Shown: in pieces, positions 1 to 64,000 of the stretch
Position numbering within the stretch: position 1 is the first letter of the stretch
Layout of the letters: each line of letters starts with the position of its first letter
Source of the DNA: Patescibacteria group bacterium
GTDB taxonomy: Bacteria; Patescibacteriota; Minisyncoccia; Phycocordibacterales; UBA9973
Assembly: GCA_040388575.1 (NCBI GenBank)
Contig: JAZKBO010000004.1
Span: 5,400 to 69,399, forward strand
DNA: 64,000 nucleotides
Direction: 5' to 3'
The notes under the pieces: generated by a model
The model's database searches: none
What the model saw: only the letters and a program-made list of their open reading frames with translations
Told to the model about the DNA's origin: nothing
Program-made: the position numbers and the translations under genes

Positions 1-1
1 A

Positions 2-772
2 AATATTAATGAAAGCTTTGGTGGCTTTACTGTCATAGAAAAAAATAAGATAAGATTTGGGCTATATACAATAAAAAATTTAGGCACTGATATTGCGGAC
101 GCCATCATTGCCGAGCGCGTGCAAAGAGGAGCCTTCAAATCCATCACTGACTTCCTGGACCGTATTAAACACAAAAATTTAAATAAAAAGTCTCTGGAAG
201 CCCTAACCAAATCTGGCAGCTTTGATGAACTGGCGGAACGAGGGCTACTACTGGCAAACACAGAGGACATGCTCGCTTACAATCACGCGGGTGGCAGCCT
301 CAGTAAAAACCAAACATCGCTCTTCGGTGCGAGCACTGTCAAAGCTCCGGAATTTAAATTTAAAAATGAAGGCGTCGCCACCCAAGCGGAAAAATTGCTT
401 TGGGAAAAGGAGCTCCTTGGTTTATATATCTCTGGCCACCCGCTAGATAGAATTCGGGAGAAATTAGAAAAACGTGACATAAATATTAAGAAAATAAAGG
501 AAGGTCAAGAAATAAATGTTGGTAACGGCATGTCGGTAACTATTGCTGGGATTATTGAAACCTCGAGGCAGGTAATTACAAAGAATAATGAGCGCATGGC
601 CTTCCTAAAGATTTCCGACTTCACTGGCTCTATTGAAGCTGTGGCCTTCCCTTCCATATTTAAAGAATCAATGGATATATTGGTGCCCGAAAAATGTATT
701 GCCTTATCTGGCAAAATATCTTTGCGCTCGGGAGAGAAAAGTATAATTATTGAAGGGGTTAAAGAGGTTTAG
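2..772 (+). CDS. dnaE: DNA polymerase III alpha subunit (DnaE), C-terminal fragment; the gene starts upstream of the window
   Basis: Open frame runs from window edge (frame 2). Translation ...IRFGLYTIKNLGTDIADAIIAERVQRGAFKSITDFLDRIK... and the downstream OB-fold-like region are typical of the DnaE C-terminus. Confidence 0.7.
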   Translation, partial: NINESFGGFTVIEKNKIRFGLYTIKNLGTDIADAIIAERVQRGAFKSITDFLDRIKHKNLNKKSLEALTKSGSFDELAERGLLLANTEDMLAYNHAGGSLSKNQTSLFGASTVKAPEFKFKNEGVATQAEKLLWEKELLGLYISGHPLDRIREKLEKRDINIKKIKEGQEINVGNGMSVTIAGIIETSRQVITKNNERMAFLKISDFTGSIEAVAFPSIFKESMDILVPEKCIALSGKISLRSGEKSIIIEGVKEV

Positions 773-1296
773 TTATACAAACTCATAGCCTTTTCTTTAC
801 TCTCGCCATAGATAGTTTCTACTGCTTCGGCTACTTTCTTAGAAAGCTTTTTGAGTATTTCTAGCTCCGGTTTTTTAAATTCACCTAAGATAAAATTAAT
901 TACTTGCTTCTCGCCGTGCGGCTTCTTTAGTTTACCTGTCGGTGTTGCTGGCGTGATGCCTATTCTTATACGTAGGAACTCCTCACTCTTTAATGTCTTA
1001 ATTATTGAGCCTAGGCCATTGTGCCCGCCGCTAGAGCGGTTAAATGATATCTTCATTTTACCTAGCGGTAAATCAATATCGTCATATATCACTATCAAAT
1101 CTTTCAAATCCTTTTTTGTTTTTATAAATGGTGCAACTTGCTTACCAGACTTATTCATAAAAGTATCTGGCAACAGGAACTTAGCTTTAACTTTTTCAAG
1201 TTTGCTCTCAATTAGGCCGACAATAATCCTGCCGGTGTTGTGTCTGGTGTTTTTATACTCGGGTCCTGGGTTACCGAGTCCGACAATAAGTTTCAT
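769..1296 (-). CDS. pth: peptidyl-tRNA hydrolase
   Basis: MKLIVGLGNPGPEYKNTRHNTG is the classic Pth N-terminal signature. The ORF extends to 1332 (MTVRVNLFYNKN...), but the conserved Pth start aligns with the Met at 1296. The gene overlaps the dnaE stop by 4 nt convergently. Confidence 0.85.
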   Translation of the reverse strand: MKLIVGLGNPGPEYKNTRHNTGRIIVGLIESKLEKVKAKFLLPDTFMNKSGKQVAPFIKTKKDLKDLIVIYDDIDLPLGKMKISFNRSSGGHNGLGSIIKTLKSEEFLRIRIGITPATPTGKLKKPHGEKQVINFILGEFKKPELEILKKLSKKVAEAVETIYGESKEKAMSLYN

Positions 1297-1357
1297 ATTT
1301 TTATTGTAGAACAAATTTACCCTTACTGTCAATTCTATTGTATGCTATATTATAGCC

Positions 1358-1930
1358 ATGGAAACGGAGAAAATTGAAGAATCAGGCAAAGATAAGTCCG
1401 GCTGGGAGCTCGTACGCTTCGGGGTCATCGCACTCATTCTTGCAATTCTACTCCGCGTGTTCGTCGCTCAACCGTTCGTCGTTTCGGGTTCCTCCATGTT
1501 CCCTACTTTTCAGGACCGCAACTACTTGATAGTGGATGAAATATCATACCGCCTGCATGACCCAGCGCGTGATGATGTAATAATCTTCCGCTACCCTAAC
1601 GACACTACTAAATTTTTCATAAAAAGAGTCATCGGTTTACCAAATGAAACTGTGGACATCAAGGGTAGCGCTGTAACTATTACAAACAAGGCACACCCCG
1701 AAGGATTTGTATTGGATCAGCCCTATGTATTAAACAACTCTGAAAATAAAACTCATTTTGAATTAAAAGATGATGAGTATTTCGTGATGGGCGACAACCG
1801 CAATGCCAGCTCTGACTCCCGCTACTGGGGTGCCGTTCCAAAGAAACTAATAATTGGCAGGGCCTTCGTCCGCCTATGGCCCGTCTCCGGTATTGATATC
1901 CTGCCGGGTAAATATGTCCAAGCAGAGTAA
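1358..1930 (+). CDS. lepB: signal peptidase I
   Basis: N-terminal TM segment, catalytic Ser motif SGSSMFPTF, and the GDNRNASSDSRYWG box. Confidence 0.85.
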   Translation: METEKIEESGKDKSGWELVRFGVIALILAILLRVFVAQPFVVSGSSMFPTFQDRNYLIVDEISYRLHDPARDDVIIFRYPNDTTKFFIKRVIGLPNETVDIKGSAVTITNKAHPEGFVLDQPYVLNNSENKTHFELKDDEYFVMGDNRNASSDSRYWGAVPKKLIIGRAFVRLWPVSGIDILPGKYVQAE

Positions 1931-3227
1931 GAAAAATATGAAAGAAAATAAAAACCAAGACCTCGCCGCGCCGAAGGGTATGCGAGACATCATGAACGAA
2001 GAGTATTATGCTTTTCAAGGATTTTTTGAAAAGGCTCAGGAGGTGGCTGTCTACTACGGCTTCAAGCCGGTAGATACTCCGATACTTGAGCATGAGGATG
2101 TTTTCACCAGCACAATTGGTGAAGGCACTGACATTGTGGATAAAGAGATGTACACTCTTAAAACTAAGGGTGGTGACCACCTGGCGCTACGACCTGAGCA
2201 TACAGCTCCCCTTATGCGCGCCTATATCGAGCATGGTATGCAATCGCAACCACAGCCGGTTATGTTCTACCAATATGGTCCCGTCTTCCGCCACGACAAG
2301 CCTCAAAAAGGACGTTATAGGCAGTTTTGGCAATTTGATCTTGATTCCCTAGGGAGTGAGAAAAGTATTATGGACGCCCTGGTTATCAAGGCTGGAATGA
2401 GCATCTTAGAAGAGGCAGGCGCAGAGAACCTCTCAATAGATATTAACTCAATTGGAGACAAGGAATGCCGCAGTGGCTATTTAAAAGAGCTTACAAGCTA
2501 TTACAGGAAGCACATTAGTGACTTGGCTCCCATTGATCGGGAACGCCTGAAGACCAATCCCCTCCGAATCCTCGACTCCAAAGAAGAAAAAACTAAAGAA
2601 ATAAATGTTGGTGCTCCTGACTGCGTATCCTTCTTGTGCGTTTCGTGTAAAAAACATTTCAAAGAAGTGCTTGAGTACCTAGAGGAGCTGGGGATCGATT
2701 ACACTATTAACAAGAACCTGGTTCGAGGGCTTTCATATTATACTCGCACTGTTTTTGAAGTTTACACCCCCAGCACTGAAGAAGGTGGAGCTCCAGTACA
2801 AGTAGCATCTGGCGGTAGATATGATTACCTAGCGCGCCAACTTGGCGGCAAGCGCGATGTACCAGCAGTAGGATTTTCTATGGGTGTAGACCGTGTAGTA
2901 GGCTCCCCGTGGTATAAAAAGCTTTCTCCTCGTATTTTAAAGAAACCAAAAATTTATTTCATTCAGCTTGGTGCAGAAGCGAAGCTAAAGAGTTTAAACA
3001 TAATAGAAGCACTACGCAAGGCTCATATCCCAATCGCACAATCTATATCTAAAGACAGCCTTGGCTCCCAGCTCTCTATTGCTGAAAAGCTTGCCATCCC
3101 CTACGCACTCATCTTCGGCGTTAAGGAAGCAATTGAAAACTCTGTAATAGTGCGCGATATGTCCAACCGCTCTCAAGATACGGTAAAGATTTCTAAGCTA
3201 GTTGAATATCTAAAAGACTTGAAGTAA
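1914..3227 (+). CDS. hisS: histidyl-tRNA synthetase
   Basis: Class II aaRS motifs: GMRDIMNEEY..., LRPEHTAPLMRAY, QYGPVFRHDKPQKGRYRQFWQFDLD, and a C-terminal anticodon-binding domain. The start is at ATG 1914 (overlapping the lepB end by 17 nt) or ATG 1938. Confidence 0.85.
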   Translation: MSKQSKKNMKENKNQDLAAPKGMRDIMNEEYYAFQGFFEKAQEVAVYYGFKPVDTPILEHEDVFTSTIGEGTDIVDKEMYTLKTKGGDHLALRPEHTAPLMRAYIEHGMQSQPQPVMFYQYGPVFRHDKPQKGRYRQFWQFDLDSLGSEKSIMDALVIKAGMSILEEAGAENLSIDINSIGDKECRSGYLKELTSYYRKHISDLAPIDRERLKTNPLRILDSKEEKTKEINVGAPDCVSFLCVSCKKHFKEVLEYLEELGIDYTINKNLVRGLSYYTRTVFEVYTPSTEEGGAPVQVASGGRYDYLARQLGGKRDVPAVGFSMGVDRVVGSPWYKKLSPRILKKPKIYFIQLGAEAKLKSLNIIEALRKAHIPIAQSISKDSLGSQLSIAEKLAIPYALIFGVKEAIENSVIVRDMSNRSQDTVKISKLVEYLKDLK

Positions 3228-3232
3228 ACGGA

Positions 3233-3775
3233 ATGAAGAAAATTCTTCAACAGAAAGAAAAAGTCTTGAGGCAAGTAGCGAAAGAACTACCCATTGCCGA
3301 CATAAAAACTCCTAAAATTAAGAAAATTTTGAAGGAAATGTCTCTAGCTCTCAAGAGCCAGGATGACGGTGTAGCCATAGCGGCGCCACAGATAGGTTAC
3401 TCGCTTCGGATTTTTGTTGTTTCCGGTAAAATATTTAGGAAAGATTTTTTAGATAAAAGAGATAGGGAAATAGATGGGAAAGATAAAATTGAAGATACCC
3501 CAAAGGATTTAGTTTTCATAAATCCTAAAATTTCCAAACTCTCGCGGGAAAAGGAATGGGTGCCTGAGGGCTGCCTATCCGTGCGCTGGCTCTACGGCAA
3601 GACTTTCCGCTCCAAAAAAGCATTAATTACCGGCTATGACGAAACTGGTAAGAAGTTCACCCGCGGCGCCGCAGGCCTCCTGGCGCAAATTTTCCAGCAT
3701 GAAACAGACCACCTAAATGGCATCCTCTTCATCGATCACGCTAAGGAAGTAAAGGAAGAAAAACCAATAAAATAA
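3233..3775 (+). CDS. def: peptide deformylase
   Basis: GVAIAAPQIG, EGCLS and QHETDHLNG motifs. It has a small insertion before the EGCLS box. Confidence 0.85.
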   Translation: MKKILQQKEKVLRQVAKELPIADIKTPKIKKILKEMSLALKSQDDGVAIAAPQIGYSLRIFVVSGKIFRKDFLDKRDREIDGKDKIEDTPKDLVFINPKISKLSREKEWVPEGCLSVRWLYGKTFRSKKALITGYDETGKKFTRGAAGLLAQIFQHETDHLNGILFIDHAKEVKEEKPIK

Positions 3776-3776
3776 A

Positions 3777-4577
3777 ATGCACGAGAAAAACGAGAAATTA
3801 AATTTTACATTCTTCGGTACGCCGGATGTGGCCGCTGAGACATTAGAGATATTGAAGCAAGCAGGTCTTTTGCCTTCGGTTATTGTGACCTCACCAGATT
3901 CTCGAGCAGGCAGAGGAATGCATATGCAAGCAACTCCCGCGGCAAAATTTGCAGAAGAAAATAAAATAACTTGCTATAAAAATCTTGAAAATATTCCGGA
4001 TGCAGATTTGTTTGTGGTGGTTGCTTTTGGTAAAATATTATCTGAAAAAATTATAAACACTCCGAAATTGGGCTCTCTTAATATCCACTATTCCCTACTT
4101 CCTAAGTACCGCGGCGCCTCCCCTGTGGAAAGTGCAATATTAAATGGGGATGCAGAAACAGGTGTAACAATTCAAAAGATGGTTTATGAGTTAGATGCGG
4201 GTAACATCGTAGCTCAAGAAAAAACTGTGATTAACGCTGAAGAAACTGCGCCAGAACTCCGCAAAAGATTAATAAAACAAGGTGGTGAGCTCTTGGTTAA
4301 AACTCTGCCCCAATTTGTTGAGGGTAAACTCAAAGAAATTCCGCAAGACGAAACCCAAGCCACATTTTGTAAAAAAATAAAAAAGGAAGATGGGTTGATT
4401 GATTTACAAGACAACGGTGCAAAAAATTACAACAAATTCCGTGCCTACGCCACCTGGCCGCGTACTTTTTTCTTCAAAGACGGCAAGCGCATAATAATCA
4501 CTGCCGCCGCGCTCGAAGACGGCAAATTCGTAATCAAAAAAGTTATTCCCGAAGGGGGTAAAGAGCAAAACTATTAA
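3777..4577 (+). CDS. fmt: methionyl-tRNA formyltransferase
   Basis: Lies immediately after def. Carries the NIHYSLLPKYRGASPVESAILNGDAETGVTIQ formyltransferase core. Confidence 0.85.
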   Translation: MHEKNEKLNFTFFGTPDVAAETLEILKQAGLLPSVIVTSPDSRAGRGMHMQATPAAKFAEENKITCYKNLENIPDADLFVVVAFGKILSEKIINTPKLGSLNIHYSLLPKYRGASPVESAILNGDAETGVTIQKMVYELDAGNIVAQEKTVINAEETAPELRKRLIKQGGELLVKTLPQFVEGKLKEIPQDETQATFCKKIKKEDGLIDLQDNGAKNYNKFRAYATWPRTFFFKDGKRIIITAAALEDGKFVIKKVIPEGGKEQNY

Positions 4578-5252
4578 CTAAAATTCACGAGGTCCTTTTA
4601 ATGCAGTTTTTTTAATTGTCTCTCTGTCTTGAGATATATCAAGCATTTTCCCATATGTGTCCCCCATTTTTCCACAATCCGATATAGCATAAGCTTGTTT
4701 GAGACGATCTCCCTCACCACTAGCAACTATCTCTTCAAAAATTTCTTTTAAAACACCCAATCTTTCTGCAAATTTTCCTGGTTCTTTCATTATTCCTAAG
4801 TTTATAGTTGAACCATTTTTTTCGTATGTATTTACAAAATCCCGGAACAAATCCGAATTTCTATTTTCAATTTCAACCTGCTGACCCGAAATTTCTTTAA
4901 CTTTTATGGCTTCATCTGCTTTTTCGATAACCTGTTTTACGATGTCATCTTCCTGAACACCCATGCCTACTATGATTTCGCCATTACTTTCAACCTTAAC
5001 CCCATCCCCCATATTTCGAAAAATAATTCTTAGTTGAGCAAATTTTTCAGCATTTATCAAACCTTTTATTTTTGCCAATGCGCCTGCACACCTATCTACT
5101 GTATATTGAGTATATGTACCCTCATTGTAAAGAGAGAACTGCGCATTTGGGAAAGCTGTCTGTATGTCTGCTAGAGTTTTAAAATTACCTGCAGCTGCAA
5201 CTTTATTTTCAGGACTAACTGGTTTACTGCCTGGGGCTTGATCAAAATTCAT
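4578..5252 (-). CDS. hypothetical protein (no recognisable motifs)
   Basis: 224-aa ORF that ends the long minus-strand gene string 10449->4578. Composition is native-like and no signal peptide is present. Confidence 0.4.
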   Translation of the reverse strand: MNFDQAPGSKPVSPENKVAAAGNFKTLADIQTAFPNAQFSLYNEGTYTQYTVDRCAGALAKIKGLINAEKFAQLRIIFRNMGDGVKVESNGEIIVGMGVQEDDIVKQVIEKADEAIKVKEISGQQVEIENRNSDLFRDFVNTYEKNGSTINLGIMKEPGKFAERLGVLKEIFEEIVASGEGDRLKQAYAISDCGKMGDTYGKMLDISQDRETIKKTALKGPREF

Positions 5253-5269
5253 ATATTTATTGTTAATAA

Positions 5270-5668
5270 TTAGTATTTCGAAGTAAAAGGATTCCTCTTT
5301 GAGAGCCCTTTCATCATTTTTTTGACACTGCGAGCGCCGCGGAGGAGTAGGGTCTGGCGGCGGCCTTTGCTTTTATTTATTTCGTTATAAAGAGTCTCTT
5401 TTATTTGGTCCACCGCGGCATACAGATCCACTTCGTCAGCACTAGCATAGAACTCTTCCCCTTTGATATTAATCAAACAGTCAGCATGAAAGATCTCCCC
5501 TGTTTTATGATGATTGGTGCTTTTAGCAACTTCGAAATTCACCATTACTTCCCCACCTCCCTCTTCAATGTTCTTTAAAAGCTTTTCTAGATTGGTAACT
5601 CTCTTTTCTACATAATCATGTATGGGAGGGGTCAACTCCATATTGGTGGCCTTTAAGTTTATTTTCAT
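5270..5668 (-). CDS. hpf: ribosome hibernation-promoting factor (RaiA/HPF family)
   Basis: MKINLKATNMELTPPIHDYVEKRV... VNFEV...HADCLINIKGEEFYA... is the HPF/YfiA fold signature. The ORF could extend to 5686. Confidence 0.75.
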   Translation of the reverse strand: MKINLKATNMELTPPIHDYVEKRVTNLEKLLKNIEEGGGEVMVNFEVAKSTNHHKTGEIFHADCLINIKGEEFYASADEVDLYAAVDQIKETLYNEINKSKGRRQTLLLRGARSVKKMMKGLSKRNPFTSKY

Positions 5669-5686
5669 ATATTTATTGTAACACAC

Positions 5687-7618
5687 CTAACGCACCCTTA
5701 TTCCATGACGTAGTGCTTGAGTAATTATGTCAATTTTCATCGTTGCCACCCCTACCACTTTATCCGCACCACCATAGTATATATAAAGCAGTTTGTCTTT
5801 TACCACCATGCCGCATGGAAAAACAACATTATTAACTACTCCTTCCTTTTCATACTTCTCTTCTGGGCTAAAAATAGGGTCGGCACTGCGGGCCAATACC
5901 AGGGCTGGGTCTTTAAGGTCAAGGAGTAATGCCCCCACTCGGTAAGTATGGTGGTTATGGGATATGCCGTGATATAAAAGTAGCCAGCCATACTTGGTTT
6001 TAATAGGCGGAGCAGTGATTCCTACCTTTTCACTGTCCCAAGTATTTATTCGCGGGCCAATAATTCGGATGCACTTTTTAACTGTTTCGTTTTTAAAGTT
6101 AAGTGTTGGTAGATAATCCCCACAAATTTCATGTCCCACGCGATGTAAAATCAAATATCCATCCGGAAACTTCTCTGGGAAAATACAAGTGTCTTTATCA
6201 TCGAAGTCCTGCGGCGTAATTAAAAATGGCTTTTCCCATTTCCACTTACGAGCGAGGAAATCTTTTTCAGTAATTGATGACACCGCTACTCTGGGTGGTC
6301 CGACACCATCAAATGCGGTATAGCAAATGTAAATATTTTTACCAATCTTAGTCAGACGTGGATCTTCACAGCCAGAGTTACCACCAGCAATTTTCTTATT
6401 TTCAAAATCTTCACGTGGTACATAGATTGGTTCTACCAGGCGCTCAGTAATATTTAGACCGTCCAGCGATAGCGCATAACCGAAGGCAGATGTATTATCG
6501 TTGGACATGGCCCGATAGACAATATGGGTTTTATCTTTGATTTGTATCGCCGCAGGGTTAAATACTGCTTGAGCTTCCCAAGCATTTTCGGGCCGTGGTA
6601 AGAGGATGGGATTGCCGGCAAAGCGTTTAAAATGGAACTCGTCTACTACATGGCCACGCATGGTGCCAACTATGTCATTAATATTTACATGCACTGCACA
6701 TACTGTAGTATCAGCCGCGCCATAATAAATAGTAAGTGTATCCTTAATAAGTACTGCGCCAGATGGAAAGACAATATTACCCACATAGCCAGTAAGTTCG
6801 TAAGCTTCCTCCGGCACAAGGATGGGGCCTTCGGTCCGGCCGATAATTTTCCTAGGGTCATTTAAGTCCAAGAGGAGGGCTTCAATTCCAAATATTCTTT
6901 TACCATTATTGGTATTAAAATAGTTTTGTATATAAGAATAAATAAGTAGCCAGCCATCCTTAGTTTTTATAGGCGTCGCTCCTACCTCCACATGGTCCGC
7001 CTCTGCCCGTTTTGGATTTATAGTATGCTCATCAATCTCATTCTGCCATTTTTGCCAAAATGAAGGTGACCACAACTCTTCCATATGGTCGACTTGCGCA
7101 ATAGCCATTTTGGTTGGCGGTGAGTCGGTGTGAGCCGAAAAAATAACAGTGATTTTACCATTTATTCTCTCTGGAAAAAGAGTCATGGCTTTGGCATTAA
7201 ATGGCGTAACGAGATGCTTCTTATCTACCTTTTTTAAATTCTTTGATATAGCCACCGCCACCTTAATGCCTGAGGCTTCATAAGGATACTTTGAAAGTGC
7301 GGTGTAAAAAGTATAATAATTGCCTTCAAAAAAAGTTATTCGTGGATCCTCGCAACCAAACTTTTCCCATTCCTCTTCGGCTATGATAAATGGCAACCTA
7401 TTATCAAAATCAATACCGTCTTTGCTCTCAACAATCCCGATTGTGGAAGTCTGTTCTGGCTTCCTCAACATATCTTTCAGGGAGATGGCTCGATAGAGCC
7501 CATAAAATTTGCCCCCCTTCTTTACCACACTCATGTTAAAAGTGGCGAAGGCTTCCCAGTAATGGTCTCTGTCTGGTACCAGTATTGGATTGTGATGTGA
7601 TCTGCGTGCAACAAACAT
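5687..7618 (-). CDS. tandem-duplicated GH130-like (Glyco_hydro_130 / beta-1,4-mannoside phosphorylase-like) beta-propeller protein
   Basis: Two GH130-like repeats of about 320 aa. Each has NPIL(V/L)P...W(E)...A(T)FN... and GCEDPR(I/L)T...Y..YTA(F) motifs. It is a paralogue of the next gene. Confidence 0.6.
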   Translation of the reverse strand: MFVARRSHHNPILVPDRDHYWEAFATFNMSVVKKGGKFYGLYRAISLKDMLRKPEQTSTIGIVESKDGIDFDNRLPFIIAEEEWEKFGCEDPRITFFEGNYYTFYTALSKYPYEASGIKVAVAISKNLKKVDKKHLVTPFNAKAMTLFPERINGKITVIFSAHTDSPPTKMAIAQVDHMEELWSPSFWQKWQNEIDEHTINPKRAEADHVEVGATPIKTKDGWLLIYSYIQNYFNTNNGKRIFGIEALLLDLNDPRKIIGRTEGPILVPEEAYELTGYVGNIVFPSGAVLIKDTLTIYYGAADTTVCAVHVNINDIVGTMRGHVVDEFHFKRFAGNPILLPRPENAWEAQAVFNPAAIQIKDKTHIVYRAMSNDNTSAFGYALSLDGLNITERLVEPIYVPREDFENKKIAGGNSGCEDPRLTKIGKNIYICYTAFDGVGPPRVAVSSITEKDFLARKWKWEKPFLITPQDFDDKDTCIFPEKFPDGYLILHRVGHEICGDYLPTLNFKNETVKKCIRIIGPRINTWDSEKVGITAPPIKTKYGWLLLYHGISHNHHTYRVGALLLDLKDPALVLARSADPIFSPEEKYEKEGVVNNVVFPCGMVVKDKLLYIYYGGADKVVGVATMKIDIITQALRHGIRVR

Positions 7619-7621
7619 AAA

Positions 7622-8824
7622 TTACAAATTTTTAATAGATTTTTTTGAAAAAACTATATTTTTCCCTGTTTTTAATTTTTTTAAAAATTCCTCCAGGTTG
7701 GTATGAGCTACCGCAATACGTTTATCACCCCCACCATAATAAATAAACAATGTACCGTCTTTCACTACTGCCCCGCTCGCATATATAATACCTGGCTTCC
7801 AATCATTTTCATACCACATGTCTGGTTCGAGTATTGGATGGTTGGCGCGATATAGAACGCGTGTCGGGTCCTTTAAATCAAGCAGAAGAGCACCGACTTT
7901 GTATCGGTTGGGGTCATCTTTATCCATGGCATGGTAAAACAACAACCACCCCTCCTTAGTTTTTATTGGTGGTGCCGCAGCACTACGAGTACGGTTATGC
8001 CAAGCAACAATATGGTCCGGGAGGGTGTGTACATCCGGAGCTTCGGCCTGGGTGGGTGTTTTATACATATTAAGATCATCTAAATACGCTATGTGGACAC
8101 GTGAAGCATCACCTAGGTCCAGATTATGGAAAAGTGCGAATTTGCCATTAATTTTCTCAGGAAAGAGGACCCAATTTTTTTGCCTATCACCAGGACGGGA
8201 TAAGTAAGTAAATTTACTCCAATTCCACTTTTTGGCTGACAAACTCTCTCCAGAGATTGAAGTAACGCCAACACGCATAGACTCCCAGCCGTTGAACATA
8301 TTAAAAGTAAGGTAAATCTGACCATCAATTTTTACTGCTCGGGGGTCCTCACAACCACCCCACCCCCCGCCAGATGCATAAAGTACTGGATCGTAAACGA
8401 GCCGAGCAGGTGAAGTATACGGGTAATGCGCCATGGCATCATTTATTTCCTCCGCAACATAAACTGGGTGAGGAAGCCTTTCATAAAAATTAATTCCATC
8501 CGAACTTGAAGCGTAACCAATTCGTGACATTCCGTCATGTCCAAGTGCGCGATAAAATAAATGGATGCGTCCATCATGCACTACTGCTGCTGGGTTAAAG
8601 ACTGCTTCCGACTCCCAAGGTGAATGAGGGGATGGTTCCATTATTGGATTACCGATAAATTTCTTAATAAGAACTGGGTGTGTTTTCTTTACTATCTTCT
8701 TTACTATTTTCTTTGTTGTTTTTTTGGCTGTAACCTTTACCCGGCTCTTTTTAGGAGTAACTTTTTTGACTGTAACTTTCTTTGTCTTTTTTGCTATTAC
8801 TTTTTTCTTTTTAAGCTCGGCCAT
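7622..8824 (-). CDS. GH130-like glycoside phosphorylase with lysine-rich N-terminal tail
   Basis: NPIMEP...WESEAVFNPAAV...YRALG... and GGCEDPRAVKIDGQIYLTFN motifs. The N-terminal tail is KKKKVIAKKTKKVTVKKVTPKK... The start is assigned to the Met at 8824, whose ATG overlaps the upstream cupin stop as ATGGCCGAGCTTAA. The ORF is open to 8881. Confidence 0.6.
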   Translation of the reverse strand: MAELKKKKVIAKKTKKVTVKKVTPKKSRVKVTAKKTTKKIVKKIVKKTHPVLIKKFIGNPIMEPSPHSPWESEAVFNPAAVVHDGRIHLFYRALGHDGMSRIGYASSSDGINFYERLPHPVYVAEEINDAMAHYPYTSPARLVYDPVLYASGGGWGGCEDPRAVKIDGQIYLTFNMFNGWESMRVGVTSISGESLSAKKWNWSKFTYLSRPGDRQKNWVLFPEKINGKFALFHNLDLGDASRVHIAYLDDLNMYKTPTQAEAPDVHTLPDHIVAWHNRTRSAAAPPIKTKEGWLLFYHAMDKDDPNRYKVGALLLDLKDPTRVLYRANHPILEPDMWYENDWKPGIIYASGAVVKDGTLFIYYGGGDKRIAVAHTNLEEFLKKLKTGKNIVFSKKSIKNL

Positions 8825-9161
8825 ATTTGTCCTCATAGCGAGTAATGTCTTCTTCGTCGAACTCGCCAGTAGCGACTTCAACTAATAACATTCCGGATGG
8901 CCCTGCTATCCAGCGATGCTTGGCACCGACCGGTGCCGTGTATTCAGCGCCAGGTGAAATTTTAAATATTTTGTCATCAATATGAACTTCACCATCGCCC
9001 TCGATAAAATACCAAAATTCAGAACGTTTGGTGTGGCTCTGCCAGCTTGTCTCTTCATTAGGTTTAACTTTATGAACTTTAACGGTTGATGGGCTATTTA
9101 AAGTAAGCTGGCGAAAAGATCCCCAAGGACGCTCTATAGTAAAAGGTGTGAAATCTGACAT
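8811..9161 (-). CDS. mannose-6-phosphate isomerase, type II cupin domain
   Basis: ERPWGSF..L.....KVHKVKPNEETSWQSH.KRSEFWYFIEGDGEV...H.WIAGPSGMLLVEVATGEFDEEDITRYEDKYGR matches the C-terminal PMI cupin of ManC-type enzymes almost position by position. Confidence 0.75.
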   Translation of the reverse strand: MSDFTPFTIERPWGSFRQLTLNSPSTVKVHKVKPNEETSWQSHTKRSEFWYFIEGDGEVHIDDKIFKISPGAEYTAPVGAKHRWIAGPSGMLLVEVATGEFDEEDITRYEDKYGRA

Positions 9162-9188
9162 CTTTTAATTATATAACTTATCGTTCTT

Positions 9189-9956
9189 TTAGCCAATCCA
9201 GCCTTGTATAAATTTAGCTGTTTCTTCGGGGCCCTTCACAGCTATGGTCTCGAACCCTGCCTCCTTAACAGAGTAGTCATTTCCTCCTGGAAAAAGGCCA
9301 TCCCCTACAAAGACCATATCGGATTTTTGAAATCCGAGCTTATTCAACAATTTCGTGAGCCCAACACCTTTGTTATAACCCTTCGGAACAATATCAATGC
9401 TAGAGTATGCGTTAATTAAAAAGCTAACCTCTGGCAACAGCGGTTCTAGTATTGAAACTATTTTTTGTCTTTTTCGTTTGTCTGGATCCCAGGCCCTCTT
9501 TGCTTCAATATTCGCAAGTTGTCCACAGCCAGAAAAAGTTATTTGCGTGTCTCTATCTTCTACAATTTCGCCAGCTGGATTAGGTGGTATTTCATATAAA
9601 CCGGAATCGATTATTTCTTTTAGGAATTTTTTAATCTTAGTTTTTATATTTTCATCTAAAAGTTCCTTATCTGTGATTTGCCAATCTTTTTTTACTTTAT
9701 CGTATTCATACTGTTGGGTTGCGCTAGTCGGTAATAAAATTAAATTATGAATATAAGGGAGAAAAGAATTGTCATTTAAAAATGGCGGTAAAAATTGTGT
9801 TTGAAATTGCTTAAGACTTCCACCACTAGTAACAACTACAATAATTTTTTTTATTAATTGCTTTACTAATTCTCCCATTTCTGGGGTAATTGGAGACTTG
9901 CTGACAGCGAGCGTGCCGTCAAGATCAAAAGAAATAACCTTTTTGTTTGGCAACAT
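9189..9956 (-). CDS. eukaryotic-type phosphomannomutase (HAD-IIB family)
   Basis: ISFDLDGTLAVSKSPITPEM (DxDGTLT motif I), KIIVVVTSGGSLKQ, and VFVGDGLFPGGNDYSV (the PMM FFGDKTMPGGNDHEIF box). Confidence 0.7.
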   Translation of the reverse strand: MLPNKKVISFDLDGTLAVSKSPITPEMGELVKQLIKKIIVVVTSGGSLKQFQTQFLPPFLNDNSFLPYIHNLILLPTSATQQYEYDKVKKDWQITDKELLDENIKTKIKKFLKEIIDSGLYEIPPNPAGEIVEDRDTQITFSGCGQLANIEAKRAWDPDKRKRQKIVSILEPLLPEVSFLINAYSSIDIVPKGYNKGVGLTKLLNKLGFQKSDMVFVGDGLFPGGNDYSVKEAGFETIAVKGPEETAKFIQGWIG

Positions 9957-9957
9957 T

Positions 9958-10425
9958 TTATTTTTTAATTGCTAGTTTAGCTTTTTCCACTAATTCTGAC
10001 GAGCTGCGCACTTTGCCGCCCTCACCGATGTTAAAAACCATTTCTATGCCTAAACGCTTGCAAAGTTTATACTCTGGTATATTGTCATGCTTTCTATCTC
10101 CACCGTTAGCAAAAATATCCGGCATAACAATTTCAAGCTCTCGGCAAATTGATATATCCTTGGTGTTTATCTCATGGGTTGTAATTAAAACTTCATCTAC
10201 TGATTCGAAGGATTCGATAATTTCCTTGCGGTCGCCCTCCGGCATAAAGGCAAAGCCTTTCTTGAAGCGTAGCCAATGGTCATTATTTAGAATTACCACC
10301 AGCCTATCCCCTAATCTTTTAGCCTCTTTAAACATCCTCACATGGCCTATGTGCACTGGATCAAAGCCACCGCTCACAGCAACTGTTTTATGTGCCTTTG
10401 TTTTTTGTTTATTTTTTGCCGTCAT
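9958..10425 (-). CDS. cytidylyltransferase-fold nucleotidyltransferase (HldE domain II / RfaE2-like sugar-1-phosphate nucleotidyltransferase)
   Basis: VAVSGGFDPVHIGHVRMFKEAKRLGDRLVVILNNDHWL carries the (H/T)xGH motif and the GDRLIV box of RfaE-II/TagD-like enzymes. The ORF is open to 10449. Confidence 0.6.
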   Translation of the reverse strand: MTAKNKQKTKAHKTVAVSGGFDPVHIGHVRMFKEAKRLGDRLVVILNNDHWLRFKKGFAFMPEGDRKEIIESFESVDEVLITTHEINTKDISICRELEIVMPDIFANGGDRKHDNIPEYKLCKRLGIEMVFNIGEGGKVRSSSELVEKAKLAIKK

Positions 10426-10468
10426 GTAATCTTGCCTTAAGTATATCAATTTGTGCTAAAATTGTCAT

Positions 10469-11146
10469 ATGTCAAAAAAGCTAATTTACTTTGTCCGCCA
10501 TGGTGAAACCGAGCTTAATGCTAAGGGTATTAAGCAGGGTGTAGAGGGTGCCTTAAGCGCTAGGGGCAGGGCTCAGGCAGCAGATACGGCCCAAAAGTTT
10601 CCCCGGCATCAAGGTAGCCCACAAATAATAATTTCGAGCCCTTATCCGAGGACCAGAGAAACATCTGAAATAATCGCAAATCAACTGAAGCTCAATATTG
10701 AGTACACTGATCTTTTAGCAGAAAGAAGAAATCCTTCAGAGGTAATTGGCCGCTCTACTAAAGACAGAGAGGTAGAGGCCATTGTAGACCGGATTGAAAA
10801 AAGCTTTCATGATGACAACTTTCGATATTCAGATGAGGAGAATTTCGTAGATTTAAGAGATAGAGCAAAAAAATTACTGCAGCTCATTAAATCAAGACCA
10901 GAGAGTAGGATAATTATGGTTACTCATCGAGCATTCTTGAAAATGATCCTGGCATACATGTTCCTAGACGAAACTCTTGATGCTAAAATTTTTAATAAAG
11001 TAAGTTATTTTAACCCCATAGATAATGCCGGGCTGACAATAGTGCAATACACTCCGCATTGGTTTAAAAAAGACGAATGGAAGCTAATTGCTCAAAATAG
11101 CAACCTTATCGAGGAGCCACCAAAAACTCAATTTATTTTAGAGTAA
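10469..11146 (+). CDS. histidine phosphatase superfamily protein (phosphoglycerate mutase-like)
   Basis: LIYFVRHGETELNAKG (RHG motif) and VTHRAFLKMI (the second His). Confidence 0.7.
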   Translation: MSKKLIYFVRHGETELNAKGIKQGVEGALSARGRAQAADTAQKFPRHQGSPQIIISSPYPRTRETSEIIANQLKLNIEYTDLLAERRNPSEVIGRSTKDREVEAIVDRIEKSFHDDNFRYSDEENFVDLRDRAKKLLQLIKSRPESRIIMVTHRAFLKMILAYMFLDETLDAKIFNKVSYFNPIDNAGLTIVQYTPHWFKKDEWKLIAQNSNLIEEPPKTQFILE

Positions 11147-11876
11147 AAGCAGCCTTCACGGTGATCATGATAGTCTTGTTAACTTTGGATGTATCGTAGC
11201 TGCCATAGTCAGAAACATTTAAAGAATTTTCGGAAAGCACTTGAACTACTCCGGAAGATGCTGATTTTAATTGGCCAACTTTTTTACCAGTGGATTCCGC
11301 CAGCATTGAGGCTCGTGCTTTAGCATCTGCCATAGCATCTTTAAGGAGTGCGATACGCTCGTCCGCGAGCTTGGTGTAAGTGTATTCTAGAGACTGGGTA
11401 GAAAATACTACTCCTTTATCAATTAGGGGGCTGGTGTGTTTAGACAAATTGGTTATAGCATCGACATTGACTGAATTTATTTCAATTGTTTGCTTTAAAT
11501 TGTATGATTTGTCATTCGCACTTACATTTTGCTGATTCAAATCCCAATCAGGCTCCATTGTAACTGGGGAGATGTCTATCTCGGCGTCCGTAATACCATT
11601 ACTTTTTAGAAATTCTTGTACGATAGTAAGGTCGCTAGCTAAGGCAGCGTAGCCGGTTTTTAGAGTAGGCACCTTGGTAGTCCTGGTAATAACTCCTACC
11701 CATTTGACGTGGTCAGAAGTCACGTTCTTTGTAGCGCTACCAGTAACTGAGAGAGAATTTTCAAAACCTCTAGCCTGGTAAAATACATAGGCGCCGATGG
11801 ATGCAGCAATGATGATACATAGACCTAAAACTACTTTGGTGTTTAACCACGCCATCAATTTTTCATTATTGTTCAT
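11133..11876 (-). CDS. SIMPL domain (DUF541) periplasmic protein
   Basis: N-terminal TM anchor. Length and composition resemble BP26/SIMPL. Its end overlaps 10469..11146 by 14 nt convergently. Confidence 0.5.
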   Translation of the reverse strand: MNNNEKLMAWLNTKVVLGLCIIIAASIGAYVFYQARGFENSLSVTGSATKNVTSDHVKWVGVITRTTKVPTLKTGYAALASDLTIVQEFLKSNGITDAEIDISPVTMEPDWDLNQQNVSANDKSYNLKQTIEINSVNVDAITNLSKHTSPLIDKGVVFSTQSLEYTYTKLADERIALLKDAMADAKARASMLAESTGKKVGQLKSASSGVVQVLSENSLNVSDYGSYDTSKVNKTIMITVKAAFTLK

Positions 11877-11887
11877 ATTAGTTGTAT

Positions 11888-12325
11888 TTAATGTGCCTTT
11901 AACTTATTTTCTAATTCTTTTATTTTACCCTCTATCCCTTCCAGCGCTTCTTGAATTTCAGAAATAGCGCTGACCTCATTTTCAACTTCCCCTTCCGTTT
12001 TTTGACTTAGCCTCTTTTCACCACGGAGTCCGGATAGGATAAGCTCGTTACCGATAAAGCTAGAGATAAAGGCACCCGTGAAATATAAAATAAAAACACC
12101 AATAACGAATGACGCCGGCCCGTCCCACCAAGGCGAGGTAAAAGCATCGGTAGTTGAGCAGCCTGCATAGCCTATAAAAAAGCAGGAGTGGATTTGATCC
12201 GCAGTGTGCCAAATTCCGCGCCAGAAAAGCACTACCCCTACTCCCACAACGAAAGCATACAGCTTCGGCCGATGGCTCAAAAAAGCTGTGATATGTTGTT
12301 CTAATTTAGAAACTCCGCTTCGCAT
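11888..12325 (-). CDS. hypothetical membrane protein with C-terminal coiled coil
   Basis: Three predicted TM helices, then EVENEVSAISEIQEALEGIEGKIKELENKLKAH. Confidence 0.4.
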   Translation of the reverse strand: MRSGVSKLEQHITAFLSHRPKLYAFVVGVGVVLFWRGIWHTADQIHSCFFIGYAGCSTTDAFTSPWWDGPASFVIGVFILYFTGAFISSFIGNELILSGLRGEKRLSQKTEGEVENEVSAISEIQEALEGIEGKIKELENKLKAH

Positions 12326-12345
12326 GGCTTAAATATAACATAGTC

Positions 12346-13500
12346 TTAAAAATTACGATAATATGCATTTGCCGTATCGGTGCAAATACGCTCTCCCTCT
12401 CCGGTAAGGACGCTACAGAATTCTAGAGCTTGTTTGTCGGAATGATAGTAGGAAATTATTTCCTTCACCGCACCGATAACGCAATTATTGAAATCGTTCG
12501 GGTCTTTAGCAATAGAACATAATTCCTTCGTGCGCATTTTTTCATGCATGGCTTGATTGGCCACATCGCGCCCCATGCTTTGGTTACATATATCGCGATA
12601 CGGCGCTTCCACTGTAGTGCATAAAGCAAAAACTTTTTTATAATCATAGCCTGTCACTTGCAATGCATAGGATGTCTGGCCCAGGTAACATTGGCCTTTA
12701 TATTTGGTGTCCACCGCAGTACAAGGGTAAAGGGGTTCCTTTGGTTTTAAATCTTTCACTATATTATCCGTATCGGCCACATTGGTGCTATCAATAATAT
12801 TTTGCATAAATACTCCACCGTAACAGGACTCCTCTTCCCAATTGCCAGACAGGTTGTCACACATTTTTAATGAATCGAAAACATCATCCTCTAGGAGCGC
12901 CATTACTCCGTGGCCAAGCCCGTGCACGCAATTAAAATAATCGAAGGTGTAATTGGCTTTACCTGGAATGTCCGCGCAGATGTTATTTAACTCTTTGGGT
13001 AAATTCGATAGGCCAATTTTTGCTACCATACCCTCCATCACGCCGTGGAAGTAGCCGCTCCAGCAATATGAGTCCCCATTCGCAAAAGCCTCCGAGATGG
13101 TTTTATAATTCCCCACCGCTGCGCGGCCTATCACATGCATAAGCGGATGGCATTGCGACAGAACGCTGGGGTTTTCAGCAGCACGCTTCTTCATGTCCGC
13201 AGTAGCTAAAGTAACTCCAGAAGTTTTTACTAAATTTTTATAATACTCAGAAAAGCAGTTATAGGTAAATGGTGCACCAGCGCAAACTTTGGAATCATAA
13301 TTCGATAAATCAATGTTCTTATCTGCTACCACGCCTTCTGGGTTGACTGCACTATTTAATACTTGGCTATCAGGCTGGAAAACTATTCGGTCGGAATTTC
13401 CACTCTTTCCGGAAGTTTTATAGTATCTAAAAAAACCAAAACTGGCCCCCGCAACCAGGAGTACAATAATTCCCATTTTAAGACCGGGGCTAAATTTCAT
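12346..13500 (-). CDS. secreted/membrane-anchored cysteine-rich hypothetical protein
   Basis: N-terminal TM/signal segment, more than 20 Cys, and His-containing motifs HPLMHVIGRAA and HGLGHGVM. Confidence 0.45.
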   Translation of the reverse strand: MKFSPGLKMGIIVLLVAGASFGFFRYYKTSGKSGNSDRIVFQPDSQVLNSAVNPEGVVADKNIDLSNYDSKVCAGAPFTYNCFSEYYKNLVKTSGVTLATADMKKRAAENPSVLSQCHPLMHVIGRAAVGNYKTISEAFANGDSYCWSGYFHGVMEGMVAKIGLSNLPKELNNICADIPGKANYTFDYFNCVHGLGHGVMALLEDDVFDSLKMCDNLSGNWEEESCYGGVFMQNIIDSTNVADTDNIVKDLKPKEPLYPCTAVDTKYKGQCYLGQTSYALQVTGYDYKKVFALCTTVEAPYRDICNQSMGRDVANQAMHEKMRTKELCSIAKDPNDFNNCVIGAVKEIISYYHSDKQALEFCSVLTGEGERICTDTANAYYRNF

Positions 13501-13514
13501 AAATTAAGTATACA

Positions 13515-14201
13515 TTACGTAGAGCTTTTTTCAATTATATCTTCCAGCTCGGCTGCAGCCTTTTTAATATATTTTTCTTGTAACTGATTTATTTTTTCTT
13601 TCATGAGTTCAAATTTTTCTGGATCCTGATCTTTCAAATTATTTATATCTTTATAAATCAAGTCGTGTTCAATCTCCGCCCAAGCATGATGGAGTATTGA
13701 AGTAAGTTGAATTTCACTTTTTAATCCACGTAGATGCTTGTACTCGCTTAATTTGAGGCGCTTAGGTCCGAAAGACATCACTATGTGAGTGGCACGGTAA
13801 CCATTTTGCTTATTCCTCTCCTCTACTTTCATAAACCCACCAATTTCATTTTTGATTCTTTTAGTAAATCTATCTTTATCTCTTTCCGTGTAGAAAATTA
13901 TTCTTATACCAACCAGGTCCTCAACTTCCTCGACAGAGTGATACAAAATACCCTCCCTTTTTTTACGTAGGAGCTTCTCCTCCAGCCTCTCTGGGGTTTT
14001 GGTCCTCGAAACAATTTGGTACTTGTAGCCCTCTTCTTCTAGCAACGCCTCCAGGGCTTTATGTGCAGCTACCCTGAAATCTTCATAATTTGGGCGCTTG
14101 TTTTTGTATTCCGTTAATATGTCGCCAATATAACTCTGCTCACCTTTATGCCTTTTAGGATTCAAAAAAGCTATGATTTTATCCATCAACTGCGCATTCA
14201 T
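13515..14201 (-). CDS. RelA/SpoT-domain small alarmone synthetase ((p)ppGpp/(p)ppApp synthetase-like)
   Basis: DLVGIRIIFY, GYRATHIVM and EIQLTSILHHAWAEIEHD are the synthetase-domain motifs of RelA/SpoT nucleotidyltransferases. The protein is single-domain with no hydrolase or TGS domain. Confidence 0.7.
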   Translation of the reverse strand: MNAQLMDKIIAFLNPKRHKGEQSYIGDILTEYKNKRPNYEDFRVAAHKALEALLEEEGYKYQIVSRTKTPERLEEKLLRKKREGILYHSVEEVEDLVGIRIIFYTERDKDRFTKRIKNEIGGFMKVEERNKQNGYRATHIVMSFGPKRLKLSEYKHLRGLKSEIQLTSILHHAWAEIEHDLIYKDINNLKDQDPEKFELMKEKINQLQEKYIKKAAAELEDIIEKSST

Positions 14202-14228
14202 AACTTAATTATACCAGACGATGGTATT

Positions 14229-14717
14229 TTATTTCACTGAAGCTTTAGAACCCCTTGAGAGATAGATTGCGCCAAACGCTGCCACACCTGCTGAAGCTAG
14301 CAAAAGGATTATATTCATGGACGCATTGCCTCCAGCCCCGGTGGTAGGTAACCCTGGATTACTAGTACCTAATACTACTGGTGTTACTCTCGCTGTACCA
14401 TTACAAGGCGACCCATCAATAGAGCTAAAGCCTACAGTTGAGGTACAACCGGCCAACCATTGTATTGCAACGCTTCCACCACTGCATGGCTCGCCTGTGG
14501 TAGCGCTATAGCCAAGAGCCGAACTACTACAACCGGGCATATATCTATTTGTAGCGGTATTGGTGCCATTACAAGGATTTCCTGTGGTAGCGCTGTATCC
14601 TAGCCCAGAAGCACAGCCAGAAGGAAATGAGGCTGTTTGAGCTTGCGCCACGCCTGTGGTTACCCCTACAACTATGAACATAACTATTAGAACTGAAAAT
14701 GCGAGTTTTTTGGTCAT
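14229..14717 (-). CDS. LPXTG-anchored surface protein with three Cys-pair repeats
   Basis: Signal peptide MTKKLAFSVLIVMFIVVGVTTGVAQA. Three repeats of GCxSxxG(Y/F)Sxx(T/D)GxPC(N/S)G. The C-terminus is LPTTG plus a hydrophobic stretch plus RGSKASVK, a classic sortase sorting signal. Confidence 0.65.
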   Translation of the reverse strand: MTKKLAFSVLIVMFIVVGVTTGVAQAQTASFPSGCASGLGYSATTGNPCNGTNTATNRYMPGCSSSALGYSATTGEPCSGGSVAIQWLAGCTSTVGFSSIDGSPCNGTARVTPVVLGTSNPGLPTTGAGGNASMNIILLLASAGVAAFGAIYLSRGSKASVK

Positions 14718-14807
14718 AAATTAATGATTAATCTTATAATATAAAGACAGCAAACGACCCCGTTATATTTGACGGTGGGCCGCGCTTAATATTACATTGT
14801 TGGCCTG

Positions 14808-14972
14808 CTAGTTGCTGAGCTTATAGCCGAGCCATATCCCAGCTATCCCGCCTACTGCAGATAAAATAACAGAAGACATGGATAGGAAGCCGGCCCCCCA
14901 TAATGTAGGAATATAACTCCCCAAGGTGGAACCTATGCCCATAAAAAGCCAAATTAATGATTTTGAATTCAT
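14808..14972 (-). CDS. GlsB/YeaQ/YmgE-family small membrane protein (54 aa; below the ORF-track length cutoff)
   Basis: MNSKSLIWLFMGIGSTLGSYIPTLWGAGFLSMSSVILSAVGGIAGIWLGYKLSN. Its ATG overlaps the TGA of the upstream ABC ATPase gene as ATGA. The Gly-zipper TM pattern matches YeaQ-like proteins. Confidence 0.5.
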   Translation of the reverse strand: MNSKSLIWLFMGIGSTLGSYIPTLWGAGFLSMSSVILSAVGGIAGIWLGYKLSN

Positions 14973-15721
14973 AAATCTTTTTTAAATTTTGATAATACTT
15001 CATCTTCAAGTGCAAAAAATGGCGCGCTGCGTGCATCGCGCGGGCGAGGTAATTCATTTTTTACAATTTCCAAAATTGTCCCCGGTCGATCAGAAAATAC
15101 TGCGATACGATCCGCCAGCTCTACCGCCTCATCAATGTAATGCGAGACCATCACTATGGTTGCTCCGCGCAGCTGCCACAAATCTAGCAAGGCCTTACGC
15201 AAGGACTCCGCGGTAAAGAAATCGAGTTCTGAAAAAGGTTCATCAAGGAAAATAATATCCGGCTCGGTAACAAAGGCTCGAGCCAGCCCAACTCTCTGCT
15301 TCATGCCACCTGAAAGCTCGAAAGGGCGATGTTTGGCAAATTGCTTCAAGCCGAAATGCTCTAGAATTTTTTCCACTTTTTGTTTTCGCATGGAGACAGG
15401 TATATTCCTACCGATAAGCCCAAGCTCCACATTTTCTTCAACTGTAAGCCAGGAAAGAAGTCCGAAGTCCTGGAAAACAAATCCAACTTTATCTAGATTA
15501 AATTTTTCATGGAAAATTATTTCCCCATGGCTTTTTTCTTCAAGGCCTGTGATGAGCCGAAGTAATGTGGATTTACCGCACCCGGATGGCCCGAGGAGTA
15601 CTACAAACTCCCCCTTATGTATTGTCAGGTTAACGTCATTTAAAATGTGTAGGGCTCTTCTACCTTCTTTCCTAGGAAATATTTTGGTCAGGTTTTTAAT
15701 TGTAATAAAGGGTGTAGGCAT
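14969..15721 (-). CDS. ABC transporter ATP-binding protein (NitT/TauT - nitrate/sulfonate/bicarbonate family)
   Basis: Walker A GPSGCGKST, signature LSGGMKQRVGLARA, Walker B IIFLDEPFSELD. Confidence 0.8.
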   Translation of the reverse strand: MPTPFITIKNLTKIFPRKEGRRALHILNDVNLTIHKGEFVVLLGPSGCGKSTLLRLITGLEEKSHGEIIFHEKFNLDKVGFVFQDFGLLSWLTVEENVELGLIGRNIPVSMRKQKVEKILEHFGLKQFAKHRPFELSGGMKQRVGLARAFVTEPDIIFLDEPFSELDFFTAESLRKALLDLWQLRGATIVMVSHYIDEAVELADRIAVFSDRPGTILEIVKNELPRPRDARSAPFFALEDEVLSKFKKDL

Positions 15722-15726
15722 GGTTC

Positions 15727-16449
15727 TTATTCTTCAATAAGTTCGTGACTCCTTTCAAGTAATGGTAGCCAGATAAATTTATTCACTGCGTAAATTATAG
15801 TGAGGAATATCAGCACGCCGAAAAGTGTCATGGATGAGCTACCAGAAAAACTTTGGAAAAAGGCACCCAGCCCATGCGGAGTATTCAATATAATTTCCGT
15901 ACCAATTATTGCTTCCCAGCCCTCGCCTAGCCCAATAATAGCTCCAGTAATAATGCCCGGAAAAGTTAGTGGTAAAAGGTAGTATCTAATGTAATCGAGG
16001 CCATGAATCCGAGAAACTATGACTGCCTCCTCCCTGCTTTTGTTTACTTGCTTTAGCGCAGAAACGATCGAAAAAATGATTGGCCAAATAACTGTAATAA
16101 TAAGTAGGAAAATTATCGTCCAAGTCGAAGGACCCCATAAATGTACGGCTACGGGTAGCAGCGCGAAGGTTGGTACACTCTGCAGGACATCCAGGGCTGC
16201 TAGCGTTGGGGTGCTGGTTTTACCTCGCACAAAGCACACTACTAGGAGCCAGGCCAAAATCATTGAGATAATAAAAGCCACGAAGAGCCGACCAGCTGAA
16301 ACTCCGAGGTCATATAGGACAGTCGACAGATCGATACCACTAACCAGAGAGAAGGCAAAGAGGCCAATGAGCGGGATAAGAATTATCGAAAAACCGGCAA
16401 CGAGATGCTTGACGGAGCGATTGAGAGGAAAATGATGATAAGCACGCAT
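15727..16449 (-). CDS. ABC transporter permease (SsuC/TauC/NrtB-like)
   Basis: Six TM helices and an EAA-like loop. Adjacent to the ATPase. No substrate-binding protein lies nearby. Confidence 0.7.
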   Translation of the reverse strand: MRAYHHFPLNRSVKHLVAGFSIILIPLIGLFAFSLVSGIDLSTVLYDLGVSAGRLFVAFIISMILAWLLVVCFVRGKTSTPTLAALDVLQSVPTFALLPVAVHLWGPSTWTIIFLLIITVIWPIIFSIVSALKQVNKSREEAVIVSRIHGLDYIRYYLLPLTFPGIITGAIIGLGEGWEAIIGTEIILNTPHGLGAFFQSFSGSSSMTLFGVLIFLTIIYAVNKFIWLPLLERSHELIEE

Positions 16450-16482
16450 ATACTCACAATATTATACCAGGATTGGAGTTTT

Positions 16483-18231
16483 CTATCTACCTGTTCTCTC
16501 CCCTATTTGCTGGCGCCACATTGCAAAATACAATCCTTTCTTATCGAGTAGTTCTTGATGTGGCCCGGACTCAGTGATTAATCCTTTTTCTAAGACATAT
16601 ATTCGGTCCGCGTGCATTATGGTAGAAAGTCGGTGCGCGATCAATATGGTTATATGGGAATCTTCTTTCGAAATACTTCTGATAGTCTTACTTATCTCTT
16701 CTTCAGTTAGCGAATCTAGTGAGGAAGTTGCTTCATCGAAAATCAAGATGGAAGGTTTACGAAGTAATGCCCGAGCGATAGAGAGGCGCTGTTTCTCGCC
16801 ACCAGAAACCTTAACTCCACCCTCGCCAATAACAGTATCGATACCTTTATCTGCTCTCTCTAGAAGAGAGTTGGCAGCACTTTTTTGAAGTGCATCTAAA
16901 CATTCCGCTTCAGTGGCATTCGGATTTACGAAAAGTAAATTCTCCCTGATGGATCCGGCAAAAAGCTGGGTATCCTGAGTAACAAATCCAAACTGGGTGC
17001 GTAATTTATTTAAATTCAAATCTTTATTATTAATACCATTGTATTCTACTGCTCCCCCCTTCGGTTCATACAAGCCAACCAGAAGCTTCACTAAGCTTGT
17101 CTTGCCTGCACCAGATGGACCGACAAAAGCGATAGTCTCCCCCGAGCGTACTTGGAAGGAAATATTTTGCAGGGCCTCCTTAGTAGCACTAGCATACCCG
17201 AAGGTAACGTCATTAAAGGTAAGTGAAGTTATTTTACCTATTTCTTTAGCATTCGTAGGCACTGGCTCTACGGGCGTATCCATAATGGCTTTAAATTTTA
17301 CAAGCGCCACCTGGGCATCACGGAAATTATTAATAACTGTACCCAAGTCCTGCAGCGGGCCAAAAATAAAAAAGGAGTAAATGTAGAGCGAGAAAAATTC
17401 ACCGAAGGTGACTGTGCGAATAAAAACCAAGTATAGAAGAAATGCCAATATACTGGTGCGCAGGAAATTAATAAGTGTCCCCTGCACAAACGCAATACTA
17501 CGGATATAGCGCAATTTCTTCAGCTCGAGTTTAAGAATTTTATTGGTAGTGGTATTTAAACGCAAAATTTCCTGATCCACTAAGCCCAGACTTTTCACTA
17601 ATTCAATATTGCGCAAAGACTCCGTAGTGGAGCCAGCGAGCGCAGTGGTTTCCGCTAAAATTATTTTCTGAATTTTTTTAACCTTTGCAGTAAGTATGTA
17701 GCTTATACTGCCGATTACGGGTATGGTCAGGGCAAAAACGAGCGCTACTCCCCAATATATCCGAATGGCATAGATGGCAACGAAGATGAAACCGATTAAA
17801 GAAATGAAAAGTATATTAATGAAGGAAGTTATGAATACTTCGCTAGTAGTACGAACGTTTTGCAAAATTCCTAATGTCTCGCCGCTGCGCTGATCCTCAA
17901 AAACAGCATATGGTAAAGCCAAGGAATGCTCGATACCATCATTGTAAATTTTAGCCCCTAACCTCTGGGTGACCGTATTTAGATAATAATCTTGAAAATT
18001 CTTCGCCACTCTAGAAACAAAAGCTACCCCCACCGCCAATGCTAAAAGATATGAGATGCCTCCTAGAAACTGCCTTAATGTGTAGGAGTCGAACTTTGTG
18101 GCATAGTCATCAATAACATGACGGAAAATTAGTGGATCCAATAAGGAAAAGATTTGATTAATTGCCGCCAGAAAAAGCGTCAAGACGCACAGACCCCAAT
18201 ATTTTCTTAAATAATGATAAAAAATCCTCAT
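16483..18231 (-). CDS. ABC exporter, fused permease-ATPase (MsbA/multidrug-like)
   Basis: N-terminal 6-TM domain and a C-terminal NBD carrying GPSGAGKTS, LSGGEKQRLSIARA and ILIFDEATSSLD. Confidence 0.8.
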   Translation of the reverse strand: MRIFYHYLRKYWGLCVLTLFLAAINQIFSLLDPLIFRHVIDDYATKFDSYTLRQFLGGISYLLALAVGVAFVSRVAKNFQDYYLNTVTQRLGAKIYNDGIEHSLALPYAVFEDQRSGETLGILQNVRTTSEVFITSFINILFISLIGFIFVAIYAIRIYWGVALVFALTIPVIGSISYILTAKVKKIQKIILAETTALAGSTTESLRNIELVKSLGLVDQEILRLNTTTNKILKLELKKLRYIRSIAFVQGTLINFLRTSILAFLLYLVFIRTVTFGEFFSLYIYSFFIFGPLQDLGTVINNFRDAQVALVKFKAIMDTPVEPVPTNAKEIGKITSLTFNDVTFGYASATKEALQNISFQVRSGETIAFVGPSGAGKTSLVKLLVGLYEPKGGAVEYNGINNKDLNLNKLRTQFGFVTQDTQLFAGSIRENLLFVNPNATEAECLDALQKSAANSLLERADKGIDTVIGEGGVKVSGGEKQRLSIARALLRKPSILIFDEATSSLDSLTEEEISKTIRSISKEDSHITILIAHRLSTIMHADRIYVLEKGLITESGPHQELLDKKGLYFAMWRQQIGERTGR

Positions 18232-18276
18232 AAGTATTTATGTTAGCATGAATGAAACCTATTGAGAAATTCTCAA

Positions 18277-18402
18277 TTATCGGCTCTTGCGGCGAGCTTT
18301 AATAGAGTTAAGTAACGCGTGTTTGATAGCCAAGCGCTTCTTGGTCTTGTGTGAACGGCGGGACTTCTTCTTAGGGCTCAATGTTGTTCCTCTTTTTGCC
18401 AT
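18277..18402 (-). CDS. 41-aa highly basic peptide, possible divergent ribosomal protein bL34
   Basis: MAKRGTTLSPKKKSRRSHKTKKRLAIKHALLNSIKARRKSR. A KR-T..PS-K-K-R-SH pattern weakly recalls bL34 (MKRTFQPS.LKRKRTHGFR...). It is not bL32, which is found at 56801..57025. Confidence 0.3.
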   Translation of the reverse strand: MAKRGTTLSPKKKSRRSHKTKKRLAIKHALLNSIKARRKSR

Positions 18403-18439
18403 GGGATTACTATACCAAATTTTGAATTTTTAAACAATC

Positions 18440-18844
18440 TTAAAGTGGGAGGACAGAGGTACAAAAGGCGCAGCGTTTAGCTGCAATGTTTATTTCACTT
18501 AAGCATTCCGGACACTTTTTAGTTGTCGGGTCAGCTGGGGGCTGTTTGCGCGAGCGAGAGATGAGTAGATTCATGGGCTTAATTATGAAAAAGAAAATGG
18601 AAGCCGCTACGAGAATAAAGGAGATTATTGCATTAATAAAATGCCCGTACATAAATGTGCTGCCGTGAATGGTAAAAGTAAGTCCGCTCATGTCAGGAAC
18701 TTTAATGATGGCGGAAATAAGCGGTGAAATAATATCAGCTACCAATGCGGTAACAATGGTGCCGAAAGCCCCACCAATAACTACACCCACAGCCAAATCC
18801 ACCACATTTCCCCTAAGTAAAAATTGTTTGAATTCTTTTAACAT
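18440..18844 (-). CDS. mscL: large-conductance mechanosensitive channel MscL with C-terminal CxxC...CxxC extension
   Basis: FKQFLLRGNVVDLAVGVVIGGAFG... is the MscL N-terminus/TM1. The C-terminal tail is KKCPECLSEINIAAKRCAFCTSV. Confidence 0.8.
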   Translation of the reverse strand: MLKEFKQFLLRGNVVDLAVGVVIGGAFGTIVTALVADIISPLISAIIKVPDMSGLTFTIHGSTFMYGHFINAIISFILVAASIFFFIIKPMNLLISRSRKQPPADPTTKKCPECLSEINIAAKRCAFCTSVLPL

Positions 18845-18847
18845 ATG

Positions 18848-18920
18848 TGGACCCTAGGAGACTCGAACTCCTTACCTCCTCTTTGCAAAAGAGGCGCTCT
18901 ACCAGATGAGCTAAGGGCCC
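18848..18920 (-). tRNA. tRNA-Ala (UGC)
   Basis: Cloverleaf GGGCCCTTAGCTCATCTGGTAGAGCGCCTCTTTTGCAAAGAGGAGGTAAGGAGTTCGAGTCTCCTAGGGTCCA. G3:U70 pair. Anticodon loop TTTGCAA. CCA is not encoded. Confidence 0.85.
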
Positions 18921-18943
18921 AGATTATTTTCATCCTCTGGGGG

Positions 18944-19015
18944 CTCCGGGGGTAGGGATCGAACCTACGACCAATCGCTTAACAGGCGACCGCTCTACCG
19001 CTGAGCTACCCCGGA
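18944..19015 (-). tRNA. tRNA-Asn (GUU)
   Basis: TCCGGGGTAGCTCAGCGGTAGAGCGGTCGCCTGTTAAGCGATTGGTCGTAGGTTCGATCCCTACCCCCGGAG. Anticodon loop CTGTTAA, discriminator G. Confidence 0.85.
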
Positions 19016-19107
19016 ATGGGTTTATCTCTAAAGAACCTTATCATATTAACAGAAATCTAATAAAAAACAACGCTAATTTGGATTAAAGAAATAAATTTTT
19101 TGAGTCG

Positions 19108-19136
19108 TTGACAAAGCCCTTGGAGGCGCCTATTCT
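19108..19136 (+). promoter_or_regulatory. sigma70-like promoter TTGACA-N17-TATTCT for the first G+C-rich cassette gene
   Basis: TTGACAaagcccttggaggcgccTATTCT, followed about 30 nt later by SD AAGGGAG and ATGATG at 19176. Confidence 0.45.
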
Positions 19137-19175
19137 GAATAAGAACTATCAATTGTAGACAGAAGGGAGAACTGT

Positions 19176-19730
19176 ATGATGCTCTTTGCTGCATTTGCCT
19201 TGACCGCCGTTATGAACAGCGGCTCCGGGTGTAAACCGGCAGACCTACCGAAGGAATTGACGCGGGCGGCTTGGGAGCCGTACCTCAACGCCACATTCCA
19301 TCAGTGCTTCGACCAGCTTGGTACAGACGTGGCCAAGTTCGGGGTGGTAGTGCGGAAACAGTCCAACGTGGCAACACTGGACTGTTCGGACCTGAAGCTC
19401 GGGTGTGTCGTCATTGTGAGCGATGACATACTCACCGCGGGGCTCGACCCAGGCGCAGTCGCATTCGTGCTGGGTCACGAAGCCGCACACATTCGGCTGC
19501 GCCATCCAGACTTCGCGATGATGGGTGGTATTGAGGTCGAATTCGCAGCTGATAGTTTGGCTGCAGAATCTATCGCTCAAGGCGCCTGCTACGGCGCCCG
19601 TGCCACGGATTGGGTAATGTCCCGTTACGTGAAGACAATAGGGGCTGAAGACAAAACCACAGAAGCAATGTGGTATCGGCGAATCGCCCTCCTCGGCCAG
19701 TGCGGACTTGGTGCCACTCGTTCTCGCTGA
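19176..19730 (+). CDS. putative lipoprotein zinc metallopeptidase (HExxH), G+C-rich
   Basis: Signal/lipobox ...AVMNSGSGC and the LGHEAAHIRLRH HExxH motif. The G+C content is much higher than in neighbouring genes. Confidence 0.5.
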   Translation: MMLFAAFALTAVMNSGSGCKPADLPKELTRAAWEPYLNATFHQCFDQLGTDVAKFGVVVRKQSNVATLDCSDLKLGCVVIVSDDILTAGLDPGAVAFVLGHEAAHIRLRHPDFAMMGGIEVEFAADSLAAESIAQGACYGARATDWVMSRYVKTIGAEDKTTEAMWYRRIALLGQCGLGATRSR

Positions 19731-19906
19731 AGAGTAGAAACAAACGGAACATCATCGCCTCGATCAAAAGAAGTCGCTTCGACTTCCGGTCGGGGCGATA
19801 TTCTTTTTATATAAGAAATTTCTGTATAGAAATTATGGAATTTTATCTCAAGTTCGAAGCCAGATTAGTTTTTGTAAATATTATATAGATTTGATATGAT
19901 TCATAT

Positions 19907-20185
19907 ATGAACAACGAAAGATTTAACTCATTGCGATCGCAACATATTAATACGCCAGAAAACATGACTGATGCTTTTAAAGCGTTGGAAGCAATAGTGA
20001 AGATAAAGAGTAGAGACAAATTTTACAATATTACTATTCCGGAATTAGATAGAATAGTAAAAGACAACCCCGATAAATTTCCTGGCGTCGCAGATGGTAC
20101 TGCGCTACTAAAAAAGCTTGCTCCCAATATCCGGGAGTTAAGAGCGAAGTTAAAATTACCCGAGAATATTGCCCGAGGATATTAA
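19907..20185 (+). CDS. hypothetical protein (AT-rich ORF between the two G+C-rich genes)
   Basis: 92-aa ORF MNNERFNSLRSQHINTPENMTDAFKALEAIVKIK... with no recognisable motifs. Confidence 0.35.
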   Translation: MNNERFNSLRSQHINTPENMTDAFKALEAIVKIKSRDKFYNITIPELDRIVKDNPDKFPGVADGTALLKKLAPNIRELRAKLKLPENIARGY

Positions 20186-20291
20186 AAAAACTTTACAATC
20201 AAGGCATTTTGGCTGGGAACTATTGACATTGACTTAATTTAATTACGTAGTAGGATAAACTCGAATTTCAGGTTCCTTTCAAGGAGGCTTT

Positions 20292-21092
20292 GTGACCACA
20301 CTCAAGTACGTGCTTCTCTCCATGGTGCTGGTGGCGATGGTGCCGAACATTTCAGCGGCTCAGCTCACACACAAAGACAAGGTCGTACCTCAGCCCGCAG
20401 ACGCCTGCCAAGAAGTAATCAGCTTGGCGTGTCAGGTCGAGTACGACGCGTGGTTCGCGGGAGATATGGAATGGCGCATGATATACATTCCCAACTCTCC
20501 GAACGAGAAGCTCATCCGCCGCGAAAAACTCAGATGGCTCAATTCACCGGTGCCGGTGAGGCGACCGTCCATTCCACTGTGGCTCGGGCCGCGTTGTTTA
20601 CCCGAGATGAGTTATCAGATCAAGTCGCCGATGTGTCAGGCATATGACGAGGCACTGAGATACGACTTCGTCGAGCACCTCGACAACACTTGGTCGAGCA
20701 AAACCTACACCACCCGCGTGCCGCTCAAAATTGGCGAGGGTAATGGGTTCATCGAGTACCTCTTCAGCCATCTTCACGTTGATGGAGTGCTATGGGATGG
20801 TTCCATTCAATTTGCCTTCGCTGGGACTCACTTGGAACTAGCCAAGGCCGGCCGTTACGGGATCTGGGGTGTGCCCGGGGTCATTTTCTTTCGGGAATGG
20901 AACGGGACCATAGTCATGAAAATGACTGAAGGTGCCGATGTGCACATTCGAAGCATACCCATCGGCCGATATTCGTTGCCGACATACTTCACAGTCGCGG
21001 CCCTCCTCGATGCCAACGAGGCTAAGGCTCGAAAACACGGAGTTGAGACCGGGACGGTGATAGTGGGCCTATCGTTCACTCTTTTGAAATAA
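20292..21092 (+). CDS. secreted hypothetical protein, G+C-rich (GTG start)
   Basis: SD AGGAGG lies 5 nt before GTG. Signal peptide MTTLKYVLLSMVLVAMVPNISAAQ. Several Cys residues. A TTGACT -35 box sits about 65 nt upstream. Confidence 0.5.
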   Translation: MTTLKYVLLSMVLVAMVPNISAAQLTHKDKVVPQPADACQEVISLACQVEYDAWFAGDMEWRMIYIPNSPNEKLIRREKLRWLNSPVPVRRPSIPLWLGPRCLPEMSYQIKSPMCQAYDEALRYDFVEHLDNTWSSKTYTTRVPLKIGEGNGFIEYLFSHLHVDGVLWDGSIQFAFAGTHLELAKAGRYGIWGVPGVIFFREWNGTIVMKMTEGADVHIRSIPIGRYSLPTYFTVAALLDANEAKARKHGVETGTVIVGLSFTLLK

Positions 21093-21108
21093 GAACAATG
21101 AAAAAAAA

Positions 21109-21148
21109 CCCGCGACGGAGCTTGCTCCTCGCGGGTTTCGTCGTTTTT
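21109..21148 (+). terminator. rho-independent terminator
   Basis: CCCGCGAcggagcttgctccTCGCGGG followed by TTTCGTCGTTTTT. Confidence 0.7.
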
Positions 21149-21441
21149 ATGTTATAATTACTGAGGTCGATTAATTGTTACTAATCTTAATTATTTATTT
21201 TATGTCTCTATCTTTAATGTCTATCGCAGAAATTGTTTTCTTCTTGGTTTTCGGTATCAGTAGTTTCTTTCCTTTTAAATACTCAAGGGAAATAGCCGCA
21301 ATCGCAGCTATCGTTATCGGTATCCTTTTATTGCTTGGTAAGTATTAGTAGCTTCATATAGTAAGTAGTAATTGTATTAAGACAAAGGTTTTTTGTCTTT
21401 TTGTTATATCTTTTTATAAGCGTTTCTAGTAGAATATAATA

Positions 21442-22413
21442 ATGAAGAATATTTTTATAACAAGACAAATTCCTGGTAGTGGCATAAAAATGCTCGAGGA
21501 CAAGGGTTATAGCGTCACTGTGGGTAAATATAAAATTCCACCGACTCAAGAGAAAATAATTGAAGAATTAAAGGGTAAAAATTATGATGCTGTCATTACC
21601 CTCCTGACAGACAAAATAGATACACAAGTATTCGCTGCCTCCCCTACCACTAAAATATTTGCCAACTACGCAATTGGTTACGACAATATTGATTTAGATG
21701 CAGCCGCTGCCGCTAGCATAACCATCACCAATGCTCCGGGTAACTATACTGACGGCATTGCCCAACACGCCATAGCTCTCCTTCTTGCATTAATGGCGCG
21801 CCTAAATGAAGCCGATGCTTTCATGCGCGCTGGTAAATATACCGGCTGGGATCCAATGATTTTTATTGGTGACAAGCTGGAAGGTAAAACTGTAGCCATA
21901 ATCGGTACAGGTAGGATCGGCGGTGATGTAGCTAAGATGCTCCATGGTGGCTTTGGTGTGAAAATAATTTATTACGATGTAACAAAAAATGAAAATATCG
22001 AAAAGGAGTGTGGTGCGGAATTTGTACCTTCTGTAGATGACGCCTTAGCAAAGGCTGATGTTGTCAGTATTCATGTGCCGCTACTGCCCACCACCCAACA
22101 CCTGATCAATAAAGAAAACTTGAAGAAGATGAAGCCAACTGCTTACCTTATTAACACCTCTCGTGGACCGGTAGTAGATGAAGTAGCGCTGGTAGAGGCA
22201 CTAAAGAACGGCACAATACGCGGTGCAGGATTAGATGTGTATGAATTTGAGCCAAAGCTTGCTGAAGGTCTAGCGCAACTCCCCAACACTGTACTAACTC
22301 CTCACATTGCCTCCGCTCAAAATGACTCTCGTGAAGAAATGTCTAAAGTTGTAGCGGAAAACGTTATCGACTTTCTGGAAGGTAAAATTCCTAAAAATAA
22401 AGTAAGTAAATAG
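21442..22413 (+). CDS. D-isomer-specific 2-hydroxyacid dehydrogenase (glyoxylate/hydroxypyruvate reductase-like)
   Basis: NAD-binding GTGRIGGDVAKML. Catalytic region ...HVPLLPTTQHLIN...GAGLDVYEFEP...TPHIAS. Confidence 0.75.
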   Translation: MKNIFITRQIPGSGIKMLEDKGYSVTVGKYKIPPTQEKIIEELKGKNYDAVITLLTDKIDTQVFAASPTTKIFANYAIGYDNIDLDAAAAASITITNAPGNYTDGIAQHAIALLLALMARLNEADAFMRAGKYTGWDPMIFIGDKLEGKTVAIIGTGRIGGDVAKMLHGGFGVKIIYYDVTKNENIEKECGAEFVPSVDDALAKADVVSIHVPLLPTTQHLINKENLKKMKPTAYLINTSRGPVVDEVALVEALKNGTIRGAGLDVYEFEPKLAEGLAQLPNTVLTPHIASAQNDSREEMSKVVAENVIDFLEGKIPKNKVSK

Positions 22414-22424
22414 TAAAAAACAAA

Positions 22425-22446
22425 GGCCCCCTTGCGGGGGCCTTTG
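22425..22446 (+). terminator. stem-loop (GGCCCCCttgcGGGGGCC) with a weak U-tract after the dehydrogenase gene
   Basis: Perfect 7-bp GC stem, followed only by TTTG. Confidence 0.35.
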
Positions 22447-22553
22447 CGGCACATATGAAGTTTCGATAAAGATGAGTTAACCTCACCCTCACAATTAGAG
22501 TATAGCATACTTTTAAAAAAATTGCAAGCAAGGGGAATATATGCAATAATACT

Positions 22554-22848
22554 AGGGTAGGTGTTGGGTAATTACTCCGACCCAGGTCGGAGAGGAAAGT
22601 CCGAACACACAGCCTTTTAATAGGCAAACGTAGCGGGTAACGCCCGCCGGCAGCAATGCTCGAGGTGCGAACAGTGACGAACCGATTTAGTTCGGGTGAA
22701 ACGGCAAAATCCTTACGCGTGTGCAAGATCGTGCCCTAGCGCAAGTTGGGGAGAATCGCTTGAGCCTGTCAGTAATGGCTGGCCTAGATAAATTGTTACC
22801 GTCCACCGCAAGGTGAACCACAGAATTCGGCTTATAAACACCTACAAG
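22554..22848 (+). ncRNA. rnpB: RNase P RNA (bacterial type A, minimised)
   Basis: P1 pairing (GGGTAGGTGTT...AACACCTAC). P4 5' strand GAGAGGAAAGTCCGAAC and 3' strand ACAGAATTCGGCTTATAA, with compensatory CCGAA/TTCGG. GGGTAACGCCCGCC and GGGTGAAACGG elements. An upstream TTGCAA-N17-AATAAT promoter and a downstream terminator are present. Confidence 0.7.
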
Positions 22849-22856
22849 AAAATGAG

Positions 22857-22889
22857 AGCTCCGCCCCAAAGGCGGAGTTTTCTCTTTTT
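22857..22889 (+). terminator. rho-independent terminator after rnpB (also usable by the convergent DUF192 gene)
   Basis: GCTCCGCCccaaaGGCGGAG followed by TTTTCTCTTTTT. Confidence 0.65.
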
Positions 22890-22892
22890 AGC

Positions 22893-23351
22893 CTAATAGC
22901 CGAACAGCACTTCATCCCCTACTTTTATATTATGTGCATCGGTAAATCCAGCATTAACTTCGAGGACGTATTTAGAATTTTCATCGGTACCAAAACTCTC
23001 TAATACTCCCGAGGGTTGTGCATTCTTTTTTATGTAAATTACATGGAGGTCTTCACTAAGCCAGATCATATCGAGTGGAAAATTCATGCCCTTCATCCAG
23101 AAGTAATATTTACCAGGGCGGTTGAAGATAAAAAGCATCCCGGCATCATTGGCGAGGCTGCTCCTGCCACCGAGCCCTAGCTCTTGCTCGGCGCTCGTCT
23201 GTGCTAAATCAACACTTACCTTAACACCGCCGATATTAACCGATTTAATTTCCGGCACGCCAGAGTTTTTTGGGGAATAATTAACTAGAAAAAATATAGT
23301 GACAAAAAAAATAAAAATTAGGGCAATACTCGTTCCAATTTTTTTATTCAT
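22893..23351 (-). CDS. DUF192 (COG1430) domain protein
   Basis: N-terminal TM segment. GMLFIFNRPGKYYFWMKGMNFPLDMIWL matches the DUF192 core. Confidence 0.6.
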   Translation of the reverse strand: MNKKIGTSIALIFIFFVTIFFLVNYSPKNSGVPEIKSVNIGGVKVSVDLAQTSAEQELGLGGRSSLANDAGMLFIFNRPGKYYFWMKGMNFPLDMIWLSEDLHVIYIKKNAQPSGVLESFGTDENSKYVLEVNAGFTDAHNIKVGDEVLFGY

Positions 23352-23353
23352 AA

Positions 23354-24763
23354 CTATTTATGGTCGCCATTAGTCCAGCCGAACATTTTACCAATAGTTT
23401 CCGCGGACTCACGCTTGCGGATAATTTGAATAGTACCATTCTGCGCGCTTATTTTCATGGGCAGTGACAGCAAGCAATGATGTGAGGACAAGCCTTCCTG
23501 GTACGCGCCAGTGTCGAGTACCGCCACAAATTGATCTTGATCTTCATGCAGCTTAGGCAAGAGGACGTAGTTACCGCCGTCGGTGTATTTATCATCAGAG
23601 TCACAAGTACTGCCCGCAAGCCAAGTAGTTTTCAGTGGTGAGTGCATATTATTCGCTGGAATGATATGCCACTTCTGGTGTATCGCCCAAGTGTCTTTCA
23701 AGTCATTCATAAAGCTACCGTCCACCACATACCAAGCCTTGGCATTAGCTGTCGGGATATTCTTTTCCGAAATTACTTTATATAGAGTTACCTGCGCCGG
23801 AGCCGCGATATAACGCCCCCACTCTACTGCTAGGTTCGGGTGCTTAACACCGGCTTTATCAGCTAAATTCTTTAGAACTTTTACTATTTTACTAGACACG
23901 CCTTTAGCAGTGTAGAATTTCTTCCTCTCATATGGAATGCCAAAGCCGCCGCCGATGTCTAGAGTGTCGAGCGATGGGTGAGTTTTTTGTAATTCTACAT
24001 AAATCCCGAAGGCATGCTTAATGGCATCAATAATACTTTTTTGGGTTTTGATTTGGCTACCTACATGGTAGTGCATTATTTTTAGATTCTTCATTTTACT
24101 CAAATCGAGTGCATCTTTTTCTGAAAGCCCGAAGAGGTCGAACTTTTTGTCCCAGTGGGTGTCAGTTTTAACGGTTAAATTCACTCGCAGGCCAATGTCG
24201 CCTTTATGCTTTGAAACTCTTTCTACTTCTTCGAGGGATTCAATAATCGGAACAATGTTCATGCCCTTAGCGCGCAGCTCTTCAATCAAGTCTAGGTATT
24301 GGTCAGTCTTCGGGCCATTACAAAGCACACGAATTTTAGTATGGAATCTCTCACCCTCCCAAAGCTTCTTCACTATCCAGAGCTCATTTGCTGAAGTAAC
24401 TTCAAGATTGGCACCTTCAGAGAGCAGTGGAAGCAGGAATTCTTTATTCTGGTTCACTTTCATTGGATAGTGATAGAAGAATTTGCCCTTATAGCCATAG
24501 ATCTTCATGTATGCTTGAAAATACCCGATCAAGTCCTTGAGCAAGTCTTCAATAATGAATGGAAAGGTTATCTGTAGTGGCGTGCCGTACTTGGCCGCCA
24601 AATCATTTAAATTATAAATATGATGGCCTTCATTAGCTGTAAGCTCGCCATCTTTATTCACGCCGAAAAACTGAGTGTTGAATTCCTCTATTCCTAGTTT
24701 CCAAAATCTCCTCCAGTTCTTTGCAAATTTCTTTTGCTTTTTAGTTTTTCTATTTTTCTTCAC
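23354..24763 (-). CDS. PLP-dependent fold-type III decarboxylase (Orn/Lys/Arg/DAP decarboxylase family; arginine/ornithine decarboxylase-like)
   Basis: PMKVN (PLP-Lys), LDIGGGFGIPY, EWGRYIAAPA and GSTCDSDD motifs. Carries a basic N-terminal extension. Confidence 0.55.
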   Translation of the reverse strand: MKKNRKTKKQKKFAKNWRRFWKLGIEEFNTQFFGVNKDGELTANEGHHIYNLNDLAAKYGTPLQITFPFIIEDLLKDLIGYFQAYMKIYGYKGKFFYHYPMKVNQNKEFLLPLLSEGANLEVTSANELWIVKKLWEGERFHTKIRVLCNGPKTDQYLDLIEELRAKGMNIVPIIESLEEVERVSKHKGDIGLRVNLTVKTDTHWDKKFDLFGLSEKDALDLSKMKNLKIMHYHVGSQIKTQKSIIDAIKHAFGIYVELQKTHPSLDTLDIGGGFGIPYERKKFYTAKGVSSKIVKVLKNLADKAGVKHPNLAVEWGRYIAAPAQVTLYKVISEKNIPTANAKAWYVVDGSFMNDLKDTWAIHQKWHIIPANNMHSPLKTTWLAGSTCDSDDKYTDGGNYVLLPKLHEDQDQFVAVLDTGAYQEGLSSHHCLLSLPMKISAQNGTIQIIRKRESAETIGKMFGWTNGDHK

Positions 24764-24832
24764 CGTAATCAGGTTAAATTAGTATACCCCCAGCCTTTTG
24801 CAATGTAAATACTTTACTCTAGTATTATACAC

Positions 24833-26125
24833 CTAACTTAGATTTTTGTCAAGATTAAGATACTCTTTTAGAAAGGTTTCCTTAAATTCAAAAAAGTTAT
24901 CGTCAAGAATTGATTGTCGGATTTTTTTAACTAGGTTAACTATGAAGTATAGATTGTGGGTCGAGGCCAGTGTGCCTGCGAGCATTTCTTTGCCGTGAAA
25001 TAAATGCGCTATGTAGGCACGAGTATAATTTTTACATGCATAACAGCCGCAATCTTTTTCGATCGGGTTAAAGTCCTCGCGGAATGCTTTGTTCATTATT
25101 ATTATCTTCCCTTCCTTAGTATATATAGTGCCATTCCTGCCTAGGCGTGTTGGTGCCACACAGTCAAATAGGTCCACACCATTCTCCACCCCCTCAAATA
25201 AATCCTCTGGCTCCCCTATCCCGAGCAAGTGCCGCGGCTTGCCCTCCGGTAGAATTTCATTCACCCATTTTACAGCGCTAGACATATCTTCCTTCGCGAA
25301 TGAGCCGCCGATTCCGTAGCCATCAAAATCCAAACCTTTTAAAAACTCCGCTGACTTTTTTCTAAGTCCTTCATCTCGCCCACCTTGCACGATACCGAAG
25401 AGAGCGGAAGAAAATACTTTTTGAGAAGCGACGGGTGGGGGCGTGCCATCGCGAAGCGATGGGGTTAAGGAGCTTTGAGAAAAGGTATTTTCTGCAGCGA
25501 GTAATCTCTGATGTTCTTCTAAGCTTCGTTTGGCCCACAAATGAGTACGCTCCAAAGCTTCATCTTGATATTTCAAGTCCTCTGCTGGTGAAGTGCACTC
25601 ATCAAAAGCAAAAATAATATCCGCGCCTAAGTTATGCTGTATCTGAATAGACTTCTCCGGAGTAATGTAATGGATCGAACCATCCAGGTGCGACTTGAAT
25701 GAAACCCCATCCTGCCCTATCTTGGCCAGCCGTGGTGCTAATGCATCATCAAATCGCTCCGGAATCATGAGCGATGGATCAGTAATTTTTACAATTTTCG
25801 AAATGTCTTTGCCATATGCAGCACCGAGCGAGAATACTTGGAATCCACCCGAATCCGTTATGGTTGGTCCATGCCACCCCATAAACTTACCCATACCTCC
25901 AGCTCTCGCCACCAACTCATCCCCAGGCTGTAAATATAAATGGTAAGTATTCCCCAGCACCACCTCTGCACCCACTTCAGCCACCATATCTGGCGTGAGT
26001 GACTTTACAGTGGCCTTCGTCCCCACTGGCACAAAAGCGGGAGTATGAATAACGCCGTGTGCCGTTTGGATAACCCCCGCTCTTCCGAGCGCTCCTTTTA
26101 ATTTTTTCTCAATCTTAAATTCCAT
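24833..26125 (-). CDS. tgt: queuine tRNA-ribosyltransferase (tRNA-guanine transglycosylase)
   Basis: HTPAFVPVGT... and DCVAPTRLGRNGTIYT boxes. Zn site CGCYACKNYTRAYIAHL. Contains an internal insertion. Confidence 0.8.
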   Translation of the reverse strand: MEFKIEKKLKGALGRAGVIQTAHGVIHTPAFVPVGTKATVKSLTPDMVAEVGAEVVLGNTYHLYLQPGDELVARAGGMGKFMGWHGPTITDSGGFQVFSLGAAYGKDISKIVKITDPSLMIPERFDDALAPRLAKIGQDGVSFKSHLDGSIHYITPEKSIQIQHNLGADIIFAFDECTSPAEDLKYQDEALERTHLWAKRSLEEHQRLLAAENTFSQSSLTPSLRDGTPPPVASQKVFSSALFGIVQGGRDEGLRKKSAEFLKGLDFDGYGIGGSFAKEDMSSAVKWVNEILPEGKPRHLLGIGEPEDLFEGVENGVDLFDCVAPTRLGRNGTIYTKEGKIIIMNKAFREDFNPIEKDCGCYACKNYTRAYIAHLFHGKEMLAGTLASTHNLYFIVNLVKKIRQSILDDNFFEFKETFLKEYLNLDKNLS

Positions 26126-26916
26126 TACCTTTGTACTTCCACAAACTTTAGTTCGAAAATATTTACGGGGCTCACCAGGAGTGCTTTGGTAAAGGCGTCC
26201 CGCGGGTCGGTAATTATTGTACTAACTGTCCCTACTACGTTTGGAGATATTCCGGGCAGAACAACATTGGCACCTTTGTCGATGGAAAAGTCGCGTGGCA
26301 CCACCATTTCAAAATTCCCACCACCCCGACCGACAATCGACATAAATACGCTCCGGCCTTCGATTACAATTTCAGTTTTCTCGCCAGGATTTGAAAATAA
26401 AACTACTTTTGAAGTTGTTGCATCCACCTCACTCACTCGGCCAATAGGCACATTACCTAGGGCTAAAACCAAATTCCCCACGGAGAGGTTTTGATTTTTA
26501 CCTGCATCGATTACTAGCGTGTCATATGGGCTTTGATTAGGTTTAGCTAATATTGCAGCTAGAACTAAATTGGCTTGTTCCTTTTTCCTACCAAGAACAT
26601 CTTTCAATTGATTATTCTCATCAAGTAGCGCGTTATAATTTGCCATCGTAGCATCCTTCTCCCCCAATTCTTGCTTCAAGGTATTATTTTCATTAATGAG
26701 AGAATTTTTAGAAGTGAAAAAGGAAAATATATTTGAAAATTTACTACCAGTATTATTGCCCATAACTATTACTGGGTGGAAAATTGCGTTGGATACATAG
26801 GAAAGCCCACCGAATACACTGCTTCGAAAATAAAAAATAATAACTAAAAATAGGAAGGCTCCCACAGCTACCCATGTTTTTTTGTTTTTTGTTTTTTTAT
26901 CTTGGAGGTAACTCAT
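26125..26916 (-). CDS. mreC: rod shape-determining protein MreC
   Basis: TM anchor, coiled coil (LKQELGEKDATMANYNALLDENNQLKD), beta-domains. Lies immediately downstream of mreB. Confidence 0.7.
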   Translation of the reverse strand: MSYLQDKKTKNKKTWVAVGAFLFLVIIFYFRSSVFGGLSYVSNAIFHPVIVMGNNTGSKFSNIFSFFTSKNSLINENNTLKQELGEKDATMANYNALLDENNQLKDVLGRKKEQANLVLAAILAKPNQSPYDTLVIDAGKNQNLSVGNLVLALGNVPIGRVSEVDATTSKVVLFSNPGEKTEIVIEGRSVFMSIVGRGGGNFEMVVPRDFSIDKGANVVLPGISPNVVGTVSTIITDPRDAFTKALLVSPVNIFELKFVEVQR

Positions 26917-27943
26917 CTTGATTCCTAATTAGAACATCCCGATAAGCCTCAAGGTCATCCAGTATCACCCCAGTGCCGCGAGCCACCGCTGAAAGCGGAT
27001 CATCTACCACGTACACCGGAATTTTGAGCACTCGCTGGAATAATTGATCCAGCCCTGGCAAAAGCGCACCGCCACCAGAGAGCGTGATGCCGCGATGCAT
27101 TATGTCCGACAGTATTTCCGGCGGCGTAGTCTCGAGCATATCTTTGACTCCATTTACGAGCTCGCGGATGGAAGAGGAAATGGCTTCCCGCACATCTGAA
27201 TCCGTCACCACTACTTCGCGAGGTAGCCCGGTTAAGAGATCCCGCCCTTGCACTTCCGTTTCCATATACTCGCCTGGCAAAACCGAACCGATAGCAATCT
27301 TAACAGCTTCCGCCGTGCGCTCGCCGATAAGAATTTTAAATTCATCTCGCATGTAGGAGATGATGTCGTTGTTTAGCCTGTCGCCCGCGATTTTTAAATT
27401 TTTGGACTTTACTATCCCACCTAAAGAAATGACCGCGATGTCCGTGGTCCCTCCACCGATATCTATGATCATGGAGCCGACCGGCTCTTTGATCGGTAGC
27501 CGCACCCCGATGGCCGCGGCCATGGGCTCCTCTACTAAGAAGACTTCTCTAGCACCCGCAGAACGTGCTGCATCATACACTGCGCGAGTCTCCACGTTAG
27601 TCGTGCCGGAAGGCACGCCTACTACTACCCGAGGTTTACCGAATTTTTTAGAAACTTTGTCTGCTTTGCCAATAAGGTATGAAAGCATTTCTTCTGTAAC
27701 TTCAAAATCAGAAATAACTCCATCTACCAGTGGGCGAATAGCCCGAATGTGGCCCGGAGTGCGGCCGAGCATTTCCTTGGCCTGCATGCCCACCGCGAGC
27801 ACCTGGTTGGTTTTGATATTCACCGCTACCACGGATGGCTCGTTGATGACTATGCCGTGGCCTTTCAAATATACCAGGGTGTTAGAAGTGCCCAGGTCGA
27901 TCCCGATGTCATTTGAAATTAATTTGTAGAATTTTTCAAACAT
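26897..27943 (-). CDS. mreB: rod shape-determining protein MreB (actin homologue)
   Basis: IGIDLGTSNTLVY..., DIGGGTTDIAVISLGG, LSGGGALL. Confidence 0.85.
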   Translation of the reverse strand: MFEKFYKLISNDIGIDLGTSNTLVYLKGHGIVINEPSVVAVNIKTNQVLAVGMQAKEMLGRTPGHIRAIRPLVDGVISDFEVTEEMLSYLIGKADKVSKKFGKPRVVVGVPSGTTNVETRAVYDAARSAGAREVFLVEEPMAAAIGVRLPIKEPVGSMIIDIGGGTTDIAVISLGGIVKSKNLKIAGDRLNNDIISYMRDEFKILIGERTAEAVKIAIGSVLPGEYMETEVQGRDLLTGLPREVVVTDSDVREAISSSIRELVNGVKDMLETTPPEILSDIMHRGITLSGGGALLPGLDQLFQRVLKIPVYVVDDPLSAVARGTGVILDDLEAYRDVLIRNQDELPPR

Positions 27944-27953
27944 ACTTAACTGA

Positions 27954-29207
27954 TTATTTACTTAATACTTTAATTAATTCATCCAGAGTTACTATTTTAC
28001 CTTTTTCTTCCGTGCGTTTTTTAATTTCTATCCCGCCTTCTTTGATACTACGAGCTGAAACCACCGCACGTAGTGGTATGCCTATCAAATCCGAATCGGC
28101 AAATTTCTCCCCTGCCATTACCTCAGCTCTATCATCGAACAAAACCTCAACTCCAGCTTTAGTAAGTGCATCGTAAATTTTATTGGCCTCCTCTGCCACC
28201 GCCTCAGTCTCGCCTAATTGAAGTAAATGTACAGCAAATGGGGCAATAGAGTCTGGCCAGATTATGCCTTTATCATCCGCCAAGGCCTCAACTATCGTAC
28301 CCATAAGGCGCCCGAGACCAATACCATAGGAACCCATAAAAACTGGCTTTCTTTCCCCATTTTTGTCTGTGTAGAACAGCCCAATAGCTTCTGATTTACC
28401 AGTGCCTAAAGTAAAAATATTTCCTACCTCAATTGCCTTTTGCTCTTTCAGTTTATCCTTTTCTAATCCTAGAGTTTTGAGCACCTCGTCCTCCAAGACT
28501 TCCTTGTTTATTGCTAAGGCTTTATCTTCGCTCAAATATATAGTGTCTTCACCAGCGGAAGTTATGGTTTGAAATTCGTGTGAGTATTTTGAGAAGGCCC
28601 CGCCGGAAGCAAAAGTCAGATATGTCACATGACCAATACCAACACGCTTAAAAATATTTAAATAAGCCGTTTTCATCTTTTCATAAAAAACGTTATGCTC
28701 CGCTTCATCCTTGGAAAAGGAATATAATGCTTTCCAGAAAAATTCTCGGCCTCGAAGAATGCCCGACTTGCTACGAATTTCGTTGCGGAGAATATCTTTA
28801 AAATCATAAAGATGAATTGGTAAATCTTTATGGGAACTGACATATTGGGTTAGGATATTAGCAAAATCTTCTTCATTACTCCAAGACAAGCCGACCTCAG
28901 TACCACTTTTTAGTTTCGTTTTAAACCAAATGTCCACTTCCGCATCACTCCAGCGATTAGTTTTTTCCCAAACTTCCTTGCTTTGCAAAATAGAAGTCTT
29001 CATTTCAGTGCCCCCGGCCATATTCATTTCCTCTCTGATGATATTTTCAATCTTTTTTAGGACTCGCAAACCCAGCGGTAGGTAGGAATATACCCCAGCC
29101 ATCTCCTTATAAATAAAGCCCCCACGGGTTAGAAATTCAGCGTTTTTTGACACCTCGTCCGCCGGCGCCTCCTTCTTGGTTCGAGTAAAAAGTTGCGATT
29201 GTTTCAT
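27954..29207 (-). CDS. proS: prolyl-tRNA synthetase, short form lacking the INS editing domain
   Basis: The N-terminus MKQSQLFTRTKKEAPADEVSKNAEFLTRGGFI... parallels bacterial ProS. A class II core and an anticodon-binding domain are present. It is only 417 aa. Confidence 0.75.
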   Translation of the reverse strand: MKQSQLFTRTKKEAPADEVSKNAEFLTRGGFIYKEMAGVYSYLPLGLRVLKKIENIIREEMNMAGGTEMKTSILQSKEVWEKTNRWSDAEVDIWFKTKLKSGTEVGLSWSNEEDFANILTQYVSSHKDLPIHLYDFKDILRNEIRSKSGILRGREFFWKALYSFSKDEAEHNVFYEKMKTAYLNIFKRVGIGHVTYLTFASGGAFSKYSHEFQTITSAGEDTIYLSEDKALAINKEVLEDEVLKTLGLEKDKLKEQKAIEVGNIFTLGTGKSEAIGLFYTDKNGERKPVFMGSYGIGLGRLMGTIVEALADDKGIIWPDSIAPFAVHLLQLGETEAVAEEANKIYDALTKAGVEVLFDDRAEVMAGEKFADSDLIGIPLRAVVSARSIKEGGIEIKKRTEEKGKIVTLDELIKVLSK

Positions 29208-29267
29208 GAGTCCATATTAACTAATAAATGCTTGCAAAGCAATGGTCTTTCTGCTAATATAACCCTT

Positions 29268-29999
29268 ATGCAAAAAGCGAAAAACGATACCAAAGGGGCA
29301 GATACCCTTATAGAAGATATGTTCAAGGCCGGCACCCATTACGGCTATTCTAAGACCCGCAGGCACCCTTCGGTTTCTCCTTTTATATACGCAACCAAAA
29401 ACAAGGGCGATATTATCGACCTTGAAAAAACCAGCACTATGCTCGACGCTGCTAAGGAATATGTTAAGGGCCTCGGCGCTAAAGGTAAGACTATCCTCTT
29501 TGTTGGTACCAAGCCAGAAGCTAAGATGGCAGTGCAAAAGGGCGCAGAAGCTATCGGCATGCCTTACACAGTGGAGCGCTGGATCGGTGGCACAATTTCA
29601 AATTTTACTGAAATAAAAAGACGCATCAACGAGCTCGAAACTTATCGTAAGGAAAATGCAGAAGGCACCCTGGAAAAATATACCAAGAAAGAGCGCGTAG
29701 TTATGGCTAAGAAAATGGAAAAGCTCGCTAAATATTACGGCGGCTTGATTGGCCTAAAAAAGACTCCAGATGCATTATTTATAATCGATGCCAAGAGTGA
29801 GCACATCGCCGCCACAGAAGCTATGAAAGGTGATGTAACCGTAGTATCCCTTGTAAATTCCGATTCTAATATTAAAGGTATCGACTACCCTATCTTAGGA
29901 AACGATGCTTCTATCCCATCCATTAACCTATTCACTAATGCAATAGTTGCTGCTTACAAAGAGGGCCAGAGTTCTATCCCTCCTAAACCAGTAGCCTAA
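29268..29999 (+). CDS. rpsB: 30S ribosomal protein S2
   Basis: LIEDMFKAGTHYGYSKTRRHPSVSPFIY..., VERWIGGTISNF. The ORF is open from 29193. The start is assigned to MQKAKND at 29268. Confidence 0.8.
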   Translation: MQKAKNDTKGADTLIEDMFKAGTHYGYSKTRRHPSVSPFIYATKNKGDIIDLEKTSTMLDAAKEYVKGLGAKGKTILFVGTKPEAKMAVQKGAEAIGMPYTVERWIGGTISNFTEIKRRINELETYRKENAEGTLEKYTKKERVVMAKKMEKLAKYYGGLIGLKKTPDALFIIDAKSEHIAATEAMKGDVTVVSLVNSDSNIKGIDYPILGNDASIPSINLFTNAIVAAYKEGQSSIPPKPVA

Positions 30000-30007
30000 A
30001 ACTTAAT

Positions 30008-30787
30008 ATGTCTTCCGCTATTACAACCGAGCAGGTGAAGGAACTTAGGGATGCCACTGGCATCTCTGTTATGCAATGTAGACGCGCCCTAGAGGAGGCC
30101 GGCGGCGATATGAAGAAGGCACTAGCCATTCTAAAAAAGACAAGTTCTGACATTGCTCTTAAAAAGGCTGATAGAGTGGCTAAAGATGGAGCAGTATCAA
30201 TAAAAAGTGACGGTAAGAAATCAGTGATTGTGTCGCTCCACTGTGAAACAGACTTCGTAGCTAGAAATGCGGATTTCCTGGCACTACTAAATAAGTTAAG
30301 TGATATAGCTCTAAAAGATGGAGCTGATAAAATGAAAGCTGGTGCTAAGGAATTGATCGATGAAGTAATCCAAAAGACTGGTGAAAAGATTGAGCTCGGT
30401 GAGGTATATGAAATTGGCGGTAATGTTTTGGGTAATTACGTTCATAACAATAAATCAGCTGTAGTTGTCTCGCTCGAGGGTGGATCCGAAGAGCTTGCTC
30501 GCGACATAGCGATGCACATCACTGCTATGCGCCCAGAGTATATGTCCAGTACTGAAATCACTGATGAAGCAAAGAAAACGATGATGGAAGTTTTTGAAAA
30601 GGAAGTTGCGAATGTTGATAAGCCAGCGGAAATAAAGAAAAAAATGCTAGGAGGTAAAATCAACACTTATTTTAAAGAAAAGACTCTTCTTGAGCAGCCA
30701 TTTATTAAAAATGGTGATGAGACGGTAGCGCAATTGCTCGAGAAAAACAAAGCCAAGATCGTTGAGGTCAAACGTTACTCAATATAG
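30008..30787 (+). CDS. tsf: elongation factor Ts
   Basis: The UBA-like N-terminus TTEQVKELRDATGISVMQCRRALEEAGGDMKKALAILKK is classic EF-Ts. Lies immediately after rpsB. Confidence 0.85.
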   Translation: MSSAITTEQVKELRDATGISVMQCRRALEEAGGDMKKALAILKKTSSDIALKKADRVAKDGAVSIKSDGKKSVIVSLHCETDFVARNADFLALLNKLSDIALKDGADKMKAGAKELIDEVIQKTGEKIELGEVYEIGGNVLGNYVHNNKSAVVVSLEGGSEELARDIAMHITAMRPEYMSSTEITDEAKKTMMEVFEKEVANVDKPAEIKKKMLGGKINTYFKEKTLLEQPFIKNGDETVAQLLEKNKAKIVEVKRYSI

Positions 30788-30799
30788 TATAATTAAACT

Positions 30800-31207
30800 A
30801 TGTACGTATTTTTAGTTTTATTTGTCTTATCTTTTACTTCTATCGTCTTTATGGTTAGGCGCAAAATGGCTATGGTCAAAAATGGCTGGGTGCCACAGCC
30901 ACTACACCCCCACCCTTTCGTACCGGATGTGCAGAAGTTAAAACATTTTACAGTTGCTAATGCTAGAAGGGTGGAACATGTAGCCCTGGTCACACTTCTG
31001 CGCTCCTATGTTAAAACTTTAAACTTACTTAAAAGTCAGTATCGAAAATCAGTTAATAAATTAACAGAGTTAAAAAATAGGAATAAAATCAAGAATGGTG
31101 AACCGATAAATACAGATGCTTCGAAGTTTTTGAAAATGGTATCGGACTACAAGCACAAAATCCGCACGATCAAGCGCCGAATTCACGAGGAGGAAAATAA
31201 AATGTAA
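30800..31207 (+). CDS. hypothetical protein (possible N-terminal TM), in the position usually held by pyrH/frr
   Basis: 135-aa ORF with a basic C-terminal half and no recognisable motifs. Confidence 0.35.
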   Translation: MYVFLVLFVLSFTSIVFMVRRKMAMVKNGWVPQPLHPHPFVPDVQKLKHFTVANARRVEHVALVTLLRSYVKTLNLLKSQYRKSVNKLTELKNRNKIKNGEPINTDASKFLKMVSDYKHKIRTIKRRIHEEENKM

Positions 31208-31227
31208 ATATGTTAATGTGTTTTAGA

Positions 31228-31300
31228 TGCCGCCTTAGCTCAGTTGGTAGAGCAACGCTTTTGTAAAGCGTGGGTCCTCGGTTCAAGCCCGAGAGGCGGC
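31228..31300 (+). tRNA. tRNA-Thr (UGU)
   Basis: GCCGCCTTAGCTCAGTTGGTAGAGCAACGCTTTTGTAAAGCGTGGGTCCTCGGTTCAAGCCCGAGAGGCGGCT. Anticodon loop TTTGTAA. Confidence 0.85.
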
Positions 31301-31307
31301 TCCCGGA

Positions 31308-31991
31308 TTATTGACTCGTTTTGGTTGTAGTTTTAGGCTCTTGAAGCTTAAAGGACTCGTTAATACGTGTTTCAAGGTCCTCTATGCCCTGGAAGCCAGT
31401 TAGCACCTCATCGTCTATGACCAATGCTGGCAGCACTGTGTCTTTGATTTTATATATTTGGAGCATGGCCTTAACTGCAGAGAGGTCGGTACTGTAATCG
31501 AAGGAATAGACTCGTAACTCCGGATATTTAGCTCGCAAGGTTGAAAGCACCAGGCTTTCTTTCTGACACTCGGTGCAATACTCCGCTGTGGTGTAAAAAT
31601 AAAGAATAAAGGCAGATTTAACCTTGCAGCGCTCTGCTATTTTCTTCATTAATAAATAGTCTTTGATCTGAAGGAGTGAGTAGTATTTCCTTAAATAGGA
31701 AACTTCATCAGTAGAGCCCAAATTCTGCTGGCTCCATTCCAGCTTTTGGCCAAGCTCCCCTAGCTCCCCTGATAGCGTCGAATCGGAAATATTTTTGCAG
31801 GATAAGTCAGAGAGGAGTGAGAATTGTGTTTCAGAAGAAAGGATGTCTATGGATATTTTATCTTGGATTTGTTTGAGCTCATCTATTTTTTTATTACCGA
31901 AGTAATTCGACACAGCACTAGCCGAGACAAATAGCGCTAAAGTTATAATAAAAACAATTATGTATTTTTTCCAATCAATGTTGTTTTCCAT
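31308..31991 (-). CDS. membrane-anchored thioredoxin-fold protein with CxxC (CTEC) motif
   Basis: N-terminal TM helix. FILYFYTTAEYCTECQKESL resembles a Trx/DsbA-like active-site context. Confidence 0.4.
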   Translation of the reverse strand: MENNIDWKKYIIVFIITLALFVSASAVSNYFGNKKIDELKQIQDKISIDILSSETQFSLLSDLSCKNISDSTLSGELGELGQKLEWSQQNLGSTDEVSYLRKYYSLLQIKDYLLMKKIAERCKVKSAFILYFYTTAEYCTECQKESLVLSTLRAKYPELRVYSFDYSTDLSAVKAMLQIYKIKDTVLPALVIDDEVLTGFQGIEDLETRINESFKLQEPKTTTKTSQ

Positions 31992-31994
31992 TTT

Positions 31995-33245
31995 TTAGCG
32001 CCAAGCCGGAGCTTTAGAAATTATCGTATTGTAAACTGCCTTCATTATCCAAAAAGGGGCTAAGAAGCCGAAAATCACAAGGTAGAAAGCTATTTCATAA
32101 GGAAATCCCCTCCTCTCTTTTGTACCCCTAGTCATTACCGAGCCGATGATGATAGAAAATAGTAGTAGCGAGTAAATTATTACAGTAATAAAAACAGATA
32201 ACCTGGTATTGATAAAGAAGGGGTCTAGGCTATTGGACCAGGCAGGCAAACCTACTGCTTGTACTTCTACGATTTTATTAAAAATGAATTGACCAATACC
32301 ATAGAAGAATTTCATAAATACGTACCCAACGGATAGTATCGTAACCACACCCATAGGGAGAGTAAAAGTCGAGAAATTACCATATTTTTTATTAAACAAT
32401 ACCCCGCGATAATCTATCGTGTTATTTATAAAGCCATAAATCCAGCGCAGACGCTGGGTAAAGAGCTTGCGTACGGTATAAGGAGTGTTGGTATACACGT
32501 AAGCATCATTACAATGGTCTATTTTGTAATGATTCTTTTGCATCCTGTAGGCTATCTCCATGTCTTCTGTATTGTGCGCATAGCGATATGGGCCTAGGTC
32601 ATCGAAAACCTTCTTTTTAAAGATTGTGAAGGGCCCAGGAGTCACATTAATAGCGCCCAGGAAGCCGAGCATTTTTTTGAAATAAATTCCGGTGTGATAT
32701 TCGATCTTCTGCGCATTTTGAATAAAACCTCGAGGGTTATTGACCACCACCGCAGGCGCCACTGCCATCACGGTACTATCGCGTTCAAAATAACTCATAA
32801 TCCTCACTAGGGCTTCCGAATCTACTAAGGAGTCCGCGTCCAGGCAGCCGACAAATTCAGTTTCAGTATTTTCAAGGCCAAGATTTAACGCCATGTGTTT
32901 GCCAGCATTTTTTTCTCGTTTAAAAATTTTTATATAGGGATAATTTTCAAACTTTTTAAACACGCTCCAAGTGCCGTCAGTAGAACCGTCGTCTATAAGA
33001 AAGATTTTTAGTTTATCTTTTGGATAATTAAGACTGAGGAGTGATTGGATAGTTTTAAAAACTGTGGTTTCTTCGTTAAGGGAAGGCACAATAAGGGTGA
33101 CTCCTGGATAGTTATCGAGCTTTATTGCCTTATCTCTAATAACAATTTTCTTCCTGTTTTCCAGGAAGGTTACAAAGAAAAAAACCTGCACGTAGATCGA
33201 CAGGAAAACAAACAGATAAAATACTGTTTCGGAAACAAGTGCCAT
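31995..33245 (-). CDS. processive family-2 glycosyltransferase (cellulose/chitin-synthase-like, QxxRW)
   Basis: The GT-A DxD region is LIDDGSTDGT... DAD. QRLRW is the processive GT2 motif. Multiple TM helices flank the catalytic domain. Confidence 0.7.
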   Translation of the reverse strand: MALVSETVFYLFVFLSIYVQVFFFVTFLENRKKIVIRDKAIKLDNYPGVTLIVPSLNEETTVFKTIQSLLSLNYPKDKLKIFLIDDGSTDGTWSVFKKFENYPYIKIFKREKNAGKHMALNLGLENTETEFVGCLDADSLVDSEALVRIMSYFERDSTVMAVAPAVVVNNPRGFIQNAQKIEYHTGIYFKKMLGFLGAINVTPGPFTIFKKKVFDDLGPYRYAHNTEDMEIAYRMQKNHYKIDHCNDAYVYTNTPYTVRKLFTQRLRWIYGFINNTIDYRGVLFNKKYGNFSTFTLPMGVVTILSVGYVFMKFFYGIGQFIFNKIVEVQAVGLPAWSNSLDPFFINTRLSVFITVIIYSLLLFSIIIGSVMTRGTKERRGFPYEIAFYLVIFGFLAPFWIMKAVYNTIISKAPAWR

Positions 33246-33344
33246 ATCTTTTTACTATAACATTAATGAGCAAAAAAGCAATCAGCCCCGCCCATATTCT
33301 TTAGGACGAGGCTGACTCAAATCAATTACAGAAACTGCACCAAT

Positions 33345-33611
33345 TTACATTCCGCTTCCAGTTGCAGGAGCTGTGCCACAAGTTGCACAATTGCAATTCT
33401 TACAGGCGCCACACTTGCAGTGGAAGATCTTAAGTATGGCAGAGACGCCAACCAAAAGATAAACCAAGGCCTCAACGGTTTGCATTGATCCAAATATCAT
33501 GTGGACCACATTCCAATCTTTACCGCCGAGGAGCCATCCCAAGCCGACCAAACCCCAGTTAATACCGCCGATAATTAGAAGCCACTTCGCAATCTTGTAT
33601 AATAAGTGCAT
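33345..33611 (-). CDS. DUF378 small membrane protein with C-terminal Cys-cluster tail
   Basis: IAKWLLIIGGINWGLVGL...LVYLLVGVSAIL is the DUF378 pattern. The tail is HCKCGACKNCNCATCG. Confidence 0.55.
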   Translation of the reverse strand: MHLLYKIAKWLLIIGGINWGLVGLGWLLGGKDWNVVHMIFGSMQTVEALVYLLVGVSAILKIFHCKCGACKNCNCATCGTAPATGSGM

Positions 33612-33691
33612 ATTTTTTTCTCCGGTTTACTACCGGAAATTAATTATAATAGCCCTATTGTATCATAAATAAAAATGATATAATACCCAAC

Positions 33692-34450
33692 ATGCAAGAA
33701 AATACACAAGAAAGTATGCCTGAAATGGCAACGCCTGTAGCTAATATTGTCACTAAAAACAACAACCAATCTCAAATAGCGGGTGCCATAGTCTTGGCTG
33801 GGCTGATTATTGCCGGGGCTATATTATTAAAGGGTGGTTCGGGGCTGATAGCGCCAAAAGATCTGTCAAAAGCCTCCCCCCTCTTCAATGCCTGCCTAGA
33901 TTCCGGTAAATACACCTCTGCGATAACTGATGCCAAGGCCGCAGGAAGCACAGTAGGAGTAACCGGCACACCGAAGGGTTACATTGTTAGTGCTGGAAAA
34001 GTTGTCAGCACTATCGACGGTGCGGAGCCATTTAACGATGTGAAGAAAAAAATTGATGATGCTATCGCAGGTAAGGGCATACCACAAAATAATATTAAAC
34101 TGGATGCAGTAACGAATAAAGACTTTGCTGTGGGTAACCCACAAGCTGCAGTTACAATTATTATGTATGAGGACTTCCAGTGCCCATTCTGTGGCCGATT
34201 TTTCCAGGATTCTGAAAAAAGTATCCGAAGTATTTATGTTAAGGACGGTACGGTGCAATTTGTGTACCGAGACTTCCCTTTCCTAGGCGCTGAATCATAC
34301 AAATCCGCTGAAGCTGCATCTTGCGCTAATGAGCAAGGCAAATTCTGGGAATATCATGACTACCTGTACTCCCACCAAATGGGTGAAAACCAAGGAGCCT
34401 TTTCGGATACAAACTTGAAGTCTTTTGCGGGAACTCTAAAACTCAAATAA
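33692..34450 (+). CDS. DsbA-family thiol:disulfide oxidoreductase (membrane-anchored)
   Basis: TM anchor. The thioredoxin fold carries the active site EDFQCPFCGRF. Confidence 0.75.
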   Translation: MQENTQESMPEMATPVANIVTKNNNQSQIAGAIVLAGLIIAGAILLKGGSGLIAPKDLSKASPLFNACLDSGKYTSAITDAKAAGSTVGVTGTPKGYIVSAGKVVSTIDGAEPFNDVKKKIDDAIAGKGIPQNNIKLDAVTNKDFAVGNPQAAVTIIMYEDFQCPFCGRFFQDSEKSIRSIYVKDGTVQFVYRDFPFLGAESYKSAEAASCANEQGKFWEYHDYLYSHQMGENQGAFSDTNLKSFAGTLKLK

Positions 34451-34451
34451 T

Positions 34452-35654
34452 TTAATCGAAGTAGTTTTTCAAACGTGAGATTTTGTCATGGCTGCGGAGC
34501 TTGTCATGCACTTTAGCTTCAATTTGGCGGATACGCTCACGAGTAACACCGAACTCTTCACCTACCCGCTCTAGGGTGTGCTGGATGCCATCGAGTAAGC
34601 CATAACGCATTTCTAGAATTTTGCGTTCCTTAGGATTAAGCTCGTCTAATACTTCCCGAATTTGATCCGAGAGTATGCGGCGGGAAGATTCTTGATCCGG
34701 GCGCAGAATTTTATCATCCGGAATAAAGTTCTCAAGTGTTGATTTATCATCATCATCCCCTACTGGCTGCTCGAGTGACACTGTCTCTTGGGAAATATTT
34801 TCGATAGTATGAATTTTCTCTACTGGTATACCCATCTCGGTGGCAATTTCTTCTGCCAATGGCTCACGGCCTAAATCCTGTGAGAGCTTGCGGTGAGTCT
34901 GCTTATACTTGGAAATTGTCTCTACCATGTGCACCGGTATGCGGATGGTGCGGCTCTGGTCCGCCAAGGCACGAGTTATGGACTGCCTAATCCACCAAGT
35001 AGCATAGGTTGAGAATTTAAAACCCTTATTCCAGTCGAACTTTTCCACTGCTTTGAACAAGCCTAAGTTACCTTCCTGAATTAGGTCTAGCAGGGTCAGG
35101 TTAGCGCTACGGCCCACATATTTCTTAGCAATGGACACCACAAGGCGCAGGTTCGCCCTGGCTAGGAGGTTTTTAGCCTCAAGGTCGCCCTTCTCGATAC
35201 GCTTAGCAAGGTCCTTCTCTTCTGAGGCATGGATCAAGGGGTATTGGCCTATCTCTTTGAGGTACATTTGAATGGAGTCATACATTCCGGACTTGTTCAG
35301 GTCCTTGTCCGCGGAGTCTACATCAAGGTCAAGTAGGTTGCCGCCTTCAAGTACATCAATGCCCGCGACTGCTAATTTTTCATAAAGCTCATCTAAGAAT
35401 AGGACGTTGTTTTCAACATTTGGAAAAGTTTTTAAAATTTCATCGTAGGTTATGAACCTGCGCTTGCGGCCCTTCTCGATCAGGATTTGGGCAAGCTTAT
35501 CGAAGCTCTCGCGCTTAGAGTCTTTCTTAGCATCTTTCTTGGCGCTCTTTTTCTTAAGCTTTAAGGATTTTTTTAGAGCACTTTTTATTCGCGCCTTTCT
35601 TTGAGCTTTGTGTTTATTATTTAATTTTTTTGCTTTTTTTAATTTTTTTGTCAT
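34452..35654 (-). CDS. rpoD: RNA polymerase sigma-70 factor RpoD with lysine-rich N-terminal tail
   Basis: Region 2 [39 protein letters not shown]. Region 4 at the C-terminus. N-terminal tail [22 protein letters not shown]... Confidence 0.85.
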
Positions 35655-35658
35655 ATAT

Positions 35659-37353
35659 TTATTTTGCCCGGCTATTTTTAATATTTTGTATCTGATCGTT
35701 GATTTCTTTTATTTCTTTTAAAATCGCTGGTGCCTTTGAACTTTCCTTTTTTTCTTCCGCTTCATACAGTTCCCGCATCTTTGTGCTCAACCTTTCTTTC
35801 AAATTTTCTTCCTTTAAATTCTGCAGTAATTCATCGACGTCTTTCTTTATTTCGCCTTCTCCATAAAAAACTTCCGCTTCATAAATTAAATCTTCTTTGC
35901 TATCTTTATATTTATCTAAAATTTCTTTTAACTCCCCTTTTAATTCTTTATCCTTTTTCCAAAATGCAATTCCTGCCAATCTCCGCTCGATATAGTCCAT
36001 GCGACGCATAGTATTCTCACGTTCTGCAGTAACTTCTATTTCTTTCTTTTCATATTTAAATTCTTGTTCAACTTTCTTTAAGTCATCTGCAATTGCAGCC
36101 TCAGCAATCCCAGAGAGCTGGCTGATTTTCTTCAAGAAATGACTTTTCTCTATTGAGCTACCTAACGCATCTACGTAAGGTAAAACTTTCTCTTTTATTT
36201 CTCTGCCTGCCTTGCGCGCATCGCCTCCAGCACTTTGTAGGACTTTAGCTAGAAGGAATTCAATAATGTGCTTAGAGTTCCGTATTGATTCCTTCCACGC
36301 GCTAGGGCCCTGCTTTGCTATTAAGTCCGCTGGGTCTACTCCAGAGGGCATATCAGCCACTTTGACATCCATACCTAAGGATAATGCTATCTTGCCAGCC
36401 CTGACAGAAGCATTAAAGCCGGCTTTATCACCATCGAAGGCAAGAACTATGTTCTCTGAAAGACGCCGTATTAGCCCCAGATTACTTACAACATGCTCTT
36501 TATTCTCTGTTGCATCGGTTAATGCAGTACCTGAAGTAGCCACAGTATTTCTATATCCAGCTTGGTGGGAAAGTATTAGATCCATTTGGCCCTCAACTAA
36601 TATCGAGAAGTTATTTTTACGGATAGAATCTTTAGCACGGTCGAGTCCGTATAGGACTGCGGACTTACTGAAGATGGGTGTTTCCGGGCTATTTAGGTAC
36701 TTTGCTGACTTTTCATCATCTACAAATATTCTGCCCGAGAATGCAATAATGCGCCCACTGGAGTCAGCTATGGGGAACATGATTCGCCCACGAAATCTAT
36801 CGTAATAGCCTTTTTCAGTTTTCTTTACTAGTCCGGCTTTTTCCATCTCGACGTCACTAAATCCCTTTTGTCTTAAGTGATCATATACTTGCCGCCAATC
36901 ATCCTTAATGAAGCCGAGCCGGAAATTCTCTACAGTAGAATCCTCTAAACCACGAGATTTTAAGTACTCTAGCGCTGATTTATTCTCTTTTAAGTTTCGA
37001 GAGTAAAATGATGCTGCCTCCTCCATCGCTTTATAGAGTCTTTCCTTCTCGTCTTCCTTACCTCGGTCTTGGTATTCCAAAATTACTCCGGCTTTAGCAG
37101 CGAGCAACTTGAGCGCCCCTTTAAAATCAAGCCCTTCGAATTCTTCCACAAAGGAAAAAATGTCCCCGCCAGCACCGCAGCCAAAGCAGTAGTAGCTCTC
37201 CCGCGCAGGCGAGACAAAGAAGGAGGGGGTCTTTTCATTATGGAATGGACACCGAGCCCTCAGGTTAACCCCTGAACGCTCAAGTTTGATATAGGAAGAG
37301 ACTACTTCTTCAATTGACAGCCTCTCCTTGATTTGTGTAACGGGAGAGTTCAT
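35659..37353 (-). CDS. dnaG: DNA primase
   Basis: Zn finger [13 protein letters not shown]...[17 protein letters not shown] region EGQMDLI...DGDKAG. Lies directly upstream of rpoD. Confidence 0.85.
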
Positions 37354-37358
37354 ATTTT

Positions 37359-40300
37359 TTATTCCAACACCTCAGGAGTAACTTTATTTTTGAACCCAGT
37401 TCCTGCTGGAATGAGTCGGCCGATGATTACGTTCTCTTTTAGTCCACGAAGGGAATCTACGCCGCCCTTGATAGCATTTTCGATTAAGATACGGTTCGTA
37501 TTCTGGAAGGATGCTGCGGAGAGCCAACTCTTAGTTCGCAGTGATACTTCAGTAATACCTAGAACAACAATTTCAGCTTTGGCTTCCTTGCCACCTTCTT
37601 TAGTAATGCGAACATTTTCCTCAATAAAGGCAGTGTTTTCAACAATATCGCCGATAGAGAAGTTAGTTTCCCCAGCATCTTTGATCTTGCGGCGAGAGAA
37701 CATTTGGCGCACGATAATTTCCGTATGCTTTCTAGAGATAGAGGCACTTTGTAGTTCGTAAACTTTATTGATTTCGGTAATTATGTATTCCTCTACTTGT
37801 TCTTTGCCACCGAATTTAAATATCGCTGCGATGTCCGCTGATCCGTCTGTAAGTAGTTGGCCGGATTTCACTCTGTCCCCTGTTTTTATTATCGGCATTC
37901 TGCGGAAAGGCACCAGGTATTCAATCTCATTCGGCTTGCCATCGAGTTTGGTATCAGAGAGGACTTTAATTAACTTCTCTTTACCTTCTTTATCCTTTAT
38001 CTCAATTACTTCCCCATCACTCTCGGAAATGATAGCTGGATTTTTAGGAATTCGGCGTTCAAAGATTTCTTCAATACGAGGTAAACCAGTAGTGATGTCA
38101 GTACCTGCCACACCTCCAGCGTGGAAAGTTCGCAGCGTTAGCTGAGTTCCTGGCTCACCGATGGCTTGAGCGGCAATAATACCAACTGCTTCACCTTGCT
38201 TGACTATGTGGTTGCGTCCCAAGTCTAGTCCATAGCACATAACGCAAATGCCGTGTACTGTTTTACATGTTAGCGGTGAGCGGACGAATACTTCAGTGAA
38301 TCCGGCCTTTTCTATCGTAATTGCTTCTTCCTTAGTAATCAGGAAGCCTCTCTTGTAAGCCACCTTGCCATCTTTATCCTTCAGGTCGCCGGCCAATACT
38401 CGGCCACGAATATTCTTAGATAGTGGGATTTCAATACCAGAAATATTTTCTTTGGTAACTACTTTTCCTTCCTTAGTACCGCAATCTTCCTCCGTAACAA
38501 CTACATCCTGAGCTACATCCACGAGTCTGCGGGTTAGGTATCCAGCCTTAGCAGTGTTTAGCGCGGTGTCGGATGCTCCCTTACGTGCACCGTGCGTCGT
38601 AACGAAATATTCAATCGGTGAGAGCCCTTCTTGATATGAAGGTATGATTGGAAACTCTAGAGTCTTACCTTGGTTGTTTTGGATGAGTCCTTTCATTCCA
38701 CTCATTTGAGTAAGCTGACCCATAGAACCTCTGGCACCAGAAGTAAATATATCGTAAGTAGAACCATTCTTATCGAGTGACCCTGGCAATACTTTTTCCA
38801 AGTCTTTCTTGGCTTGAGTCCAAATTTCAATAATTTTCTGGTATCGCTCTTCTAGGGATAGAAGACCTTCTTTCCATTCAGATATTACTTGCTCCTCTAA
38901 TTTCCTGCCTTCAGCGATTATCTTCGGCTTCTCCACTGGCACGCTAACGTTATCCAAGCCCCAGGTAATACCAGAAATTGTGGAGTATTTGAATCCGAAC
39001 TCTTTTATCTTGTCCAGTATTGGCGGAGTTTGATCCACGCCATAGGAGAGAATTAATTCGTCAACTAAGGAAGACATTCTCTTCTGGGTCATCTCGTCAT
39101 TAACGTATGAGAAATCATTTGGCAAAATACTATTGAAAAGTAATTTACCAACAGAAGTATCGAATACTTTGCCTTCAAATTTCTTGTACTTAGGTGTATC
39201 AGTAGCTAGAACTTTTATCTTGGCTCGCAGAGAAACAACTCCGTAGTCGAAGGCAGTAATAGCAGTATTTGGATTAGGGAAGTATTTGCCTTCGCCTAAC
39301 TCATTATCTACAAACTTAGTCATCCAGAAAGATCCGAGCACAATGTCCTTACTTGGGTTCACGATTGGGTCACCATTTTGAGGCTTAAGTAGGTTCTTGT
39401 TGGAAGCCATTAATTCTTTGGCTTCTGCTTGAGCTTCTTCTAGAAGTGGTACGTACACAGCCATCTGGTCACCGTCGAAGTCTGCGTTAAAGGCGGCACA
39501 CACGAGTGGGTGCACTTGGATAGCATTACCTTCGATAAGTATTGGGTTGAAAGCCTGAATACCGAGGCGGTGCAGTGTCGGCGCGCGGTTTAGGAGCACA
39601 TACTTGCCTTCAATAACTTCTTCGAGCATGGCCCAAACTTCAGCAGTTCGCTCTTCGATGAGTTTATTGGCACCGCGAATATTGAACGCAAGTTCAGCTT
39701 GAAGAATTTTAGAAATGACGAATGGGCGGAAGAGTTCGAGCGCCATATGCTTTGGCAAACCACACTGATTTAATTTCAATTGCGGACCGACTACGATAAC
39801 GGAACGGCCGGAGTAGTCTACACGCTTACCGAGCAAGTTCTGACGGAAGAGACCTTGTTTTGATTTTAGATTGTCAGATAGGGATTTAAGCGGGCGCTTC
39901 TGGGATTGGCTCATAGCTGCAGAGTCATTTTGCTTAGCAATAGAGTTATCTATCAACGCATCTACTGCTTCCTGAATTATTCTTTTTTCATTTCGAAGAA
40001 TAACGTCAGGAGCATTAATTTCCTTAAGCTTTTTCAAGCGGTTATTGCGGTTGATCACGCGGCGGTATAGGTCGTTAAGGTCGCTTGTTGCATGACGGCC
40101 ACCATCGAGCGCCACCATAGGGCGGAGCACTGGTGGAATAACTGGAATAACTGTTAAGAACATCCACTCTGGACGGATAGAGGCATAAGTCATAGCGCGG
40201 ATAAGGGAGAGCCTCTTTTGTAACTTTTCCTTCTCCACTGCGCTGGCCTTTACTACCATTGCCTCAGTAAGAGTCTTTAGTTTATTTAAGTCTAGATTTT

Positions 40301-40967
40301 TAAATATGGAATATATTGCCTCCGCCCCAATGTTGGCTTCAAAGCAAGTTCCATATTTTAAGGAATAATGATGGAAAGAAATTTCATTGAGCACCTTACC
40401 CTCGTATATTTCACCGATTTCTTTTTTGGTAACTGAAAGTAAAGTCTTCAACTTCTCGCGAGTTTCCTCGTCTGGAATACTTTTAACCTTTGTCTTGTAC
40501 TCTTTATCCAGGCCGCTGATAAGAGTAGCTTTTTCTTCCTCATGCACCTTGGTAATGATGTAGCCGGCAAAGTAAATAACCTTCTCTAGGTCAGAGACAG
40601 AAATATTAAGGAGGATACTCATGCGGGATGGTACGCCACGTAGGAACCAGATGTGGGAAACTGGAGTAGAGAGCTCAATATGGCCCATGCGTTCACGACG
40701 AACGATAGAGCGGGTAACTTCCACGCCACACTTCTCGCAGATAATGTCCTTATACCTTATGCGGCGGTACTTTCCACAGTAACATTCATAATCCTTCTCC
40801 GGTCCGAAAATCTTCTCGTCGAAAAGGCCTCCACGCTCAGAGCGGCCAGTTCGATAATTTATCGTCTCAGGCTTGGTGACTTCCCCGTAGGACCATTCCT
40901 TGATCTGCTCCGGTGATGCGAGACGTAGTGTGATGTAATCAAATTCAGTTAAATTTAAAGTTTTCAT
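37359..40967 (-). CDS. rpoC: DNA-directed RNA polymerase subunit beta'
   Basis: [15 protein letters not shown], zinc-binding Cys N-terminus, 1202 aa. Confidence 0.9.
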
Positions 40968-40984
40968 ATAATTTTTTTGTTATT

Positions 40985-43900
40985 TTATTCCTCTAATTTC
41001 TCCTGAATTTCTTTCGGGGAGTATTTTTTAAGATTTACATCAAGTGCTAGACCTCTTAAGTAATTTAAGAGCACATTGAATGACGCTGGTGAGTTCGGGG
41101 AGCGAATCTTTTCATTCTTGATAATAGAGTCGAAGGTAGCAGAGCGGCCGAGGATATCGTCGGACTTGATGGTGAGCATTTCACGTAGTGTGTATGCAGC
41201 GCCGTAGCCTTCGAGTGCCCAGACTTCCATTTCTCCGAATCTCTGTCCGCCGCCTTGAGCTTTACCGCCGAGTGGCTGTTGGGTGATGAGCGAGTAGGGA
41301 CCAATGGAACGCATATGGATCTTGTCTTCCACCATATGGTGCAGCTTGAGCATATACATATATCCTACTGCTACGTCTTGCTGGAAAGCCTCGCCTGTGC
41401 GGCCGTCAAATAGCTTCATTTTGCCGCTCTCTGGCAATCCCGCTGCTTTTAATTCTGCCTTTATCTCTTCATGACGAGCTCCTAGGAATGGAGGCACAAT
41501 TGCCTGATAGCCTAAAGTGTTAGCAGCCATACCTAGGTGAATTTCTAGAATTTGACCCAAGTTCATACGTGATGGCACGCCGAGTGGTGAGAGGATGATA
41601 TCAACTGGAGTACCATCTTCCATGTATGGCATATCTTCCTCTGGTAGAACTGTTGAAATAACACCCTTGTTACCGTGGCGGCCCGAGAGCTTGTCTCCAA
41701 CTGAAATGTTTCGGATCTGGGCAACTTCGATAACAATTTTCTTGATGATGCCAGCTTCTAGTGTATGGCCAAGGTCGCGAGAGAAAATTTTAACTCCGAT
41801 TATGCGCCCACGCTTGCCGTGTTCCATACGCAGCGATGTGTCTTTAACATCACGAGCCTTTTCCGCAAAGATAGAGCGGAGCAATCTCTCCTCTGGAGTA
41901 AGTTCCGTCTCACCCTTTGGGGTAATTTTACCAACTAAAATATCATTTTCGCGAACTTCAGCTCCGATACGGACAATGCCGTCCTCATCTAGGTCCTTAA
42001 GTTTAAGCTCACCCACATTCGGGATATCGCGAGTAGTAATTTCCGGCCCAAGCTTAGTATCGCGAACAGTACAAATAAATTCCTCAACATATACAGATGT
42101 AAATTTACTTTTCTTTACTAGGCGTTCAGAAATAATTATAGCGTCTTCGTATGTTGAACCTGACCAAGAAAGGAAAGCAACTAGAATATTCTGCCCGATA
42201 GAAATCTGCCCACCTACAGTGCTCGAAGTGTCGGCAAGAACTCCACCCTTCTTTACCTTATCTCCTACTGATACTGCAGAGCGCTGGTGGAATACAGAGA
42301 AGTTGTTGTTGCGCAGGAAATTAACTAATGGATAAGTCTTTTCGCTCTTGCCTTTTACTACTACTTTCTTCGAATCTAAGTATGAAACTACTCCTTCCTC
42401 TTCGGCGAGGACAAGACGGCCACCATCGCGGGATGCTAACTCTTCAATACCAGTTGCAACTAGTGGCACTTCTGGTAGTACGCATGGTACTGCCTGCTTT
42501 TGCATGTTCGAGCCCATCAGCGCACGGTTAGCGTCGTTGTGTTCGAGGAATGGAATCATAGAAGTAGCAAGTGAGAATGCTTGGTTGGCAGCAACGTCAA
42601 TAAAGTCCACTGCTTCGCGAGCAATAGTTCCTGGCTCTGTTTTTACTCTCGCCTCAACTTTTTCTTCAGTGATTTTACCTGTTTCTTCGTCATACGGAAT
42701 ACCAGCGTGCGCAATGTTGTACTTTTCTTCATCGAGTGCATTGAGGTAAACCATCTCGCCAGTGATCTTACCATTCTTAACTTTGATATATGGGGTTTCG
42801 ATTATACCGAATTCATTTATTTTGGCATATGTTGAAAGGTGCACGATAAGACCGATGTTCGGACCTTCAGGAGTATGAATAGGACAAACGCGGCCGTAGT
42901 GGGATGGGTGCACGTCACGCACTTCGAGGCCCGCTCGCTCGCGAGTTAAGCCTCCTGGACCAAGAGCTGAAAGTAAGCGTAGGTGCTCCATTTCCGCAAG
43001 CACATTTTCCTGACTCATGAATTGAGAGAGCTGGTTGGTAGTGAAAAATTCTTTAATACGAGCCTGTAGTGGGCGCTGGTTAATGATCTGGATAGGCATC
43101 GCTGTCTGCACATCGATGATAGACATGCGGTCCTGAATGTTGCGCTTGATCTGCATCATACCGGTGCGGATCTTTTGCTGTAGAATTTCACCGACGAAGC
43201 GCACACGACGTTGACCGAGGTGGTCGATGTCGTCACTCTTTGCTCCCGGGGTATTGTTAAGAACAATAATATGGGTAATTACTGTGAGTAAATCTTCTTT
43301 GGAAATTGTGCGGCGAGCCATTTCAGCCTCATCCATACTCTTATTGAAGCGCTGATTGAAACGGAAACGTCCAACTGGGGAGAGGTCATAACGCTCAGAA
43401 GTAAATAATGAATTTATAAATTCTTTAGCATTTTCCGCAGTAGCCATGTCACCATCGCGTAGGCGCTTGTAGATTTCAATATAGGATTCACTTAAAGTTT
43501 TTACGCCATCCTTAGCTAGACATGCCTTAATAGCTTCCTCGGTTACTGGATTCTTAGCAAAAGCTTTAGTGATAGCTTCACTCGTCTCATAGCCCATTGC
43601 CCGTAGGAGTGCAGTAGCTGGGAACTTCCTCTTTTTGTCTATTCTTATGTAAATTGCGCCGTCAGCTTCAGACTCTATTTCAATCCAGACTCCGCGAGCT
43701 GGGATAATCTTGGCTCCGAAGTATGTTTTACCCTTACTCTCGCTTTGAGTGAAGAAAACACCGAAGCTTCTGGCAAGCTGCGGCACGATAACTCGCTCTA
43801 CGCCGTTGATGATGAAGGTTCCGTGTGGAGTCATTACTGGGAGGTCGGACATGAATATCTCTTGCTCCTTTACAGTGCCTAGGATTTTATTAGTGAGCTT

Positions 43901-44179
43901 CACGCGCACTTTCAGCGCTCCCTGGTAAGAGAGTTTATTTACTTTTGTATCATTCTCATCTGTCTTCGGCTCGCCGAGCGAGAAGGAAGAAAATTCCAAT
44001 TGGAACTTTTTACCGGAGTAGTCCGATATTGGTGAGAATTCTTTGAAAACTTCTTTGATCCCCTGTTCCACCAGCCACTTGTAGGATTTGAGTTGAGCTT
44101 CGATCAAATTTGGGAATTCGACCAACGGCTTCTTGTACCTACCAAAATACTTCTTCGGACGCTTGAGATCTGTTTGCAT
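40985..44179 (-). CDS. rpoB: DNA-directed RNA polymerase subunit beta
   Basis: Conserved RpoB blocks throughout (…GRHGNKGV…, …MRSIGPYSLITQQPLGGKAQ…). The ORF is open to 44221. The start is assigned to MQTDLKRPKK at 44179. Confidence 0.9.
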   Translation of the reverse strand: MQTDLKRPKKYFGRYKKPLVEFPNLIEAQLKSYKWLVEQGIKEVFKEFSPISDYSGKKFQLEFSSFSLGEPKTDENDTKVNKLSYQGALKVRVKLTNKILGTVKEQEIFMSDLPVMTPHGTFIINGVERVIVPQLARSFGVFFTQSESKGKTYFGAKIIPARGVWIEIESEADGAIYIRIDKKRKFPATALLRAMGYETSEAITKAFAKNPVTEEAIKACLAKDGVKTLSESYIEIYKRLRDGDMATAENAKEFINSLFTSERYDLSPVGRFRFNQRFNKSMDEAEMARRTISKEDLLTVITHIIVLNNTPGAKSDDIDHLGQRRVRFVGEILQQKIRTGMMQIKRNIQDRMSIIDVQTAMPIQIINQRPLQARIKEFFTTNQLSQFMSQENVLAEMEHLRLLSALGPGGLTRERAGLEVRDVHPSHYGRVCPIHTPEGPNIGLIVHLSTYAKINEFGIIETPYIKVKNGKITGEMVYLNALDEEKYNIAHAGIPYDEETGKITEEKVEARVKTEPGTIAREAVDFIDVAANQAFSLATSMIPFLEHNDANRALMGSNMQKQAVPCVLPEVPLVATGIEELASRDGGRLVLAEEEGVVSYLDSKKVVVKGKSEKTYPLVNFLRNNNFSVFHQRSAVSVGDKVKKGGVLADTSSTVGGQISIGQNILVAFLSWSGSTYEDAIIISERLVKKSKFTSVYVEEFICTVRDTKLGPEITTRDIPNVGELKLKDLDEDGIVRIGAEVRENDILVGKITPKGETELTPEERLLRSIFAEKARDVKDTSLRMEHGKRGRIIGVKIFSRDLGHTLEAGIIKKIVIEVAQIRNISVGDKLSGRHGNKGVISTVLPEEDMPYMEDGTPVDIILSPLGVPSRMNLGQILEIHLGMAANTLGYQAIVPPFLGARHEEIKAELKAAGLPESGKMKLFDGRTGEAFQQDVAVGYMYMLKLHHMVEDKIHMRSIGPYSLITQQPLGGKAQGGGQRFGEMEVWALEGYGAAYTLREMLTIKSDDILGRSATFDSIIKNEKIRSPNSPASFNVLLNYLRGLALDVNLKKYSPKEIQEKLEE

Positions 44180-44328
44180 AATAGTTTTCTCTCCCCGCTG
44201 TGCGGGGTAAGAAATAAACAAAACAAAAGAGAGAAAAGGCTTTTGCTTTACTTACTTCCTATAAATTAAAAAACGCCTTTTTTAAGGGCCTAATAATGGA
44301 GAAACGTCATTACTCAATCGGTATTACC

Positions 44329-44356
44329 AGTATACTCGGATTAGTTTTTTTGTCAA
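44329..44356 (-). promoter_or_regulatory. candidate rpoB promoter TTGACA-N16-TATACT
   Basis: The reverse strand reads TTGACAaaaaaactaatccgagTATACT, about 150 nt upstream of the rpoB start. A CCCCGCtgtGCGGGG hairpin lies in the leader. Confidence 0.35.
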
Positions 44357-44408
44357 ATGTGCATAAAAACACAAAGTCGAGCGCGACTCTGTGGTCGTAC
44401 TCGACTAC

Positions 44409-44729
44409 TTACTTGGACTCTCTCTTTTCTGCCTTCACGCATTCGTCCCGCAGTGTCAGGGCGATTCGAAAAACTGCGTGCGTGAGTTTGTCTTTCTCTG
44501 GGGCGATGAGGTCGGTCCGGTGAGTCGACACCCGAATCACTGCTGACAGTAGTGCTCGCATGTCATCTTCCGGAACTTCATCAAAAATAGAGTCGACTAT
44601 GGCTTTATGAAGAGCAAGGTAAAAGCTCACCAAATCGCCCAAACGCTGCTCCCCACATTCTCGCAGTTCAGCCTTCAACATCGATTCCATCGTTTTGACA
44701 GCTTCCTTATTAGGATAAACTGGCAACAT
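44409..44729 (-). CDS. G+C-rich hypothetical acidic protein (cassette B)
   Basis: SD GGAGG lies 6 nt before ATG (MLPVYPNKEAV...). Promoter TTGACA-N17-TAGGCT at 44750-44778. AGTCGcgctCGACT plus a T-run terminator sits downstream. G+C is clearly above the flanks. Confidence 0.5.
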   Translation of the reverse strand: MLPVYPNKEAVKTMESMLKAELRECGEQRLGDLVSFYLALHKAIVDSIFDEVPEDDMRALLSAVIRVSTHRTDLIAPEKDKLTHAVFRIALTLRDECVKAEKRESK

Positions 44730-44782
44730 GGGAACCTCCTCCATTTATTAGCCTACTATCTGTAAAGTTGTTGTCAAACTAT

Positions 44783-45430
44783 TTATTTCCTCTTCTTCCA
44801 CTCCTCTATCTTGGCGTGATTTCCAGAAAGCAAAACTTTAGGCACACGGTAGTTTTTACCCTTATGTTTAAGGATTTCAGGGCGAGTGTAAACTTCACTA
44901 GAGGAAACTCGTTCTTCTTCGAGCGATTCGTATTTACCCAGAACGCCAGGGATTTGGCGGGAAATGGAGTCGATCAGGATCATGGCTGGCAGCTCCCCGC
45001 CAGTTACTACATAGTCCCCTATGGAGTATTTCTTGGTCTTAAAAATTTTATCCACGCGTGCATCAATGCCTTCGTACCTGCCACAAATTAAAATAATATC
45101 TTTGTAATTTTTAGATAACTTTTTTGCTTCACCGGTGGTAAACTTTTCTGCAGTTGGAATAAAATTTATTACCAGAACTTTTCCCTTCGATTTACTCAGG
45201 GCCTTCGCCACTGCTGCGGCTACGGGCTCCGCCCTCATTACCATACCAGGCCCGCCGCCATAAGGCTTGTCGTCCACTGGCCTGTAATTATTCTTGGGTG
45301 CTTTAATGAAGTCCCGTGGATTATAAAATTTAATATCAATATGCTTATTCTTTATCGCCCGGCCAATAATAGACTCATTTAAATATGAGTCGAACATGTC
45401 CGGAAAAATTGTAATTATGTGAAAATTCAT
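44783..45430 (-). CDS. trmD: tRNA (guanine37-N1)-methyltransferase
   Basis: MNFHIITIFPDMFDSYLNESIIGRA... and GGELPAMILIDSISR (SPOUT knot). Confidence 0.85.
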   Translation of the reverse strand: MNFHIITIFPDMFDSYLNESIIGRAIKNKHIDIKFYNPRDFIKAPKNNYRPVDDKPYGGGPGMVMRAEPVAAAVAKALSKSKGKVLVINFIPTAEKFTTGEAKKLSKNYKDIILICGRYEGIDARVDKIFKTKKYSIGDYVVTGGELPAMILIDSISRQIPGVLGKYESLEEERVSSSEVYTRPEILKHKGKNYRVPKVLLSGNHAKIEEWKKRK

Positions 45431-45517
45431 TCTTGTTTTACTTTGTATTTATATCACAAATTCATTAAAAGTAGTGACGGCCGGCAACCTTCTGGTTGCC
45501 GGCCTGTTCACGATGCT

Positions 45518-45745
45518 TCAGCGTGCGTGCAGTCTGTAGTGGTAGATGCTGTTCCATTGGATGGCACGGAGCCCACGCGTCGCAGCCCAGCTATCGACTT
45601 GGGCTGGCAGTTCGCTGTCCGGCATTACACCGGCCTCGGCAAGAAACGCCTTGAGCTCCTCCACCATTTGGGGTTGCGGTCCCGCGTCGCCCAGGATTCG
45701 GATATCTCTATTGTGCATCCACACTTCGTAAAGAGCCTTCGTCAT
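45518..45745 (-). CDS. G+C-rich hypothetical protein, 75 aa (cassette C1)
   Basis: Promoter TTGACT-N16-CATAAT (45765-45792). SD GAGGGT, ATG at 45745 (MTKALYEVWMHNRD...). A GGCCGGCAACCttctGGTTGCCGGCC hairpin lies downstream. The ORF is open to 45796. Confidence 0.45.
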   Translation of the reverse strand: MTKALYEVWMHNRDIRILGDAGPQPQMVEELKAFLAEAGVMPDSELPAQVDSWAATRGLRAIQWNSIYHYRLHAR

Positions 45746-45764
45746 GTTAGGTACCCTCAATACT

Positions 45765-45792
45765 ATTATGTCACTTTTATATAAAAAGTCAA
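45765..45792 (-). promoter_or_regulatory. sigma70 promoter with extended -10 (TTGACT-N16-tgaCATAAT) driving cassette C1
   Basis: Part of a ~28-bp element, tcacttttatataaaaagtcaaacaaaa, that is repeated at 46321-46348. Confidence 0.5.
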
Positions 45793-45871
45793 ACAAAATT
45801 CTTTATTAAAATAGTTATGGCCGGCCTCATCTTTCGATAAGTCCGGCCACGTTGCTTGAGCCTTATGGCTC

Positions 45872-46264
45872 TTACTGCACGATTTGCACCGGCAGCTGGA
45901 TGTACGCTGGGAACTGATGAGTCGCGTCGTGCACTTCGACCCACCACTGATCCTTCTTCCACTTGCCGCCGACTTCCATGCCCACTTGTGCGGCCAGGCA
46001 GCCCATTGCTCCCCATTCCTCACCCTTGTCATTGAGCAATGAGTAGCGGTCCATATCGAGCGTGACCGCCCCGAGCTTGGCCGTCATCCGGCCATGCCGC
46101 TGGAGGTCGGGGTTCCTGGCAGGCGGGACCGGTCTTACCGGCACCTCCGTTACGGCGGGAGCGACAGTGGTCGAGCACGGCTTCCCTTTCATGAGGCCGA
46201 TGCCCAGACCCACCAAAGCCCCCACCATGAAAACGTTAAACAAGCCAATCCCTCTTCGAAACAT
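45872..46264 (-). CDS. G+C-rich hypothetical membrane-anchored protein, 130 aa (cassette C2)
   Basis: Promoter TTGACT-N16-TATAAT (46315-46342) with TGn. SD AGGAG lies 4 nt before ATG. N-terminal TM (GLFNVFMVGALVGLGIGL), then a Pro-rich linker. Long hairpin TGGCCGGACTTATCGaaaGATGAGGCCGGCCA plus a U-rich tract downstream. Confidence 0.5.
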   Translation of the reverse strand: MFRRGIGLFNVFMVGALVGLGIGLMKGKPCSTTVAPAVTEVPVRPVPPARNPDLQRHGRMTAKLGAVTLDMDRYSLLNDKGEEWGAMGCLAAQVGMEVGGKWKKDQWWVEVHDATHQFPAYIQLPVQIVQ

Positions 46265-46314
46265 ATTACTCCTGTCTGCGCATCCAAGCGCCTTAATCGA
46301 GATACTTACTACTA

Positions 46315-46342
46315 TATTATATCACTTTTGTATAAAAAGTCA
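46315..46342 (-). promoter_or_regulatory. near-consensus sigma70 promoter (TTGACT-N16-TGaTATAAT) driving cassette C2
   Basis: Second copy of the repeated promoter element. It lies directly downstream of the khpA terminator. Confidence 0.55.
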
Positions 46343-46368
46343 AACAAAAAACTCCGACCTGGGTCGGA
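46341..46368 (-). terminator. rho-independent terminator of khpA (bidirectional hairpin CTCCGACCtggGTCGGAG)
   Basis: On the minus strand the hairpin is followed by TTTTTTGTTT. On the plus strand it is followed by CTCTTTGTTTTTATATTTTT. Confidence 0.6.
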
Positions 46369-46396
46369 GCTCTTTGTTTTTATATTTTTCTAGAAA

Positions 46397-46801
46397 CTAA
46401 ATACCCTTAAGGTCCTCCATTGCTTCATCCACAGTTTTAAGTGAAGAAGGTGCTGCGCCTGGGGATCTCTCTCCTGGAGCTCGAGGTGGGATGTCACTGG
46501 TTGTGCCCATTCCCCCATCCATGCCTCGGTCGCCGCCATGGCCTCCGGTACCGCCTTCAGGCTCGTTAATCTTCAAGTTCACGCGAGCATTATTCTTCAT
46601 ACCTATGATGCGGAGCAATGTGCGGATAGCTTTAGCAGTGTTGCCCATGCGGCCGATGATTTTACCCATGTCTGCTGGGTTAACTGTCAGGGTTATAAGT
46701 ACGCCCATTTCGTCGACTGTCCTATCGATCTTTACATCATTTGGATTGTCAACGAGAGCCTTAACTACATATTCTAGAAATACTTTGTCTGCGTCTTGCA
46801 T
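46397..46801 (-). CDS. khpA: KH-domain RNA-binding protein KhpA (YlqC-like) with Gly/Pro-rich C-terminal tail
   Basis: KH core VNPADMGKIIGRMGNTAKAIRTLL. Lies downstream of rpsP, as in the canonical rpsP-khpA-rimM-trmD operon. Tail GGTGGHGGDRGMDGGMG... Confidence 0.7.
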   Translation of the reverse strand: MQDADKVFLEYVVKALVDNPNDVKIDRTVDEMGVLITLTVNPADMGKIIGRMGNTAKAIRTLLRIIGMKNNARVNLKINEPEGGTGGHGGDRGMDGGMGTTSDIPPRAPGERSPGAAPSSLKTVDEAMEDLKGI

Positions 46802-46900
46802 AATATCTTATCTATTTAAGCTTCTAAATTCTCTTACTGAGAGTGGCAGTATACGACGGACTGCTTATTTAATTATATCAAAATGAGAGTCTAAAGCAAA

Positions 46901-47209
46901 TTATTTTTTCGCTTTGAGTTCCTTTCTTTTTACAGTTGGCTTTTTCTTTGGAAGAACGTTTATTTTCTTACCTTCTATCGCCTTCTGGAGCACCAGGAAG
47001 TTGTGCATAGTTGGAGAGAGCTGGGCGCCCTTACTAATCCAGTGCTTCATCCTCTCGGTTTCAAATTTAGCCTCCCCTGCTTTCGGGTTATAAGTGCCTA
47101 GAATTTCTAAAAACCTGCCGCTCTTGGTGGAGTTCTTGGAGTCGGTTAAAACTGCCCTGAAGGAAGGGTCATTCTTGCGGCCTATTCGCTGTAAACGTAT
47201 TTTTAACAT
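46901..47209 (-). CDS. rpsP: 30S ribosomal protein S16
   Basis: MLKIRLQRIGRKNDPSFRAVLTDSKNS...GRFLEILGTYNP. Confidence 0.85.
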   Translation of the reverse strand: MLKIRLQRIGRKNDPSFRAVLTDSKNSTKSGRFLEILGTYNPKAGEAKFETERMKHWISKGAQLSPTMHNFLVLQKAIEGKKINVLPKKKPTVKRKELKAKK

Positions 47210-47249
47210 TGTTTGAGTCTAACATAGAAATTTAAAAAAGCAATATTCT

Positions 47250-49220
47250 GTGTTATATTTAAAGGTAATGTCGCAATCGAAGAAAAAAGGGGGCACAAAC
47301 CGCCTGGAAGGCACTATCTCCATCTCTGCCAAAGGCATAGGCTATGTGGCTGTAGGGGAAACTAAAAATAAAGGCCAGGATCCGGAAATAGATTCTAAGC
47401 ATTTAAACACTGCCCTTCATGGCGACAGGGTGGAGATTGTACTCCATCCTAAGAGCAAGAATCGCCAGACTGCGGAAGTTACCCGCGTAATAACCCGAGC
47501 CAAAACTGGCTTCATGGGCGTCATAGAGGAACAGAATGGCTTATTTTTTTTAAAGCCAGATGATCCTAAAATGTATACGGATATCATCGTTCCTCAAAGT
47601 ATGTTAAATGGCGCTAAGGCTGGGGAGAAAGTTTTCGTCAAAATCGTTTCTTGGAATGACCCTCGTAAAGAACCAGAAGGTAAAGTAGAAAAGGTCTTAG
47701 GTAAGCCAGGTGATAATAATGTCGAGATGGAGGCCATCGCGATGGAAAAAGGCTTCGCTGCAAGTTTACCTACAGATGTTGAAGCCGAAGCGGAAAGGAT
47801 AAAGCACGCGGGCATAAAAGAATCTGATTATCAAGATCGTCGGGATTTCCGCAACACTCTCACCTTCACTATCGACCCGGACACTGCTAAGGACTTCGAT
47901 GATGCAATATCATTCAAAGAAATAGATAAAGATAAATACGAGGTGGGTATTCATATAGCTGATGTATCACATTATGTGCAAATCGGCAGCGCAATAGATA
48001 AGGAGGCCAGGGAGCGCGGCACATCGGTATACCTCGTGGACCGTACCATCCCGATGTTGCCAGAAGTACTTTCTAATGACTTGTGCTCCTTGGTGCCGAA
48101 TCAAGATCGCCTGACCATGAGTGCTGTTTTTGTTATAGATAAAAATGCCAAGGTTGCTGGTGAATGGTTCGGCCGCACAGTTATCCATTCCCAAAGGCGC
48201 TTCACTTATGAAGAGGCCGAGGAATCGATAAAGAAATCCTCTGCACCACTACATAAGGAGCTTGCAATATTGAATGGTTTAGCAAAAAAGTTAACCAAGG
48301 AGAGGTTCAGTAAGGGCGCAATATCACTCGATCAAGAGGAAGTTAAGTTTGTCCTAGATGATAAAGGTGTGCCGATCAAAGTAATTAAAAAGGAGCGCGG
48401 CGACTCTAATAGATTGATCGAGGAATTTATGCTCTTGGCAAATAAAAAAGTTGCCCAAATTATTTCCTCATCTAATTCTAAGACCAAGGGTCAAAAAGAC
48501 CACAGTATTTCCATTTACCGCGTGCATGACCTGCCGAGTAAGGAAAAGATGGCAGATCTCGCTTTCTTCCTGCGCAGCCTCGGGCACAAAATAACATTAC
48601 GTGACGGGCTGATACCAACTTTTGAAATTAATAAGTTACTGGAGAGCTTGAAAGGTAAAAGTGAGGCCGACACCGTGCATCGCGCTGTCATCCGCTCCAT
48701 GGCCAAGGCAATTTACTCTACCAAAAATATCGGCCACTATGGCCTTGCATTTGAATACTATACTCACTTCACCTCCCCGATCCGCCGCTACCCAGACATC
48801 ATTGTGCATCGCCTACTTGAGGACCACCTAGAAGGTATTAAAATAAATCCCGATAAGCTCCATGTATTTGAAGACATGTCGAGGATTGCTTCCGAGCAAG
48901 AAAAGAGAGCCTCGGATGCGGAACGAGCATCGATTAAGTACAAACAAGTGGAGTACATGTCACTCCGGATCGGCAAAGCTTTCGATGGCGTCATCAGCGG
49001 CATAACCGAGTGGGGTATGTATGTGGAAGAGCTTGAAACAAAGTGTGAGGGTTTGGTGCGCGTGCGTGACATGGCGGATGATTACTATATATACAATGAA
49101 AAAAAGTTGGAATTAGTCGGCCAGAAGAAGAAAAAGCGCTACCGCCTCGGGGATCGTGTTAAAATAAAAGTTAAAGCGGTTGATTTGGAGCGCAAAACAA
49201 TTGATTATATTCTAGTATGA
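47250..49220 (+). CDS. rnr: ribonuclease R (RNB family 3'-5' exoribonuclease)
   Basis: Cold-shock/OB N-terminus. RNB catalytic DFDDAISF...HIADVSHYV. C-terminal S1 domain (GVISGITEWGMYVEL). Confidence 0.8.
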   Translation: MLYLKVMSQSKKKGGTNRLEGTISISAKGIGYVAVGETKNKGQDPEIDSKHLNTALHGDRVEIVLHPKSKNRQTAEVTRVITRAKTGFMGVIEEQNGLFFLKPDDPKMYTDIIVPQSMLNGAKAGEKVFVKIVSWNDPRKEPEGKVEKVLGKPGDNNVEMEAIAMEKGFAASLPTDVEAEAERIKHAGIKESDYQDRRDFRNTLTFTIDPDTAKDFDDAISFKEIDKDKYEVGIHIADVSHYVQIGSAIDKEARERGTSVYLVDRTIPMLPEVLSNDLCSLVPNQDRLTMSAVFVIDKNAKVAGEWFGRTVIHSQRRFTYEEAEESIKKSSAPLHKELAILNGLAKKLTKERFSKGAISLDQEEVKFVLDDKGVPIKVIKKERGDSNRLIEEFMLLANKKVAQIISSSNSKTKGQKDHSISIYRVHDLPSKEKMADLAFFLRSLGHKITLRDGLIPTFEINKLLESLKGKSEADTVHRAVIRSMAKAIYSTKNIGHYGLAFEYYTHFTSPIRRYPDIIVHRLLEDHLEGIKINPDKLHVFEDMSRIASEQEKRASDAERASIKYKQVEYMSLRIGKAFDGVISGITEWGMYVEELETKCEGLVRVRDMADDYYIYNEKKLELVGQKKKKRYRLGDRVKIKVKAVDLERKTIDYILV

Positions 49221-51118
49221 ATACGAAACAGGGAAAAATAAGATGGTTATTGCTTTTAACCCTGGCAATGGTGGCCTTTTTGGGCACGACTTCATATTAT
49301 TTAAAGAATCTTATATATAAAGAAGCGAACCAATTAGCGGATGTTTCCGCCGCCCCGGTTCTAGCCAGTACTGACACGGGGCCTAAATATTTCTATTTCA
49401 ATAAAGAAGCGGCACTACTCCCGAAGGTTTCTGCCACTGCATTCCTGGTGGGTGACCTTGATACGGGTGAAGTAATTATGGAGAAAAATCAAGACACCCA
49501 GCTTCCTATTGCTTCAGTCTCAAAATTGATGACGGCGTTAGTGGCCAATGAGCTGGGAGGAGAAAAAAATGAAGAGGGAGAGGCCCAAGTCAGTAAAAAA
49601 GCCTTGGCTACCTACGGTGGCAACGGTGCCTTCCACTTGGGAGAGAAAATTAAAGTCAACGAGCTTTTCTATCCGCTCCTCTTAGAATCCAGTAACGACG
49701 CCGCCGAGATCCTGGCGGAATATTTCGGACGCGATACTTTCCTTTCTAAAATGAATCAGGAAGCGCAAATCCTGCAGATGTCCTCCACCACCTATGATGA
49801 CCCGAGCGGCCTCTCCCCTAATAACAAGTCTACCGTATCGGACCTTTTTAAACTCGCAGGATTTTTAAGTAAACAAAAGCAAAACATATTGGACATCACT
49901 ACGAAACGTAGCTACACCAATGACAAACATAACTGGTCCAGCAACAACCAATTCCTGCGCGAGGCTGGTTATGAAGGTGGCAAAAGTGGCTTCACTGACC
50001 CTGCCAAACAAACTGTTATTTCGATCTTCTCTGTACCGCTGCCGCCAGGCGGTGAACGTAATATTGCCATCACCCTACTAGGAAGCAATGATAGACATAA
50101 GGATGTAGATAATATTGTCAGCTATCTAAAGAAAAATATATATTATGGTGGTGAAGCGGATGCTAACATCGCTTGGGTCAAACAAAAAGACGGCATCCCA
50201 GAAATTAAGGATCCGGACTTTGTTACCCTCTCCTTCGTCGGTGATATTATGGTGGACCGCGGGGTAAAAAATTCCGTGATGAATAACTTCGGCGGCGACT
50301 ACTCCGCATTATTTGATAAAATGGGAACCTTGAAAGATTCAGATGTGGTCTTTGCAAATTTGGAAGGCACCGCATCGGACAAGGGGGAAGATCAAGGAAA
50401 TTTGTATTCCTTCCAAATGGACCCGACGATTATACCAGCACTACGTGGTGCGGGAGTAAGCATCCTCTCTGTGGCTAACAATCACGTTGGCGACTTTGGA
50501 CGGGAGTCATACATTGATACACTTTCGCGCTTGCGGGAAAATGAAATTACTTATACTGGTGGCGGTATGAATAGTGAGGAAGCCGAGCAGCCAGCGGTAA
50601 TGGAAAAATATGGCATCAAGTTAGGATTTCTTGGCTTCTCGGACGTTGGCCCAGACTGGATGAATGCGAAGGAGGACACTGCTGGATTATTACTAGCTAG
50701 TAACCCACGCTTTGATCAAATAATTAAAAATGCTGCCAGCCAGGTGGATGACCTTATCGTCTCCTTCCACTGGGGTGTTGAATATCAAACGCAGCATAAT
50801 GCTAGGCAGGAAGAATTAGCGCACAAAGCCATAGATGATGGCGCAAAAATAATTATCGGCACCCACCCACATGTGATGGAAGATACTGAAACTTATAAGA
50901 ATGGTTACATCGCTTATTCACTTGGAAACTTTATATTTGACCAGATATTTAGTGCAGAAACTATGAAAGGCATGCTGCTTAACATTAAGCTCGGCCACGA
51001 TGGCAGCCTAGCAGTGACAAAAAATACTGTCAGGTTAAACGACGCCTTCCAGCCGGACACTGTAGTGGCTGGAAAGGAAGAAAAGATTAAGTTTGATAGT
51101 GTATTGATTCCAAATTAA
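49217..51118 (+). CDS. fusion protein: D-alanyl-D-alanine carboxypeptidase (S11, penicillin-binding) + CapA/PGA_cap metallophosphatase-fold domain
   Basis: N-terminal half has SxxK (ASVSKLM), SxN (SSNDAA) and KSG (KSGFTD). C-terminal half has LSFVGDIMVDRGV, ANNHVGDFG, FHWGVEY and GTHPHV, as in the CapA poly-gamma-glutamate family. Confidence 0.6.
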   Translation: MNTKQGKIRWLLLLTLAMVAFLGTTSYYLKNLIYKEANQLADVSAAPVLASTDTGPKYFYFNKEAALLPKVSATAFLVGDLDTGEVIMEKNQDTQLPIASVSKLMTALVANELGGEKNEEGEAQVSKKALATYGGNGAFHLGEKIKVNELFYPLLLESSNDAAEILAEYFGRDTFLSKMNQEAQILQMSSTTYDDPSGLSPNNKSTVSDLFKLAGFLSKQKQNILDITTKRSYTNDKHNWSSNNQFLREAGYEGGKSGFTDPAKQTVISIFSVPLPPGGERNIAITLLGSNDRHKDVDNIVSYLKKNIYYGGEADANIAWVKQKDGIPEIKDPDFVTLSFVGDIMVDRGVKNSVMNNFGGDYSALFDKMGTLKDSDVVFANLEGTASDKGEDQGNLYSFQMDPTIIPALRGAGVSILSVANNHVGDFGRESYIDTLSRLRENEITYTGGGMNSEEAEQPAVMEKYGIKLGFLGFSDVGPDWMNAKEDTAGLLLASNPRFDQIIKNAASQVDDLIVSFHWGVEYQTQHNARQEELAHKAIDDGAKIIIGTHPHVMEDTETYKNGYIAYSLGNFIFDQIFSAETMKGMLLNIKLGHDGSLAVTKNTVRLNDAFQPDTVVAGKEEKIKFDSVLIPN

Positions 51119-51131
51119 AAAGTGATATGCT
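51104..51131 (+). promoter_or_regulatory. sigma70 promoter TTGATT-N16-TGaTATGCT at the head of G+C-rich cassette D
   Basis: TTGATTccaaattaaaaagtgaTATGCT. It shares the aaaagtgaTAT spacer/extended -10 with the C1/C2 promoters. It overlaps the stop of the dac/capA gene. Confidence 0.45.
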
Positions 51132-51175
51132 CTAACTGAATACCTGCCACTCTAGTTCACCATCAAGGAGGTCCC

Positions 51176-51316
51176 TTGGCGAACGGACAGAATACCAAAC
51201 TCGTGCCCATGATCTTGTTCATCCTCGTAATCTTGGCGGTGCTCACTATCGTCGATAGTAAGAAGGTGACGACGCCTTACGGCTTCACCTTCCCCTGCCA
51301 GGGCTGCACGCACTAG
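51176..51316 (+). CDS. putative small membrane peptide (46 aa, TTG start) in G+C-rich cassette D
   Basis: SD AAGGAGG lies 4 nt before TTG. The peptide has one TM helix (MILFILVILAVLTIV) and a C-terminal CQGC. An alternative, minus-strand ORF 51152..51472 is considered less likely. Confidence 0.3.
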   Translation: MANGQNTKLVPMILFILVILAVLTIVDSKKVTTPYGFTFPCQGCTH

Positions 51317-51323
51317 GTGCACG

Positions 51324-51440
51324 ATGAAGGAAGAAGACAGCCTGTGGGCGTGGGCCAAACTGATTGGTCTACTGTTATTAGTTGAGGGCCTCCCGCTCGG
51401 TGCCCTCGCCTTCCTCATCCGGTGGAAGTTCGGAAAGTAA
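51324..51440 (+). CDS. putative small membrane peptide (38 aa) in cassette D
   Basis: MKEEDSLWAWAKLIGLLLLVEGLPLGALAFLIRWKFGK, with one TM helix and a weak SD. Confidence 0.25.
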   Translation: MKEEDSLWAWAKLIGLLLLVEGLPLGALAFLIRWKFGK

Positions 51441-51535
51441 CGCATGCCGGCGGCCCCTTGGGTCGCCGGCAAAATCGTTTGTGGGTGTATAATTAGTGAG
51501 TATGCTGTTCCTGGGCGCTTAAGACTGGAGGGTCT

Positions 51536-51997
51536 ATGAATCGTCTGGCTTTCGTAGTCGTCGTAGCGGTGGTGTTTCTTGCTGGCGTAGCAGCCGGCAA
51601 AGCAACTTCACCTGTCGAGAATGATCTCGCACTTCGCCAGGCAGAGAGTCGCGAGGCCATGCTGATGCTCGCCTTCGTTGAGCTCAAGGTGGAGAACATG
51701 GCGATGGAGGAGCAGCTCCAATCCTGGAAAGATGCCGCTGCTCCGCTTAACACCATGTATTTCACGGAGGCAGCCTACGTCGACATGGGTCTCCACGAAT
51801 ATTTCGAGAAGTTCTATCCGGACATGGTGATGAATGCAGTGAAGCTGCGCAAACTCACTCATCCATGTCAGGTTGACCCTCGACGTTGGGGTTGCTCCTG
51901 GTACGGAAAGAATTACGTACCGGTTTACGTGGAAATCCAGCGGCCATTCTCAATATCCATGAGCCTAGCTGGGCACATGGACTCCCCGAGGAAGTGA
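51536..51997 (+). CDS. G+C-rich secreted/membrane-anchored hypothetical protein, 153 aa (cassette D)
   Basis: SD GGAGGG lies 4 nt before ATG. Signal/TM segment MNRLAFVVVVAVVFLAGVAAG. Cys pair CQVDPRRWGC. A GCGGCCGG...CCGGCCGC hairpin lies downstream. Confidence 0.5.
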   Translation: MNRLAFVVVVAVVFLAGVAAGKATSPVENDLALRQAESREAMLMLAFVELKVENMAMEEQLQSWKDAAAPLNTMYFTEAAYVDMGLHEYFEKFYPDMVMNAVKLRKLTHPCQVDPRRWGCSWYGKNYVPVYVEIQRPFSISMSLAGHMDSPRK

Positions 51998-52081
51998 ATA
52001 AATTGAGTTTCGGGGGACATCCCCAGAACACGCGGCCGGCGATCTCTCGATCCCCGGCCGCAAACTCATTTAAATTAAAAT

Positions 52082-54223
52082 TTATTTAGCTATTGCCACC
52101 GCTTCGTCAAATTTAACGGAGAGGAGTTTGGAGGCGGAGTCCGAGCCAATGGTAACACCATAGAGCATGCCAGCGCGCGACATCGTCTCGCGGTTGTGGG
52201 TCACAACGATAAGCTGGGAATGTTTGGAGAGTTTTTCCAGCATGTCTCCATACTTCCTAGAGTTAGCTTCATCCAGCGCCGCATCTGTTTCATCCAGCAC
52301 CAGGAATGGTGGCGGATTAACTTGTGACATAGCAAAAAGGAGTGCAATGGATGTCAGCGAGCGTTCCCCACCAGAGAGCGCCTGCAATTCTTTTACTTTT
52401 TTATGTGGCAATGACACATCTATCTCAATGCCTTGCTCGGGTATTTCATCTTCCTCATCTATCACTACCTCTTCTTCATAATCCTCGTCTTCACCTTTCT
52501 CAGCCTTTTTCTTCCTCTTTTCTGGTATCACTATGGAAAGCGACCCCGAGCCACCACCGAACATAAGAGTGAAAAATTCTTTAAATTCAACATTGATTTT
52601 CTTTATACCTTCCTTGAATTCCACATCGATTTTTTCTTTTAGGTCCACCATAATACCCTGGAGCGACTTTATACTCTCAGCTAAGTCCGCCATCTCCTTC
52701 TCTAGGAATTGGTCCCGCTGTGATACTTCCTCAAATTCTTTCATTATTTCCGTACCGCCGCCAAGGCCAGCGTCCTCTAATTTTATTTTTATCCTTTCAA
52801 TTTTCTTCCGCAATTCCTCTTGGGCTTGCGCATCGATGCCACCTTCTATTTGGAAGTTTTTATAGGAAAGTATTTCCATGCCGATCAAGGCCTGACCCTC
52901 CTTAATTTCATTTTCTAACATACCCTCCCCTTTGAAAATATTTGCGAGTTTAATGTTTATGAGCTCAAGCGCGGATGAAAGTTCCTGGTGTTTAACTTTA
53001 TGCGTAAACTTCTCGCGCTCCATGTCCCGCAGGGATTCCATTTCCTTATTTATTGCTTGCTTTAGTCCTTCAATAGATTGTGCATGAGTTTGTTCGTCCT
53101 TTTTCAACTTCTCAATCTCGGCCACTGTACTTACCTGGGAGGCTTTAAGTTCCGCCAATTCCCCTTCCTCATTTTCCCTCTTTTGTATTTGCTCGGCGTG
53201 CATCTCACGGATTTCATTACCGCATAGTGGACAACGGCCAGCTATTTTAACCTTATTCTCTTTAGCCTCGAGCATGCCTTCAATACGGCCGAGTTTGCGC
53301 TCTAGCTCGTTCTTAAGGTTCCTTATTTCATTTATTTTTTCCTCTACCGCCCGCAACTCCTCAATCTTTTTATTGCCAGCTTTGGAAGTTTCCTCGGGAA
53401 TATCGGAAATTTTATGGAGGACAGTCTGGAGTTCGCCTTGAATTTTACTTTTCTCTTTTGAAAGAGAATTCTTTTCATTCTCTAGGAAAACACTTTCCTT
53501 TTTTAAATATTCTCGGTACAGGGTTGCAAGTTCACCTTGCATCTCCTTAGCTTTTTCGAATTTTTCAACCTGCTTCTTGAGGAAGTTCAAATGCGGGGCA
53601 CTCTCCCGACGGAGCATGGTGACCTCCTTCATATTCTCCTCAGTGCGTTCTAGTTTGCGCTCGCTTTCACGGATTTTGTATTGGTAAATTTTAAGGCCGA
53701 GTGCGTCCTCCACCATTTCCTTCCTATCCTTCGGGCTCGCATTTAAAATTCTGTCCGCTTCACCCTGGGAGATTATGTGGTGTCCAGAGGAGCCAATATT
53801 GACTGATGCGAGTAAATTATTGATGTCTTTTAAACGCACCTCAGAACCATTTAAAATATATTTATTAAGGCCATCGGTATAAACCTCACGCCCGATGGAG
53901 ATAGTATCGTAATTTAAATTCATATTCTCTCCCACATCATTTGCGAGTTTGAAAATTTTATCTTTATTATCAAAATATATGGTAACTGACGCTCGGTTAC
54001 CCTTAGGCAATTGCTTGGAACCTTTAAAGATCATGTCCGCGCCGGCCTTACCGCGCATGGACTTCATGGACTGCTCACCGAGGACGTAGCGAATGGCTTC
54101 CACCACGTTGGATTTACCGGAACCATTAGGGCCGACGACTGAAGTAATCGGGCTCGAAAACTCTAAAACTGTTTTTTTAGCAAAAGATTTAAAGCCATTT
54201 AATTCTAAACTCCTAAGTCGCAT
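52082..54223 (-). CDS. smc: short SMC-family chromosome condensation ATPase with central CPxC zinc-hook-like motif
   Basis: N-terminal head MRLRSLELNGFKSFAKKTVLEFSSPITSVVGPNGSGKSNVVEAIRYVLGEQS. C-terminal head LSGGERSLTSIALLFAMSQVNPPPFLVLDETDAALDEAN. It is 713 aa with E/K-rich coiled coils. AGRCPLCGNEI sits at mid-length. Lies next to rnc as in rnc-smc synteny. Confidence 0.75.
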   Translation of the reverse strand: MRLRSLELNGFKSFAKKTVLEFSSPITSVVGPNGSGKSNVVEAIRYVLGEQSMKSMRGKAGADMIFKGSKQLPKGNRASVTIYFDNKDKIFKLANDVGENMNLNYDTISIGREVYTDGLNKYILNGSEVRLKDINNLLASVNIGSSGHHIISQGEADRILNASPKDRKEMVEDALGLKIYQYKIRESERKLERTEENMKEVTMLRRESAPHLNFLKKQVEKFEKAKEMQGELATLYREYLKKESVFLENEKNSLSKEKSKIQGELQTVLHKISDIPEETSKAGNKKIEELRAVEEKINEIRNLKNELERKLGRIEGMLEAKENKVKIAGRCPLCGNEIREMHAEQIQKRENEEGELAELKASQVSTVAEIEKLKKDEQTHAQSIEGLKQAINKEMESLRDMEREKFTHKVKHQELSSALELINIKLANIFKGEGMLENEIKEGQALIGMEILSYKNFQIEGGIDAQAQEELRKKIERIKIKLEDAGLGGGTEIMKEFEEVSQRDQFLEKEMADLAESIKSLQGIMVDLKEKIDVEFKEGIKKINVEFKEFFTLMFGGGSGSLSIVIPEKRKKKAEKGEDEDYEEEVVIDEEDEIPEQGIEIDVSLPHKKVKELQALSGGERSLTSIALLFAMSQVNPPPFLVLDETDAALDEANSRKYGDMLEKLSKHSQLIVVTHNRETMSRAGMLYGVTIGSDSASKLLSVKFDEAVAIAK

Positions 54224-54238
54224 TTCTTTATTCTGTAT

Positions 54239-54934
54239 TTACTCCAGCCAATTTTTTACTTTTAATGCCGCCTCTGCCGCCTTCTGCTCGGCTTCCTGCT
54301 TACTTTTACCTTTACCTTCGGCGATCAAAACCCCGCCGAAATTTATGCCCACAGTAAAATGTTTGTCATGGTCTGGGCCTGACTCACTAAGGACCCGGTA
54401 AGCCGGCGTAACCGATGCAAACTCCTGTGCCTTTTCCTGCACCAAACTCTTAGCATCCCGCCATAATTTATTTTTAACTATTTCATCAGTTTTAGGTAGA
54501 AGGGATTCCGACACAAATTTATCAGTCACTTCGTAGCCTTGATCTAAATAAACTGCGCCCACATAGGCCTCATAAGTATTAGCGAGTATATATTGCCGCG
54601 CCTTGCCGTTATCCTTAGATTCCCCTTTCGAGAGTAATAGATAGTCATTCATACCCACAGCGGAGGCAATTTCGGAAATAATTACGGCATTCACTAATGC
54701 CGAGCGCACTGCAGTTAACTCCCCCTCATTATAAGCGGGATATTTTTTGTATAAATAGTCCGTGACAATAAGTTCAAGCACTGCATCACCGAGGAATTCC
54801 AGGCGCTCGTTGTGTGAGAGTCCTGCGGAAGGATTTTCATTAATGTAAGAACGGTGAATAAATGCCTGCTTGAGCAAATTCTTTTCTTTGAAAACTATCT
54901 TTGTCTTTTTCTCAAAATCTGCAAAATTAATCAT
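54239..54934 (-). CDS. rnc: ribonuclease III
   Basis: ERLEFLGDAVLELIVTDYL signature and a C-terminal dsRBD. Confidence 0.85.
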   Translation of the reverse strand: MINFADFEKKTKIVFKEKNLLKQAFIHRSYINENPSAGLSHNERLEFLGDAVLELIVTDYLYKKYPAYNEGELTAVRSALVNAVIISEIASAVGMNDYLLLSKGESKDNGKARQYILANTYEAYVGAVYLDQGYEVTDKFVSESLLPKTDEIVKNKLWRDAKSLVQEKAQEFASVTPAYRVLSESGPDHDKHFTVGINFGGVLIAEGKGKSKQEAEQKAAEAALKVKNWLE

Positions 54935-54947
54935 ATATATAAATTAA

Positions 54948-55811
54948 TTATCTAATACCTGTATCAATATTAAAATTCAACGTGGTTGTTTGACCACTTT
55001 TTACAGTTACTGTGCCCTTATTTTCACTGAGTTCATCAACCATCATTCCGCTTGCTTTTATCGTATACGTGCCTGGGGCCAATGTAAATTGATAATTGCC
55101 ATTGGCATCTAAGTGCTGGCTGGAAACCAAAACTCCGGATTGTGTAAACACTCCAACTTGACGTGCCATATTTGTCTCTGGTGATGGAGTGCACGGGTGT
55201 CCAATTTGCTCCACCGGACAGACGGGCCCAATATCCACATGGCCTTTGAGGGTGCCAGTGGAAGCTTGGACCGTATTCGTAAATTTAAAAGTGGAAAGAA
55301 TTTGTTGTTCTTGATTTAAGTCACCCCAACAATTTAAAGGATCTCGATAGGAAATCGCTATTGTGTCCTTTCCGTCTTTTGTTGAAGTTTGGAAATTTGA
55401 TGTAGCACACTTAGGTGTGCCGTCTTCTGGATCATAAAATCCATACCAAGTTACGCCTGCAATATTATTCGAAGTCGGAGTAATAGATTTATCATAAGGA
55501 TTGGGATCAATGTTTGTCTTGGTCCAACCTTTCATAATCGTAATTATTGGACCTTCCCCGATTGTCAGCTGAACAGTCGGGTATTTCGTCCCATTGTACA
55601 AAAATGAACCCGTATCTTTAGGGGTTAGTGTGGTTAACTGGTACGGAGTTTTTATCTCAAATCCATACTGATCATTGGTATATGTTTTCCAATTTGCAGT
55701 TGATTCTTGTTTTGCGGGAGCTTGAACTGAATTTTTGTTTTTTTGCAAAAGAAAAATACCACCAAAAAGTACTCCGACCACAACTATACTAATAATTATT
55801 TGCTTAATCAT
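54948..55811 (-). CDS. secreted hypothetical protein with C-terminal Ig-like/carboxypeptidase-regulatory-like beta-sandwich
   Basis: N-terminal TM/signal segment. C-terminal GTLKGHV...APGTYTIKASG...VKSGQTTTLNFNI pattern. Confidence 0.4.
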   Translation of the reverse strand: MIKQIIISIVVVGVLFGGIFLLQKNKNSVQAPAKQESTANWKTYTNDQYGFEIKTPYQLTTLTPKDTGSFLYNGTKYPTVQLTIGEGPIITIMKGWTKTNIDPNPYDKSITPTSNNIAGVTWYGFYDPEDGTPKCATSNFQTSTKDGKDTIAISYRDPLNCWGDLNQEQQILSTFKFTNTVQASTGTLKGHVDIGPVCPVEQIGHPCTPSPETNMARQVGVFTQSGVLVSSQHLDANGNYQFTLAPGTYTIKASGMMVDELSENKGTVTVKSGQTTTLNFNIDTGIR

Positions 55812-56737
55812 TTCTTTGTAATTATTTCTATAGCCTTAGTAATCAGCGGAATTATGTCGTTGTAAATATGGAGGTCGGGAATTTCTTTCAATTTAAACCA
55901 ACGCGCTTCGTCTAGGCCCCCTGTAACTTCAAGGGTCAAGGGTTCATATTTGGATTCGGCTAAAAAGTAGATAACTTTCTTTAAAATTTTACCCTTCTCT
56001 GGGTGCGAGGCTACATACTCATTCTCCCCCAATTTTTCAGTAATATTCACATCTATACCTATCTCCTCCTTGATCTTTTTAGCAGTAGCTTCCTTTTCAT
56101 CCCCTGCGCTTTCAATGCCGCCCTTGGTGAGTGTCCAGTAGCCGAAAACGTCGTGCACCATGGCAAAGTAAATATCTTTGCCTTCCTTGGCATACACCAC
56201 AGCCCCACCCTTGCGCTCCACGGGTAATTTGCTCCTGTCTATTGGGGTGTCGTTTTTATGAATTTCCTTTTTCTTTTTACTGACTTCATCCTTACCTGGC
56301 TCGCCTATTTCCTTATACACCGCCCCGAGCACACCGTTGACGAATTTACCGGAATTTTCACCGCCGAAAGTCTTCGCGAGTTCTATTGCTTCATTGATGG
56401 CCACCTTCGGTGGCACTTGACCACGATCGCCAAAGAGGAGCTCGGTGAGCCCAATGCGTAAAATATTTCTATCAATGATGGAAATCTTATCTATCGGCCA
56501 GTCAGGCGCAGCTTTTTCGATGATCTCATCGATCACCGTTTGTTTTACAATTATTTGGTCGGTAAGCATGAAGACGAAGTTGTCCTCCTCCATGCCGGGA
56601 GCGAATTCCTTGAGGTTGCGATCTAAAATTTCTTTTACTTTCTCGGGAGTGTGGTCGGCAGGTTTTGATTGAGACAAGAAGTCCCACTCAAAAAGGGTCT
56701 GAAGTACTATTGATCTGGAAAGATGCCTATTTGCCAT
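55808..56737 (-). CDS. nusB: NusB antitermination factor fused to a C-terminal NUDIX hydrolase domain
   Basis: NusB N-terminus: MANRHLSRSIVLQTLFEWDF... and KFVNGVLGAV. The C-terminus carries a Nudix box: TKGGIESAGDEKEATAKKIKEEIGID. Confidence 0.65.
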   Translation of the reverse strand: MANRHLSRSIVLQTLFEWDFLSQSKPADHTPEKVKEILDRNLKEFAPGMEEDNFVFMLTDQIIVKQTVIDEIIEKAAPDWPIDKISIIDRNILRIGLTELLFGDRGQVPPKVAINEAIELAKTFGGENSGKFVNGVLGAVYKEIGEPGKDEVSKKKKEIHKNDTPIDRSKLPVERKGGAVVYAKEGKDIYFAMVHDVFGYWTLTKGGIESAGDEKEATAKKIKEEIGIDVNITEKLGENEYVASHPEKGKILKKVIYFLAESKYEPLTLEVTGGLDEARWFKLKEIPDLHIYNDIIPLITKAIEIITKK

Positions 56738-56800
56738 TTTTTAAAAAACTTAATCCGCCACCGACGGAAATTACTAACGCTTACAATTAACTACAACTAA

Positions 56801-57025
56801 CTAATTGGCTGCTGCTTTGGCCTTTTCCCTCTTTTGCCTCTTTTCAGTCTTTTTAATCAAGTCCACTACCTTCCTGCCACCGTAAAAGCCGCAATTAGCG
56901 CACATCGTGTGGCTCTTTTTCAGCTCCTTGCAGTTTTCGCACTTGATAAAGTTCGTGCTCACCAATGCATGGTGGGAACGCCTGTTACCTGTATGCGATT
57001 TTGTGCTTCTCATTCTTACTACCAT
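56801..57025 (-). CDS. rpmF: 50S ribosomal protein L32
   Basis: MVVRMRSTKSHTGNRRSHHAL...CENCKE...CANCGFYGGRKV. Confidence 0.8.
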   Translation of the reverse strand: MVVRMRSTKSHTGNRRSHHALVSTNFIKCENCKELKKSHTMCANCGFYGGRKVVDLIKKTEKRQKREKAKAAAN

Positions 57026-57071
57026 AATGTGCTATATCCTAGCATATAAAGGCTGAAATGCAAAGAAAAAT

Positions 57072-58841
57072 GTGATATTATATGAATCTATGGCCCAAAG
57101 CCAACAATCAGAAGACAAGCTAGCCCATACCCGCCACACTTTGGCCCATTTACTAGCCGCCGCAGTCGGTGAAATATATAAATTCGACAATGTCCGCCTA
57201 ACCCTTGGCCCAGCCATAGAAAATGGCTTTTATTACGATATTGATTTCTTGGGTGAAAAGATAAGCGACGAGGATTTAAAAAAGATTGAAAAAACAATGA
57301 AGAAAAGGCTCCCCAGCTGGGATAAATGGGAGCATAAAGTGGTGAGCAAGGAGGAAGCGCTCGAGACTTTCAAAAATAACGAATACAAAGCTGAGCTCAT
57401 CAAGGAAATAGCTGACCGTGGCGAAGAAATAACTATTTATACTTGTGGTAAATTCTCGGACCTGTGCCGCGGCGGCCATGTTGAAAATCCTGCAAAGGAA
57501 ATTGACCCAGAATCTTTTATGCTTGACCGCGTTGCGGGTGCTTACTGGCGCGGCGATGAAAAGAATAAAATGCTCACTCGTATTTACGGGCTCGCATTTG
57601 AAAGTAAAAAAGATTTGGATGCGTACCTAATGCAGCGTGAGGAAGCTGAAAAAAGAGACCATAAAAAGTTGGGTCGGGAGTTGGGACTCCTCATGTTCCA
57701 TGAAACTGCCCCAGGTATGCCCTACTGGCTACCAAAAGGATTAATTTTATACAAAGAACTTGAAAATTATTGGCGCAAAAGGCACGCGGAACTTGATTAT
57801 CAAGAAATCGCGAGCCCGCTCGTAAATAAAGCCGAGCTCTGGAAAATTTCCGGACATTGGGACCACTACCAAGACGACATGTTCATCGCCAACATGGGTG
57901 AAAATGAAGTGTATGGCATCAAGCCGATGAACTGCCCGAATGCCATGATTGTTTTCAAATCCATGCAAGTTAGCTACAAGGATTTACCACTACGCCTTTC
58001 CGATACCGACCGCCTGCATCGCTATGAACGCTCGGGAGTTTTAAATGGGCTCCTCCGCTGCCGCTCCTTCCAGCAAGATGACTCCCACAACTACATAACC
58101 GAGGATATGATCGAAGATGAATATCATAAGATCATGGATATTTGTAAAGAATTTTATGGAATTTTTAACTTAGAATATTCCTTCCGCCTCGGCACCAGGC
58201 CTAAGGAATTTATGGGTGATGTAGAAACCTGGGATAAAGCTGAAAAGGCGCTGCATAATGTGCTTAAAAAATCTGATAAAAAATATTCCGTAGCCGAGGG
58301 TGACGGTGCATTTTATGGACCCAAGATAGACATAATAATGAAGGACGCCATCGGCCGGGACTGGCAGATGGGTACTATCCAGCTCGACTTCCAACAGCCT
58401 CGCCGCTTTGAACTGGAATATACTGACCGTGATGGCAAGAAGAAAACACCTGTAGTAATCCACCGCGTTATTTATGGCTCGCTCGAGCGATTCATCGGCA
58501 TACTTATTGAGCATACTGCAGGCAACTTCCCTCTCTGGCTCGCGCCCGTTCAGGTGAAGGTTATTCCAGTGCGGGAGAATCATAATGAATATGCCAAGAA
58601 GGTTGCAGAATTATTGAAAGAAAATAATATCCGCGCAGAATTTGATAATAAGGATGAAAACCTAGGCACCAAAGTCCGCGATGCCAAAAATAACAAGCTC
58701 CCCTACTGGATAGTGGTGGGTGACAAGGAAGTTGAAGCTGATAAACTTACCCTCGAGAGCCGCGACTCTGGCAACCTAGGGCAAATGGCAAAGGAAGATT
58801 TGGTTTCAAAACTACTCAAAGAAATTAAGGATAAGAAATAA
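57072..58841 (+). CDS. thrS: threonyl-tRNA synthetase (lacking N-terminal TGS domain)
   Basis: N2/editing-domain HTLAHLLAAAV...GFYYDIDF. Class II catalytic core. C-terminal anticodon-binding domain. The start is possibly at MAQSQQ (57090). Confidence 0.8.
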   Translation: MILYESMAQSQQSEDKLAHTRHTLAHLLAAAVGEIYKFDNVRLTLGPAIENGFYYDIDFLGEKISDEDLKKIEKTMKKRLPSWDKWEHKVVSKEEALETFKNNEYKAELIKEIADRGEEITIYTCGKFSDLCRGGHVENPAKEIDPESFMLDRVAGAYWRGDEKNKMLTRIYGLAFESKKDLDAYLMQREEAEKRDHKKLGRELGLLMFHETAPGMPYWLPKGLILYKELENYWRKRHAELDYQEIASPLVNKAELWKISGHWDHYQDDMFIANMGENEVYGIKPMNCPNAMIVFKSMQVSYKDLPLRLSDTDRLHRYERSGVLNGLLRCRSFQQDDSHNYITEDMIEDEYHKIMDICKEFYGIFNLEYSFRLGTRPKEFMGDVETWDKAEKALHNVLKKSDKKYSVAEGDGAFYGPKIDIIMKDAIGRDWQMGTIQLDFQQPRRFELEYTDRDGKKKTPVVIHRVIYGSLERFIGILIEHTAGNFPLWLAPVQVKVIPVRENHNEYAKKVAELLKENNIRAEFDNKDENLGTKVRDAKNNKLPYWIVVGDKEVEADKLTLESRDSGNLGQMAKEDLVSKLLKEIKDKK

Positions 58842-58842
58842 A

Positions 58843-59151
58843 ATGCCTGAAGGATATCATAAGTTAGTTCGAGATAATATTCCAAAACATTTGGATGAAA
58901 AAGGTGTGCCTTATGAAAAAAGGGTTGCAACTCCTGAAGAATATAGAGCTGAGTTATTAAAAAAGCTTCCCGAAGAGGTGGCAGAATTCGAAGAAGCTCA
59001 CAGTCCAGAAGAGCTGGCTGACATCATCGAAGTCATTGAAGCATTAAAAGAATTACCGGAATTTTCTAAAGTGGATGAAATAAGAAAAATAAAGCTCGCC
59101 ACCAAAGGCGGCTTCACTAAGCGAATAATTCTAAAAGGAGAAAAAGGTTAG
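58843..59151 (+). CDS. MazG-like all-alpha nucleotide pyrophosphohydrolase (YpjD/HisE-like)
   Basis: KLVRDNIPKHL...EEYRAELLKKLPEEVAEFEEA...EELADIIEVIEAL pattern. Confidence 0.5.
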   Translation: MPEGYHKLVRDNIPKHLDEKGVPYEKRVATPEEYRAELLKKLPEEVAEFEEAHSPEELADIIEVIEALKELPEFSKVDEIRKIKLATKGGFTKRIILKGEKG

Positions 59152-59156
59152 TTATT

Positions 59157-59516
59157 TTATATCTTCCACCTTAAAACCATAAGTAAAGTATCTTTTTTAG
59201 TTACCCAGGTATGCAAATCATTGGGTTCAATAAAAATGAAGTCTCCTTCTTTTTTAAGTGGAACCATTTTAGATTTATTTATAGTTACTTCGTGATGCCC
59301 ACGAACTAGTATTATCAGTGTTTGAATTACTTTATGTTTATGTGGCACTGTTTTTGTATCTCCCTTCTTGAGTCGAATCCAGCGAACTTCAATTTTAGGT
59401 ATATTTTTAAAATCAAAAATTGGGTTCTTGCTGTCCCCCAACTTTCCCAATCTATTAATTAAAGAACCATTCCTCTGGCTATGTTTTAGTTTAGAATTAA
59501 AGTTGCCATTTTTCAT
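59157..59516 (-). CDS. cupin-domain protein
   Basis: HKHKVIQTLIILVRGHHEVTIN...GDFIFIEPNDLHTW carries the two-His cupin motifs. Confidence 0.4.
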   Translation of the reverse strand: MKNGNFNSKLKHSQRNGSLINRLGKLGDSKNPIFDFKNIPKIEVRWIRLKKGDTKTVPHKHKVIQTLIILVRGHHEVTINKSKMVPLKKEGDFIFIEPNDLHTWVTKKDTLLMVLRWKI

Positions 59517-59522
59517 ATAATA

Positions 59523-60146
59523 TTATTTATATGTGCTTATTAATAAACCGTCCTCAATCTCTAAAAATTCGTTCGAGTAATCTTTATTATTAGATAAATA
59601 TTCCCGGTAATCATTAACATACTCAGCAAAATTAGTCATATTATCCGCAATAATAACAGCTCCGTGATTTAAATGTGGCTCAATTTTCCTTAGATATTCA
59701 AGGTACTCATGTTTATCAGCATCTATAAATACCATATCCACCATCTTATCCCAACTTTCTAAAACATCAAGGATATTACCTTTTATCTGGACAATCGATT
59801 CAGTCAGGCCAGCTTCTGCGAAAGATTGCTGCGCCATTTCTATTTTTTGCGGTGATATCTCAACTGTAAAAAGTTTGCCACCTTCTGGTAAAGCAGATGC
59901 TATCCAGATACTGGAGTAGCCAGCGGATGTGCCCAATTCTAAGACAACTTGTGGTTTTTTAATAAGCACAGTTTCTCGCAATAGCTCCCCTGTTGCCCTA
60001 CCCACTGACCACAACTTTATTTTATTATTATGAGACCAATGTCCGTCCTTACCATTATTTTCGTCAGAGACATCCTCAACTAAAAACTCCTTGTCCAATT
60101 TTTCTAATCGCTCAACTGTTGCTAAAAATTTGGAGTCGATTTTCAT
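59523..60146 (-). CDS. class I SAM-dependent O-methyltransferase (family 3, catechol-OMT-like)
   Basis: VLELGTSAGYSSIWIA (SAM motif I), DMVFIDADKHEY, and GAVIIADNM. Confidence 0.65.
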   Translation of the reverse strand: MKIDSKFLATVERLEKLDKEFLVEDVSDENNGKDGHWSHNNKIKLWSVGRATGELLRETVLIKKPQVVLELGTSAGYSSIWIASALPEGGKLFTVEISPQKIEMAQQSFAEAGLTESIVQIKGNILDVLESWDKMVDMVFIDADKHEYLEYLRKIEPHLNHGAVIIADNMTNFAEYVNDYREYLSNNKDYSNEFLEIEDGLLISTYK

Positions 60147-60152
60147 AATGTA

Positions 60153-60614
60153 CTAAATTTTTATATATTCTATTTCTATACCCAATTGCTTCGCTTGGTC
60201 ATGTTCCCACCGTGCACCCTTTGAAGATTCCCAGTCTGGCATAAAATATAACTTTTTAATTAAGCCAGAAGTGAATATTGGAAGGTAGAAATCAGTTAGT
60301 AGAGCTGTAGCGTACTGCCCGGCGGGTAAAGTGGTTTTTATTCTTTGCATCGGTGCCTCGAAGGGCATCTGATCGAAAATTATTTTACCTTCCGCTTGCA
60401 AAAATACTATCGTTTCATTAAAAGCTATGAGATTTTCTAAAATTGTTCCTCTTCCGCCAGTACTTATGGGCCCACATACTTGGCCTATTGGTGCAGGCAT
60501 GCGGCGTAAAACATTAAAAGCTATGTCCCTCATTGTATCTATACTTTCAGCTTGCTCGAGCAAAAGAATGTCTTCCTCCGTCCAATATTCTCGGGTACTA
60601 TGATTTAGATCCAT
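60153..60614 (-). CDS. DUF4406-like (nucleoside 2-deoxyribosyltransferase-like fold) protein
   Basis: VCGPISTGG...N...FNE... and LYFMPDWESSKGARWEHDQAKQLGIEI match the DUF4406 consensus. Confidence 0.45.
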   Translation of the reverse strand: MDLNHSTREYWTEEDILLLEQAESIDTMRDIAFNVLRRMPAPIGQVCGPISTGGRGTILENLIAFNETIVFLQAEGKIIFDQMPFEAPMQRIKTTLPAGQYATALLTDFYLPIFTSGLIKKLYFMPDWESSKGARWEHDQAKQLGIEIEYIKI

Positions 60615-61163
60615 GATTTTCTTTCTTTAACAACTCTAGAAGATTCTCCATGGCTTTACCGCGGTGGGAGTGTTTATTGCGCTCTTCGTCGGTAAGCTCC
60701 AGCATTATTTTGTCAGTACCGTCTAATTTTACGAAGAGCTCAAACCATCGGCCTTTATGATCCTTTTCTTTCGGAGCTACAATCACGCCATTAAACTCCC
60801 CCACACCCATAATGATATCATCCTCCCCGCGGCATAAAGCTAGCCGACAAACAGCTTTTATCCTAGTACCCGAAAATTTATGACCCATTTCGTATGGAGT
60901 CATAACATTGAAAAAGTCCTTCATATATGGCCCCGGGAAACCATTTAAGAATTCAAAATACACTGAGACATCATCTACTAATACTGCGCCGCCAAACTTT
61001 TTGTAAGCCTTTTTAACTTTGTCAGTAATTATCTCCCCCGGCTCACCCTGTATCTCGTGTTCATCCCAAGGCCTCTGCTCGCAGTCGAAAAAATCTTTAA
61101 GTTTGTAAGATAGATCATGGAATTTAAAGTCACTACCTGTAACAATAAAAAGTTTCGGCTTCA

Positions 61164-61164
<1 letters not shown>
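60598..61164 (-). CDS. non-canonical purine NTP pyrophosphatase (Ham1/RdgB, ITPase family)
   Basis: FPGPY and LTDEERNKHSHRGKA (SHRGxA) motifs. Overlaps the DUF4406 start by 17 nt. Confidence 0.6.
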
Positions 61165-63233
<2,069 letters not shown>

Positions 63234-63322
63234 CTATATTATAGCAAATTGAGATACCAAATGCCAGCACTTTTTACCTAAAAAACCTTTACTTTTAAAC
63301 ACTCTTATCCTATAGTTAGATT

Positions 63323-63604
63323 ATGAAACCCGATCAAATGCCAAGAGAAAAACCGCCCGAATCTATCATTCAAGATGCTTTTGAAAGATCAGTTATGGGT
63401 ATAGGTGTTGGCGGCGACCCCGCAGACACTGCTCAATTTTTAGTGCAAAGAATGCAAGAATTCGATTCTTGGGACGCTTTCAAGGAAAGTTTAGAAGAAA
63501 TGGTTAAAGACCATTCTCTGTTTGAAAAAGAGTTTGATAAATTAACAGACATGCATGTTCGGGATCTTGTTGAGCAATACTATGAGTCTAAGAAAAGAAA
63601 GTAA
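63323..63604 (+). CDS. hypothetical acidic protein
   Basis: 93-aa ORF with no recognisable motifs. Confidence 0.3.
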   Translation: MKPDQMPREKPPESIIQDAFERSVMGIGVGGDPADTAQFLVQRMQEFDSWDAFKESLEEMVKDHSLFEKEFDKLTDMHVRDLVEQYYESKKRK

Positions 63605-63620
63605 GGCGGCCTATTAGAAA

Positions 63621-64000
63621 ATGTCAGATATTTTAATAACCTCTCCGGAGGAAGCTAAATTAAAGAAAGAATTGGAGGCTAAAAATGACGTATATTCCGA
63701 GCGCTTGAAGCGCTACTTGGCTATGCCTGATTTATCTCGTACCCCAGGCAGCCCGCTTGCTGAAGTTGTTAGGAAAGCAAAAAGCGTTTCTTCACTTGCC
63801 GGCTTTGACGACATAAAAGTTCCGGAAATTATCCCTATTGATATCATGTTCGACTTGTTTAATATGCCCGAGGGCCACCCTGCCCGCAGCAAGTCCGACA
63901 CTTACTACGTGGATGAAACTCATGTACTACGAACTCACGACACAGTCTTCTGGTACTACTATTTAAATGATCCGGAAATAAAGAAGAAGATTGCGAATAA
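63621..64000 (+). CDS. pheS: phenylalanyl-tRNA synthetase alpha subunit, N-terminal fragment (continues beyond the window)
   Basis: FNMPEGHPARSKSDTYYV...LRTHDT is the PheS motif-1 region. The frame is open to the window end. Confidence 0.75.
   Translation, partial: MSDILITSPEEAKLKKELEAKNDVYSERLKRYLAMPDLSRTPGSPLAEVVRKAKSVSSLAGFDDIKVPEIIPIDIMFDLFNMPEGHPARSKSDTYYVDETHVLRTHDTVFWYYYLNDPEIKKKIAN

Follow-up and report, generated by a model that had tools for sequence, protein, structure and literature searches.

In other bacteria, the canonical operon around trmD has the order rpsP-khpA-(ylqD)-rimM-trmD-rplS. In the patescibacterial genome analyzed here, the interval between khpA and trmD contains two open reading frames, ORF130 and ORF75, and no rimM. 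This arrangement raises two questions: whether the ORFs took the place of rimM, and how they came to occupy this interval. An initial annotation of the window (i.e., the whole 64-kb stretch of DNA that was analyzed) interpreted them as gene cassettes inserted in place of rimM.

Organization of the locus

The genes between positions 37359 and 54223 are rpoC (identified by synteny with the relative L003), rpoB, an uncharacterized 111-aa ORF, trmD, ORF75, ORF130, khpA, rpsP, RNase R, a PBP/PGA_cap fusion, a further G+C-rich unit, and SMC. As initially annotated, rpsP, khpA, and trmD are present and co-directional, with Pfam matches for all three on the minus strand (Table 1). KhpA has a C-terminal extension rich in Gly and Pro and shares 83–87% identity with the KhpA proteins of relatives, and TrmD has homologs in Paceibacterota that are 80–90% identical. 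The bidirectional terminator attributed to khpA was also recovered. It has a canonical U-tract, was called on both strands by the terminator scan (fold -24.9 kcal/mol, z -6.7), and its U-tract overlaps into the -35 element of the ORF130 promoter. At the other end of the interval, the -10 element of trmD is the counterpart of the TGaTATAAT found ahead of trmD in L003.

Table 1. Features between rpsP and trmD, with positions in the window.
Feature	Coordinates	Strand	Description
rpsP, ribosomal protein S16	46901..47209	-	Pfam Ribosomal_S16, E 1.5e-16; conserved flanking core gene
khpA, KH-domain protein	46397..46801	-	Pfam KH_KhpA-B, E 9e-21; upstream border of the variable gap
khpA intrinsic terminator, bidirectional	46342..46379	.	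CTCCGACC-cagg-GGTCGGAG with A- and U-tracts
Promoter repeat copy 1, for ORF130	46315..46349	-	-35 TTGACT 46338-46343, 16-nt spacer, TG-extended -10 TATAAT 46316-46321
ORF130 5' leader, ~45 nt	46265..46314	-	Shine-Dalgarno AGGAG 46269-46273, 4 nt ahead of ATG
ORF130, 130 aa	45872..46264	-	N-terminal membrane anchor, Pro-rich linker, ~70-aa conserved C-terminal domain
Hairpin after ORF130	45817..45850	-	GGCCGG-rich stem; fold -32.4 kcal/mol, z -7.4
Promoter repeat copy 2, for ORF75	45764..45798	-	-35 TTGACT 45787-45792, 16-nt spacer, TG-extended -10 CATAAT 45765-45770
ORF75, 75 aa, soluble ORFan	45518..45745	-	Self match only among 5.8 billion proteins
Hairpin after ORF75	45474..45511	-	GGCCGGCAACC/GGTTGCCGGCC; fold -28.6 kcal/mol, z -5.4
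trmD's own extended -10 element, TGaTATAAA	45448..45472	-	Hexamer 45448-45453; repeat family D2
trmD	44783..45430	-	Pfam tRNA_m1G_MT, E 1e-40; core gene, downstream border of the variable gap

The sharp shifts in composition at the borders of the units would be expected for a chimera of the metagenome assembly, but such an artifact is extremely improbable. The same arrangement is found in independent assemblies, namely Logan SRR26324622, GCA_040384165.1, and a 118,930-bp NCBI MAG contig on which both ORFs are annotated, although these sequences may share one sample. Moreover, a homologous arrangement occurs in two other samples, and functional signals mark the borders of the units. L001 and L002 represent a single genome, with scaffold gaps as their differences, and thus provide no data on strain variation.

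Absence of rimM

Most CPR genomes lack RimM (PMC6744442), and the protein has been described as "nearly absent" in this group (PMC12641178). An HMM derived from 28 RimM sequences matched 29 of the 32 trmD loci that are not part of the main patescibacterial set, in each case immediately upstream of trmD, and matched none of the ~48 patescibacterial trmD loci. The same HMM found no RimM-like ORF in the 64-kb window, in line with the initial annotation. Its claim that the two ORFs replaced rimM was not borne out, given the zero count among the patescibacterial loci and the close relatives in which khpA abuts trmD. In the relatives with TrmD proteins that are 84–86% identical (L003/L004, L087/L088, L089, and L090), the junction has no rimM and the site is empty, with khpA followed by a terminator, a -10 element, and trmD. 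This order is the ancestral one, and in this clade the spot has never contained rimM. The locus corrects a tempting misreading, as the missing rimM is a known phylum-wide CPR trait and not a local replacement.

ORF130 could still be a divergent functional substitute for RimM or for YlqD, which occupies this slot in Firmicutes. Its placement between khpA and trmD and a C-terminal domain predicted to be all-beta (low confidence, pLDDT 51) would fit such a role. However, comparison of the ORF130 family alignment (A1) with a 9-sequence RimM alignment by hhalign gave a probability of 0.3%, and ORF130 and ORF75 have no Pfam match at E<=1 except for a sub-threshold TcpQ, with the RimM, PRC, and YlqD models included in the search. 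In addition, the N-terminal anchor would put the domain outside the cytoplasm, and ORF130 has its own promoter and putative terminator and is missing from most relatives. The likelihood of such a substitution is close to nil. The RimM architecture (N-terminal beta-barrel and C-terminal PRC barrel) was also rejected as an identity for either ORF on the same hhalign and profile results.

Promoters and hairpins of the two units

The two ORFs are preceded by copies of a 35-nt direct repeat that are 33/35 identical (94%) and follow the pattern TTGACT-N16-TGn(T/C)ATAAT. The near-consensus extended -10 promoter that the initial annotation described as duplicated was called at both places by a consensus promoter scan of the minus strand (11/12 with TG for copy 1; 10/12 with TG for copy 2). 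By their motifs, both copies are predicted sigma70 extended -10 promoters, with a TTGACA-like -35, a spacer within 16–18 nt, and TGnTATAAT. The duplicate is near-identical as described, but its length is 35 nt rather than ~28 bp. The likeness is confined to the core promoter and ends at its edges, with unrelated flanks. A search of the 64-kb window for further copies of a 28-mer within the repeat found exactly these two occurrences (<=3 mismatches; 0/100 shuffles). The -10 region of trmD is a weak third partial copy (71–75% over 24 nt; repeat family D2), which is no better than a common -10 element with an A+T-rich spacer. In metagenomes, the same promoter pattern has six matches, which are on unrelated contigs with 26–52% GC and include one identical 28-mer; this number is about that expected from chance and promoter selection. 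Because the pattern occurs in unrelated contigs, the repeat sequence is close to a generic optimal promoter, and the likeness between the L005 promoter and that of the window may therefore be convergent.

A hairpin with a U-tract had been proposed downstream of each ORF. The hairpins are indeed strong, but a canonical U-tract is lacking, as both are followed by only four U that are displaced by 5–7 nt. The ORF130 hairpin was not called by the terminator scan, and among the three hairpins only that of khpA has the U-tract required by the scan. These signals support the view that both ORFs are autonomous promoter-ORF-hairpin units.

ORF130 and its family

The 130-aa protein with a transmembrane anchor and a Pro-rich linker that was initially annotated is recognizable in ORF130, which has a hydrophobic segment at residues 6–24 (19-residue Kyte-Doolittle mean 2.14) and such a linker. 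The 5' leader has no significant structure (z -0.8). Exhaustive phmmer searches identified two homologs, namely P0123 (40% identity, E 3e-16) and P0124 (E 6e-4), which together with ORF130 make up the three known members of the family. The conserved C-terminal core has the pattern RYS..EWxxMxC..G..G..W..HDxxH (alignment A1), and all three members have an N-terminal hydrophobic segment that may be a membrane anchor or a signal peptide. Each of the three genes is located immediately ahead of trmD or ahead of the ORF75 unit next to trmD, and the two homologs are found at this junction in two other Paceibacterota genomes from other samples. Together, ORF130, P0123, and P0124 constitute a new and very rare protein family tied to one chromosomal position. 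ORF130 is not a random insertion; its only two homologs share the same junction in other genomes. A family with 32–40% identity and a conserved position could equally be old, vertical, and repeatedly lost, in which case the high GC needs another cause.

No further family members were found in the IMG/VR or JGI metagenomes scanned with A1. For ORF130 and ORF75, searches against PHROG, PADLOC, and NCBIfam had no match, and a word-index search of 5.8 billion proteins returned only the self matches. A sequence profile search of PDB, tblastn against phages, and blastn against plasmids also had no match. The quality of the ORF130 structure model (pLDDT 51) does not permit a fold search. The protein would be exposed at the cell surface, and the strong promoters together with its membrane anchor suggest abundantly expressed small proteins. 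More speculatively, the conserved Cys, His, Asp, and His residues could bind metal.

ORF75

ORF75 has no hydrophobic segment according to the Kyte-Doolittle scan. A Shine-Dalgarno motif, GAGGG, is located at 45754-45758, 8 nt ahead of the ATG, and the leader would therefore be only ~13 nt. As ORF75 has no homolog, its coding status has to be judged from its signals alone. An open frame of 75 codons at ~58% G+C is not rare by chance (estimated ~9% per frame), and the antisense frame is open too (121 aa), with the same GC periodicity; for these reasons and the lack of a homolog, ORF75 may be an open frame that arose by chance in G+C-rich DNA, or it may represent a small RNA. However, the promoter, GAGGG, stop codon, and a hairpin 7 nt further on are all in register on one strand. 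The AF2 model (single-sequence; pLDDT 64) is compact with a beta-beta-alpha-alpha-beta order, while its comparison with PDB by Foldseek gave no significant fold match (best E 0.78). Furthermore, the only Rfam matches in the window are RNase P RNA and three tRNAs, all outside the locus. A non-coding ORF75 is improbable given this combination of features.

Variation of the khpA-trmD gap among relatives

Among ~44 patescibacterial loci, the khpA-trmD gap is empty (<130 bp) in ~32 and >250 bp in 12. Seven occupied gaps were scanned, and five of these have unrelated accessory genes (NUDIX twice, MazF/PemK, HicA, and Cas2/PaaX-like). A sixth has an IS200-like gene and a UbiA prenyltransferase gene, and two other ORFs in the scanned gaps have no Pfam match. 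The toxin-antitoxin genes are MazF in L019 and HicA in L039; L090 also has HicA and an adjacent unannotated ORF beside trmD. In the closest relatives (TrmD 88–90% identical), the gap has one ORF of 76/77 aa. Accessory genes recur in the khpA-trmD gap, and its content varies between relatives, as the insertion reading of the initial annotation had implied for this junction. The gap has one of the defining properties of a hotspot, namely that it separates two conserved core genes and varies in accessory content among related genomes.

Composition and origin of the two units

Compared with 55 native genes (mean GC3 0.411, sd 0.063), the GC3 values are 0.75 for ORF130 (z +5.4) and 0.67 for ORF75 (z +4.1), and the codon-usage z values of the two ORFs are -6.9 and -7.1. 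These minus-strand ORFs, initially annotated as G+C-rich, are outliers without native codon usage, which supports a composition foreign to this genome. Three more G+C-rich promoter-ORF-hairpin units are found elsewhere in the window, and L003 lacks one of them at the corresponding junction. These three units include at least four further G+C-rich ORFs that encode signal-peptide or transmembrane proteins, which would be candidate host-range determinants if they are surface proteins for host attachment. No boundary motif of >=13 nt is common to the G+C-rich units of the window. Within the ORF130 family, GC3 is 0.64–0.75 across the three copies; the homolog in L005 has a GC3 of 0.73, and the native genes of that genome have values of 0.60–0.73.

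We regard it as reasonably probable that ORF130 and ORF75 are two horizontally acquired, independently transcribed accessory genes in a variable khpA-trmD spot, with a locally duplicated promoter. The genes may have come from a G+C-richer pool, most plausibly other Patescibacteria; the GC3 of the L005 homolog matches that of its own genome's genes. Entry would probably have occurred by uptake of DNA, followed by double homologous recombination within the two highly conserved flanks, and the second unit may have gained its promoter by a local 35-bp duplication. No donor sequence was found, and sliding-window identity of rpsP-khpA against five relatives, which include no conspecific genomes, revealed no clear recombination tract. 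The initial proposal of repeated insertion of mobile cassettes is retained for the autonomous units, the duplicated promoter, the foreign composition, and the variable junction, but not for the integron/ICE analogy.

Alternatively, the two ORFs may be native, vertically inherited, lineage-specific genes with high G+C kept by selection or biased gene conversion, and the relatives with empty gaps would have lost them. The constant position of the ORF130 family in three genomes despite 32–40% identity is consistent with this possibility, as is the high G+C of all three copies. However, no gene occupies the gap in at least five nearer relatives, which requires several independent losses. ORF130 is nearest to the L005 protein (40% versus 32%) but TrmD is nearest to that of L006 (80% versus 68%), and these pairwise distances suggest a mild incongruence between the trees. 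In addition, ORF75 has no relative at all, and a codon-usage z of about -7 would be hard to keep over such divergence. Vertical inheritance is therefore rather unlikely.

A dedicated mobile-cassette system is very unlikely. In such a system, the 35-nt promoter would double as a recombination site and cassettes would be stacked in an integron-like manner by site-specific or short-homology recombination. It could account for the exact bracketing of ORF130 and its hairpin by the direct repeat (a 551-bp unit), the weak third copy ahead of trmD, and the presence of several G+C-rich single-gene units in the window. Yet the element is not found at the borders of the other G+C-rich units, and both the poor quality of the third copy and the metagenome matches point to ordinary promoter sequence. 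Furthermore, there is no integrase or transposase among the genes in 37359-54223 and there are no attC core sites, which agrees with the initial remark that no recombinase sites are visible. Specifically, GTTRRRY does not occur on the cassette strand in 45400-46420, and the two RYYYAAC matches in this region are before the ORF75 ATG and inside ORF130, not at the hairpins. A broader version, in which the 35-bp promoter module is a joint for adding or removing promoter-carrying cassettes via short homology or a trans-acting recombinase, and in which Paceibacterota shuffle G+C-rich cassettes for highly expressed surface proteins from a common pool into the terminator-promoter junctions of core clusters, is a long shot. 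If true, ultra-small episymbionts would have a "promoter-in" equivalent of integrons that works without an integrase.

Acquisition of the two genes would make this locus a clean, well-delimited case of strain-specific gene gain by a streamlined episymbiont genome. It would involve sub-kilobase, self-sufficient units of foreign composition in terminator-promoter gaps between conserved genes, with no mobile-element machinery nearby. Nothing here is surprising to a specialist.

Comparison with known systems

Compared with the canonical operon, the order rpsP-khpA...trmD is kept. The differences are that rimM is absent across the phylum (PMC6744442; PMC12641178; our RimM HMM scan), that trmD is followed in this clade by rpoB rather than rplS, and that both khpA and trmD are accompanied by terminator or promoter signals of their own. 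Integron cassettes share with the units described here the head-to-tail arrangement of single-ORF units in one orientation. However, integron cassettes are promoterless, end in attC (R'' RYYYAAC / R' GTTRRRY), and need intI, attI, and Pc, whereas these units have their own strong promoters (10–11/12), no attC core sites, and no integrase in the surveyed genes. Each defining feature tested fails, and even the loose integron/ICE analogy of the initial annotation was rejected.

Many hotspots of horizontal gene transfer lack mobile elements and show recombination in the core genes on either side (Oliveira et al., 2017; PMC5635113). The khpA-trmD spot resembles these hotspots: it is a short interval between two conserved core genes, its accessory genes differ from one relative to another, and genes for an integrase, a transposase, or a tRNA are absent. 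A double homologous recombination event involving the flanks is likewise a plausible route of entry, as this lineage is rich in competence and pilus genes (PMC12455944). In contrast to those hotspots, the turnover here is across species and genera rather than within a species pangenome, and the spot is inside a ribosome-related gene cluster.

Most genes that Patescibacteria acquire by horizontal transfer originate within Patescibacteria, in which genes for competence and pili are widespread (PMC12455944). The horizontally transferred genes and genomic islands of groundwater Patescibacteria in that study resemble this locus in that accessory genes of deviant composition are found in a streamlined CPR genome, with other Patescibacteria as the main, or here the most plausible, donors. 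They differ in size and content: each unit here spans less than a kilobase and has a single gene, in place of the several genes of an island, and the products are ORFans and not proteins with annotated metabolic or restriction-modification roles. Finally, the type II toxin-antitoxin and other selfish modules of the same gap share the chromosomal slot, the small gene size, and the patchy distribution. Unlike these modules, ORF130 and ORF75 match no toxin-antitoxin or defence family (Pfam, PADLOC, NCBIfam, and PHROG), and they do not form a bicistronic pair, as a hairpin and a promoter divide them into separate predicted transcription units.

Locus organization

The two small genes between khpA and trmD, ORF130 and ORF75, are accessory genes of foreign composition, each a self-sufficient unit, in a recurrently variable gap of a CPR genome. 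The window derives from a Paceibacterota/Patescibacteria (CPR) metagenome-assembled genome and has a G+C content of 42.9%. NCBI contains identical copies of ORF130 and TrmD ('MAG: Patescibacteria group bacterium', a 118,930-bp contig), and two further assemblies of this organism reproduce the locus (L001, 100% identity; L002, identical except for scaffold gaps). In this clade, trmD leads to rpoB-rpoC and not to rplS (44221–44783 of the window; relatives L003, L087, and L089), and rpoB has its own promoter. KhpA has a Gly/Pro-rich C-terminal extension of about 55 aa that differs in length and sequence among relatives (proteins of 114–134 aa) and retains the conserved terminal motif LKTVDEAMEDLKGI. 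The RNase P RNA is apparently a reduced form, judging from the 295 nt matched versus a 367-position model.

Coordinates of features in the window
Feature	Position	Strand	Remarks
tRNA genes	18848–18920, 18944–19015	−	
tRNA gene	31229–31301	+	
184-aa ORF	19176–19730	+	Unit 19100–19810; GC3 0.63, z +3.4
92-aa ORF	19907–20185		A+T-rich; between the flanking units
266-aa ORF	20292–21092	+	Unit 20220–21150; GC3 0.66, z +4.0
RNase P RNA	22556–22850	+	Bacterial class A; 122 bits
rpoB promoter	44329–44356		11/12 consensus; just past terminator
Terminator	44370–44393		
111-aa ORFan	44409–44744	−	After trmD; then rpoB, rpoC
trmD	44783–45430	−	After ORF75
TGaTATAAA element	45448–45456		Beside trmD
ORF75	45518–45745	−	After ORF130
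Repeat copies	45764–45798, 46315–46349		Direct repeat, 35 nt, 94% identical
ORF130	45872–46264	−	After khpA
khpA	46397–46801	−	After rpsP; 3' half (46397–46600) G+C-rich, encodes extension
rpsP	46901–47209	−	First in minus-strand order
Two transmembrane peptides	51165–51460		About 47 and 38 aa; block 51119–52081
153-aa ORF	51536–51997		GC3 0.63; same block

Promoters, hairpins, and composition

The 28-mer that the initial annotation described as a duplicated promoter occurs exactly twice in the 64 kb (≤3 mismatches) and is absent from all 100 shuffles. As minus-strand sequence, the copies are TTGACT-16-TATAAT and TTGACT-16-CATAAT, each carrying the TG extension, in agreement with their description as near-consensus extended −10 promoters. 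Among fully intergenic near-consensus matches, the only equal scores are those of the rpoB promoter and of an unassigned site near 1303. Alignment of the copies with their flanks indicated that identity spans 6 nt before the −35 element to 1 nt past the −10 element and that the flanks are unrelated; therefore, the duplicated piece is exactly a core promoter. The 33/35 identity between copies within the locus, including 15 of 16 spacer positions, is best explained by local duplication. Recombination between the repeats would permit loss of the 551-bp ORF130 unit. A weak third 'copy' before trmD (71–75% over 24 nt) is explained by the common extended −10 element and an A+T-rich spacer. For a degenerate version of the promoter, JGI metagenomes yielded six matches, on unrelated contigs of 26–52% G+C and including one identical 28-mer; the sequence is therefore near a generic optimal promoter. 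Its likeness to the L005 promoter described below may be convergent. In a Hainich groundwater contig (L092, 838–1100; whole contig 52% G+C), a near-identical consensus promoter TTGACTTTTTATACAAAAGGTGATATACT precedes a G+C-rich ORF beginning with MNKIIGIVVVLVAFMAGIAQAQQ (signal peptide).

AGGAG lies 4 nt upstream of the ORF130 ATG and GAGGG lies 8 nt upstream of the ORF75 ATG, such that the ORF75 leader would be only about 13 nt. The hairpins after ORF130, ORF75, and khpA have folding energies of −32.4, −28.6, and −24.9 kcal/mol, respectively (z −5.4 to −7.4). A hairpin with a U-tract had been proposed after each of the two ORFs; the strong hairpins hold, but a canonical U-tract is found only in the khpA hairpin, which is called a terminator on both strands. 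The other two are likely terminators, less certain than that of khpA because their U-runs are short and displaced. Compared with 55 native genes (GC3 0.411 ± 0.063, maximum 0.53), ORF130 and ORF75 have GC3 of 0.75 (z +5.4) and 0.67 (z +4.1), and their synonymous-codon scores fall 6.9 and 7.1 sd below the native mean. The initial observation is confirmed.

Absence of rimM and lack of support for a cassette mechanism

The two ORFs had been interpreted as cassettes that replaced rimM in a manner loosely resembling integrons; nothing supports either a rimM replacement or an integron-like system. A TrmD-alignment scan of species-representative genomes provided 80 loci, and a RimM HMM was built from 28 ORFs that closely precede trmD in genomes outside the CPR. 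Of the 32 loci not belonging to the main patescibacterial set (Proteobacteria, Bacillota, Actinomycetota, Myxococcales, and Vicinamibacterales), 29 had a match to this HMM at that position, but none of the approximately 48 patescibacterial loci had one. The 64-kb window likewise has no match, as originally noted. In relatives with 84–86% TrmD identity (L003/L004, L087/L088, L089, and L090), khpA directly abuts trmD; the 47-bp spacer of L003 consists of a terminator hairpin and a TGaTATAAT element, and the window keeps a comparable element beside trmD. It follows that the clade ancestrally had the order khpA, terminator, −10 element, and trmD, without rimM. The ORF130 family itself was also considered as a candidate RimM and rejected (hhalign probability 0.3%; no Pfam match at E ≤ 1).

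Recombinase genes are absent in the 37359–54223 neighborhood and attC core sites are absent at the locus, consistent with the earlier remark that no recombinase sites are visible. No boundary motif is common to this locus and the other G+C-rich single-gene units of the window (19176–19730, 20292–21092, and 51165–51997). Among these units, the 184-aa product has an N-terminal hydrophobic/lipoprotein-like signal, an HExxH motif, and weak matches to Peptidase_M48 (E 1.6e-7) and the Lit phage-exclusion protease (PADLOC E 7e-6); its gene has a promoter-like site of the TTGACA type as well as a 3' hairpin. The 266-aa signal-peptide protein has no family match, with TTGACA..TAGGAT upstream and a canonical terminator downstream of its gene. 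The third block lies between the PBP/PGA_cap gene and smc, encodes two tiny peptides and a protein with a hydrophobic N-terminus, and has a GCCGGC-rich hairpin after each ORF. This junction is only 68 bp in L003, so the block, too, is a lineage-specific insertion.

The encoded proteins

ORF75 is an ORFan, with only a self match among 5.8 billion proteins and no family-library match. For the AF2 model built from the single sequence (beta-beta-alpha-alpha-beta, pLDDT 64), the PDB offers no significant neighbor. For ORF130, a word-index search of proteins found only itself, and exhaustive phmmer against 1.84 billion representatives yielded two relatives, P0123 (164 aa, 40% identity, E 3e-16) and P0124 (136 aa, 32% identity, E 6e-4). 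Both occupy the same junction: the order is rpsP, khpA, terminator, TTGACT...TGaTATACT promoter, ORF164, hairpin, and trmD in L005, and ORF136, hairpin, and trmD in L006. In the alignment of the three proteins (A1), an N-terminal hydrophobic segment and a variable linker precede a C-terminal core of about 70 aa with invariant RYS, EW, M, C, W, HD, and H residues. This shared architecture establishes ORF130 as a real, constrained protein and makes the 130-aa start a better choice than the 71-aa one called by NCBI. In its AF2 model, which has low confidence (pLDDT 51), the C-terminal domain is all-beta. With its two relatives, ORF130 defines a new and rare family that is bound to one position and whose members have a hydrophobic segment at the N-terminus.

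Variable gaps and origin of the accessory genes

The khpA–trmD gap varies recurrently. Across about 44 patescibacterial loci having both genes, it is <130 bp in about 32 and >250 bp in 12. Pfam scans of the gap ORFs, covering seven of the occupied loci, identified NUDIX hydrolases (L021 and L037), a MazF/PemK toxin (L019), a HicA toxin (L039), a Cas2/PaaX-like protein (L015), and an IS200-like transposase with a UbiA prenyltransferase (L058); a further two ORFs, in L014 and L053, had no Pfam match. The two closest known relatives (JGI contigs, TrmD 88–90% identical) have a single 76- or 77-aa ORF without Pfam domains. The trmD–rpoB gap varies too, containing a 72-aa membrane protein in L003, nothing in L089, an unannotated 79-aa ORF and then a HicA toxin gene in L090, and, in the window, the 111-aa ORFan, whose codon usage deviates (z −5.2, GC3 0.54). 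In L090 (ENA ERZ25039479 contig_43830), the RNase R, rpoB, and PBP/PGA_cap genes are each broken into several ORFs, which looks like frameshift errors of a long-read assembly rather than biology.

For the origin of the ORF130 family, the homolog in L005 (GC3 0.73) is not anomalous because native genes there also have high third-position G+C (khpA 0.73, RNase R 0.63, and rpsP 0.60). In L006, the homolog is compositionally anomalous (GC3 0.64 vs. 0.38 for trmD), as is ORF130 in the window. Pairwise identities are mildly incongruent: TrmD of the window is closer to L006 (80%) than to L005 (68%), whereas ORF130 is closer to the L005 homolog (40%) than to that of L006 (32%). Together, the compositional contrast, the incongruence, and the empty gaps in nearer relatives favor horizontal movement among Paceibacterota of differing G+C content over vertical inheritance with many losses, as far as three sequences can show. 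A sliding-window comparison of rpsP-khpA found no clear imported tract. In L005, the divergent RNase R/rpsP intergenic region, merely about 40 bp in the window, contains another G+C-rich ORF (2668–3066; 132 aa, GC3 0.78) without family matches.

Horizontal transfers detected in Patescibacteria are mostly from other Patescibacteria, in which competence and pilus genes are common (PMC12455944), and many bacterial transfer hotspots lack mobile-element genes, with turnover apparently by double homologous recombination in flanking core genes (PMC5635113). The locus fits this published picture. The ORF130 and ORF75 proteins are new and uncharacterized; the phenomenon is already known in kind, and the locus belongs with the known hotspots without mobile-element genes and with horizontal gene transfer in Patescibacteria.

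What the first reader, a model, noticed from the sequence alone, without database searches (positions are those of the whole stretch)
52082..54223. 713-aa SMC orthologue whose hinge appears replaced by a Rad50-like CPxC zinc hook
Both head halves are unmistakably SMC (GFKSFA...GPNGSGKSN...; LSGGERSLTSIALLFA...LDETDAALD) and the gene sits next to rnc as SMC normally does. Yet the protein is about 450 aa shorter than canonical SMC. At mid-length, where the hinge should be, there is only AGRCPLCGNEI embedded in a coiled coil, which is the Rad50/SbcC zinc-hook motif. A condensin-type ATPase dimerising through a Zn hook rather than a hinge would be an architecturally distinct minimal SMC.
Basis: partly seen in the sequence, partly recalled or inferred. 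Interest (0 to 1): 0.6.

Follow-up and report, generated by a model that had tools for sequence, protein, structure and literature searches.

The report
Hingeless bacterial SMC with zinc hook
An ultra-small (CPR/Patescibacteria) bacterium encodes a half-length version of the chromosome-organising SMC ATPase in which the usual "hinge" that joins the two copies is missing and a Rad50-type two-cysteine "zinc hook" sits at the tip of the arm instead, a natural counterpart of a chimera so far only built in the laboratory.

Summary
Window 52082..54223(-) encodes a 713-aa protein with SMC-type ATPase head halves, directly downstream of rnc. It has no detectable SMC hinge and exactly two cysteines, C331 and C334, in G-R-C-P-L-C-G at the tip of an AlphaFold-predicted antiparallel coiled coil.

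It descends from bacterial Smc: it scores 503 bits on the Smc model against at most 81 on Rad50 models, occupies the rnc-smc-...-rpsP-KH-trmD slot and branches within Smc. It is collinear with canonical residues ~1-320 and ~850-end, so the hinge and distal arm halves (~530 aa) are gone. The remaining ~165-aa arm matches a published minor mode of natural arm lengths.

The apex's best PDB match is the P. furiosus Rad50 zinc-hook crystal structure. C-P-x-C-G is invariant in 120/120 close relatives.

The main correction: the hook did not replace the hinge directly. A large Patescibacteria clade already has short hingeless SMCs, mostly with a small helix-turn-helix apex and often no cysteine. A CxxC apex appears in at least two separate lineages nested among them.

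Zinc binding, hook-mediated dimerisation and ScpAB partners are not shown. No published description was found. I rate it a new variant of a known kind.

The parts
52082..54223 (-). smc gene: 713-aa hingeless, half-arm SMC with an apex CPxC hook
   Evidence: Intact ORF. SMC_N 7e-60 and no SMC_hinge. TIGR02168 SMC_prok_B 503 bits. Best PDB hits are Smc heads at 2e-75.
53714..54223 (-). N-terminal head half (aa 1-170) with Walker A GPNGSGKS (54110-54133), R57 (54053-54055) and Q-loop SQGE (53759-53770)
   Evidence: Motifs read directly from the translation. These positions are invariant in alignments A1 and A2. Aligns to the B. subtilis Smc head.
53243..53692 (-). N-terminal arm helix (aa 178-327, break at 274-280), including the conserved GRIEG motif (aa 312-316, 53276-53290)
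   Evidence: AF2 helices 178-273 and 281-327 with pLDDT about 83-91. Collinear with canonical SMC residues up to about 320. G312, R313, E315 and G316 are invariant in the hook clade, and G316 is nearly invariant across the wider hingeless alignment A2.
53219..53239 (-). Apex hook G329-R-C331-P-L-C334-G335 (CPLC = 53222-53233): proposed ligands of a zinc ion shared between two protomers
   Evidence: These are the only two Cys in the protein. C, P, C and G are invariant in 120/120 relatives, with entropy 0.27 against 1.04 for the arm. Best PDB hits are the Rad50 zinc-hook structures 1L8D (3.4e-4) and 6ZFF. The best Pfam hit is Rad50_zn_hook, E=0.0017, 18.6 bits, below the 24.3 cut-off. It lies in the apex loop 328-342 of the AF2 model.
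52694..53197 (-). C-terminal arm helix (aa 343 to about 510; breaks at 457-464 and 486-489, plausibly the head-proximal joint)
   Evidence: AF2 helices 343-456, 465-485 and 490-555. Aligns to canonical SMC residues from about 854 onward.
52085..52693 (-). C-terminal head half (aa 511-713) with signature LSGGE (52364-52378), Walker B FLVLDE (52289-52306), D-loop (52271-52288), H-loop (52193-52204) and a low-complexity basic/acidic insert at aa 568-597 (52433-52522)
   Evidence: Motifs read from the translation. Aligns to the Smc C-terminal head, including the C-terminal strands LYGVT...SKLLSVKF. The insert has pLDDT below 50.
54239..54934 (-). rnc (RNase III), immediately upstream and co-directional: the marker of the orthologous smc locus
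   Evidence: Pfam Ribonuclease_3 plus dsrm. rnc is directly upstream of smc in 18 of 22 Patescibacteria short-SMC loci and in 36 of 57 non-CPR loci.

Best explanation
This is the chromosomal Smc orthologue of a Nomurabacteria-like Patescibacteria (CPR) bacterium, in a minimal architecture. It has a canonical SMC ABC-ATPase head and one antiparallel coiled-coil arm of about 165 residues (about 22-24 nm, roughly half the usual length). At the arm tip a 15-residue loop carries C331-P-L-C334 in place of the roughly 170-aa hinge. Proposed mechanism: two protomers are held together constitutively by one zinc ion bound tetrahedrally by the four cysteines (two from each chain), as in Rad50/SbcC. The heads engage and disengage with ATP, so the dimer (presumably closed by a kleisin) forms the usual SMC ring or rod that loads onto and moves along DNA. 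What is shown: the domain content, the absence of a hinge, the apex position and strong conservation of CPxCG, sequence similarity of the apex to the Rad50 hook, descent from Smc, and the fact that the hook occupies the place of a small helical apex module in an already hingeless clade. What is inferred: zinc binding, hook-mediated dimerisation, kleisin partnership and a role in chromosome organisation.
For: SMC identity: TIGR02168 scores 503 bits, while Rad50 models score at most 81, RecN 60 and ASRP 50. The best PDB sequence hits are Smc heads at 2e-75, with Rad50 at 1e-11. In Foldseek the top hit is Smc head plus coiled coil 5XEI at 4e-22, and Rad50 first appears at rank 14. Orthology: rpmF-nusB-rnc-smc-...-rpsP-KH-trmD synteny is shared with canonical loci, and the short clade branches within Smc and is monophyletic in 96% of bootstraps. 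No hinge: Pfam finds none here or in eight other short forms, while the positive controls find it, and hhalign of the apex against canonical hinges gives 26% probability. Hook: see the parts list. Two cysteines cannot complete a zinc site within one chain, and no other ligand is conserved nearby (H342 entropy is 2.4), so a 2+2 site between chains is the simplest reading. Plausibility: an engineered B. subtilis Smc with the P. furiosus Rad50 hook in place of the hinge supports normal growth (PMC5344682), and the hook and hinge are interchangeable in the other direction too (PMC6969161). The arm of about 165 aa matches the minor natural mode at 163 aa and equals 344 minus two 91-aa periods. Modularity: hook forms are 689-726 aa and hookless forms 732-782 aa. 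The hookless sister P0121 (69% identical) has a loop-helix-turn-helix-loop at the same place.
Against: The Pfam Rad50_zn_hook score is below its gathering threshold (18.6 against 24.3 bits). The 1L8D E-value (3e-4) comes from a short, partly coiled-coil query. Most orthologues in the same hingeless clade do without any cysteine, so the apex can evidently work, or dimerise, by another means and the hook is not essential to this architecture. ScpA/ScpB were not found in the window or in about 350 kb of related Patescibacteria loci, although that sample is far too small and too syntenic to show absence. AF2 confidence in the heads (pLDDT about 40-65) and at the hook loop (about 61-70) is modest.
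Confidence: 0.7

Rival explanations
1. The protein is the hingeless Smc orthologue, but the CPxC is not an inter-chain zinc hook. The arm tip would dimerise through helical contacts, or not at all, with dimerisation left to the heads and kleisin. The two cysteines would instead serve as a local structural or redox element (an intrachain disulfide or a metal site shared with another protein) or as a docking site for a partner.
For: 143 of 150 deeper representatives, and 119 of 119 relatives of the sister P0121, have no apex CxxC, and 83 of those 119 have no cysteine at all, so this architecture does not need a hook. The Pfam hook score is below threshold. No metal or dimer evidence could be obtained.
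Against: Hook forms lack the roughly 40-60-aa helix-turn-helix module that hookless forms carry, so something must replace its function. CPxCG is as conserved as the ATPase head. The motif and its flanks align without gaps to the P. furiosus Rad50 hook, G+CP+CG.E+...H.E. A CxxC apex recurs in a second lineage at the same position, which argues for a shared selected function at the tip. CxxC at the apex of an antiparallel coiled coil in an SMC-superfamily ATPase has so far always been read as a zinc hook (Rad50/SbcC, ASRP/ClsN, LmuB).
Confidence: 0.15
2. The hook works as in some Rad50 models, between complexes rather than within one. Each SMC pair would be closed at the heads, and hooks would tether two complexes (or two DNA-bound assemblies) together, giving a bridging rather than a ring or loop-extruding machine.
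For: Rad50 hooks have been proposed to act both within and between complexes (reviewed in PMC7752040, listed). Arms of about 22 nm are short for a DNA-entrapping ring. Nothing here distinguishes the two topologies.
Against: High-speed AFM indicates that the Rad50 hook is a constitutive dimerisation module within the complex and is interchangeable with an SMC hinge (PMC6969161). B. subtilis Smc with a hook functions as normal Smc. The hookless sisters keep the same arm length, which implies the same overall geometry.
Confidence: 0.08
3. It is really a Rad50/SbcC-type DNA-repair ATPase, or a defence-system SMC-like protein such as Lamassu LmuB, that was mis-scored as Smc.
For: It has an apex CxxC. 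It gives weak hits to Rad50 models (41-81 bits) and to PADLOC mad3 (195 bits) and LmuB (117 bits). The field currently sorts the superfamily into 'hinge SMCs' and 'CxxC SMCs' (PMC12663957).
Against: The Smc model scores 503 bits over the heads and both proximal arm halves. The arms are collinear with canonical Smc arms. The gene occupies the canonical rnc-smc slot among housekeeping genes, with no Mre11/SbcD, LmuA or LmuC nearby. It nests inside Smc in the head tree. Foldseek ranks Smc, condensin and cohesin heads above Rad50.
Confidence: 0.03

Closest known systems
Bacterial Smc of the Smc-ScpAB complex (e.g. B. subtilis Smc; TIGR02168)
   Same: It has the same ATPase head with all motifs, homologous head-proximal arm halves, the same genomic slot (rnc-smc ... 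rpsP-KH-trmD), and it branches within this family.
   Different: It has no hinge domain and no distal arm halves (about 530 aa missing), an arm of about 165 aa instead of about 344, and a CPxC loop at the tip. It scores below the curated equivalog cut-off (503 against 567 bits). ScpA/ScpB were not located.
Engineered B. subtilis Smc(Zh) chimera: Smc with the P. furiosus Rad50 zinc hook in place of the hinge (Buermann et al. 2017, PMC5344682)
   Same: The design is the same: Smc heads and arms joined by a Rad50-type hook. The natural hook aligns best to that same P. furiosus hook.
   Different: This one is natural, evolved in a lineage that had already lost the hinge, and has half-length arms. 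Its function has not been tested.
Rad50/SbcC zinc hook (PF04423; structures 1L8D, 6ZFF)
   Same: Both have CxxC at the apex of an antiparallel coiled coil in an SMC-superfamily ATPase, with flanks that match (G+CP+CG.E+...H.E).
   Different: The head and arms here are Smc-type, not Rad50-type. There is no Mre11/SbcD neighbour. The Pfam score is below threshold.
Archaea-specific SMC-related proteins (ASRP: ClsN/coalescin, Sph1/2) (PMC9389158)
   Same: They are short SMC-superfamily proteins of about 600 aa with a zinc-hook motif at mid-length and a role (ClsN) in chromosome organisation rather than repair.
   Different: They form a separate archaeal family that coexists with or replaces SMC. 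NF045487 scores only 50 bits here against a cut-off of 300. The protein described here is a bacterial Smc orthologue.
'Hinge-less' SMC clade from ocean metagenomes (Sussfeld et al. 2025, PMC12153180)
   Same: They are SMC-proper heads with a coiled coil and no hinge domain, found by metagenomics.
   Different: That clade branches within Actinobacteria and is stated to lack the CXXC motif. The Patescibacteria clade and its hook-bearing sub-lineages are not described there.
Lamassu LmuB (PMC12663957)
   Same: It is an SMC-like ATPase in which the CxxC hook is evolutionarily labile, with zero, one or two copies across the phylogeny. This parallels the gain and absence of the hook seen here.
   Different: LmuB descends from SbcC and works with LmuA/LmuC in phage defence. 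PADLOC LmuB scores 117 bits here against 503 for Smc, and no Lamassu genes are nearby.

Membership tests
Bacterial Smc (condensin-type SMC, TIGR02168 / Pfam SMC_N + SMC_hinge) | ABC-type head split between the N and C termini, with Walker A, Q-loop, signature LSGG, Walker B, D-loop and H-loop | tested here: met
   All motifs are present and invariant in relatives. SMC_N scores 7e-60.
Bacterial Smc (condensin-type SMC, TIGR02168 / Pfam SMC_N + SMC_hinge) | Best profile, sequence and fold match is to Smc rather than Rad50, RecN, MukB or ASRP | tested here: met
   503 bits against at most 81. PDB Smc heads at 2e-75 against Rad50 at 1e-11. Foldseek 5XEI at 4e-22.
Bacterial Smc (condensin-type SMC, TIGR02168 / Pfam SMC_N + SMC_hinge) | Reaches the curated NCBIfam equivalog cut-off | tested here: not met
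   503.3 bits is below the 567.35 cut-off. The shortfall fits the missing hinge and distal arms.
Bacterial Smc (condensin-type SMC, TIGR02168 / Pfam SMC_N + SMC_hinge) | Central hinge dimerisation domain (PF06470) | tested here: not met
   No hit at E<=1. Positive controls score about 1e-24. Profile-profile comparison of the clade's apex with canonical hinges gives 26% probability.
Bacterial Smc (condensin-type SMC, TIGR02168 / Pfam SMC_N + SMC_hinge) | Long intramolecular antiparallel coiled-coil arm | tested here: met
   AF2 predicts a hairpin of helices 178-327 and 343 to about 555. The arm is about 165 aa, half the canonical length.
Bacterial Smc (condensin-type SMC, TIGR02168 / Pfam SMC_N + SMC_hinge) | Orthologous genomic position and phylogenetic placement | tested here: met
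   rnc-smc-...-rpsP-KH-trmD synteny. Nested in Smc in the head tree.
Bacterial Smc (condensin-type SMC, TIGR02168 / Pfam SMC_N + SMC_hinge) | Kleisin ScpA and kite ScpB partners encoded in the genome | not testable with these tools
   None were found in the 64-kb window or in about 350 kb of related loci, using home-made HMMs (positive controls L035 and L071 were found) and Pfam. Whole genomes could not be read.
Rad50/SbcC | CxxC zinc hook at the coiled-coil apex | tested here: inconclusive
   The motif and its position are met and 1L8D/6ZFF are the best PDB hits. PF04423 scores 18.6 bits, below the 24.3 cut-off. Zinc binding was not tested.
Rad50/SbcC | Rad50-type head reaching the family cut-offs | tested here: not met
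   The best Rad50 model scores 81 bits against a cut-off of 1000. TIGR00618 sbcC scores 40 against 478.
Rad50/SbcC | Adjacent or partner Mre11/SbcD nuclease | tested here: not met
   The neighbours are nusB-NUDIX, a CarboxypepD_reg-like protein, rnc, a PBP and RNase R.
Archaea-specific SMC-related proteins (ASRP/ClsN) | Match to NF045487; archaeal distribution | tested here: not met
   50 bits against a cut-off of 300. The host is a Patescibacteria bacterium.
RecN | Match to the RecN models | tested here: not met
   60.5 bits against a cut-off of 418.
Lamassu LmuB / other defence SMC-like ATPases | Best match to a defence model, with the cognate effector genes adjacent | tested here: not met
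   mad3 scores 195 and LmuB 117 bits, far below the Smc score, and the context is housekeeping genes.

The most novel reading that the evidence does not exclude
A whole radiation of ultra-small bacteria (Paceibacteria/Parcubacteria-type Patescibacteria) runs its chromosome on half-length SMCs that have lost the hinge altogether. In these proteins the arm-tip dimerisation module is an interchangeable cassette, either a small helix-turn-helix or a zinc hook, and the hook has been invented or captured at least twice. If so, nature has repeated the Smc(Zh) experiment. Neither the hinge fold nor its DNA-binding surface would then be needed for the core SMC mechanism. The textbook split of the superfamily into 'hinge SMCs' (chromosome organisation) and 'CxxC SMCs' (repair and defence) would not be a clean phylogenetic boundary. 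These roughly 700-aa proteins would be the smallest natural full SMC motors available for structural and single-molecule work.
Probability: 0.5. Interest if true: 0.8.

Novelty: new variant of a known kind. Interest (0 to 1): 0.66.

Why it matters
How SMC complexes convert ATP hydrolysis at the heads into DNA loop extrusion or entrapment is still debated, including whether the hinge and full-length arms take an active part. Laboratory chimeras showed that B. subtilis Smc tolerates a Rad50 hook and certain discrete arm lengths (PMC5344682).

This finding offers natural, evolutionarily stable examples: an Smc orthologue with a hook, an arm shortened by almost exactly two coiled-coil superhelical periods, and close sister proteins that carry a different tip module.

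That gives a ready comparative system for testing what the arm tip must do: hook against helix-turn-helix, at 69% identity otherwise. It also gives a compact protein (713 aa, two cysteines) well suited to cryo-EM, crosslinking and single-molecule assays.

It blurs the 'hinge SMC versus CxxC SMC' classification used in current literature (PMC12663957). It adds a chromosome-biology trait to the list of features that set Patescibacteria apart.

Tried and rejected
No dimer model was therefore possible.

(2) ScpA/ScpB search. I built HMMs from PDB-verified sequences and searched all ORFs of the window and 84 loci. The positive controls were found (L035, L071), but nothing in the window or the Patescibacteria loci. 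A Pfam scan of ten unannotated window ORFs also found none. This is inconclusive, because only a small and syntenic fraction of any genome was visible.

(3) Conserved-neighbour clustering around short smc genes gave only housekeeping synteny, with no candidate kleisin.

(4) The idea that the hookless apex is a degenerate hinge was rejected: hhalign gives 26% probability, the aligned part is mostly downstream coiled coil, and AF2 shows only two short helices.

(5) A Rad50/SbcC or defence-system identity was rejected on scores, context and phylogeny.

(6) A single origin of all hook-bearing forms was rejected: 0 of 100 bootstraps in two data sets. Strict monophyly of the second hook lineage is also unsupported (0 of 100), so the number of origins or losses there is unresolved.

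(7) Seven literature searches found no description of a natural bacterial Smc with a zinc hook or of the Patescibacteria hingeless clade. The library lacks most subscription-journal papers, so prior description cannot be excluded.

(8) An Rfam scan of the GC-rich island downstream of smc found nothing.
Full report
OBSERVATION. The ORF at 52082..54223 on the minus strand is intact and encodes 713 aa, beginning MRLRSLELNGFKSF, 15 nt downstream of rnc. Every SMC ATPase motif is present: Walker A GPNGSGKS (aa 31-38), R57, Q-loop SQGE (152-155), signature LSGGE (616-620), Walker B FLVLDE (640-645), D-loop TDAALD and H-loop VTHN. Pfam reports SMC_N (7e-60, spanning aa 3-695) but no SMC_hinge even at E<=1. 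The same scan detects SMC_hinge at about 1e-24 in a 976-aa and a 1036-aa SMC used as controls. The protein has exactly two cysteines, C331 and C334, in G-R-C-P-L-C-G. AlphaFold2, run with 61 homologues, gives poorly resolved heads but confident arms. Helices 178-273 and 281-327 run out, a loop at 328-342 carries the CPLC, and helices 343-456, 465-485 and 490-555 run back.

WHAT IT DESCENDS FROM. NCBIfam's bacterial Smc model scores 503 bits. Rad50 models score at most 81, RecN 60, the archaeal ASRP model 50 and sbcC 40. The best sequence matches among solved structures are Smc heads (2e-75), with Rad50 at 1e-11. Foldseek on the model ranks an Smc head with coiled coil and joint first (5XEI, 4e-22), followed by condensin and cohesin heads, and Rad50 first appears at rank 14. 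PADLOC defence models score far lower (mad3 195 bits, LmuB 117 bits) and the neighbours are housekeeping genes.

Gene order is rpmF-nusB(NUDIX)-rnc-smc ... rpsP-KH-trmD in the window and across Patescibacteria loci. rnc is directly upstream of smc in 18 of 22 such loci. In non-CPR loci fetched from the GTDB genome collection, rnc lies directly upstream of smc in 36 of 57, and rpsP-KH-trmD lies downstream in several. The gene therefore occupies the orthologous smc slot.

BLASTP shows collinearity of residues 1 to about 320 with canonical residues 1 to about 320, and of residues 345-708 with canonical residues about 854-1182. The arms are thus Smc arms, and what is missing is the hinge plus the distal half of both arm helices, about 530 aa.

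ARM LENGTH. The remaining arm is about 165 aa. Buermann et al. 2017 found that natural prokaryotic Smc arm lengths are multimodal (238, 341 and 515 aa, with possible minor modes at 163 and 423 aa). They also found that engineered B. subtilis arms work only in discrete length windows with a period of about 91 aa, close to the coiled-coil superhelical period (PMC5344682). The wild-type length of 344 aa minus two such periods is 162 aa. The short arm therefore sits on a permitted length. This is an inference from matching numbers, not a functional test.

THE HOOK. In the 120 closest database relatives (68-100% pairwise identity; Nomurabacteria, Paceibacterota and Parcubacteria MAGs from NCBI, JGI, ENA and Logan), C-P-x-C is present in 120 of 120: CPLC 93, CPTC 24, CPMC 2, CPVC 1. 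C331, P332, C334 and G335 are invariant. Column entropy over residues 329-335 is 0.27 bits, compared with 1.04 for the arms and 0.34 for the ATPase head. Residues 336 and 339-343, just downstream, are hypervariable.

A 74-aa apex fragment searched against all PDB sequences finds the two P. furiosus Rad50 zinc-hook structures as its best hits: 1L8D at 3.4e-4 and 6ZFF at 1.7e-3. The alignment is ungapped across the hook, aGrCPlCGnEireMHaEqi against kGkCPvCGrEltdeHrEel. The next hits are unrelated zinc ribbons at E of 0.2 or worse. Pfam's best hit for the fragment is Rad50_zn_hook, at E=0.0017 and 18.6 bits, below the 24.3-bit threshold.

Two cysteines cannot complete a tetrahedral zinc site within one chain, and no other potential ligand is conserved nearby. 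A site shared between two chains, as in Rad50, is therefore the simplest reading. This is an inference: no dimer model could be made and no metal data exist.

THE WIDER PICTURE, AND A CORRECTION. A search of 1.84 billion cluster representatives returned 150 best hits at 42-69% identity, and all of them are short (mostly about 690-780 aa, plus a few shorter sequences, at least two of them fragments). Only 7 of these carry an apex CxxC. The rest have none, many have no cysteine at all, and they have about 40-65 extra residues at the apex. The Patescibacteria loci from the GTDB scan whose smc ORF is complete (726-798 aa) are likewise hookless. None of eight short forms tested has a Pfam hinge. 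A profile of 101 hookless apices shows no hinge remnant against a profile of 39 canonical hinge regions (hhalign probability 26%).

AlphaFold2 of the hookless protein closest to the window's (P0121, 69% identical) shows that its apex is a floppy loop, two short helices (337-356 and 360-374) and another loop. So hinge loss and arm halving are old features of a large Patescibacteria clade. That clade is monophyletic in 96% of NJ bootstraps on head domains.

The window's hook clade (G1) is nested among hookless Nomurabacteria-like sequences. A clade holding G1 and hookless relatives, but none of the other hook-bearers, is recovered in 100 of 100 bootstraps in two data sets. In G1, a 15-residue CPxC loop stands where the roughly 60-aa helix-turn-helix module stands in its sisters.

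A second and much more diverse hook lineage (G2, including Vogelbacteria) was found. 41 of the 120 best hits to P0179, including all of the top 38, carry apex C-x-x-C-[GA]-Q. Hook forms are 689-726 aa (one is 771) and hookless forms are 732-782 aa. G1 and G2 together are never monophyletic (0 of 100 bootstraps). G2 forms two large blocks interrupted by a few hookless sequences, so its own history of one gain with reversions, or several gains, is unresolved. Basal members of the hingeless clade are hookless. The parsimonious reading is therefore a hookless ancestor and at least two acquisitions of a CxxC apex. The NJ trees are approximate, and a maximum-likelihood analysis is needed.

MECHANISM PROPOSED. 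Two chains are joined permanently at the arm tips by a Zn(Cys)4 hook, and the roughly 22-nm arms align. The heads bind and hydrolyse ATP in the normal SMC cycle, and a kleisin presumably bridges the heads. The C-terminal head strands that bind ScpA's winged helix in B. subtilis (LYGVT...SK..SVK) are conserved, which is suggestive only. That such a design can work is shown by the engineered B. subtilis Smc(Zh), which supports normal growth, and by the reciprocal interchangeability reported for Rad50 (PMC6969161).

Shown: architecture, conservation, descent and modular replacement of the apex. Inferred: zinc binding, dimerisation through the hook, kleisin partnership and a chromosome-organising role. 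I put about 0.7 on this explanation. The rivals, listed separately, are that the CPxC has another role while the tip dimerises otherwise or not at all, that the hook bridges separate complexes, and that the protein is really a repair or defence ATPase.

COMPARISON WITH WHAT IS KNOWN. The closest relative by descent is bacterial Smc. However, the protein fails that family's architectural definition (no hinge) and the curated equivalog cut-off (503 against 567 bits). I therefore call it an Smc orthologue with a non-canonical architecture rather than a canonical member.

It works like, but is not a member of, Rad50/SbcC: hook yes, head and partner no. Archaeal ASRP/ClsN proteins are the nearest natural analogue, being short hook-bearing proteins that organise chromosomes, but they are a separate family. 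A 'hinge-less' SMC clade has been reported from ocean metagenomes, but it branches within Actinobacteria and explicitly lacks CXXC (PMC12153180). In Lamassu LmuB the hook is similarly labile (PMC12663957). The same paper states the current view that the superfamily splits into hinge SMCs and CxxC SMCs, a boundary that this protein crosses.

Seven full-text searches found no description of a natural bacterial Smc with a zinc hook, or of the Patescibacteria hingeless clade. The library lacks most subscription-journal papers, so this is absence of evidence.

LIMITS. ScpA/ScpB could not be assessed, because only 64 kb of this genome and syntenic flanks of related genomes were readable. Whether a second smc or an sbcCD exists in these genomes is unknown. 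Head confidence in both AF2 models is low because the alignments are shallow. Taxon labels come from MAG records and are coarse.

VERDICT. The feature is real and well conserved. Novelty: a new variant of a known kind. Interest is about 0.66. A specialist in SMC mechanism would be surprised to see a natural Smc(Zh), and the hook/hookless sister pairs make the long-standing question of what the arm tip must do directly testable.

Noticed in passing
window 51119-52081 (GC island about 51200-52000): The 963-bp gap between the PBP gene and the smc stop codon contains an island of about 0.8 kb with GC 0.51-0.57, against about 0.43 for the window. It holds a 153-aa ORF (51536-51997, plus strand) with an N-terminal membrane helix and no Pfam family above threshold (only a sub-threshold DUF7267 hit), and there is no Rfam hit. 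The island is absent from the syntenic locus L002, where the PBP gene follows smc after 24 nt. L004 has a different insert at this place (a 182-aa ORF, a Y1 transposase and a pilin-like gene). The 3' flank of smc looks like an insertion hotspot.
   Followed up: partly
window 52433-52522 (SMC aa 568-597): The C-terminal head half carries a basic-then-acidic low-complexity insert (EKRKKKAEKGEDEDYEEEVVIDEEDEIPEQ), just upstream of the segment that aligns to the canonical C-terminal head. It is variable in the clade (consensus x's), has AF2 pLDDT below 50, and has no counterpart in the B. subtilis alignment. Its function is unknown.
   Followed up: no
window 53276-53290 (SMC aa 312-316) and equivalent positions in P0121-P0270: A G-R-[IL]-E-G motif with two glycines sits inside the N-terminal arm helix about 15 residues before the apex. 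It is invariant in the hook clade, and it or a close variant is present in most hookless and second-lineage hook forms. It may mark a conserved feature of the arm tip shared by both apex types.
   Followed up: no
window 55808-56737 (minus strand); L002-L033: NusB is fused to a NUDIX hydrolase domain (309 aa). This fusion, or NusB alone in some loci, lies upstream of rnc-smc in 17 Patescibacteria loci.
   Followed up: no
L033:10001-12433, L046:10001-12775, L017:76-2388: Basal members of the hingeless clade are longer (810, 924 and 770 aa). The two that were scanned (L033, L046) have no Pfam hinge. They may be intermediates in arm shortening or carry other apex modules. Separately, some non-CPR bacteria (L041, L043, L049, L053 at 976-1004 aa and L028 at 1036 aa) have shortened arms; the two that were scanned (L043, L028) keep the hinge.
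   Followed up: partly
P0179, P0394-P0428, P0134, P0148, P0164, P0197, P0205: A second, deeper hook-bearing lineage (Vogelbacteria and relatives) has apex C-x-x-C-[GA]-Q and a longer, probably non-helical linker between GR[IL]EG and the first Cys. A few hookless sequences (P0213, P0187, P0219, P0217, P0243) fall among these sequences in the NJ tree, so the hook may also have been lost or swapped back.
   Followed up: partly
window 49217-51118 (plus strand) and 13515-14201 (minus strand): A 633-aa protein appears to fuse a D-Ala-D-Ala carboxypeptidase (Peptidase_S11) with a PGA_cap domain; the domains are taken from its close homologue in locus L002. A 228-aa stand-alone RelA_SpoT-domain protein, a small alarmone synthetase type, is also encoded in the window.
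   Followed up: no
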